Source: Vermamoeba vermiformis
Lineage: Eukaryota
Length of the DNA stretch: 34,781 bases
Assembly (NCBI GenBank): GCA_045837725.1
Contig: JBEWZL010000053.1
Span: 124,001 to 158,781 of the forward strand
Direction of reading: 5' to 3'
Every line of letters starts with the position of its first letter. Within the stretch, counting starts at the first letter, position 1. Shown piece by piece: positions 1-34,781 of the stretch. Made by a program: the position numbers and the translations under genes. Under the pieces are notes generated by a model. That model was not told where the DNA came from and did no database searches. It saw nothing but the letters and a program-made list of their open reading frames with translations.

Positions 1-23
1 CCTAATAAGGTTATTTTTTTAAG

Positions 24-1512
24 GTTACATGTGGTTCGTTGGATTAAGTTTGACTTCAGTTTCGAATAGCAGCGCCATTTATCAATGCGCGTCATTCTTT
101 GTGTTTATATTCTCATTTTTGTTCCTAAACGAAAAGGTACGATTATACTCACTCGTAATAACGAATAATATAAAACTTTATTACTGGAACTGTGTAGATG
201 AAGAAAATTACCCACAAGTGGTTCCCCCCCCCGATTTTAACCCCTTCTTAAAATTTTTTTTTAATCATTTGAACCAAAGAATTTTTCGACATCCGAGAAT
301 CTGAATCCAAATTTTTAAACAAATGGACTAATTTTAGCGATTTTAAATCCTAATATTTACTTTTTAGGCAAATTTATCAAAAACATTAGCGGTCTTAGTT
401 TCCATGGCCGGAGTATTTCTGATTTCTTACGTGGGTGCATCCAGTACAAAATCGGAAGAATTTCCTCGCGAACTAGAAGGCAATATTTATATGCTCGGCT
501 CTGCATTTACATGGGGATTGTACGAAGTATTTTACAAGAAATTCATTGGTGACGCTAAACTGGACGTAAGTACATTCTCTTTCGATTTTGATCAAATTTT
601 CGAAAAGGCAACCTTTTGACACGTGTCAAACGAAACTTTGCAAACATTTTTCGTTTAGAACGTGATAAATTTGAGAAATTTGTTCGGTTATTGTTCGATT
701 CTAAATCTGCAAGCAGAAGATATTTTTTTTGGCACCGTGAAAAATATTATTAAAGTTGACACGTGTCATTTTTCTTTATACCCAATTTAGGCAATTGATG
801 ATTAACAGAAACAAAATGTCGCCGAAAAATAATCCGAAGCGATCGAGCAGTGAGCGTAAAATATTTTTCTAATTAATTTTTTTTATTTTTTCACAGGTGG
901 TGAATATGTACATGATGGTGATGGGTCTTATTAACGTGTTCTTATTGTGGCCTATTCTCGTCATACTGCACTACACGGGCATCGAAACTTTTGAATTCCC
1001 TTCGTTTGACTTGACAATGTGGCTCTTATTCAACGCAGCTGTGGGTCTCACTTTGAACTACTTAATTATGCTCTCCATCGCACTAACGTCACCGCTATTT
1101 ACGCGCATTGGTGAAATGTGCACCATTCCTGGCTCCATGCTCGTGGATCTCGTCATTCTCAAACAGATCTTCCCTGTCAGTTGGTACTTTGGTACGCACT
1201 AACAAGCACCATTTTCTATTTTATCGTTGTTAATATAATTATAATACTTTAATCTTTTTTTGAAATTTTTGCCACCGCGTAAAAGTTAAATTTTCGATGC
1301 AAACATTTGAATGGTAAAATTAAGGAAATTAATTCTTAATATTCTTGTTAGGTGCTCTAATGGTGATTGGTGGATTTGTGTTACTAAATGTAGCATATGT
1401 CTATGAGACTAAGCACGAGAAGAAAGACCCGAACGACGCGTCGACGTTGTGGGAGAAAATTTGGTGCAAATCGTGTCAAATTCATTGGAAAAAACGAAGG
1501 CGGCAGAATTAA
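24..1512 (+). CDS. DMT/EamA superfamily transporter, SLC35F-like (5'-partial). Exons 24-136, 368-565, 897-1191, 1352-1512
   Basis: GT-AG splicing gives one continuous, highly hydrophobic ORF (YMWFVGLSLTSVSNSSAIYQCASFFVFIFSFLFLNEK...GIETFEFP...IALTSPLFTRIGEMCTIPGSMLVD...) ending at TAA 1510-1512. The motifs match my recollection of SLC35F3-5-type transporters. Confidence 0.8.
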
Positions 1513-1845
1513 AAAAGCATTAATAATATAACGATTCTGATTCACTAATATATTAATAGTATTAATAGTTAGTTTAGCTTTTCCCGCGTGGAATGGAACC
1601 GGTCAAAAAGAAAGTTGTTCAAAAAATTGACTTTATATTTTACAAGATTTAAATATGAGTATCAATATGGTATGTATGATTTACAACGAGGGTTTTTGTT
1701 GTATATACATGCTACTTGGCTAACAAGTAATGTTTTTGATATGTACTACGTTTTACTGGAAGAAAACACATCTGTTGCGATAAATAATTGTTTAATAAAA
1801 CTAAAATTACAAATTCGATGGATTACAAGCGACACGAGGCCTATC

Positions 1846-4800
1846 TTATATTTCAGGAGCAGGCTTATCATTTTGCAAATAGTGTTGCAATCTGCCTTCA
1901 AGCTCGAAGATTTTGTTCTTCAAGGTCATGTTCTCGTGGAAGGTTTTCTCGTACATGTCGCGGTAGTCTTCCTTTGTCGTCTCTCGCAGCTTCTTATTTT
2001 CCTTTTTAAGATCTTCGACTTGCTTGTGAAGATTTTTAACGCTGCTAGCCAAATTAGCCATTTCATCCTCCGTATCAAACTCCGATCCAACAGTGGGCAT
2101 GCCAGATGTGACCTTCCAGCTCGTTCCGCCTGAACCGGTAGTCGTGCCCTTATTAGTAGAGGTCTTCTGGTCGCTAGACGATGCGAACTTCTTGGTGTAA
2201 GATCTGATCACAGCTTGAAGTTGTGCTTCGTTCATTTGTCTGAGCTCTTCTTCAGTGTACGAGAACAACAAGCGAACTTTGGGAATGAACAAGACACTAA
2301 GCGAGACCATGGTGATGAAGAGAATGCAGCAGCAGAGCAGTGCGAATCTCACAATGACATCTGTCACCAAGAAAATAACGGCAATGAAAATTGCGATCAA
2401 GGCAAAGTTGTACATCTACGCAAAAAGAATAACGTTAATTAAAGCACTCAAATGACGTGCGTGTTTAGTGTGTACTTACAGCAAGACCGATGTACTTGGC
2501 TTCGTTGTAAAGTGTCAATCGCAACTTGCTCACGAGTGCTGCAATAATGATACCGAAAACGATAATGATGCCCTATGAAGTCAGTGTCAGTTACACGTGA
2601 TTTAACATTCAAATTAAGACGTGGACTTACGTTGTAGACGAGCAAGGTGACACCAGTGGGAAGATGGAACAAACAGAATGAGAACTGTTGCTCGCCTTCA
2701 GTTTGGAACACGTACTCAGCCGGTTGAAGTCCAGTCATGACACTCAGCACGAGAACTTCACCGAGCAACACAACAAGCACGCAGAGACCAACATCGCGAT
2801 CAGTGTATTTGACAAGTTGAAGTGACTTGTTTGAGAACAGCAAATAGATGCGTCCTGTCTTGGCGAACAAAGATCTAAAATAAGATATGAAATTTAAATT
2901 AGTACAATTGCGCTTGAATCACCGGAACAATTCAGTCGCGGAGAATATTCTTTTTGAAAGTGTGTAACTTGCTGTCAAAAGTTGCGGGCACGCGCACGTG
3001 TCATGTTGTCAAATTGAAAGTGTCACATCAGATTCGCGCAGCAGAATTTGAGCACGTGTCATTTGTGGTATTGCGCGAAACTCACCCAAACAACAATGCA
3101 AAACCAACAGGAAGCATCCAAATGAACAAATTGCAGCCAATATCAGTGTTCGATACGAATGCTGCGACTGAGCCGAACATCAACATGCCTCCAATGCACA
3201 TTGAAATTAAGAAAAGTCCACTTGAAGCGATGATCACTTTTGATTTGCGACTAAATAAAGCTCCGTTAGCATTTTACGCCGAACATTTAGACCACTTACA
3301 ATTTGATAGTAACGGCCAAATAGAAGATGGAACAAGCGGCGCAAAGACCAGTCAAGACCCACATACTGACTTGAAGGTCAAGTCCGACCTCAGCAAAACT
3401 CGCTAAAATAAGATCCGTGGTTAGTTCTTATGCCGAATAATAAAATTGATAAAAGATATAGCTTACAAGGTCGAATCCAGTTCTGCCATACTTGTTCGTT
3501 TTCAGTGACCCATTGGCACGCGACTTCCCAGTTTGTTTGGTTCGCGTAGAGTTGACCCAACATCAGGGTCATGTCATTGCCGTTCATTGAATAGGATTGT
3601 ACGAGGTAAGCAGACTCGGGGCTGAATTCCTTGAGAGTCGACCACATAATCTTTCCAAGAATTTCAGACGGGTAATACGTGCCTTTAGCTACCAAAGTCA
3701 GTCGCGGAAAATTTGGATCTCACAATGACCCATACGTACCGCTATTAGGGAGAGCCACGCGAACCAAATCGTACATATTGAACAACATATTAGGTCTCCA
3801 GGTCCAAAACAGGATTGGCTGGCGCTTGGAGTATCGTTCAGCGAGAAGTGCATTGAAAGCGGTTTGGCCGTTCAAATACTGCACGGTCAAAGTGTAGTTA
3901 TTATCGTTAATTATGTCCTGCTCGGGGCCACTCCACGATTTATCACCGATGATTAGAGTATTGTTGAAGTAGGCGGACACATTTGGATTGGAAAAGTCAC
4001 CAGCCAATGCGGTTGGAACATCTTTCAAGACGTAACGAGGAATATACCAACCTATTGAATATCACATTGGAATAAGATCTCTCTTTGTAAATTAAAATTG
4101 CAATGAGCGCGTCAGGTAGGGTTGCGATCCATATTTATCGGTTCTATAAAAGGAAAATCCTAACCCTTGAGGCACGCGGCAACGTAAAATTCAATTCAAT
4201 TATGAAATTACATTAACCCAAAAATAGAAACACGTTAATAATTAACAGGTGATTTTTCGTTAATTACAAGCGGAATGTAATTCTCCATCAACACAGCAAA
4301 TTTTAAAAAATTGGTAAATTCCGTGACGGCGAAATAGCGGGATATTAAAGGTGTAACACCATTTTCAATGCACTGAGAACTTACCCGTCGAACCAATCAC
4401 TCCTTGCGGTCCAGCTGAAATAATCGTTCTGTCGTCGTAAAAGTACTTCTGCTCCTGGGCGGCACGCGTGGACGGCCTAATAAATTCAAAGTAGCTCGTT
4501 AGTTAGTCCACTAATAGCGTTAGTAGGTCCCGCCTACTCACCAATACTCGAGACACGCGTGAATATCGCCATTAGCAATTTGTTCCCATACTGCCAAAGA
4601 GTTCGCTACGACGAGGTTATTTGGCACTCCCGCAACTTCATCAAGCAGAATGCTAACGATGAGCGAATGCAATGCAGACGTTGAGTAGCCAGTGGTCGAG
4701 ATATTAACGTGGTTTCTGGCGTGGTATCCTAAACATAGCAACAAGAGGTTAAAATTGCAACAATTCGCGAGCTAAAATAAGCATTAATTAAAGTACGTAC

Positions 4801-4930
4801 CATCAGGCTTTGGTCGATTTAAACACGAAGGACGATCACCGGATGAAGTATATTGTTGACTACTCGTATAAGATGCAAGAGCGAGCACTACTATAAATAG
4901 CGTAGCAAACGTAATGGAAGATCCGACCAT
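1846..4930 (-). CDS. Class C (GABA-B-like, 7tm_3) GPCR paralog 1 with signal peptide, OpuAC/ProX-like substrate-binding ectodomain and C-terminal coiled coil. Exons approx. 4930-4801, 4728-4542, 4476-4385, 4051-3740, 3688-3467, 3402-3300, 3250-3086, 2875-2631, 2573-2480, 2415-1846
   Basis: Spliced frame is intact. 7TM class C motifs: SKVIIASS, GFALLFGSLFAKTGRIYLLF, YNEAKYIGLAMYN, LFIPK. Ectodomain motifs GDIHACLEYW, GWYIPRYV, QPILFWTWRP and EVACQWVTENEQVWQNW resemble the OpuAC/ProX family. Confidence 0.85.
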
Positions 4931-5741
4931 TGTATATTGTTTTCGGTTAGGATTATGAATGAAGCCGCGTGGCACTTCTAATGTAGTGGCAAAACACAAT
5001 GATTTAACCGGTGATTGCGCATTATATGCTACGAGCTGTCACTTGTCTACCGCCAATTAAAAGATCATCGTAACAACTCGATTATCAGGGATTGCAGTTA
5101 ATTTGTCCGTCAATATTCATTTAAGAACGTATATATACACTCGCGACGGTGGTGGTGAATGAATTGGAACAACTTAAAAAAAAAAATAAGATCCGGTCTG
5201 GCATAAAAATGGTGATTGTATTTACGGAAAAATTCAATATATCACCATTGTCACTTCCGATCGCGTGTTGTAAGTTGACTATATTTGGCTCAGTATCTTT
5301 AAATTATTTCATGGTACTGGTGACAAAACAAGCGTGCTCCAGATACTTACAAGTAAGTAATTCAAATCTAGACAACTTGATACACAAGCTGTTCGGGTAA
5401 TTGCTTGCAATCACCGGAAGATCTGGAACGTTTGATCAGATTTAATTTTTAAAATTTCAGAAGTCGCCGTTTACGTACCTTATCAAATGGTATTTTTTTA
5501 CAAAATAGGTAGTCGAATTATTGTTGGAAGTATAAAATTATTTGGCAACGTGGAGCAGACATTCTGTTCGGTTCGTTTCGATCAAGCATCCAAAACTGCT
5601 TCTTTGATGTCATCCAACGGTAGATAGCTCCTCCTACCCAAGCATATAAGGAAGATAGTATCGTGTCAAATCAGTTGTGTTTATTGCCAGCGCTAAAATG
5701 AACAAATCAGGTTTTTGAACACCGGAATGCGATAAAGACGT

Positions 5742-8700
5742 TTAGGCCCATTCGCAAGTGGTAAAGGCAGTCTCTTTGACAAGACACTCTTTGTACCACA
5801 ATTGATGTTTCACTGAACCAACACCGTTCGGAACGGAGAGTGTTGTTGTCGATTGAGGTGCAACGAGTTCAATACCTTGCATGCCAATCACTCGATGAGT
5901 GAAACCACTTGTCAAGTCAGCTGAGAGTACGAGAACGTTAGAACAACACGAACTGCACGTGGAAATAGCTCAAACGTACTTCTGGTGGAAGTGGCTTGAA
6001 CGGTGAAGTTACTGGTGGGACCACTCGAGCATTGCGAAGGAGGTGTGACGGTGACAGTTGTGACAGGACCAATGATCACTTCACATCCTCCCCAGTTGCG
6101 AATCATAGACAGTTGATCGGCGGTGAGGTCTGAAATAAACTCGAGTTATTATGACTATCTTTTGTTATGGCAACAATGTTATGTACCGTGGAAGATAAAA
6201 GCAGGTTCAGTATCGATCTCAGCAGCGTTCTTGAGAGCAGCAGTCTTATTCATGCCGAAAGAAGTGATGTACATGAGTGCCATTTCTTCGCCAGCGGGAA
6301 GAATTGTAAGGTAAGCTGGGCTCACAACGTATGTACCTGAAAGTTTCCCACTGGCGTAACATCGGCTTGTCTGATCCCGACCCTTTGGACCTGAAGAAAA
6401 TTTGATTCATACATTTAATTCGATTAATACTAATAGCTACCTCTACCGTGCACAGAGAATTTTGTATAGGCATTAAGAGAATCTTCATCGTTATTATTGC
6501 TACCCTTGTCCCCAGCTTGGAACGGCGAACTAATTACTAGATTAGACATTTCAGATAGCTAGACGTCATCCTGTCACATCACTTACCCAGTGTAGTATCG
6601 CCCATTGTTATCGATTGGACTGATATCCGTACTGTACACGTTTGTAAACCAGTCACCCCACAATCTCACTCGCTCGGGTGTGCTTCCAGTGTTCTTGATG
6701 AATACTACTTGGCGAATGTAACTTGTGGCTAGAAGACGGATCGTTGAATTAGCCTCTTCAATCGAATTGATTGCACGTACCGTTTGGCACACTGAAATGA
6801 ATGTAGACTTGGAGATTTTGATAACGAGCGCGCTCACCCAGGTCCCTCTCTCGGTAGTCTGGGTAATTAGGACCAAAAATAGCACTCGAGAGACTGGTGC
6901 AAGTGAAGTTTGCTGTTGGAACAAAAGTATCTTCACTTATGCTAGTAGTCGAATTGAAACCAGGCTGCAGTGGTATTTCTGTTAAGGGTTAGCAACTTGC
7001 GAATGAGTTTTTGTTTTCTTACGGTTGATCCAGAAAGACATCGCCGTCAACAAATTAGTTGAGTCTGTAGGCCTTAGGTAAAGATCACCAACGCCCATCC
7101 ACCAACCATTTTTTAATTCCCACTTATATGGAGCCTTTATAGATTTGTGAGAAGTACTGTAAACAAGATATGAAAACTTACCGTTCTATCTTCATTAAGT
7201 CCGAATTCTGCCTGCATAACCGAATCCGCTCCCACTAAATCATTCACGGCTACACTTTGGCAGGTCGATTGGCCTTGAGCAAGACAAACTAATACTAGTG
7301 TAACAAGCGCCAATTTTAACACCGAAGACTTCATTGCTGTGCCCGAAAGAGATGAGCCAGCTATGATGCTTAGTAGTGAGACTAAGTAGTTGAACCCAAG
7401 TGACAATCCACCACTCGTTTTCCCCTGTGGTGATGTGCTTTGCGGAGCTGATTGAGTGCTGGGTACTGCGGGAGCTGCCCTTTTGCAAGCGGTGAAGGCA
7501 GTCTCTTTGACAAGGCACTCATTGTACCACAATTGATGTTTCACTGAACCAACACTGTTCGGAACGGAGAGTGTTGTTGTCGATTGAGGTGCAACGAGTT
7601 CAATACCTTGCATGCCAATCACTCGATGAGTGAAACCACTCGTCAAGTCAGCTGAGAGTACGAGAACGTTAGGACAACACGAATTGCACGTGTAAATAGA
7701 TCAAATGTACTTCTGGTGGAAGTGGCTTGAACGGTGAAGTCACTGGTGGGACCACTCGAACACTGCGAAGGAGGTGTGACGGTGACAGTTGTGTCAGGAC
7801 CAATGATCACTTCACATCCTCCCCAGTTGCGAACCAGAGACAGTTGATCGACAGTAAGGTCTGATTGAGCAATTAGTGACTTCCAAGTACAAAGATGAAG
7901 ACGTACTGTGGAAGATAAAAGCAGGTTCAGTATCGATCTCAGCAGCGTTTTTGAGAGCGAGAGTTTTGTTCACTCCGAACGAGAGGATAAACATGAGTGC
8001 CATTTCCTCGCCAGCAGCAAGAGTCGTGTAGTAAGTGGGGGTAATGAGGTAGTTATCGTAGTCGCCTTCAACAGAAACACTTTGATCGCGACCTCTGGGA
8101 CCTTATAATACTTAAGTACTGCGCTAGTGACATTGTAATACTACCTTTAACGTGCACAGAGTTAATTATGTTCGGGAGTGAAGAAGCCGGATCATTCTTG
8201 TATTGGCCCAGATCCCCATCTTGGTACGGAAAACTGACAAATTGCGTTAATACCAATTGAATGTTGATGCTCACAATTTACCCGGTATAGTAACGGCCTC
8301 CGTTGTCTATAGGACTCACATCCATTGCGTAATCGTTTGTGTACCAATTGCCGTACAACTCAAATCTCTCCATTACACTACCAATGTTCTTTACGAATAG
8401 AATTTGGCGAATGTAACTTGTTTCTGGAGATTTATAACAGTTAAATAGCATTAAAAAACTGAAATTCGGGATTTAGCAACTAAATTTAGGCCGAATACGT
8501 ACCAACCGGAACGCTTGTATGAACATATACTTGGATGTTCTGGTATCTCCCACGCACTTCGTAGTCCTCCTTTCGGTAGTCCGGATAAGTAGGACCCCAA
8601 ATTCCGCTCGAGTCGCTGGTGCAAGTGAAATTGGCGGTTGGAGTAAAACCCGTTTGAGTGCCCGAGCTGTAAGTACTGTTAAGCCCGGGCTGAAGAGGAG

Positions 8701-9130
8701 TCTCTATACGAACATTTAGCTCAAGAAGAAAAAAAAATCGCAACTGATCTGAGATTTAAAAATCCGTAACTTGGATTACTCATTGATTAACGGATAGTCA
8801 TCTAATAGCTTACGGTTGATCCAAAAGAATATGTTTTTGATGTAAGATAATTTATCGTCGTGGGTAAGGTAGTACTCGCCATTAGCACCAGACCACGGTT
8901 TACCGAACATGGCCCAAGAGTACGGAGCCTAAATAGTCAGTCAGTCAATTACGTAAATGATGAGAATTTATGCTTACTACACCTCCTCCATCCTTAAGAC
9001 CGAAGCTTAGATTCATTGCCTTCGAAGGAGAAACCCATTCATCCACTCCAATGTTTTGGCAAGAGTTTTGGCAGTAAATAATGCCAACCAGCGCAAATGC
9101 TAGTAAAATTTTACAAGCCGTTTTTTGCAT
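5742..9130 (-). CDS. Secreted/surface protein of unknown function made of two homologous units joined in frame (unit A ATG 9130; unit B ATG 7334; stop 5742-5744)
   Basis: Both units start with a signal peptide (MQKTACKILLAFALVGIIYCQ; MKSSVLKLALVTLVLVCLAQG), share the same 7 intron positions and phases, and splice without stops. There is no stop between unit A's tail and unit B's ATG (ORF 7137..7646). Confidence 0.7.
5761..7864. repeat. Near-identical direct repeat, 5761-6133 vs 7492-7864 (offset 1731), covering the 3' exons and last intron of units B and A
   Basis: Alignment by eye shows only scattered substitutions, including across the intron. Confidence 0.9.
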
Positions 9131-9462
9131 TGTGGTCGATGCAATGCATGTTAAAAAACGTTTGCGTGAAACAAAGTTATCACGTGTGTTATTTTTTACC
9201 GGTCTTTCAAAATGAAAATTCAATAAGCACCGACATTCTTTCGGTCATTTTAAATGTCTTGACAATGTTTTTATATTTTCTTTATTTTTGTTAACTTTAC
9301 ATTGTTTAAAATACCGGATCGGGGCAAAACGGTAGAAAAAAGTGCCGTCCGAAAGGTTGCGTAAGATAAGGCCTTGTTCTTTCTTTAGAGCTACATCAGA
9401 CGCACTTGAGTAATGATTGCGGGCATAAACTAAAAATACAATTTATTGCACATCCAAAGTAA

Positions 9463-12409
9463 TTACTGCTCGGTACTAAGAGTTAACTGTTCGTAGAATC
9501 TAAGCTTGCCTTCGAGCTCGAAGATTCTGTTCCTCAGTATCGTGTTCTCATGCGAGAATTTTTCATAAAGGGCACGGTACTCGGATTGTGTTTCGTCCTT
9601 TGACGTCAAAGGAGTATCCCGCAGTTTCTTATTCTCCTTTTTAAGCTCTTCGACCTGTTTATGAAGACTCTTAACGCTATTAGCGAGCTCGACCATTTCG
9701 TCTTCAACGATTGATCCAGATTGGGACTTCCAGCTATTGCCGGATTCGACGCCAGTACCGCTACTCTTCTTTGTAGAATTCTTTTGATCACTCGATGATG
9801 CAAACTTCTTGGTGTACGAGCGAATTACAGCTTGAAGTTGTGCTTCGTTCATTTGTCTGAGCTCTTCTTCGGTGTGATTGAACAACAAGCGGATCTTGGG
9901 GATGAACAGTACACTAAGCGAGACCATGGTGATGAAGAGAATGCAGCAACACAGCAGTGCATAGCGAACAATGACGTCGCTGACTAAGAAGATAACTGCC
10001 ACGAAGATTGCGATCAAGGCAAAGTTGTACATCTACGCAAAAAACAATATCGGTAATTAAGGCACTCAAATAACGTGCGTGTTTGGCGTGTACTTACAGC
10101 AAGACCGATGTACTTGGCTTCGTTGTAAAGTGTCAATCGCAACTTGCTCACGAGTGCTGCAATAATTATACCAAACACGATGATAATGCCCTAATTATCT
10201 GACGTTAGTTATTTGTTGCTTGTACAAAGGAGTTGTGTTCTTGATCTTACGTTGTAGACGAGCAAAGTGACACCCGTGGGCAAGTGATACAAACAGAACG
10301 AGAACTCTTGGTCGCCTTCTGTTTGGAAGGCATATGTCGCGGGTTGCATGCCAGTCATGACACCAAGAACGATGATTTCACCAACGAGGACGACGGCAAC
10401 GCAGAGACCGACATCACGATCAGTGTATTTGACAAGTTGAAGTGACTTGTTCGAGAACAGCAAATAGATGCGTCCTGTCTTGGCGAACAGAGATCTAAAA
10501 AAATATGAAAATGAAATTAAATTAGTACAATTGCTTGAATCACTGGAATCATAGGAACAATACACGCGGAGAATCTTTTTGTTGAAAGTGTGTAACTCGC
10601 TGATTTGTCAAAAGTTGCGGGCACGCGCACGTGTCATGTTGTCAAATTGAAAGTGTCACATCAGATTCGCGGCAGAATTGAGCACGTGTCATTTGTGGTA
10701 TTGCGAGAAACTTACCCGAACAACAAGGCAAAACCAACAGGAAGCATCCAAATGAACAAGTTGCAGCCAATATCAGTGTTCGATACGAATGCTGCGACTG
10801 AGCCGAACATCAACATGCCTCCAACGCACATTGATACTAAAAACATTCCACTTGATGCGATGATCACTTTTGATTTACGGCTAAATTGCAGTTAGAATGG
10901 TATACTAAGGCTACGGAATAATTCAATTGTCTAAATATGGAAAGTTTAACGCGCAAATCTATTTCAAAACTTACTAGTGAATCACGACGCTCATGTAAAA
11001 TATAGCCGCAGCAATGCACAATGAAGTTAGGACCCACATACTGATTTGAATTTCTACGCCGACTTTCTTGAACGAAGCTAAGAATAGGATTAAACTCTGC
11101 AAAAAACGCGATCTGATCGAGACTTACAAGGACGAATCCAGTTTTGCCAAATTTGGTCGTTTTCATTAAGCCATTCGCAGGCAGCATCATAGGCTGTGTA
11201 ATTCTTGCTGAAAATTTGCGCGAGGAGGTTGTTCATCGTGTTAGTATCCATAGAATAAGATTGGACCAAGTACGCAGCGGCAGGAGAATACTTCGCGAAG
11301 TTCGTCTCCCATGAATTTGCCCAAGATTTCAGAAGGATAATATATAGCTATATGAATCGTGATTAGTATGATTAGAAAGTAAGCAGAGCCAAGCTTACTA
11401 TTGTTAGGCAATGATACGCGAACGAGATCGTAGTTGCTGAAGATCACGTTGGGTCTCCAAGCGAAGAATAGCATAGGCTCTTGATTGGCGTATTTAGTAG
11501 CCAACATAGTATTGAATTCAGTGATGCCGCTCAATACTTTGACGGTCAAGTTGTATCCGTTCGAATCTATGATCTGCTGTTCAGGTCCAGCCCAGTACTT
11601 GTCGCCCAGAATGAATGTATTGTTGAAGTATGCGGATACATTAGGATTGGCAAAGTCGCCTGAGAGGGCGGTAGGAACATCTTTCAAAACGTAACGAGGC
11701 ATGTACCAGCCTAAATATGAAATCGCATCAGATCCACTAAACCATGCAGAATGTCAAAGTGTACAACATTGTGCGCCAAATTTAACAGTTTAACCCAAAA
11801 AAGGTAAAATATCGCGCCACGCCGCATAATTTTTTTAAATTTCTGAATTTACATTTAAATTGCCACCATTTTATAACTCACCAACTGTGCCTATTATGCC
11901 TACAGGACCAGCTGACGTGATTGTTTTGTCGTCATAAAAATACTTTTGCTCTTCAGCTTGTCTAGTTGAAGGCCTTTTTGAAAAGCGGATCAAGTTAGTG
12001 ACTCAATTTCTCAATTAGGAATTATAAGATTCGGTCATACCAGTACTCCATGCATGCGTGAATCTCACCAGAAGCAACGCGAGGCCACACATCGACCGCA
12101 TTTGCCGGGATCAAGTTGTTCTGTTCGCCGATCACTTCGTCGAGCAGAATGCTGACAATATGAGCGTGAATGGCTGAGTTAGCGTTAGCAGGGAAGGATA
12201 TGTTCACTACATTGCGTTCGTTATAACCTACATCGTATCTATGTTAGTATAAGCTTTTGAAAGTAAAAATAGAGCTTGCCATCTGGTTTTGGCAAATTGA
12301 GACACGAAGATCTGCTTGACGATTGAATGATCTGTTGCGATGAGACTTTAAGAGCACATATCACTACGGCAACGAGGATTGTCACGTTGCGGAAGTTTAG
12401 TAGCGTCAT
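9463..12409 (-). CDS. Class C GPCR paralog 2 (OpuAC-like ectodomain). Has one extra base near 11292 (assembly error or pseudogene) and a GC-AG first intron
   Basis: Same exon structure and motifs as paralog 1 (GEIHACMEYW, GWYMPRYV, FFAWRP, AACEWLNEND, LFAKTGRIY, LFIPK). The frame shifts within exon 11347-11127. Confidence 0.8.
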
Positions 12410-13232
12410 AATGAATAAAAAGTGACCAGTAAAGCAGATTTGCTCGTGGTGGTACTGATTCAAACAGTTGAGTTCAACTGAACTAAAATTATAAAAACAC
12501 AGACGTAACTTGGTATTAAATAGGTGGCCATTCTGTCATTCATGTCTTGCCAAAACGAACAGGTAAATTATAAGGTATTGCAGTTGATTGATCCGATCCT
12601 CCGAACAACCAAGATTATTGGGAAGATGTTCAAATGTATACCTATTAATTTATGTTAGTTATTCAATAAATTTTTGCAATGATTGGTTTAATTATTCAGA
12701 TCTGAGCGGTAAAAACACGCTGATCGAGCGGGACAATTATCAATTCGCTATTAAATCACGCAACCGCTTTTAATTTTGGTATTAAAAATAGTAGCACTAA
12801 ATAAGGTTAAGTTTCGGTGGCTCAATTGATTTCTGAATCAGATCATTAAATTAATTTTAGGAAGCGCCAAGTATTGCATCTAAAGGCAAAAATAAATCAC
12901 CCAAATTATAAATAAAAAAATATATTAGAATTTCTAATATATTTTTTTTTTTCTCACTTATGTTCGCTTACCTTAACCTTAACAGATCATTTCTATTCGC
13001 ATCTGCCTTCCCGTGGACACGAACGATAAAATAATGATACCAAAACCTCCCCGTTAATCATTTGATTACACAAACAGACCATTTTGTTGACAAGCAGTGG
13101 TGGTGCATAACACGGACTAAAACTGATGTTTGCGAACATTTTCAAACGAGATTGTTTTACGAATTAATTAGTTAGCATAATTTAATGATGTATAATACAA
13201 TATTAACATTAATGGTGCACTTACTGCGATTA

Positions 13233-15883
13233 TTATTGCGATTCTGAGTCGGATCCATGTCCAACCTCTTTTTTGTAAACTTGGCTGTTGCTCATTTTCA
13301 AGCGACCTTGCAGCTCGAAAACTTGGTTCTTAAGCACCATAGACTCGTGGTAATATTTTTCGTAAAGTTGGCGATATTCTTCGGGCGTTGTTTCTCGTAA
13401 CTTTTTGACTTCTTTTTTCAGCTCTTCGTTTTGACTTTGCAAATTTCTCATAGAACTAGCCAAATTCGCCATTTCATCTTCGAAAGAAGATCCCGGGAGA
13501 GTACTAGTCTTATTGGTGTCTTCTTTTTTCGCTGAACCCTTCGAATTCTTTTTGTCGCTGGAGGAGGCAAACTTCTTGGTGTAAGATCTGATCACTGCTT
13601 GAAGCTGTTGCTCGTTCATTTGCAAGAGTTGTTCTTCAGTATAAGTAAATAACAACCGAAGCTTTGGGATGAATAAGACGCTCAACGAGATCATTGTCAA
13701 GAACAAAACACACGCGCAGATCAATGCGAATTGCGCGACAATGTCCTTCACCAAGAAGATCACAACAATGAAAATTACGACGAAACAGAAGTTGTACATC
13801 TAAAGAATATGTTAGTAATGCTTGGAGGCAAAGAGAAATACTTACGGCCCAACCAATGTATTTGGCTTCATTGTACAGTGTCAATCGCAGTCTGCTAATG
13901 AGAATCGAAATTATGACACCAAGTATCATAACAACGCCCTAAAGTAGAGATTAGCATTGACAATACGCATACTATAATGGCACTCACGTTAAAGATGAGC
14001 AAGGCTACACCAGTCGGGAAGTGGAACAAACAGAAGGTAAAGTCCGTGTCTCCGAGGCTTTGGTACACGTAATCCGCAGGTTGTATAATAGTCATTGCCA
14101 CGAGGATCACAAACTCGCCAACCAGGACGATACCAACACCAAAGCCAACATCACGATCAGTGTACTTGACGAGTTGAAGTGACTTGTTTGAGAACAACAA
14201 ATAGATGCGTCCTGTCTTGGCGAACAGAGATCTGACGAAGATCGGTTAGCACTGCTTTGACACGTGTAACAAGTCGAAATCTCAAATACGAAACTTACCC
14301 AAACAACAATGCAAAACCAACAGGAAGCATCCAAATGAACAAGTTGCATCCAATCATCGTGTTTGAGACGAATGCAATGACAGAGCCGAACATCAACATG
14401 CCTCCAATGCACATTGAGATCAAGAACACACCACTCGACGCGATGATCACCTTTGACTTGCGGCTTAACAGAAGAATTAGAATAGACTACAAAATCGGTG
14501 ATAAGCACGTACAATTTGATTACTGATATCAAGTAGAACAACGTGCAAGCGATGCAGAAGGCTGTTACGACTTGAATAGCTGTTCTTAGATCAAAAGAGA
14601 CCTCTTCGTACTTGGCAACACGAATCCAATCGGTCCAAATAATCTCGTTCTCGAGGATCCAATTGCACGCCACTTCACTGATTGATTTGTTCTCGTAGAC
14701 TTGCTTCAACATGTCGAGCATGTCAGCTTCTCCGATGTTGATAGTTTGAATCAAAAACATCGCTTCATCGCTGTAGTCTTTAATATTCGGCCACGTCATT
14801 TTACCCAAGATTTCAGGTGGATACAGGTGGGCTGAAAAAATTTGGTTAATTCTTTTGTAAACAAGATCTAATACTCACAATCGTCCAAATAGCTAACACG
14901 TATAAGATCCAGCGTAGTAGTCAACATATGTGGCTCCCACAAAAAGCACAAAAATGGCTCTTTCTTCGAATATTTGTGCGTTACAATGCTGATCAGTTCA
15001 TCGATGCCAGACAAGGTCTGAACAGTTAAAGAATAGTTGTGCTTGGCTATGATGTCCGGTTCAATCGTTATCCAGTCCTTGTCGCCAATGATCAAAGTGT
15101 TGTTGAAATACGATGCTATTTTTGGATCCGAAAAATCGCCGTACAGCGCTGCCGGCACATCCGCTAAAACATAGCGAGGAATGTACCAACCTATAATATA
15201 GTATCAATATATGGCCTTAAGGCACAGGTGCTTCATAATAGAATGTACTGAACGTGAGAAAATAGATTTCTTTTGGGGAGATTGTAATCTCCTCAAACTC
15301 CGTACCGGATACGTTAAGTAACGATATAAATATCCTTACCCATCTGTCCGACAAACCCTAATGGGCCTGCCGCGAGAACTGTTTTATCATCGTTGATGTA
15401 TTTGTCCAACAATTTCCATTGTTGAGCCGGCCTATTTTCATGAATGAATGAGATTGACAATTCAAACTCGACGCGTGTGAAGTGTTATCAATCAATATTA
15501 TAACCTTACCAATACTCGAGAGAGGCATGAATTTCTCCAGAAGCGACAAGCTCCCAGACGCTGTTCGGATCGTTAATCGCCACTTCTGTGTTTGGCACTC
15601 CGACCACTTCAGCTAATAAAAGTCTCGCAATTGTGGTGCTAATTCTAGAGGTTTCCCAATTATTAGAACCGAAGCGTACAACATTATGAACATCGTAGCC
15701 TAGAAAGACAAGGGCGATCAGTACGTGGACACTTACTATTTTAGAGCAAATTGATGACTATGAATTAAAATAATTACCTGCATGTTTCGTCCTATTTAAA
15801 CAAGTCGGTATGTCTGGCAAGAGCTGCGCGGCTGTCAGAGTTGACAGCAGCACTAATAACCAAAAGAGATCTTTTAGTCGCAT
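13233..15883 (-). CDS. Class C GPCR paralog 3 (OpuAC-like ectodomain), apparently intact
   Basis: Signal peptide MRLKDLFWLLVLLSTLTAAQ; VVRFGSNNWETSRISTTIARLLLAEVVG; GEIHASLEYW; GWYIPRYV; FLWEPH; 7TM region; coiled-coil tail. Confidence 0.85.
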
Positions 15884-16730
15884 TCTAAATTGATAATGTG
15901 CTGTGGTATCTAGTATTCGCTAATATTCGGATTGAAACTAAAAATTGAAAGTGGCCAAGCTTTACTCCATACCATTTTAAGAAAATTTGCTGCGTACGAC
16001 GAGGAGTGATCCTCCAGGAATGAAAGTTTCTTTGAGCTTTCTCGTTTCAAAAACGTGAGTATGATATTGTCATCGCATATGCTATTAAGCGAGTACTTAC
16101 AACTGCGAGCAATCGTGGATGTAGCACCAACATAGCCAAAACAGGAGATGTCAGAATTAAAGCAATATTATAACCTACCTCTTCACGAAGAGTTAATGAA
16201 GAGCATTTTTCCGCAAGGCAAAATATTATACAATCCCCGCTGAGTCAACATTTTGCCTCGAGGAGTAAATCTGCCATTTCCTTAAGTAAATTTCTGGGCC
16301 TTACACCAAAAATATATTTCTATTCATAGTAGTTCTTACCTTGTTAACACTTGCCGATAAAACAAATATGGATGGGAAAAAGATTACTTAAAACTGCAAG
16401 CAAATGCTATTCCAATTTAAATAAGGTGGCGATAATTTCCTAATTTTTCTACTGCAGTCAGACAATAAATAAATAGAATTTTGAAACAATCGAATCTGTT
16501 GATGCAACACGCGTGTTTCACCATAACTGAGTTAACAGTAGTAGAACTAAATATTCACATAAATAGTATATGTTGTTATTTGGCGTTCGTATTGTGGTTT
16601 GTTATTAATGGGACAGTATGAAATAGGAATCAAATAGCAAAAGATTTATTTACATCTAGACGGATAGAGCAACTACAAGCTACTCGTCCTCTATATAAGC
16701 ACCGTTTCCAAGAGTCAAAGAAGCCTGGTC

Positions 16731-18739
<2,009 letters not shown>

Positions 18740-19035
18740 CTGACACTAGCAATACTATAATACAAAATAATATACAAGGAGTTGTGTTGTTGCAGTTCAG
18801 AGCGAAAAATTTGTTTTGAAACAATTCTCGATCAAATTTCTACCCGTTACCACAAGACCGTTATAAATCGTTACAATCATATTAAACATGCGTGGGTAAG
18901 AATATGCTGGAATTAGACACGTGTAGGATGAAAAGTAGCGGCCTTCAAACACGATTCGGATCTTGCACTGCTAACGGATTTTGGTTGCTAATGCGCTAAT
19001 AATTATAATACAATTTTATTTGTATGTTCTGGAGA

Positions 19036-20094
19036 TCATAGCTTTGATTTCATCGCTGTTCGAGGATGTTCGTCCGTGCTAGCATCGACTACATCTGGTA
19101 AGTCTTCCTGCGAGCCAATATCAAGCTGCGGCGTTAAAGTAGGTGTTGATAGGTTTTCATTGAATTTTCTCCAATTAAATTTAACGAATACAGCTTCACC
19201 TTCGACGTGGGTGGTGTTATCAACGGGATCGAAAATTCTTCCTTTCAAAATGATTCTGTCGCCTTCTGTTCTATCAATTCTGCCTTCTACGATCTTTAAG
19301 CTGTTAATAGGCACGAATTTCTTGTATTTAATTGTCAGAGAGGCGGTCACGGAGAGATCTGCTCCTTCCGCAGCAACCCAGCCAAAACTAATAATTAAAA
19401 TCGTTAGCATTTGCTACAGCCATATTAACATTTGATAGTCAATAAATTTAGATTCCATCAAACGTGTTTTGATATTGAAATAACGTACCATTCATCTACG
19501 ACAGTCGCAATGCATCCACCATGAACGCAACCTGAAAAGCGACCATCAATATTGTGAAACAATAGGTTGTTAATTATTTGCGCGATATTTCTGCGAGTTG
19601 AGTGCGCGGCATCTAGAGTAAAACTGTGACGTACCGTTTGGACCCTCGCAGTGCGGACCAAAGAACACAACACCACGTCCATGCTTATCAGTTTTGTTCA
19701 TAAAATATACTGACAAAAATTTTCTGGCGTACATTGTGTAGGACTCGCCTGGGAGGAGAGATCAGATTGACAATTTACTGGTGATTTTAACCGAAACTTA
19801 CCTTGGAAGCCAAACTTCTTCCTTTGCTTAGGAGATAGTTTTTTCAATTTTTTGAACTTGGGGTTGTTAATTAGTTCTTTGTACACGGGCTGATCTGAAA
19901 TTTATTAACGAGATCAATTAGTGAAAATTACCAAACGCCTCATAATGAGTTTATTTTGGTAAAATATGAGCATTCGTGCAATATTTGGCTCATGAATAAA
20001 CTATAAGACCCAAAGAATAGATGGGATCTTGGCGCTTACCATAGAAAAACTCCTCTTCATTTCTATCAACAAAATAGCTTGGATCGACGTCCAT
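19036..20094 (-). CDS. Hotdog-fold acyl-CoA thioesterase (THEM4/PaaI-like), 5 exons
   Basis: Spliced motif VFFGPHCEGPNGCVHGGCIATVVDE...VTASLTIKYKKFVP. The first exon (ATG 20094) was chosen by splice phase. Confidence 0.8.
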
Positions 20095-20245
20095 TGTTGG
20101 CTTTGTATTATTTCGCGTATTGTAATTGCTCTTTCGAACGCCAGAAAACTGATCAAGAAAATAATCACGTGTTTTTGTCGGTGCCTCCCAATCAAACTTC
20201 GAACCATTTTCATATTAAACCGATTTATTGTATTCGTACAAATGC

Positions 20246-21704
20246 TTACTTCTTTTGTTTTTTATTTTTATGCTTGCTGGTTTCGAGCTCGGCAGCAGAA
20301 GCTTTCCTTTTCTTGTTAGCGGGCTGTTTCTCTTCGGATGCGCTTTCTTCGCTGCTATCATCGCTACTATCCTCACTGCTGCTTTTACCTCCCTTAACAT
20401 ATTCTTGATTTTCATTGTCTGAGTTGTCCTCGTCGCTGCTGGATGATGAATCCTCGCTCTCATCTTTTTCTTTCTTAACAACGACTTCTTTCTTTGGTTC
20501 AACTTGCATCTTATCATTGTCCTTCTTTTTTTCTTCTTTAACGTCCTTTTTGTTGTCTTTCTTCGCGACTTCTTTCTTTTCTTCCTTCTCGTCATCACCC
20601 ATAAAGAACGAGTCCTTCTCTTTCTTTGCGGGCTTTTTAGCGACCTTCTCGGCGGCATCTAGATAACAAATTAGTCTTAATTATTGTAATAAATATGTTA
20701 ATAATTACCTTCAGGACGTTGGAATGAGCCCTTGGGCTTTTGTTCCTTCGGCGTGGTTTGTTTGGCGTTAGTGTTCTTTGCAACAGCATTATCACTCTTT
20801 GCAGGCTTAGTTGCATTGTTAGTCTTTGGTGCAGGAGCTTGAAGCGTTTTGTTTAGCAGGCTTATTGACGGTTTGACCATTCTCGTCGAATTCTTCGGTC
20901 ACATCCATTGTTGCGTCCTTATCCTTCAACTCTCCAGCAGCTTTCTTCTTCATTAGCTCATCTCTGATGCTCGATTGCAATTTAAGAATTCTTTCGTTGG
21001 TCATAGGAGCTTTGGGGAACAATGAAATATATTTCAAGTGCGCGGGGAAGTGCTATGTTAGACACACTGTCAGTACGCGTCGTAAGGGAATTTAATGCTA
21101 ACTAATGTACCATTACGTAGGTCATGTCGTCGTTAGCCTTTTTCAAGTCTTCTTTGTGCTTTTCAAGTTGTTGTTTTTCCTCGGCAGTGAGCTGATCCTT
21201 CGCTTCAAGAGCTTTAATCGCCTTGTTTAACTTGGCTTCAATTTTCATAATTTTCTTTCTCTCTGAAAAGATAAATTATTAATCTACGCATGTAAGATAT
21301 TCTAACATTTTTAAATGGTTACCTAAAAAGCGAACCAATTTATATTTAGCTGAAAATTTATCGACTCTGGCTTTCTGTTGTTTATCCTTTAGTTGACCTC
21401 GAAGATCTTCCAATTCCTTCTCCTTGGCTTCTTTAACTTCGGCAGGCAAAGTGTCTCCGCGGCCCTAATTTTACGTTGCGATCAGATTTTGGATCACGAT
21501 CGGGATCGCCGAAGTTGATAATAATTGAAACTAAAATACGCATAAAATCACAATAATTCACATCATCATAAAAAAAGTGCAATTACTGGGTTAACTTACC
21601 TTGAGTAATCGCTCAATGTCACGGATTCGCTTGCCAACGCCAGGAGGCTTTGCAGGGCGGTCACCCTTATTTTTGTTGAATTTTTGAGTCTTATGGCCGT
21701 TCAT
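20246..21704 (-). CDS. EFG1: rRNA-processing protein Efg1 with long low-complexity C-terminal tail. One extra base near 20842
   Basis: KRIRDIERLLK, SAKYKLVRFLERRK and DDMTYVMHFPAHLKYISLFP match the Efg1 family pattern. The tail is K/E/S-rich. Confidence 0.85.
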
Positions 21705-21825
21705 AGTTATTGATAGATGTGCTACTCGGTTCGCAGGCTCAGATGAACTGAAAAAAAACTTGGAACGACTGATACTAACATAATTTTTCGCGGCCAAGGA
21801 GATCTACACGCGCACCAATAATAAA
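21705..21825. promoter_or_regulatory. Probable bidirectional promoter (121 bp) between EFG1 and the NOL8-like gene
   Basis: Divergent ATGs at 21704 and 21826. Confidence 0.6.
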
Positions 21826-24626
21826 ATGGCCAAAGATTTACAAGAAGACACCGATAAGGATTATATTAGGCTCCATGTTGGTGGTTTGTCCGCAGATGTC
21901 ACAGAGAAAGATCTACGGGACAGGTATTTAATTATTATAAGGCCTAATACTACAATAAAATAATACCAATATATTAATCAAATTATATTGACGAAGTAAG
22001 GGATTTTTTTGATTTAATTGACAAATTATTATTTTAGATTCAGCAGTTTTGGTAAGATAATGAGCATAGATGTTGTAAAGGGATACGATTGCGCATGCAG
22101 AGGATTCGCATACATCAATTTCGATAAGTCTGCCGATGTAAAGAAATGTAAGCGTAGATTCAACAAAACGAATCCTGGATCGCGATCTGACCAAGTTAAT
22201 TTCCACTAGGCATATCAATTCTTGATCGAACAAGGTGGCGAGGAAATTTACTGACTATTCAGAAGGCTAATGTAGATTATATGACAAGGTACGTTCCTAA
22301 CCGATCGAATCCAAAAGAAGCGGTGCTGACATTATTACTAGACGCAATGCCGAATTAGAAGCTCGTAGAAAACGAGAGCAAGAAACTTTAGAGAAGCGAA
22401 AAGAGGCTCAGGCTACTTTAGAAGAAAATGCCGCTTCGAAAGATAAAAACGGCTTGTGGGTCGTCAATAAGCATGGCCTTGTATTGCCTGTTCTTAGAAT
22501 TACTAATAATAATGGCGTAAGTACTATCATAATATTTATTATAGTACTGGTGTCCTAATATCATATTTTAGAAAATTGTCAAGATCAATCCGAACAAGTA
22601 CAAGAACGCCGTAAAGAGATTGGCTGCCGATAGCTCAGGAGAAGAAGAACAACATTTTAGCGATGATGAAGTTGGCGAAGCACCAAAGAAAATAAGCGAG
22701 GATATTGAAATTATTCCTGAAGATCAGATGGAGGTTGACGAAGAAGAAACTCCTGCTACTAAAGCGGATGTTACTTATCCATTTAGCGACGACGAAGATG
22801 ATAGAAATTATGAGAGCAGAGACGAGGATGAAGACGTTCCCGTTGGTATGTTACAGCTAGTTTCTTCGGCTAGTCGATCTAATTTTTTTGATTTAGTTCC
22901 TGCAAATGTACAAAAAGAAAAGAAATCAGCGCTGTCAATTTTAGAACAAATGTTCCCCGAAGAGAAGGAGTTTATTCGCAAAAAAGATGCGAAGATGGAG
23001 AAGACACGTGCGATCGAGCTGAAAGAAACAGGACCAATTGGACCCGGTGTTAAAGAGGCATTGGCAAAAATCGAGGCTAAGAAAGCCGCAGAAAAGGCTG
23101 CAGCGACGGCATCAACTAAACAAGGTACGTAACTCTAAATATTTTGATCCGATCTGAAACTCAACTCAATAATTAATTCAGTTGCAAAACCTGAGCCTGT
23201 TAAAGAAGTAAAGTCTAAAGAAGTCGAGAAAAAGGTAGTAGCTGAGCCAGTCAAAGAGATCAAGACTAAAGAAGTCGAGAAAAAGCCAGTAGCTGCAGTC
23301 GAACCTGTCAAGGAAACTAAGCCGAAAGAGGCTGAGAAAAAAGCAGTGACTGAGCCCGTTAATGAGACTAAAGCCAAGGAAGTCGCCGTTGAAAAGAAAT
23401 CTGAGCCTGCTCCTCAACCTATTGTAAATACTAAGAAACGAAGCCGCGAAGAGAGTAGCAGTAGTTCTTCAAGCGAAGAAGAGGGCGATAACGATGATAG
23501 CTCGAGCACGACTAGCAGCGCGAGTAGCAGCACTGAATTCTTTGAGAGCATTAAGCGTCGAAAGATCATGGAAAGTGCTCAGCAAGAGAAATCAGCCGCG
23601 GCATCAGAAAAGACTAAAGCCAAGCCAGCGGATAAAAATAGGACTAAGCCTGTCGTTCAAGAACAACCAAAAGCACAACCGCAAGTCGAAGAAAGCAAGA
23701 AAATCGAAGAAAAAGAGGAAAGCAGCAGCTCTTCGAGTGATGAGGACGAAGAGGGTAATGACAGTGACAGCGACAGCTCGAGCACGACGAGCAGCGCTAG
23801 CAGCAGCACTGAATTCTTCGAGGAAATCCGACGAAGAAAGGCATTAGAGCAGCAAGCAAAGGACGAGAAGCAGGCCGCTAAAGATAAGAAGAAAGCTAAG
23901 AAAGAGGCTGCTGTTGCCAAGCCTGTTGAGCCCGTGAAGAAAGCGGAGACAAAGAAAGAAGATGTGCAAGCTGTTGCCAAGCCTGCTGCACCTGCGACAC
24001 AACAAACTCCTGCAGCCACCACTGACACCCAAAGCATGCAAGTCGATGAAGAGAATGTAAGTCCCGTGTCCTCTTTTGTGATTGTTACTCACTAACGTGC
24101 ATCCTAGGGCAAATCATGGGTGGACATTATGACTCAATACGAGACCGAGCGATTGAAGCCTGTCACAATTTTAGCCCCGAAAGCAGTGTGGAAGTTGTTC
24201 CCTGACCGTGATGACAGCGCTGCTGCAGCACCGATGGCAACCACCACGAGCGGCAATGCAATGGAAGTTGAGCCCACAGCCGCCAAGCCTGACGAGGAGG
24301 TAAGTCTGAAATACCTTTGGTTGATATAGACGTGCTAACACGTTCCTTAGAAAACGGACACAGGCGTTGCTAGCAAGGATTACAAACCATTTTTCCCGTT
24401 CATTGGCAACGGTGAGAAGCTTATTGGTGACACTTTAGTTCGCACGAAGACTTTGTAAGTGCCTTCGTATAGTATTTGTTGTTGTATAAATTTTAATGAT
24501 GTTTATGGTAGGGAGGAAATTGAGGACGAATGGAGAAGAGAAAAAGTATTCCTTACGCAAGATTACAAAAAGAAGCAGAGTATTGCCGTTAAAAAGAGAC
24601 GAAAGTTGGAGAAAAAACAGCGATAA
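21826..24626 (+). CDS. NOL8: Nucleolar protein 8 (NOL8/Nop132)-like RRM protein
   Basis: N-terminal RRM (RLHVGGL...RGFAYINF...CISILDRTRWRGNLLTIQKA), NOL8-type motif WVVNKHGLVLPVLR...KIVKINPNKY, acidic/Ser-rich middle, C-terminal W..EK..LTQDYKKK. TAA at 24624-24626. Confidence 0.8.
23182..23840 (+). repeat. Intragenic repeats in the NOL8-like gene: four EPV(K/N)ExKxKExEKK-like units (approx. 23190-23400) and two SSS..E..DSSSTTSSASSSTEFFE.I.RRK blocks (approx. 23450-23565, 23720-23840)
   Basis: Visible in both the translation and the DNA (ctcgagcacgac...agcagcactgaattctt occurs twice). Confidence 0.85.
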
Positions 24627-24869
24627 TAAACAATTAATTAAGCGAACGCACCGTTCTCATCGATCGCAGATCACATCTAATCCGCTCGCAGATCGACGTT
24701 CAAAACAGCACTACGGAAGTACCCCCTCATTATAGCATTAAAATACATAAAAACACTGATTCTTTTGTTCTAGGTTTAGATTGAATAAAGTTGATAAAAA
24801 AAAAGCAACGTGCCGAAAAATCAATGTGAACAGTTTGTGAACGAGCACTATTGCAGTACAACAAATAAT

Positions 24870-27135
24870 ATGTCAAGCAAAGAAGGTGTGATCGTTGTTG
24901 GATACGGCCGAATTGGTCAAGTCCATCTCGCGAGCGTTTTGGCGCATCCCAAGTTGTTCTTGCATACCTTGGTTGGCAAGGATGAGACCAGATGCAAGAC
25001 TGCCCTCGCTACTGCTTTGAAGCCTCACTTGAACAGAGAAGGAAAGTTGAAGGATGGTGCTACGCCAAACGCTTTCAGCGCTGATAAGTTCAAGGAACTC
25101 ATCGAGAAGAACGATCCGATTTTCGAAAACGCTCGTTATATCGTCATCGCTTCTCCGACTCCTAACCACGCCGAGTTGATTGAATTGGCTTTGAAGTACA
25201 AGAAGCCCTTCCACATTCTTTGTGAGAAGCCTCTGACCACCGATCCGGCAATCAACAAAGAATTGTACGAAAAGGCACAAAAGGCTGGTGTTGCCCTCAT
25301 CACTGGTAAATATTTTATAATATTTTAAAAATATTTGTGGCGAATTATAATCGATTTTTCATCCAGCGTACAACAGAAGATTTGATCCTCACTTCATGAA
25401 GCTCAAGGAAACCGTTCAAAACAAGGCTGGCAAGGTTCAAATTTTGAGATTAACGTCAAGAGATCATCCCAGCTCCTCCTTCAGAATTCTTGGACTCTGC
25501 TGGTAAGTCGATCTGAACGCAAACCGTTACATGATCTGAACCCGAAAAAATTTAGGAACCTTTTTTGAGGATTTCAGCACTCATGATATTGATATGGCTC
25601 GTTGGTTGGTCGGCGAAGAGCCTGAAAAAGTTTGGGCTTGCGCTTCTCAACACTTGCCAGTGTTCAAGAGCAAGGGCATCGATGACACTGCCGTCATTGT
25701 GCTCAAGTTCCCTAGCGGCTGTTTGTGCTTGATTGAGAACAGCCGTCGCACTACTTACGGCTACGACCAACGCGCTGAAGTTTTGGGCACCGCTGGCCTC
25801 GTGGTTGCCAACAATCCTAAGCGCAGTGCCGTCACTTGGCACACCAACGCCGGTGAGGTTGATGACTTGGCCGTCTATTCTTTCCCCGAGCGTTACAAGG
25901 AGGGCTACTTCAACGAGTTGGATCACTTGGTGCAAGTCGCTCATAACACCGAGAAGGCTCGCGTCAATGCTGACGATGTTATCAACAACGCCAAGTTGTG
26001 CATGACTTGCCAAGACTCACGTGTCAAGCAAGTTGAAATCAAGGACCAACACTTGACTGAGTACCCTATCCCTGCCTTCCCCACCAAGTCCACTGGCACC
26101 GTCAACTTTGCTCTATTCGGCGTTGGTCGCATGGGCTGCGTTCGTGCTGATGCTATCATGGCCAACCCTAATGCTCGCTTGTTGGCTGTCTATGACGTCG
26201 ATCAAGAACGCGCTGCTATGATTGCCAAGCAATACGGATGCAAGCACGCTGTTAACCCTGTCGATGCCATGTTGCCTGAAGTTGATGCCGTTGTTATTTG
26301 CACCACCACTGCTGCTCACTGCGAGTTGATTTTGATGGCTGCCAAGGCCAAGAAGAGCGTCTTTGTCGAGAAGCCTGTCGCTTTGTCCACCGCTGACACT
26401 GAGCTCTGCGTCAAGACTTGCCAAGAGAACGGTGTTTTCTTGTACTGTGGCTTCCACCGCCGTTCTGACGCTGAGTTCCGTCACGCTTATGAAGGTCGCT
26501 CCAAATTAGGAAGTGTCGAATTGATCCGCATTTCCAGTCGTGACGCCGCTGACCACAACTCTTTGGCTTACTTGCTCAACAGTGGCAACTACTGGTACGA
26601 CAGCTTGATCCACGATTTTGATATTGCTCGCTGGATTGCTGGCTGTGATCCTGTCGAGGTGTTCAGTGTTGGCAGTGCTTCGATTCCTGAGCTCGCTGAA
26701 CGTGGTGACATTGACAACGTTGTCGTTGTTCTTCGCTTCCCTAACGGCGCTATTTGCACTATCGATAACAACCGCCGCGCAGGTACGACTAATACTTACC
26801 ATAGATTATTCAAATATTAATGTTGTTGTGTAGTTTATGGCTATGATCAACGCTTGGAGGTGTTCGGTGCCAACGGCATGGTTGAAGTTCACAACAAGAT
26901 CCAATCCGAATTGACTTACGGTTCATTCGACGGCTTTGCTTACGACAAGACTCAAGCTGGTCTGACTCGTTACAAGGAGACTTATGTCAACGAGACCAAT
27001 CACTTCATCAACTTGATGTTGGGCGTTGAGAAGACTCCTCGTGTCTTCCACTACGACTCTGTTCGCAACGCTAAGATTGCCGACGCTGCCTTGGAGTCCT
27101 TCAAGACTGGCAAGCCTGTTGCTCTTCACTATTAA
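24870..27135 (+). CDS. Tandem double-domain Gfo/Idh/MocA oxidoreductase (myo-inositol 2-dehydrogenase IolG-like). Exons 24870-25305, 25367-25502, 25556-26782, 26834-27135. One extra base near 25469
   Basis: Two complete motif sets: GYGRIG/CEKP/AYNRRFD/SRD/HDID/YGYDQR and GVGRMG/VEKP/GFHRRSD/SRD/HDFD/YGYDQR. Strong C/T-ending codon bias. Confidence 0.9.
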
Positions 27136-27248
27136 GCAAGCCACACTCTTCAGAACTACCGGATCCTCTACGAGATCCGTTCTAAGAATAAAATTCTTTG
27201 CTTCTTATATTTACAACTTTTATCGTAGACTACATGGTATTTTACAAA

Positions 27249-29074
27249 TTAGTGCAATTGAGATCGCACGTAATGGCCAGAAATCAGTGCTGCAACGATA
27301 CCTCTGAAGGATCCAGTGGAATCACCGCACACCCAAATTGGCAAATGTTCTATTTTTAGCTTTGAATCTAATTCCGGGTACCATCCGATGCCTTCTAACG
27401 TTGGTCCAATGACTTTTGCGCTTGATTTGTTGATTGTAAACTTGTCACAGAGTTTTGTCAATCCATCGATAAGCTCTTCTGCAGCTGTTTGACCGTATAC
27501 TGTGTTGAATGTAGCAATAGATTCGCGATTAATACTGTTGCCGCTATGCTCGTCTTGACGAGTCTCAGGTACTAACTCTTCTAATGGCAGTTCAAAGCAG
27601 TTATCAGATCGTGCTAGACTGTGCGCCATGTGTGCCCAGATCTCATTCGCAGTTTGTTCGTTAAGCACTCGAACATTAAATCCAATATTAGACACGCCTG
27701 TTGGCATGCAATCTGCTCGGCCTGATGCAGAGTACATTCCTAGAAAAAAAAAACAGATCCGGTCAGTACGAAATTTTAACTTTTTAGGGTTTGTCGTACC
27801 GTTAGTTTCAGAAGCAATTACTTCACCATCTTTACAGGCACAAAAGGTTCGTAGCTGAATTTGACGCCGTTGATCGACGTAAATGAACTTCGGATCGTTC
27901 AGCTGACTTTCGTTATCTTTGTATTCGCAGAAAAAACTCGCTGCAGTCTCCTGTTGAATTCTAACTCCGAATTCTACGCGTTGGAATACTTCTTTGTATT
28001 TTAATTGCTGGTTCGTACTGCCTTTTCTTGATGTGTTTCCATTGAACATTTTTTTCAAGTCCAACGGTCCAAATCGGCCTCCAGCGAAGATTAAATACCT
28101 AAAATAACAAGAGTAAGTTAATGTTGCCTTATTTGGAAGTCTTATAGCGGATAGATCTATCCTTACTTTGTCCGTACGACTTTTGTTTGGCCGGTACTTG
28201 TGTTTAGTAATGTACAAATAAGGATCGGACTATTGTCGTTGGTGTCTATACTACGTGTATGATCTAAGTGCATGGAAATAATCTTCGTTGAAGTCACTAA
28301 TGTCGTATTGGATGCAGTTCTTAAAAGTGACCGGATCAACTCCTCTCGTTGTTCTGTATTTCCGTTAGTGTTCGAATCAGATAAATAAAGTACTTTATAG
28401 ATCGTACCTAATGATAAGTAGATTGATGGGTATGGCTTATGATTCCAGCCAGATTCGTAACGGACTGGAGCAAACTCAACAGGATCTGGGAGGAACTCCG
28501 CTATACTTGGATCCTATTATATACATAATGTTAATGCGTATTTCATACTTGATCGTTGCGAAGGAGAAAAGACGGAGTTAGTTTAATTTAAGGTCTTTCG
28601 GAGATCTAGCAGTAAATCGGTTAGTACCTGTTCAACGAGCTTTTTATAAGTCCATAATACACTTGATTGCAACAGCTCAGTATTATCAAGACTCCATAAG
28701 TTTGTTGAAGATGGGTAAAACGAGAACTTGCCATCTGAAAATAATCCAGCGCCACCTACGAATTAAAATCGCGATCAATATTAGGAATAATAATAATTAA
28801 TTATAATTACCTATTCCTTGCGTCATATCGGCAGATTTATAGCGATCCCTCAAACAGAAATTCTAAATTTAGATCCTCTTGTTAATTATTCCAAAATAAC
28901 GGTTGAGGGTTTCTTTAATATGCGTTGTAATATTACCTTGCCCATATCTATTATGAGTGTTTTTAAATTATTGGATCCGTTGGTCGCTGCAAGTCCTGCA
29001 GGGCCACCGCCAACAACTAAAATGTCGTAGTCGCGTTGGATGTGCTCGAAGTCCTTCTCTATATCATCGCTCAT
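27249..29074 (-). CDS. FAD-dependent oxidoreductase (uncharacterised, COG2509-like), 7 exons
   Basis: DILVVGGGPAG (Rossmann), GIGGAGLFSDGK, IFAGGR, EFGVRI, RTFCAC, IWVCGDSTGSFRGIVAALISG (GD motif). The spliced frame is continuous. Confidence 0.85.
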
Positions 29075-29335
29075 ATTGCTATAGTGTTGTCAAATTAATG
29101 GTTGCTGTCTTTGTTCTTTAGAGCATCAACCGACAATAACTCGCCGAATCTGAGCTTTTTATGTCCTTCCAAACAATCGAAATCTAGAATTCGCGAGTCT
29201 TGTATGAACTCACTAATAAAAATAATACGCAACTAAACAAGAAGAACGTTTTTTTCAAGGTTAGAATTCCGGCAAGGGCAAAAAAATAAATTTTTGTGTT
29301 TTTATCAATTGATTTTGAATTTACGAACGCATCAA
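29075..29335. promoter_or_regulatory. Probable shared divergent promoter (261 bp) of the FAD oxidoreductase and the Ham1-like fusion gene
   Basis: Divergent ATGs at 29074 and 29336. Confidence 0.5.
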
Positions 29336-30981
29336 ATGACGACTTATTATATCAGCAACAATAATATTAAATTCGCAGAAGTAAACAGACTTCTGTTGGA
29401 TTCTCTCAGAAATTACGAGTTGCGAGATCTTCCTGTCGGTTCGATTTTCTCCCAAGAGACTGCTGACTCGGAACAAATATTAGAAAAAGGTGCTAAAGAG
29501 GATGTATTATCAGCATACAATTCCTTGAAGGCCCCGTGTTTTCTTGAACGCCGTTGGATCAAAACGGATTCAGGTAAGAAAGTAGCGCTCAGCACAGATT
29601 ATGCGTTTGAGTGTTATTACCAATAATATTCCTAATTTTATTATGCGATCTAAATTATATTTTATAAAATAGGCAAAATTCTCGTTCACGTAACGGACCA
29701 GAATCTCGCGAGCTACAAAGACCAAACCGGCGAGCAAGTGATTGCTGTAGCCTATACTGATGGAACTGACACCAAGTTATATACTACATCGATTAAAGGC
29801 AAATTTGTCGAACCTGCGGGCAGTTCTAAAGATATTTTGGAGTACGCTTAAATTTGAAGCTAAATTTAGATCCTCTTACTAATTTTATCATTTAGTTGTG
29901 TATGGTTACCCGAGGGATACCAAAAGACACTTGCTATCCTCGGCGAGCACTGCGGAATTCAAAATTCTCCTTATTTGGATCTTGCAGACGACGTTAGAAA
30001 ACACGTCTTTACAGGTAAGAACTTAATTGATGATGGATCTTAAAGTCATATTAATAATCTCTATAGGTTTGATGGAGATTCACATCTTTGTTGCGCCTTT
30101 GAACGCCCCTCAAGACGTGCAGGACAAGTTCAAGAAAGATTGCAACGACAACGGCTTGAAGTGTTGCAATTTGAGACTGGACACCGTGCACTTGGGCATG
30201 GTCGGTAAGTACAAGACTATACATAGTGAAGTAGACTAATAGGCATTAGGTGCTTTGATGAGCTCGCGTTACATTTCGGGCACGATGAACAAGATCTGGC
30301 GCGAATCTTTCAAGGACGCTCAACTTCTTGCCAAATTAGGTAAAGACTCGGTACTAAAGTTTATCTCTTGTGCCTGCCACTGAATATGAGTACGAACAGG
30401 TTGGGATGTTATCCGAAACAAGATTGAGGCTACAGCATCGATCGAAGGCGTGCCTGTTAGCGACACTGATGCTAAAACACTGCCCAAGAAGACCTACTTT
30501 GAGTTCCATATGGTCTTCCAGAATAGCGATGGCACAACTCCCGACCCTAAAGGCATCGAGGAGGTCAAGGGTATTGCTAAGAAGTTAGAGAAGGAATGGA
30601 ACATTTGCATTCCATTGTCAGGTAACAACGCATCCAGATCGCATCCAACAGATCAGACCTAACTCGTCATTTCAGAGAACTGTTTCGGTACGCAGCGATT
30701 CTTGAACATGCGCACGTATGGTATTGGCCGTGATAACGCGTTCCCTCGCTTGGAAGAGCTCGCTGAACATGTTCGTGCTGCTGGCTATCTCGTGCCCAGA
30801 TTCATTCGCGAGTTTGGTGTCTACGATTCAGCGGTAAGTTAAAATAGCAATTTTGGAGTTTGGAAGCATTGCTCATGATTACATGACGCAGGTCGAAGTA
30901 GATTGCGGTTGGTTAGAGCCGTTGAAGGTTCCTGGAGAATATTCGCCTGGATTTTTACCTCCTATTGTGTACTCTAATTAA
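29336..30981 (+). CDS. Degenerate Ham1/ITPase-like domain fused to an uncharacterised domain with two ExH motifs, 8 exons
   Basis: N-terminal half: ISNNNIKFAEV, SAYNSLKAPCFLE, VAYTDG, IKGKFVEPAG, DCVWLPEGYQKTLA (Ham1 scaffold). C-terminal half: MEIHIFV, RNKIEA...GVP, YFEFH, RFLNMR, REFGVYDSAVEVDCGWL. All 7 introns are phase-consistent. Confidence 0.75.
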
Positions 30982-31244
30982 ATATCTGCAATAATTTCAA
31001 ATTCCTAAACGTGTCAAAAAACTGACAGAATCCGGTCGCGTGTTGTATTGCAAATTATTTCATTAATTAACTGAAGCACCACGATATTACCTGCGGAAGA
31101 TTCGCTGGATCGAATTGCAGGTTGCATTCGTTACTCGTACAAAGAGGTAAATCAGTTGTTTTTAAGACTTAAAACGCAAATCAATAGAAATAAATATAAT
31201 ATCGTTGTCATAATAATATTTTTAAATCTAGATAGAATTACAGA

Positions 31245-34200
31245 ATGCGCTTTTCACGGATTTCGGCAACGTATTGGAACGTCGCAGCGGTATTTCTAGC
31301 AATAATGGTTCAAATAATTACAGCGCAAGTACCCGTCAATTCTACGGCGCTTTCTTCTCCTCGAACAGCAGTTTCATCTGTTTCAATTGGAGATCGAGTG
31401 TTCTTCGTTGGCGGATTCGACTTCCACCAGAAGGTTTCGAGCGACAAGATTGATATATTTGACGCCATTAATCAAACATGGGCCACTCCTCTCTCGCTTC
31501 CGAGTGCTCGAGGATTCGTGACACCTGTCGTTGTGGATCCAAATATTTATTTTCTTGCTGGAATTTCCCACGACAATCCTCCCTTTCTGTATCAGCCCTC
31601 AAACAGGTCCTTCGTTCAAATGCAAAGTGCTGGACCGACAGTTCGAGAGCCCAAACAACTTTCGCTGTTCAATTCAGTTTTGACAGTTGTTGGAACTTTC
31701 ACGGTGGATTTTTACGACATGACCAGCGGCAATTGGAGTTCCAACAGCAACTTGACCGAAGTGATGATGTCATTGACCAACGCACGGATATTTGCTTACC
31801 AACAATACGTCTTTGTCATTGGCGGCCAAGAGTTCAAAACCGACGAAATTTCATCGCACGCTTGGATCTTCAACTACAACACGAATGAACTCATCAAATA
31901 CGACAACGTGACTACAGCTAATGTCACATTCGAGTCGAGCACATACGACGTGTCCAACAACGTGTTGGTGGTGCGATTGAGTGACAGGTGTCTGCTGTAT
32001 CATTTCCTCCGAAACGAGTGGCACGAAGAATTGGACGCGTTCAACATTGTCAGCTCAGTCACGCAAAATGATCTCACACATCTATTTGGCGATAATTACG
32101 TTATTTACGATTGGATCAACCGTGCTACAATAACCAAGGGGGCTACATTTATCAAAATAGGCTTTCTCCTCAATGACACGATTGTGTATATAATGGACGA
32201 GGCTATGGTCGTAGGAACACAAAAAACAAGCCTTCCTAACGTAAAAGTTACTGGATCCGTTCGATTTGCACAGCCCTGGTCCTCGACACTTTACACCTTC
32301 ACCGACGATCAAAGTATTTATTGGTTTAACAGCCAAGATTCGAGCCTTACAATAATCCCAAACATGACAGACATCCGTTCAGTCATCGCAGACGGTGACA
32401 CACTGCATGTCTTCGATTACAGCTCGAATGAAGGAGTCATGAATTGGCGCTTATTTGATCCCAGTCCCATGTCCGTAATCGTACCCCGAAAGCTCAAGTA
32501 CCCAGTGGCTCCTCAAGCCCTTATCAACGGCGTATTTGTGGACCCTTATCTCGGCACGATGTCAATCACGGACTCCAATGACATTCAATTGTTCAGCAGT
32601 CAAGGTTATATAGACATATTTACCAGTGTTATTTTCACGGCGCATGATAGCAACACATTCGTTGTCATGCAGGATGCCCCGCCACAAAACGGGCTGCAAC
32701 AATACAAGAAAATGGACGTGTACAACTACGTTAATAACACTTGGACGACGAAAGATATGCCCGACGAGCTGTTTTTGCCTGCAAACAGCAAGAGATATCG
32801 CGAGACGTTCATGAATGCCGCAGGGTTCAACGACAGCATTATGGTGTGGATTTCTGGAGTATACGGAATATACGACATTAAAGCAGACAACTGGACGACA
32901 TACACCAACGTAACATTAGGAACAGAAGAAAGACCAATCATGAGGACGCGATATCTTGACGCACTTCATTTTCAAACTCCGGTTATTGACGGCATTGCGT
33001 ACCTTAATCACGAAGAATTCAATTATTTCTACAAATTTGCACCAGATCTGCTCTCGTGGGATAAAACAGCGCCAACGTATTCAGCCGAAGAAGATCCGTT
33101 GCTGATTCAACAACCAGTGGCGTTCAATCACACGCTGTACGTGTCCATGCGACAGAGCACGAACATCACGTACTTGTACTACTATGACACTGCGCTCAAC
33201 AGCTGGCAAGCCACTTTGTTGCCATCGCCATCGACCTTCGTGGCAATCACAGCGGCCGGAGATTTCCTCATCGCCGTTTGTTCGGACATAAAGTTGCACA
33301 TTTTCTCCGTCAGACTCGGACAGTGGAACACGCAAGAGTTGGACTATGAGGTCATTCCATCAACGATCATTCATGTTGGCAACGTCACGTTGATCGCTGG
33401 TGGCTCCACTGTATCTTCAGGCTTGTATTCGGACTCGGTGCTTGTCGTGTCAGACGACGTTGTGTTCATTGAAAAAGCACCTGCGACTCCGACCAGTACC
33501 ACTAACCAGCCTTCCGATCAGCCGCAATCAACCACTGGTCTCACAGTCGGCGAGTTGGTGGCAGCGATTGTCGTTCCCGTCGTAGTAGTTCTTGCCGCAG
33601 GACTTGCTTTATTACTCATTCTGTTACGAAGACGCAAGAGAAGACAAACAACGACGACAGTTGGATTGGAACAACAGTTCAGTGAATGGTTCACACCGTT
33701 CAGTGAAATCGAGTTCAGAGAACAGTTGGGTCAAGGAGCGAACGGCCAAGTGTTCAAAGGCAAGTGGAAGAACACTGATGTTGCGTTGAAAGTGAGCATG
33801 ACACAAGCGAATCAAAGTGTCATCTCCGAACTGTCGCTGATGATCAACATGCGACCTCATCCAAATGTCGTGCAACTTCTTGGCTTCAGTGTGCATCCTG
33901 AAACGAACAGTGTCATACTGATTCTCGAGTACTGCAACGGCGGATCGTTAGACAAGCAAATTATGGAAAAGAATGCGCCGGAAATGCCAATCAATCAAAA
34001 GCTTCAGTTGTTGCAAGGCATCGCTCGTGGTGTCATTCACTTGCACTCGAACAACATTGTGCATCGAGACTTGGCAGCACGCAATGTGTTGTTGCATCAA
34101 GGAGAACCAAAACTGACAGACTTTGGCATGTCACGCATTGTGGACGATCAACAACAACGAGGCACAACCAAATCAGAACTTGGACCCATTCGATGGATGT

Positions 34201-34541
34201 CACCTGAGTCACTTGGCAGCAAACAGTACTCGACCAAGTCAGGTAAGTCTTCGCATAATATATAACCTACTCTGCCAACCTCTAACGCTGCACTCTCAGA
34301 TGTGTGGTCATTTGGTATTCTCATGTTTGAAGTGCTTGCACAACAAGAGCCTCACCTTGATGAAGATCCAATCGAAGTTGGACGCAAGATCAGAGACGAA
34401 GGACTCACACCTCAACTTCCATCATCGTTGGAGTGCTTGAGTGACTTCACATCGATCATGAATCAGTGTTGTGCATTTGATCCGAACTATCGTCCGAGTA
34501 TCGAACAAGTCCTTCAAAAACTCGAGCAGATTCCTCTATAA
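31245..34541 (+). CDS. Single-pass receptor kinase: signal peptide, Kelch/beta-propeller-like ectodomain, TM, tyrosine-kinase-like domain. Exons 31245-34242, 34300-34541
   Basis: Kelch-like LSSPRTAVSSVSIGDRVFFVGG and YVFVIGG; TM followed by RRRKRR; GQGANG, VALK, HRDLAARN, DFG, GPIRWMSPE, SDVWSFG across the single intron. Confidence 0.9.
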
Positions 34542-34781
34542 CTTGTAATCGCAATTAATAGATTAATACTGATCAGCTGATCGTTGACCAGCGGATCACA
34601 GATGAGATAATAATTCTTTGAGCAATGGAATATAACAGGCTTACATAGTACTAAATATTACTACTAATCAAAACTTCAATTATGCTTTACTCTCGATTGA
34701 AGTTCTGGATGTACCAAGTCTGATCGGAGTACAGTACAAGTTGCTTTGAATTCATGGCTAGCAAACGTCCTTTATGAAACA

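Follow-up and report, generated by a model that had tools for sequence, protein, structure and literature searches.

Precursors and fusions comparable to the A-B locus

The mesothelin/megakaryocyte potentiating factor precursor is a single secretory precursor that yields one soluble and one GPI-anchored protein through a furin cut. The same two kinds of product are proposed here for an in-frame join of two genes, units A and B, in a 34,781-nucleotide stretch of Vermamoeba vermiformis DNA (the window, analysed as a whole), but in the mesothelin precursor the soluble part comes first, the GPI signal lies at the true C-terminus, the cut is made by furin, the chain has no signal peptide in its interior, and its parts are not paralogs of each other. 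Read-through or conjoined fusion genes arise from tandem duplicates when loss of a stop and a spacer joins same-strand neighbours in one open reading frame (ORF). A and B are likewise same-strand neighbours joined without stop and spacer; unlike those fusions, they abut a C-terminal sorting signal with an N-terminal one, so that processing enzymes of the ER lumen could undo the fusion at the protein level.

The account of the DAF-hGH chimera, in which the GPI signal is internal, reports that GPI-anchored DAF was produced and processed at the normal site (Caras 1991, PMC2288913). According to the same portion of that work, the hydrophobic part of the GPI signal could be exchanged for the hGH signal peptide, and a strictly C-terminal position of the GPI signal was not required for processing (PMC2288913). 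A-B resembles the chimera as described there in that the frame continues past a GPI-attachment signal (predicted in A-B) into a second secretory protein, whereas the chimera is an engineered construct studied in mammalian COS cells and A-B is natural and known from sequence alone (PMC2288913); in A-B, moreover, the downstream part is paralogous to the upstream one and brings a complete signal peptide of its own. Viral envelope polyproteins, as outlined in the sources for bunyavirus Gn/Gc and flavivirus prM-E-NS1 (PMC7926653, PMC10372224), also place in one ORF a membrane-anchoring segment and then an internal signal cleavable by signal peptidase, but their anchors are true transmembrane segments where the first segment of A is weak and GPI-type, and the A-B gene is cellular, carries 14 spliceosomal introns and would give products that are paralogs of each other. 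In the part of the Blastocystis study that treats stops completed by poly(A) addition, ~96% of 2,419 nuclear genes have TGTTTGTT, with <=2 changes, exactly 4 nt past the site (PMC4159000). Unit A is similar in lacking an encoded stop and having a T at the expected stop position; it differs from the genes described there in that the downstream TGTTTGTT element is missing and the other genes checked in the window have encoded stops (PMC4159000).

A literature search of open-access full texts and preprints found no natural example of a GPI signal that continues in frame into a signal peptide. If expressed and processed, A-B would be a natural test of how a GPI-attachment signal functions away from the C-terminus and of a signal peptide emerging mid-chain during ongoing translocation; processing would also offer eukaryotes, which lack operons, a way to produce two secreted paralogs at a fixed ratio from a single message.

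Gene models, junction and transcription signals

The features of the two units and of their junction are as follows:
9130-7335, minus strand: unit A coding region, 8 exons, 454 codons, stop absent, frame uninterrupted in the spliced model
9130-8978, 8928-8814, 8703-8503, 8423-8282, 8233-8145, 8101-7907, 7860-7711 and 7651-7335, minus strand: unit A exons
9071-9130, minus strand: unit A start codon and signal peptide MQKTACKILLAFALVGIIYC, predicted cleavage before QNSCQ
7407-7478, minus strand: Ala/Ser/Thr/Pro/Gln linker AAPAVPSTQSAPQSTSPQGKTSGG, aligning with the linkers of P0011, P0012 and P0013
7415-7407, minus strand: candidate GPI omega site SGG, the last three linker residues
7356-7406, minus strand: putative hydrophobic part of the GPI-attachment signal, LSLGFNYLVSLLSIIAG, homologous to the terminal stretches of 3/3 relatives
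7335-7355, minus strand: bridge SSLSGTA, 7 codons, joining the anchor signal to the unit B ATG
7355-7353, minus strand: Ser codon TCA, aligned with the stop of relative P0011, one base from TAA or TGA
7334-5742, minus strand: unit B coding region, 8 exons, 408 codons plus TAA
7334-7182, 7134-7023, 6978-6781, 6728-6587, 6529-6441, 6390-6187, 6129-5980 and 5920-5742, minus strand: unit B exons
7272-7334, minus strand: unit B start codon and signal peptide MKSSVLKLALVTLVLVCLAQG, predicted cleavage before QSTCQSVAV

The spliced models bear out the earlier statement that both units are intact with 7 matching introns each: all introns are GT..AG and 43-110 nt long, and their positions and phases match between A and B. 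Of 404 aligned residues, 255 are identical; each unit has 8 cysteines, the sequons NST, NFT and NKT are common to both, and these two are the only family copies within the window. Removal of the 14 introns leaves a joined ORF of 862 codons (9130 to 5742, minus strand) with no in-frame stop in the spliced model, so this is not the two-ORF layout of a bicistronic or operon-like message. Signal peptidase cleaves after small residues at -3 and -1. The core of the unit A signal peptide has a 12-residue Kyte-Doolittle mean of 2.82 with small or neutral residues at -3 and -1, as expected for ER entry, and its cleavage site was placed from the (-3,-1) small-residue pattern and the alignment with unit B. 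For unit B, the core LALVTLVLVCLA has a 12-residue mean of 3.08, and in a pattern test the internal signal (core VLKLALVTLVLVCLA, then AQG before Q) fits the cleavage rule with A at -3 and G at -1.

The anatomy of the junction is very probably as given in the preliminary description. The S/T/P/Q linker and the hydrophobic stretch said to end unit A are present on the minus strand (7478-7407 and 7406-7356), and the reported stop-free passage through SSLSGTA into a second signal peptide lies in one open frame, a stop-to-stop ORF (7137-7700, minus strand) that reads ...ECLVKETAFTACKRAAPAVPSTQSAPQSTSPQGKTSGGLSLGFNYLVSLLSIIAGSSLSGTAMKSSVLKLALVTLVLVCLAQGQSTCQSVAV... across the junction. A complete second signal peptide (MKSS...AQG, 7334-7272) and a homologous unit without anchor follow as described; unit B ends in ..TTCEWA and its stop directly after the shared domain, without linker or anchor signal. 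The ATG of B is 18 nt beyond TCA, in frame. The gap between A and B is zero, compared with 332 and 811 nt for the two other same-strand gaps measured in the window, the former separating unit A from the stop of the upstream receptor gene. The chance of an in-frame join alone is about 1/3, and the in-frame state is by itself weak evidence; the fusion case rests mainly on the absence of a stop, a spacer and a poly(A) hexamer, and on a tail homologous to those after which relatives stop. A reading of TCA as a stop codon was rejected, since TCA is a Ser codon in the tail as well as in exon 8 (GSVK, relatives S or A). There was no detectable similarity between the DNA of the bridge and the DNA upstream of A's ATG (1763/2000 shuffles score as high), and the 40 nt upstream of the two ATGs are dissimilar (1421/2000 shuffles score as high).

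Two further features bear on transcription:
9131-9330, minus strand: AT-rich region upstream of unit A (GC 0.315), the sole promoter-like spacer for the pair
5680-5685, minus strand: AATAAA, 56 nt past the unit B stop, the first such hexamer downstream of the unit A start

The 150 nt before A's ATG have a GC content of 0.32, versus an exon-like 0.513 in the 150 nt before B's ATG, and this composition, with the zero-length gap, agrees with the earlier remark that there is no room for a separate unit B promoter. No AATAAA occurs on the minus strand between 9286 and 5685. The other minus-strand genes checked (4/4) end in TAA with an AATAAA- or ATTAAA-type hexamer 15-56 nt downstream, while A has none before that of B. 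Since both an AT-rich spacer and an AATAAA are lacking between the units, the sequence looks like a single transcription unit that holds one ORF of 862 codons, and on these signals A and B are probably transcribed as one unit. Spliced unit A contains 17 further ATG triplets ahead of B's ATG, so that this ATG would be out of reach for ribosomes that scan from the 5' end.

The units could instead be overlapping, separately expressed genes, with a start site for B inside the last exon of A and an A message cleaved after the T of TCA, so that poly(A) completes TAA as in Blastocystis. A stop of this type needs T, TA or TG at the ORF end that receives the poly(A). Such stops are established there by the portion of that study noted above (PMC4159000), T at 7355 plus poly(A) would give TAA exactly where the relative stops, and B still begins with an ATG that has a purine at -3 and leads into a full signal peptide. 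Against this, the bases at the 4-nt offset, TCTTTCGG, show 4 differences from the 8 of TGTTTGTT (counted by eye), and exact TGTTTGTT is absent at the junction, with 3 sites elsewhere on the minus strand (17584, 14032, 2675). No hexamer lies ahead of 7355, the 4/4 other minus-strand genes checked have encoded TAA and ordinary hexamers, and AT-rich promoter-like DNA is absent before B, all of which make separate expression quite improbable.

Relatives of the units and the tail of unit A

On sequence comparison, A and B are tandem paralogs in an uncharacterised secreted glycoprotein family, so far known from only a few unannotated eukaryotic sequences, whose members, as predicted from these, normally start with a signal peptide and continue with a ~380-residue domain that contains cysteines and N-glycosylation sites; after it come an Ala/Ser/Thr/Pro linker, a C-terminal GPI-attachment signal and the stop. 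Pieces of unit A exons 3, 4 and 8 match fragments of relatives. The exon 3 profile found 10 proteins in a representative library at E <= 0.001, of which P0007 and P0009 were dropped before alignment as false matches, being internally repetitive (7 and 11 matched stretches); the exon 4 profile, run against proteins of 82-2000 residues, retained 0/4 candidates, and the search with the junction ORF against proteins of 329-2000 residues retained 0/3436. None of 8 exon-level pieces of A and B matched any Pfam family at E <= 1, and the matches of 5/11 fragments of relatives were weak (E 0.049-0.17), none reaching the curated cut-offs. Searching PDB with profiles of alignments A4 and A5 gave best E values of 1 and 0.47, judged to be noise, ESM Atlas returned no usable match for P0004, and AlphaFold2 on alignment A6 (12 rows, P0004 first) reached a mean pLDDT of 37.5, which is unusable. 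A GH16-like reading of the EIDTE motif was dropped for want of any Pfam support, and 27 pattern matches from a scan of bacterial and archaeal genomes reduced to one locus, a Psychrobacter stretch full of stops and thus a chance match.

Three of 9 word-sharing candidates (P0011, P0012 and P0013) are C-terminal fragments that include exon 8 plus the tail, and all three carry the linker and hydrophobic tail and then end. The fused junction occurs in 0/3 of them, so that the preliminary description's suggestion of looking for the same junction in relatives led to the unfused form, each fragment ending after its tail. P0011 aligns without gaps from the shared KTSG for 22 residues and then ends, where the 23rd codon of A is TCA. 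GPI attachment requires, after a flexible linker, small residues at omega and at the two positions that follow, omega+1 and omega+2, and the ..KTSGG of A, which aligns with KTSGA in P0011 and KSDAS in P0012, has them. The hydrophobic stretch of A is of moderate hydrophobicity (15-residue Kyte-Doolittle mean 1.83, versus 2.41-2.77 in the three relatives), far below a real transmembrane segment elsewhere in the window (19-residue mean 3.18), and its summed Hessa value is +1.41 against -1.2 to -2.3 in the relatives. The C-terminal position usual for such a signal is found in 3/3 relatives, whereas in A the stretch runs into TCA and then 414 more codons.

The tail had been described as resembling a GPI signal or a transmembrane helix. 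Given that 3/3 relatives end right after it and that it is weakly hydrophobic, the first reading is preferred to the second: by homology, the hydrophobic stretch of A is a predicted GPI-attachment signal rather than a stable transmembrane helix. Its lower hydrophobicity could reflect a GPI signal decaying after fusion.

A cryptic intron within the tail (donor 7466, acceptor 7382 or 7361) would shift the frame and lead to a stop before B's ATG, with A ending in ..APASHY or ..APALAHLFRAQQ. On a scoring matrix built from the 14 real introns, the donor GCA/GTACCC scores 6.2, within the range of the true donors (4.4-12.1), and the acceptors score 3.5 and 2.2, both under all 14 true acceptors (4.2-11.0). 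Such splicing would remove a linker and anchor signal that 3/3 relatives read as coding, from DNA with exon-like GC content (0.557 for the linker region 7477-7399; 0.517 for the A tail, versus 0.34-0.35 in introns), and most out-of-frame joins meet a stop by chance; the intron is accordingly the most improbable of the explanations considered.

Origin and possible processing of the fused frame

Over the 5' 263 codons, A and B differ with dS 1.97, dN 0.47 and omega 0.24, and frameshifts and stops are absent from both units. With omega about 0.24 at dS about 2, purifying selection acts on A and B alike. The 3' part differs:
A side 7477-8022, B side 6302-5746, minus strand: gene-conversion tract, 88.8% identity over 561 aligned positions, introns included
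In this tract dS is 0.19, versus 1.97 in the 5' part, and intron 7 is identical at 54/59 positions; the 3' thirds of A and B have recently been homogenised.

The extent of this repeat bears on whether the join is a sequencing or assembly error, with a true stop at 7355-7353 or a spacer lost in assembly and A and B ordinary separate genes. A single wrong base would abolish the stop, and the unfused form is the rule in the relatives. The junction nevertheless lies in unique sequence, as the last repeated position in A is 7477 and the expected stop at 7355 lies 120 nt further downstream, so a repeat-driven collapse would not fall there; the window has 0 Ns, the critical codons are free of homopolymer runs, and even with a stop restored, B's ATG would be only 18 nt away. 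An error is improbable. Should the join be one, or a recent stop-loss fusion, its value would be practical, in that gene finders would call an 862-residue two-domain protein where relatives show two genes of a GPI-anchored family.

The locus is best explained, tentatively, as a derived read-through fusion of tandem paralogs, with a precursor that may be cut into a GPI-anchored A and a soluble B. A deletion-fusion of tandem genes had been offered as an alternative to a polyprotein; in the light of the relatives it is the likely origin, and it is compatible with polyprotein processing rather than opposed to it. The same origin also allows a recent non-functional fusion, by stop-loss or a small deletion without adaptive value, in which the product is unprocessed, A is unanchored or B mislocalised or degraded, and the locus is losing one unit. 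Such a fusion is suggested by the unfused state of 3/3 relatives, which stop after the tail, by the single base change that turns TAA into TCA, and by an A stretch already weaker than its counterparts. Moreover, neither hydrophobic segment is a convincing membrane span alone (best 19-residue windows, summed Hessa values: +3.7 for the A tail and +3.1 for the other, versus -3.1 for a kinase transmembrane segment in the window). Intact features require no selection if the event is young, and a recent fusion that has yet to decay accounts just as well for B's intact ATG and signal peptide. Plain stop-loss, on the other hand, needs a pre-existing distance of 18 nt from A's stop to B's ATG, abnormal for a window with gaps of 332 and 811 nt, and the breakpoints of a deletion would have to fall exactly at the stop codon on one side and in frame on the other. 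The long-term purifying selection on B (omega 0.24, dS about 2) also speaks against it, as B would have been functional for most of its history. A fusion of this recent, unprocessed kind is rather doubtful.

Copy A keeps the full family build except the stop, and copy B its signal peptide, ending after the domain. Under the derived fusion with processing, the signal peptide of A would direct the precursor into the ER, where the now-internal GPI signal might still be used by GPI transamidase, leaving A lipid-anchored. The released C-terminal piece would start with hydrophobic remnants and the signal peptide of B, which signal peptidase would then remove to give a soluble B starting QSTCQSVAV. 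Judged by analogy, processing into these two products is plausible but on the doubtful side. Cleavage at the GPI omega site, with B's signal peptide then taken off, would fit better than the viral type of stop-transfer anchor with a signal-peptidase cut. The mechanism of viral envelope polyproteins, to which the locus had been likened, is probably not the best model, because the tail is by homology a weak GPI-type signal, weakly hydrophobic, rather than a stable transmembrane helix. In that viral type a stop-transfer anchor ahead of the internal signal orients it; the +3.7 of the A tail does not by itself predict a span, although insertion as a hairpin together with B's signal is conceivable.

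Without any cut, an old and functional fusion would give a two-domain protein with A and B as one chain outside the cell and the hydrophobic segments as a helical hairpin or buried linker. The single ORF and the conservation of both domains, with sequons and cysteines, agree with this, and a hairpin could well form around SSLSGTAMKSS, the short loop that connects the hydrophobic segments and contains one Lys. A linker would, however, have no need of the Met and canonical cleavage site (AQG before Q) that B keeps, or of the omega-type small residues SGG kept by A, and an uncleaved chain is very unlikely.

A stronger version of the processing reading is a selected two-in-one secretory precursor, in which GPI transamidase and signal peptidase separate the products of one ORF in the ER and supply a lipid-anchored protein and its soluble paralog in equal amounts, perhaps paired as a surface heterodimer. 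This is unlikely; if true, the locus would be a natural version of the DAF-hGH chimera of 1991 and would parallel, in a cellular gene, the glycoprotein polyproteins of viruses.

At the other end of the pair, the DNA of the A tail is dissimilar to the DNA 3' of B's stop (711/1000 shuffles), and evidence for a short hydrophobic stretch, LFILALAI, as an anchor-signal relic after B's stop was too weak to keep it. A tblastn alignment with P0013 extends 6 codons past B's stop, and LFILALAI comes next in that frame.

The junction between units A and B

The gene models for the two units, assembled manually on a three-frame translation and then checked by script, bear out the preliminary description of two intact units with seven matching introns each. 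All introns are GT..AG (43–110 nt), with GTAAGY, GTACRT or GTAGYW donors, and their positions and phases match between A and B. The stop-to-stop ORF 7137-7700(-) reads ...ECLVKETAFTACKRAAPAVPSTQSAPQSTSPQGKTSGGLSLGFNYLVSLLSIIAGSSLSGTAMKSSVLKLALVTLVLVCLAQGQSTCQSVAV..., identical to the in-frame junction as first described. The coding regions and the parts of the junction (coordinates of the latter four verified) are as follows:

ATG 9130 to 7335, minus strand: unit A coding region, 8 exons, 454 codons, without a stop
ATG 7334 to TAA 5744-5742, minus strand: unit B coding region, 8 exons, 408 codons
7478-7407, minus strand: linker of unit A
7406-7356, minus strand: hydrophobic stretch of unit A
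7355-7335, minus strand: bridge SSLSGTA
7334-7272, minus strand: signal peptide of unit B

The window contains no N and two family copies only, units A and B. The observation of the junction is real, beyond a chance open frame. An assembly or base-calling error at this point is conceivable, although the DNA at the junction is unique and sits 120 nt past the point where the A/B repeat ends. A short upstream ORF (MHCIDHNAKNGL; 9149-9108, minus strand) begins 19 nt before the unit A ATG and overlaps the unit A start out of frame.

Relatives of the unit A tail

Comparison of the last exon and tail of unit A with proteins of 57–184 residues gave three relatives among nine candidates. All three share a conserved ...CLVKETAF.AC, followed by an Ala/Ser/Thr/Pro linker, a hydrophobic stretch and the end of the protein:

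P0011, ending ...KTSGASSIGLAALSVIGAIALL
P0012, ending ...KSDASSLGFAALSLVGAIALL
P0013, ending ...STAKLSVVLLSLVAVFAMF

As these ends agree to about one residue, and contigs carrying P0011 reach up to 1.26 Mb, the relatives end at stop codons and not at contig ends. Their tails have the shape of a classical GPI-attachment signal, and the unit A tail aligns with them. In a gapless count from the common KTSG, P0011 has 22 residues and then a stop, and codon 23 of unit A is TCA (7355-7353), one base from TAA, the stop of all four other minus-strand genes checked. The unit A stretch has a 15-residue Kyte-Doolittle mean of 1.83 compared to 2.41–2.77 in the relatives; the membrane span of a receptor kinase in the same window has a 19-residue mean of 3.18. 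Because the unit A tail matches proteins that stop there, its hydrophobic stretch is by homology a GPI signal with the stop lost, not a dedicated transmembrane anchor. Of the two identities initially offered, the GPI signal is favoured by the ends of the relatives and the transmembrane helix disfavoured by the weak hydrophobicity. The same junction, looked for in the three relatives, did not recur, as each ends after its tail. The comparison makes the origin plain: the units are tandem paralogs from a family with GPI anchors, the first copy being without its stop and spacer. The relatives, the weak unit A tail and the undecayed features are explained equally well by a recent stop-loss or deletion that yields no usefully processed product, but this reading must account for the mere 18 bases between the aligned stop position in A and the unit B ATG.

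Two further explanations would keep the products separate or shorten the tail. Polyadenylation after T7355 would regain a TAA at exactly the expected position, but the Blastocystis-type downstream element (PMC4159000) is missing, and adjacent genes have ordinary encoded stops. A cryptic intron starting at 7466 would have a passable donor (score 6.2), but its acceptors are poor (3.5 and 2.2) and it would remove a tail that the relatives read as coding.

Predicted expression and possible processing of the joined frame

Sequence features point to a single transcription unit for A and B. The 200 nt upstream of the unit A ATG have an intron-like GC of 0.315 (introns, 0.34–0.35), and the 150 nt upstream of the unit B ATG are exon-like (0.513; unit A tail, 0.517; exons, 0.47). 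With no AT-rich spacer there, the original view that no intergenic space is left for a unit B promoter holds; the two other same-strand intergenic gaps measured in the window are 332 nt and 811 nt. In each of the four other minus-strand genes checked, the TAA is followed within 15–56 nt by a hexamer of the AATAAA or ATTAAA type. No AATAAA occurs on the minus strand between 9286 and 5685, and the one at 5685 lies 56 nt past the unit B stop. Spliced unit A contains 17 further ATG triplets, and scanning ribosomes would therefore not get to the unit B ATG on a joint message. If the DNA is correct, the simplest reading is a precursor of 862 residues, of which B would form the second half.

Such a chain would enter the ER via the unit A signal peptide, GPI transamidase would act at the small residues SGG preceding the unit A hydrophobic stretch, and signal peptidase would cut AQG|Q past the unit B hydrophobic core, yielding a GPI-anchored A and a soluble B beginning QSTCQSVAV. 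Both candidate sites are intact on paper. The engineered DAF-hGH chimera, which has an internal GPI signal, reportedly yielded DAF with a GPI anchor, and the hGH signal peptide is reported to substitute for the hydrophobic part of the GPI signal (PMC2288913), a precedent that makes the double cut plausible. The viral-type arrangement initially proposed, in which a stop-transfer anchor precedes an internal signal, is probably a worse fit than the double cut, because no membrane span is predicted for the unit A segment by itself (summed Hessa values, best 19-residue window: +3.7 compared to −3.1 for the kinase span). The polyprotein reading, for which the chimera is an experimental precedent, is a possibility.

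Divergence, family identity and neighbouring genes

The A and B proteins are identical at 255 of 404 aligned residues, with the likeness uneven along their length. The first 263 codons have diverged strongly (dS 1.97, dN 0.47, omega 0.24; Nei-Gojobori) and the last 148 shared codons little (dS 0.19, dN 0.059, omega 0.31). The final 561 aligned bases, introns counted, share 88.8% identity (8022-7477 in A and 6302-5746 in B, minus strand); outside this tract the DNA aligns in short patches only. Intron 7 is identical at 54 of 59 positions, and other introns are at most 65–82% alike over the shorter partner. In B the homology breaks off exactly at the stop codon (5746), in A at 7477. The duplication is therefore old, with both copies retained by purifying selection, and gene conversion has recently homogenised the 3′ thirds. 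The frame beyond the unit B TAA (5741-5650, minus strand) reads TSLSHSGVQKPDLFILALAINTTDL, with a short hydrophobic run that may be a decayed anchor signal; the DNA after this stop resembles the unit A tail no better than shuffles do (711 of 1000).

None of the eight exon-level pieces of the units matched a Pfam family at E ≤ 1. When 1.84 billion representatives were searched in a full HMMER pass with a profile of exon 3, ten proteins came up at E ≤ 0.001. Eight of them are short ORF fragments (66–143 residues) with the look of single-exon calls from eukaryotic DNA that lacks annotation; one, P0004, runs from exon 3 through an in-frame intron into exon 4. P0007 and P0009 were dropped as false, being internally repetitive. 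The relatives reached no Pfam family above the cut-off, PDB profile searches and the ESM Atlas gave no match for the family, and an AlphaFold2 attempt gave nothing usable (pLDDT 37.5). Among bacterial and archaeal genomes the family profile had a single match, on Psychrobacter scaffold L001 (10001-10084), which was rejected as a chance GSVKHQLW match in a stretch riddled with stop codons. Each unit has eight cysteines, and NST, NFT and NKT sequons are common to both. Given the lack of matches to known families, the unit is described as a putative uncharacterised, rarely sampled secreted glycoprotein domain.

Three tandem receptor-like paralogs flank the pair (1846-5038, 9463-11753 and 13233-15203, minus strand), each with an OpuAC-type ligand-binding domain, a 7TM region (weak 7tm_3 match only, E 0.15) and a coiled-coil tail. 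In a Vps4-like gene (17109-18745, minus strand), the exon at 18404-18745 encodes the MIT domain and the one at 17109-17549 the AAA ATPase. Long Lys/Glu/Ser-rich low-complexity ORFs at 20215-24095, on both strands, fall where the composition profile is strongly skewed for AT and GC. The GFO/IDH/MocA oxidoreductase gene (24798-26820, plus strand), whose ORF continues from one unit's C-terminal domain into a second Rossmann domain, is a further in-frame two-unit gene of the window, and cytosolic. The receptor kinase (31236-34265, plus strand) lies on a single large exon that encodes Kelch-type repeats on the outer side, a single strong membrane span and a kinase domain of the Tyr/Ser-Thr type.

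What the first reader, a model, noticed from the sequence alone, without database searches (positions are those of the whole stretch)
27249..30981. Head-to-head FAD oxidoreductase and pseudo-Ham1/twin-ExH gene: candidate uncharacterised two-gene pathway
Seen: two intact, intron-rich genes of unknown function diverge from a 261-bp spacer, and the double IolG-like gene converges on the first, with stop codons only about 113 bp apart. From memory (unverified), both the SGRADCxPT-type flavoprotein and the ExH...YFExH...RF...ExxVYD...DxGW domain are patchily distributed in bacteria, giant viruses and some microbial eukaryotes, sometimes as neighbours or fusions. Inference: an operon-derived module acting on a nucleotide or nucleotide-sugar-like metabolite, kept as a eukaryotic gene cluster.
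Basis: inference. Interest (0 to 1): 0.75.

Follow-up and report, generated by a model that had tools for sequence, protein, structure and literature searches.

The report
Conserved flavoprotein and Ham1-like gene pair
Two neighbouring intron-bearing genes of a microbial eukaryote, a flavin enzyme and a protein joining a nucleotide-cleaning-like domain to an undescribed domain, are the same partners that sit side by side or fused in some bacteria and other unnamed microbes and lie close together in a giant virus, so they probably work together on an unusual nucleotide.

Summary
Gene A (minus strand, 7 exons, 466 aa) and gene B (plus strand, 8 exons, 407 aa) diverge from a 261-bp spacer. A doubled Gfo/Idh/MocA gene ends 113 bp from A's stop.

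A belongs to an uncharacterised family of FAD enzymes of about 420 aa, distantly related to COG2509/3NLC. B has an N-terminal Ham1/ITPase-fold domain too divergent for Pfam. Its C-terminal 'twin-ExH' domain is two tandem ferredoxin-like units with no Pfam family and no clear solved relative. Only PADLOC models named 'AbiEi' match it.

The predicted link holds:
- 6 proteins fuse A to the B domain.
- 11 of 80 bacterial A loci have the B domain directly next to A (two of them head-to-head), often with Ham1, dNMP-kinase-like and phosphoribosyltransferase genes.
- A giant-virus MAG has both genes 2.8 kb apart.
- Window B falls in the ExHxF clade that holds every A-linked case.
- In B-less bacteria, A sits beside NUDIX, HAD or Ham1 hydrolases (55 of 80 loci).

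Best reading: an operon-type module that processes a non-canonical nucleotide. The substrate and chemistry are unknown. The Gfo/Idh/MocA gene is not part of it.

The parts
27249..29074 (-). Gene A: FAD-dependent oxidoreductase of the 'uncharacterized FAD-dependent dehydrogenase' family, 466 aa. Exons: 29074-28937, 28862-28811, 28755-28628, 28513-28408, 28353-28167, 28098-27800, 27739-27249.
   Evidence: Gene model. Spliced proxy P0001 is 82% identical. Introns 28354-28407 and 28514-28627 are skipped in X1 contigs. The family search gave 121 hits among 515 candidates. Best PDB relative by profile is 3nlc, E 2e-9, N-terminal part only.
29075..29335 (.). 261-bp divergent spacer between the two start codons (GC 33%); presumed shared promoter region.
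   Evidence: Coordinates; GC. Promoter function was not tested.
29336..30014 (+). Gene B exons 1-3 (29336-29573, 29673-29841, 29896-30014): divergent Ham1/ITPase-fold N-terminal domain, about aa 1-170.
   Evidence: AlphaFold model of proxy P0121 has pLDDT 90.4. VIA-align gives Z 12.8 to 9v0g_A (KomBC complex) and Z 12.3 to PfHam1 8ji1; Foldseek gives E 1e-5. No Pfam Ham1 hit at E<=1. NCBIfam gives a non-canonical purine NTP diphosphatase model at E 0.14 only.
30067..30981 (+). Gene B exons 4-8 (30067-30204, 30250-30339, 30400-30621, 30676-30833, 30892-30981): 'twin-ExH' domain of the ExHxF subtype, made of two tandem ferredoxin-like beta-alpha-beta-beta-alpha-beta units.
   Evidence: 503 relatives at E<=1e-3. 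13 columns are invariant in the 62-sequence alignment A3, and all 13 are kept in the window protein. Models have pLDDT 90-92. No PDB match above Z 8.3. PADLOC 'AbiEi' models PDLC02277/02279 match at E 5e-22. The five introns here are confirmed by X1 contigs.
24870..27135 (+). Neighbour, not part of the module: doubled Gfo/Idh/MocA (IolG-like) oxidoreductase gene that converges on gene A.
   Evidence: Pfam PF01408, PF02894 and PF22725 each found twice. Relatives occur in only 3 of 82 A loci, about 9 kb away from A.

Best explanation
The two genes are the eukaryotic, intron-bearing form of a module that is widespread but patchy in bacteria, in other unnamed microbes and, as near neighbours, in a giant virus. 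Its parts are a COG2509-like FAD oxidoreductase (A), a Ham1-type nucleotide-binding or pyrophosphatase unit, and the undescribed twin-ExH domain. In the window the last two are fused as gene B.

Most likely they act in sequence on a non-canonical (base- or sugar-altered) nucleotide. The Ham1-like domain would bind it, or cut it to the monophosphate. The twin-ExH domain would carry out a metal- or acid/base-assisted step on the phosphorylated substrate; its invariant residues alternate along beta strands (E-x-H, R-x-K-x-E, Y-x-E-x-H). The flavoenzyme would oxidise or reduce the product. The 261-bp head-to-head spacer would allow co-regulation.

Shown here: the gene models, the families and folds, the fusions, the adjacency and the neighbour content. 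Inferred: the order of steps, the nature of the substrate, catalysis by either domain of B, and co-regulation.
For: 1. Rosetta-stone fusions. I fetched 12 long hits out of the 150 listed, and 6 of them (P0155, P0164, P0187, P0202, P0204, P0235) are A at the N-terminus plus twin-ExH at the C-terminus.

2. Adjacency. 11 of 80 prokaryotic A loci have a twin-ExH ORF touching A. L063 and L075 are head-to-head like the window.

3. Co-occurrence control. The B profile finds 5 of 5 linked genomes, one hit each, and 0 of 5 A-only genomes.

4. B-domain tree. A 55-row clade (SH-aLRT 99) holds window B, all 10 adjacent cases, all 6 fused cases and the giant-virus copy. The other 65 rows hold the AbiEii-fused forms. 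The ExHxF versus ExHxT motif split (54 to 64, 2 other) is counted.

5. Cluster content. DNMK (PF21448), SAM-methyltransferase+PhyH, an adenine-PRTase-like protein and Ham1 (PF01725) lie next to A and B. L074 reads B-A-Ham1 with overlapping stop and start codons.

6. Nearest bacterial A loci by the free tree. L001 carries A, a second A paralogue, Ham1 and HAD; L002 has a NUDIX ORF within 1.5 kb of A.

7. Hydrolase neighbours overall. NUDIX (42), HAD (26) or Ham1 (6) ORFs lie within 1.5 kb of A in 55 of 80 loci (Pfam checks).

8. Both genes appear as spliced RNA-derived contigs in the same run, X1.
Against: - The quick ML tree puts window A with Elusimicrobia and metagenome proteins (SH-aLRT 98), inside a 63-row clade whose bacterial members lack B. 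A tree that holds window A with a B-linked clade is no worse (lnL 3.5 higher, p-AU 0.57). Common descent of the pair is therefore neither shown nor excluded.
- 69 of 80 A loci have no B within 10 kb, so A can work without B.
- No experiment or solved structure exists for either family: a profile of the standalone B domains found nothing in PDB at E<=0.1, and A's best match, 3nlc, is itself uncharacterised.
- The Ham1-like domain has E-R where the cluster Ham1 proteins have E/D-D, and it is not recognised by Pfam. It may bind rather than cleave.
- NUDIX and HAD enzymes also act on non-nucleotide phosphoesters, so 'nucleotide' rests mainly on the Ham1, DNMK and PRTase neighbours.
- Co-expression rests on one run of unknown composition.
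Confidence: 0.62

Rival explanations
1. Biosynthesis rather than clean-up. The module would build a modified nucleotide or nucleoside, as a signal, cofactor or natural product. The PRTase and kinase would make the nucleotide, the methyltransferase-dioxygenase and the flavoenzyme would decorate it, and the twin-ExH domain would perform a further tailoring step.
For: Chlamydial and Legionella-type clusters carry an adenine-PRTase-like gene, a DNMK kinase and a fused SAM-methyltransferase+PhyH dioxygenase beside A and B. Such sets are typical of tailoring pathways.
Against: The window has only A and Ham1-like::B. No PRTase, kinase or methyltransferase was seen within the 24.8-31.2 kb stretch examined. 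Most A loci pair A with hydrolases alone: NUDIX, HAD or Ham1 in 55 of 80. Hydrolases are degradative or sanitising.
Confidence: 0.2
2. Conflict or immune module. The Ham1-like domain would be a sensor of an odd nucleotide, as KomB is in the Kongming system. The twin-ExH domain would be the AbiEi-like regulator or effector partner, and A would be an effector or signal-processing enzyme.
For: PADLOC 'AbiEi' models match the twin-ExH domain end to end. ExHxT-type copies sit directly upstream of AbiEii nucleotidyltransferase genes in 2 of 2 Actinomycetota loci examined. They are also fused to AbiEii, Ham1 and, in P0184, an RNA ligase. The best structural match of the N-domain is a chain of the KomBC complex, Z 12.8; KomB is described as a dITP-responsive Ham1-like protein in the abstract of PMC13454610 (listing).
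Against: Window B is of the ExHxF clade, in which no member of known context (17 of 55 rows) was seen with AbiEii. PADLOC has no model for A. The KomBC match (Z 12.8) is tied with true ITPases (Z 12.3, 12.0), so it does not discriminate. A-linked clusters lie among metabolic genes and TetR regulators, not evident defence islands.
Confidence: 0.1
3. Adjacency in this genome is coincidental. A and B would be independently acquired genes that work in separate processes and merely share a short spacer.
For: The free tree places window A among B-less bacterial relatives. 69 of 80 A loci lack B. The complex prediction gave no answer and so adds nothing either way.
Against: Two rare families that are fused (6 proteins) or adjacent (11 loci) elsewhere are unlikely to be neighbours by chance; B occurs in only 3 of 301 Actinomycetota genomes sampled. 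The head-to-head layout recurs in L063 and L075. The tree does not reject A's membership of a B-linked clade. The nearest bacterial A locus also carries Ham1.
Confidence: 0.08

Closest known systems
COG2509 'uncharacterized FAD-dependent dehydrogenase' (PDB 3NLC, VP0956; Pfam PF21688 FAD-depend_C)
   Same: Both have an N-terminal GxGxxG FAD-binding fold followed by a GGAGxxSDGK-type segment. 3nlc is the best PDB profile match, E 2e-9. PF21688 gives a weak hit.
   Different: The PDB match covers only 58 N-terminal profile positions. PF21688 scores 14.2 bits against a cut-off of 27. Family A is shorter (about 420 aa against 549) and has its own invariant motifs: RTFCxC, SGRxDC and GPTxEG. Neither family has a known reaction.
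Ham1/ITPase/RdgB non-canonical purine NTP pyrophosphatases (PF01725), including the sensor-like KomB of the Kongming system
   Same: The fold is shared (Z 11-13, 134-140 residues aligned). The N-terminal S/T-x-N-x-x-K-x-x-E motif and the conserved G, D and R columns are kept. True Ham1 genes sit in the bacterial A/B clusters.
   Different: Pfam and NCBIfam do not recognise it. The acidic pair of the cluster Ham1 proteins (E/D-D) reads E-R. Whether it still hydrolyses anything is unknown. My reading of which residues are catalytic is recalled from memory, not tested here.
PADLOC 'AbiEi' models PDLC02277/PDLC02279 (partner of the AbiEii/DUF1814 nucleotidyltransferase)
   Same: These HMMs cover the twin-ExH domain end to end at E 5e-22. 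ExHxT-type relatives do precede AbiEii genes.
   Different: No Pfam AbiEi family appeared for the B proxy, even at E<=1. The window copy is of the ExHxF clade and is paired with a flavoenzyme, not with AbiEii. That canonical AbiEi is a winged-helix DNA-binding antitoxin is my recollection; only the abstracts listed were seen.
2H phosphoesterase / LigT superfamily (one source names the Balamuthia homologue P0129 a '2'-5' RNA ligase superfamily protein')
   Same: Both are pseudo-twofold domains with a histidine on a beta strand in each half. In the ExHxT clade the first motif reads H-x-T-x. The context is nucleotide or RNA related.
   Different: The window reads H-I-F and H-M-V. No 2H Pfam model hits. 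PF13563 does not ring at the B genes of two genomes that have them. hhalign against a thin 3-sequence 2H profile gives probability 1.7%. The predicted topology is a tandem ferredoxin-like repeat.
Chlorite dismutase / DyP / aldoxime dehydratase (tandem ferredoxin-like alpha+beta barrels)
   Same: These are the best whole-domain structural alignments: aldoxime dehydratase Z 7.8 with 201-208 residues aligned; HemQ and DyP by Foldseek at E about 1e-4.
   Different: Z 7-8 is the background level stated by the tool. TM-scores are 0.25-0.3 and rmsd 15-18 A in Foldseek. No haem-ligand pattern was tested.

Membership tests
Family A ('uncharacterized FAD-dependent dehydrogenase', about 420 aa, as found) | Full-length similarity and the invariant motifs GGAGLFSDGKFSF, RTFCxC, SGRxDC, GPTxEG and GDxxGxFRG | tested here: met
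   The window exon 6-7 read-through gave 121 hits, best bacterial and metagenome hits about 41% identical. All the motifs are present in the window protein.
COG2509 / PF21688 (3NLC type) | Score above the Pfam gathering cut-off for FAD-depend_C, with full-length similarity to 3NLC | tested here: not met
   PF21688 scores 14.2 bits against a cut-off of 27 and 13.1 bits for P0001. The 3nlc match covers profile positions 7-64 only.
Ham1/ITPase (PF01725) | ITPase fold | tested here: met
   VIA-align Z 12.8, 12.5, 12.3 and 12.0 over 135-140 residues. Foldseek E 1e-5 to 1e-3 to ITPases.
Ham1/ITPase (PF01725) | Sequence model above threshold, with a complete set of acidic and basic catalytic motifs | tested here: not met
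   No PF01725 hit for P0121 at E<=1. NCBIfam gives E 0.14, 11.9 bits against a cut-off of 272. E-R stands in place of E/D-D.
Twin-ExH domain family (this report; PADLOC PDLC02277/02279) | The 13 invariant columns: E, H, R, K, E, P, Y, E, H, R, E, D, W | tested here: met
   Invariant columns come from the 62-sequence alignment. All 13 are kept in the window protein as E179, H181, R257, K259, E261, P270, Y284, E286, H288, R338, E371, D376 and W385. PADLOC match E 5e-22.
AbiE toxin-antitoxin system | An AbiEii (PF08843) nucleotidyltransferase gene adjacent to the AbiEi-like gene | tested here: not met
   The genes flanking B in the window are the flavoenzyme A and, by my reading of its translation, a kelch-repeat transmembrane kinase. 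No AbiEii was scanned for elsewhere in the window. AbiEii partners were seen only for ExHxT-type relatives.
2H phosphoesterase superfamily | Two H-x-T/S-x motifs and a profile match to 2H families | tested here: not met
   The window motifs are HIFV and HMVF. No 2H Pfam hit. PF13563 is silent at the B loci. hhalign probability 1.7%, with only a 3-sequence 2H profile.
2H phosphoesterase superfamily | 2H fold | tested here: inconclusive
   No 2H chain appears among the rows listed by Foldseek or VIA-align. The tool's own notes say that absence from a list does not exclude a fold.
Conserved A+B gene module | A and B adjacent or fused in unrelated genomes | tested here: met
   11 of 80 loci adjacent. 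6 fusions. Giant-virus MAG L082 has them 2.8 kb apart.
Conserved A+B gene module | Congruent phylogenies of A and B (co-inheritance) | tested here: inconclusive
   Window B lies inside the A-linked clade. Window A lies outside the B-linked clades in the free tree, but the constrained tree is not rejected, p-AU 0.57.

The most novel reading that the evidence does not exclude
The twin-ExH domain would be a new enzyme fold-family: a tandem ferredoxin-like cleft lined by two E-x-H pairs plus R/K/E residues. Together with a dedicated flavoenzyme and a Ham1-type unit it would form a so far undescribed nucleotide repair or catabolic pathway, for instance reductive or oxidative salvage of a damaged purine nucleotide. 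The pathway would be shared by amoeba-associated bacteria, giant viruses and free-living protists through gene transfer. Its ExHxT sister clade would do the matching chemistry as the counter-enzyme of AbiEii/MenT-type tRNA-modifying nucleotidyltransferases.
Probability: 0.3. Interest if true: 0.8.

Novelty: new variant of a known kind. Interest (0 to 1): 0.62.

Why it matters
Two sizeable protein families with no known function become linked by fusion, by operon adjacency in 11 of 80 bacterial loci, and by a eukaryotic head-to-head pair. One of them has 503 relatives at E<=1e-3, no Pfam model and no clear solved relative.

Both are tied to the classic 'house-cleaning' nucleotide hydrolases Ham1, NUDIX and HAD. 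That turns 'hypothetical protein' into a concrete, testable hypothesis: a flavin-dependent step in handling odd nucleotides.

It also gives the twin-ExH domain a second context. Defence databases currently label that domain only as 'AbiEi'.

Finally, this is a clear case of a bacterial-type functional module that survives as an intron-bearing gene pair in a eukaryote.

Tried and rejected
**Searches and jobs that gave nothing**
- No whole genome is held for the window, and there are no earlier notes of this scan.
- Single-exon Pfam searches gave only sub-threshold hits.
- ESM Atlas on P0121: best cluster scored 0.76, a lead only.
- The search for related loci with the B-domain alignments A2 and A4 found no stretch conserved enough to search with. 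I reached B through the A loci instead.
- Single-protein scans of viral contigs with P0155 and P0129 found nothing.
I replaced it with targeted phmmer and jackhmmer searches.
- Complex prediction of P0001 with P0121 gave 'no answer' (score 0.00, controls not run). This is no evidence either way.

**RNA evidence that did not materialise**
- No RNA holder is listed for the stretch.
- RNA-seq runs X10-X12, filed under the same species label, laid only 1-4 reads at 95-99% identity. They say nothing about expression.

**Ideas considered and dropped**
- I first thought the twin-ExH domain was a 2H phosphoesterase (note). I dropped this after the fold models and the profile tests.
- No 2H, CYTH or AbiEi (1ZEL-type) chain appeared in the fold-search lists. 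Absence from a list does not exclude any of these folds.
- The Gfo/Idh/MocA gene as a third member of the module was rejected.

**Literature**
- Searches for COG2509, for Ham1/DUF1814/ITPase/AbiEii/RNA ligase and for 3NLC/VP0956 found no functional study of either family.
- Passages of PMC11375011 mention COG5340 and COG4861 antitoxins, but nothing like this domain.
- Supplementary files were not consulted.
Full report
**What is in the window**

The region lies in a eukaryotic genome with short GT..AG introns and 41% GC overall.

- Gene A lies on the minus strand, 29074 to 27249, with 7 exons and 466 aa.
- Gene B lies on the plus strand, 29336 to 30981, with 8 exons and 407 aa.
- Their start codons are 261 bp apart.
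- The upstream plus-strand gene, 24870-27135, is a doubled Gfo/Idh/MocA oxidoreductase whose stop lies 113 bp from A's stop.

The splice sites are not just my reading. Database proteins P0001 (82% identical to A) and P0121 (90.5% identical to B) are already spliced exactly as in my models. Contigs of public run X1 skip 2 of A's 6 introns and 5 of B's 7 introns at my coordinates. Because the tools take only unaltered sequence, I used these two proxies, or single-exon references, wherever a full-length protein was needed.

**Gene A**

An in-frame read-through of exons 6-7 found 121 relatives among 515 candidates. They are about 420 aa long and mostly named 'uncharacterized FAD-dependent dehydrogenase' or 'FAD-binding protein'. 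Sources include Streptomyces and other Actinomycetota, Photorhabdus/Xenorhabdus, Halomonadaceae, Colletotrichum and other fungi, Yasminevirus and Balamuthia.

The family has sharp invariant motifs: GGAGLFSDGKFSF, RTFCxC, SGRxDC, GPTxEG and GDxxGxFRG. All are present in the window protein.

Pfam sees only the N-terminal dinucleotide-binding motif, below threshold, plus a sub-threshold PF21688 hit. The best solved relative by profile is 3NLC (VP0956, COG2509), at E 2e-9 over the N-terminal 58 positions only. A is therefore a distinct, uncharacterised relative of COG2509.

**Gene B**

Neither Pfam, NCBIfam nor a PDB sequence search recognises P0121. A full HMMER scan of 1.84 billion representatives found 503 relatives at E<=1e-3, 185 at E<=1e-10 and 19 at E<=1e-30.

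An AlphaFold model built from a 62-sequence alignment is confident (pLDDT 90.4, pTM 0.88).

*N-terminal domain.* Residues 2-143 of the proxy have the Ham1/ITPase fold. VIA-align gives Z 12.8 to a chain of the KomBC complex and Z 12.3 to Plasmodium Ham1; Foldseek gives E 1e-5. Against the true Ham1 proteins found in the bacterial clusters, the window type keeps the N-terminal x-N-x-x-K-x-x-E motif and the conserved G, D and R columns. However, it reads E-R where those proteins have E/D-D. 'Pseudo-Ham1' is plausible but not proven.

*C-terminal domain.* Residues 147-353 form two tandem beta-alpha-beta-beta-alpha-beta units. A second model, of the standalone Balamuthia homologue P0129, gives the same topology (pLDDT 92). 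The invariant residues sit at alternate positions of strands (E-x-H, R-x-K-x-E, Y-x-E-x-H, R, E, D, W). I infer that they line one face or a cleft; I could not inspect coordinates.

No solved structure matches convincingly:
- The best whole-domain alignments are aldoxime dehydratase, Z 7.8 and rmsd 4.7-4.8.
- HemQ and DyP come up by Foldseek with TM 0.25-0.3.
- Everything else is a generic ferredoxin-like match.

The only library that knows the domain is PADLOC. Its models PDLC02277 and PDLC02279, named 'AbiEi', cover it end to end at E 5e-22.

**The link between A and B**

I fetched 12 long proteins out of the 150 listed hits to B. Six of them are an N-terminal family-A flavoprotein fused to a C-terminal twin-ExH domain: P0155, P0164, P0187, P0202, P0204 and P0235.

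A scan of one genome per prokaryotic species with the A alignment gave 107 confirmed loci, of which 80 were kept. A profile of 34 standalone twin-ExH proteins hits an ORF touching the A gene in 11 of these 80 loci, and nowhere else in them:
- three Myxococcota loci;
- four Chlamydiota loci, plus an unnamed bacterium that groups with them in the tree (L065);
- a Legionella MAG, a related gammaproteobacterium and a Nannocystaceae MAG.

In L063 and L075 the two genes diverge head-to-head, as in the window.

As a control, the same profile found exactly one hit, the adjacent gene, in 5 of 5 linked genomes. It found none in 5 of 5 genomes of A-only loci; these are draft genomes or MAGs, so absence is not proven.

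A giant-virus MAG (L082, GC 28%) encodes the domain 2.8 kb from an A gene that is cut by the contig end. Two unrelated genes lie between them. Balamuthia has both families.

**What surrounds the pair in bacteria**

The chlamydial and Legionella-type clusters add the following genes:
- a DNMK-type dNMP kinase (PF21448), fused to B in L055 and to Ham1 in L071;
- a fused SAM-methyltransferase+PhyH dioxygenase;
- an adenine-phosphoribosyltransferase-like protein;
- a canonical Ham1.

L074 reads B-A-Ham1 with overlapping stop and start codons. The three myxobacterial loci have a phosphomevalonate-kinase/DNMK-like kinase, and two of them (L075, L078) also have a Ham1. Ham1 lies in 7 of 80 loci, and 6 of those 7 are B-linked. 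The window's fusion of a Ham1-like domain to B thus reproduces a three-part set seen in bacteria.

In the B-less loci:
- A is typically preceded by a divergent TetR regulator and followed by a NUDIX and/or a HAD hydrolase (Pfam checks on L021 and L036).
- Within 1.5 kb of A, jackhmmer finds NUDIX in 42, HAD in 26 and Ham1 in 6 of the 80 loci.
- At least one of the three is present in 55 of 80 loci. Adding the B-linked loci gives 61 of 80, and 19 loci have none of these.
- L001, one of the two closest bacterial relatives of window A in the free tree, carries A, a second A paralogue, Ham1 and HAD. The other, L002, has a NUDIX ORF within 1.5 kb of A.

The Gfo/Idh/MocA family appears in only 3 of 82 loci, about 9 kb from A.

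**Two kinds of twin-ExH domain**

Of 164 sequences gathered, 119 had a near-complete domain. I added the giant-virus copy and dropped the fragments. The first motif then reads ExHxF in 54, ExHxT/S in 64 and something else in 2.

A quick ML tree has a 55-row clade (SH-aLRT 99) that contains window B and its 3 close homologues, all 10 complete A-adjacent copies, all 6 fused copies and the giant-virus copy. The five AbiEii-fused proteins lie on the other side.

The ExHxT type occurs in three forms:
- Fused to recognisable Ham1 domains in proteins of about 380-470 aa.
- In long eukaryote-like proteins as AbiEii nucleotidyltransferase + Ham1 + twin-ExH, with an added RNA ligase in P0184.
- As a standalone gene in 3 of 301 sampled Actinomycetota genomes. 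In the 2 of those 3 that I examined, it is followed directly by an AbiEii gene between dnaG and a sigma-70 gene.

This explains the PADLOC name. It also shows that the window copy belongs to the other, flavoenzyme-linked clade.

**Limits on 'operon-derived'**

The A tree had 105 rows. I left out L050, L061, P0095, P0110 and P0202 as partial. The model was quick LG+G4.

In it, window A and P0001 group with two metagenome proteins and two Elusimicrobia (SH-aLRT 98), inside a 63-row clade without B-linked members. However, a tree that holds window A together with the 16-row B-linked/fused clade has a log-likelihood 3.5 higher than the free quick tree and is not rejected (p-AU 0.57). A's position is unresolved. 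I cannot say whether the pair came in together or was assembled in the eukaryote.

**Mechanism**

The following are established here: the gene models, the folds, the fusion and adjacency, the neighbour content, and the presence of spliced transcripts of both genes in one run.

The following are inferred:
- A and B act in one pathway.
- The substrate is a non-canonical nucleotide. This rests on the Ham1, DNMK and PRTase neighbours, with NUDIX and HAD in support.
- The Ham1-like domain binds or trims the substrate, the twin-ExH domain performs a step on the phosphorylated molecule, and A supplies the redox step.

The rival readings are biosynthesis of a modified nucleotide, a conflict or immune module, and chance adjacency. 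They are weighed in their own sections.

**Literature**

Full-text searches found no functional study of either family. For the AbiE, MenT and Kongming papers I saw only search listings and abstracts, plus passages of PMC11375011. Supplementary files were not seen.

Noticed in passing
window 1800-15200, minus strand: Three tandem paralogous genes share near-identical C-terminal tails (ORFs 1846-2415, 9463-10032 and 13233-13799). Each also has a 'GWY(I/M)PRYVL.DVP' segment and hydrophobic stretches. By eye they look like substrate-binding-domain plus membrane-receptor fusions in a tandem array. No family search was run on them.
   Followed up: no
window 31236-34265, plus strand: A single 1009-aa open frame has, by eye, an N-terminal signal-like stretch, repeats that look like kelch or beta-propeller units, one transmembrane segment and a C-terminal protein-kinase domain (HRDLAARN motif). 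It lies just downstream of gene B.
   Followed up: no
window 17109-18745, minus strand: Exons of an AAA ATPase that looks Vps4/katanin-like: an MIT-like N-terminal ORF at 18404-18745 and an AAA core at 17109-17549. Judged from the translations only.
   Followed up: no
L089:7926-9646, L091:6998-8883 (also L090:7992-8642): In three Actinomycetota genomes a standalone ExHxT twin-ExH gene sits between dnaG and a sigma-70 gene. In the two examined by Pfam it is followed by an AbiEii nucleotidyltransferase gene. This is a conserved chromosomal slot for an AbiE-like pair with a non-canonical 'antitoxin'.
   Followed up: partly
P0184, P0216, P0168 (proteins): Long GC-rich proteins combine an AbiEii nucleotidyltransferase, Ham1 and the twin-ExH domain. 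P0184 adds a C-terminal RNA-ligase module by Pfam, and P0168 and P0216 have a similar tail by eye. The architecture suggests RNA-end modification or repair. The source organisms are unknown.
   Followed up: partly
L074:11845-15051: Directly downstream of the B-A-Ham1 operon of a Legionella-like gammaproteobacterium lies a 1068-aa protein with C-terminal ankyrin-like repeats, seen by eye in the translation. That is typical of effectors of amoeba-associated bacteria.
   Followed up: no
L001:5239-8044: An Elusimicrobia locus has two family-A paralogues in tandem, at 5239-6657 and 6632-8044, ahead of Ham1 and HAD genes.
   Followed up: partly
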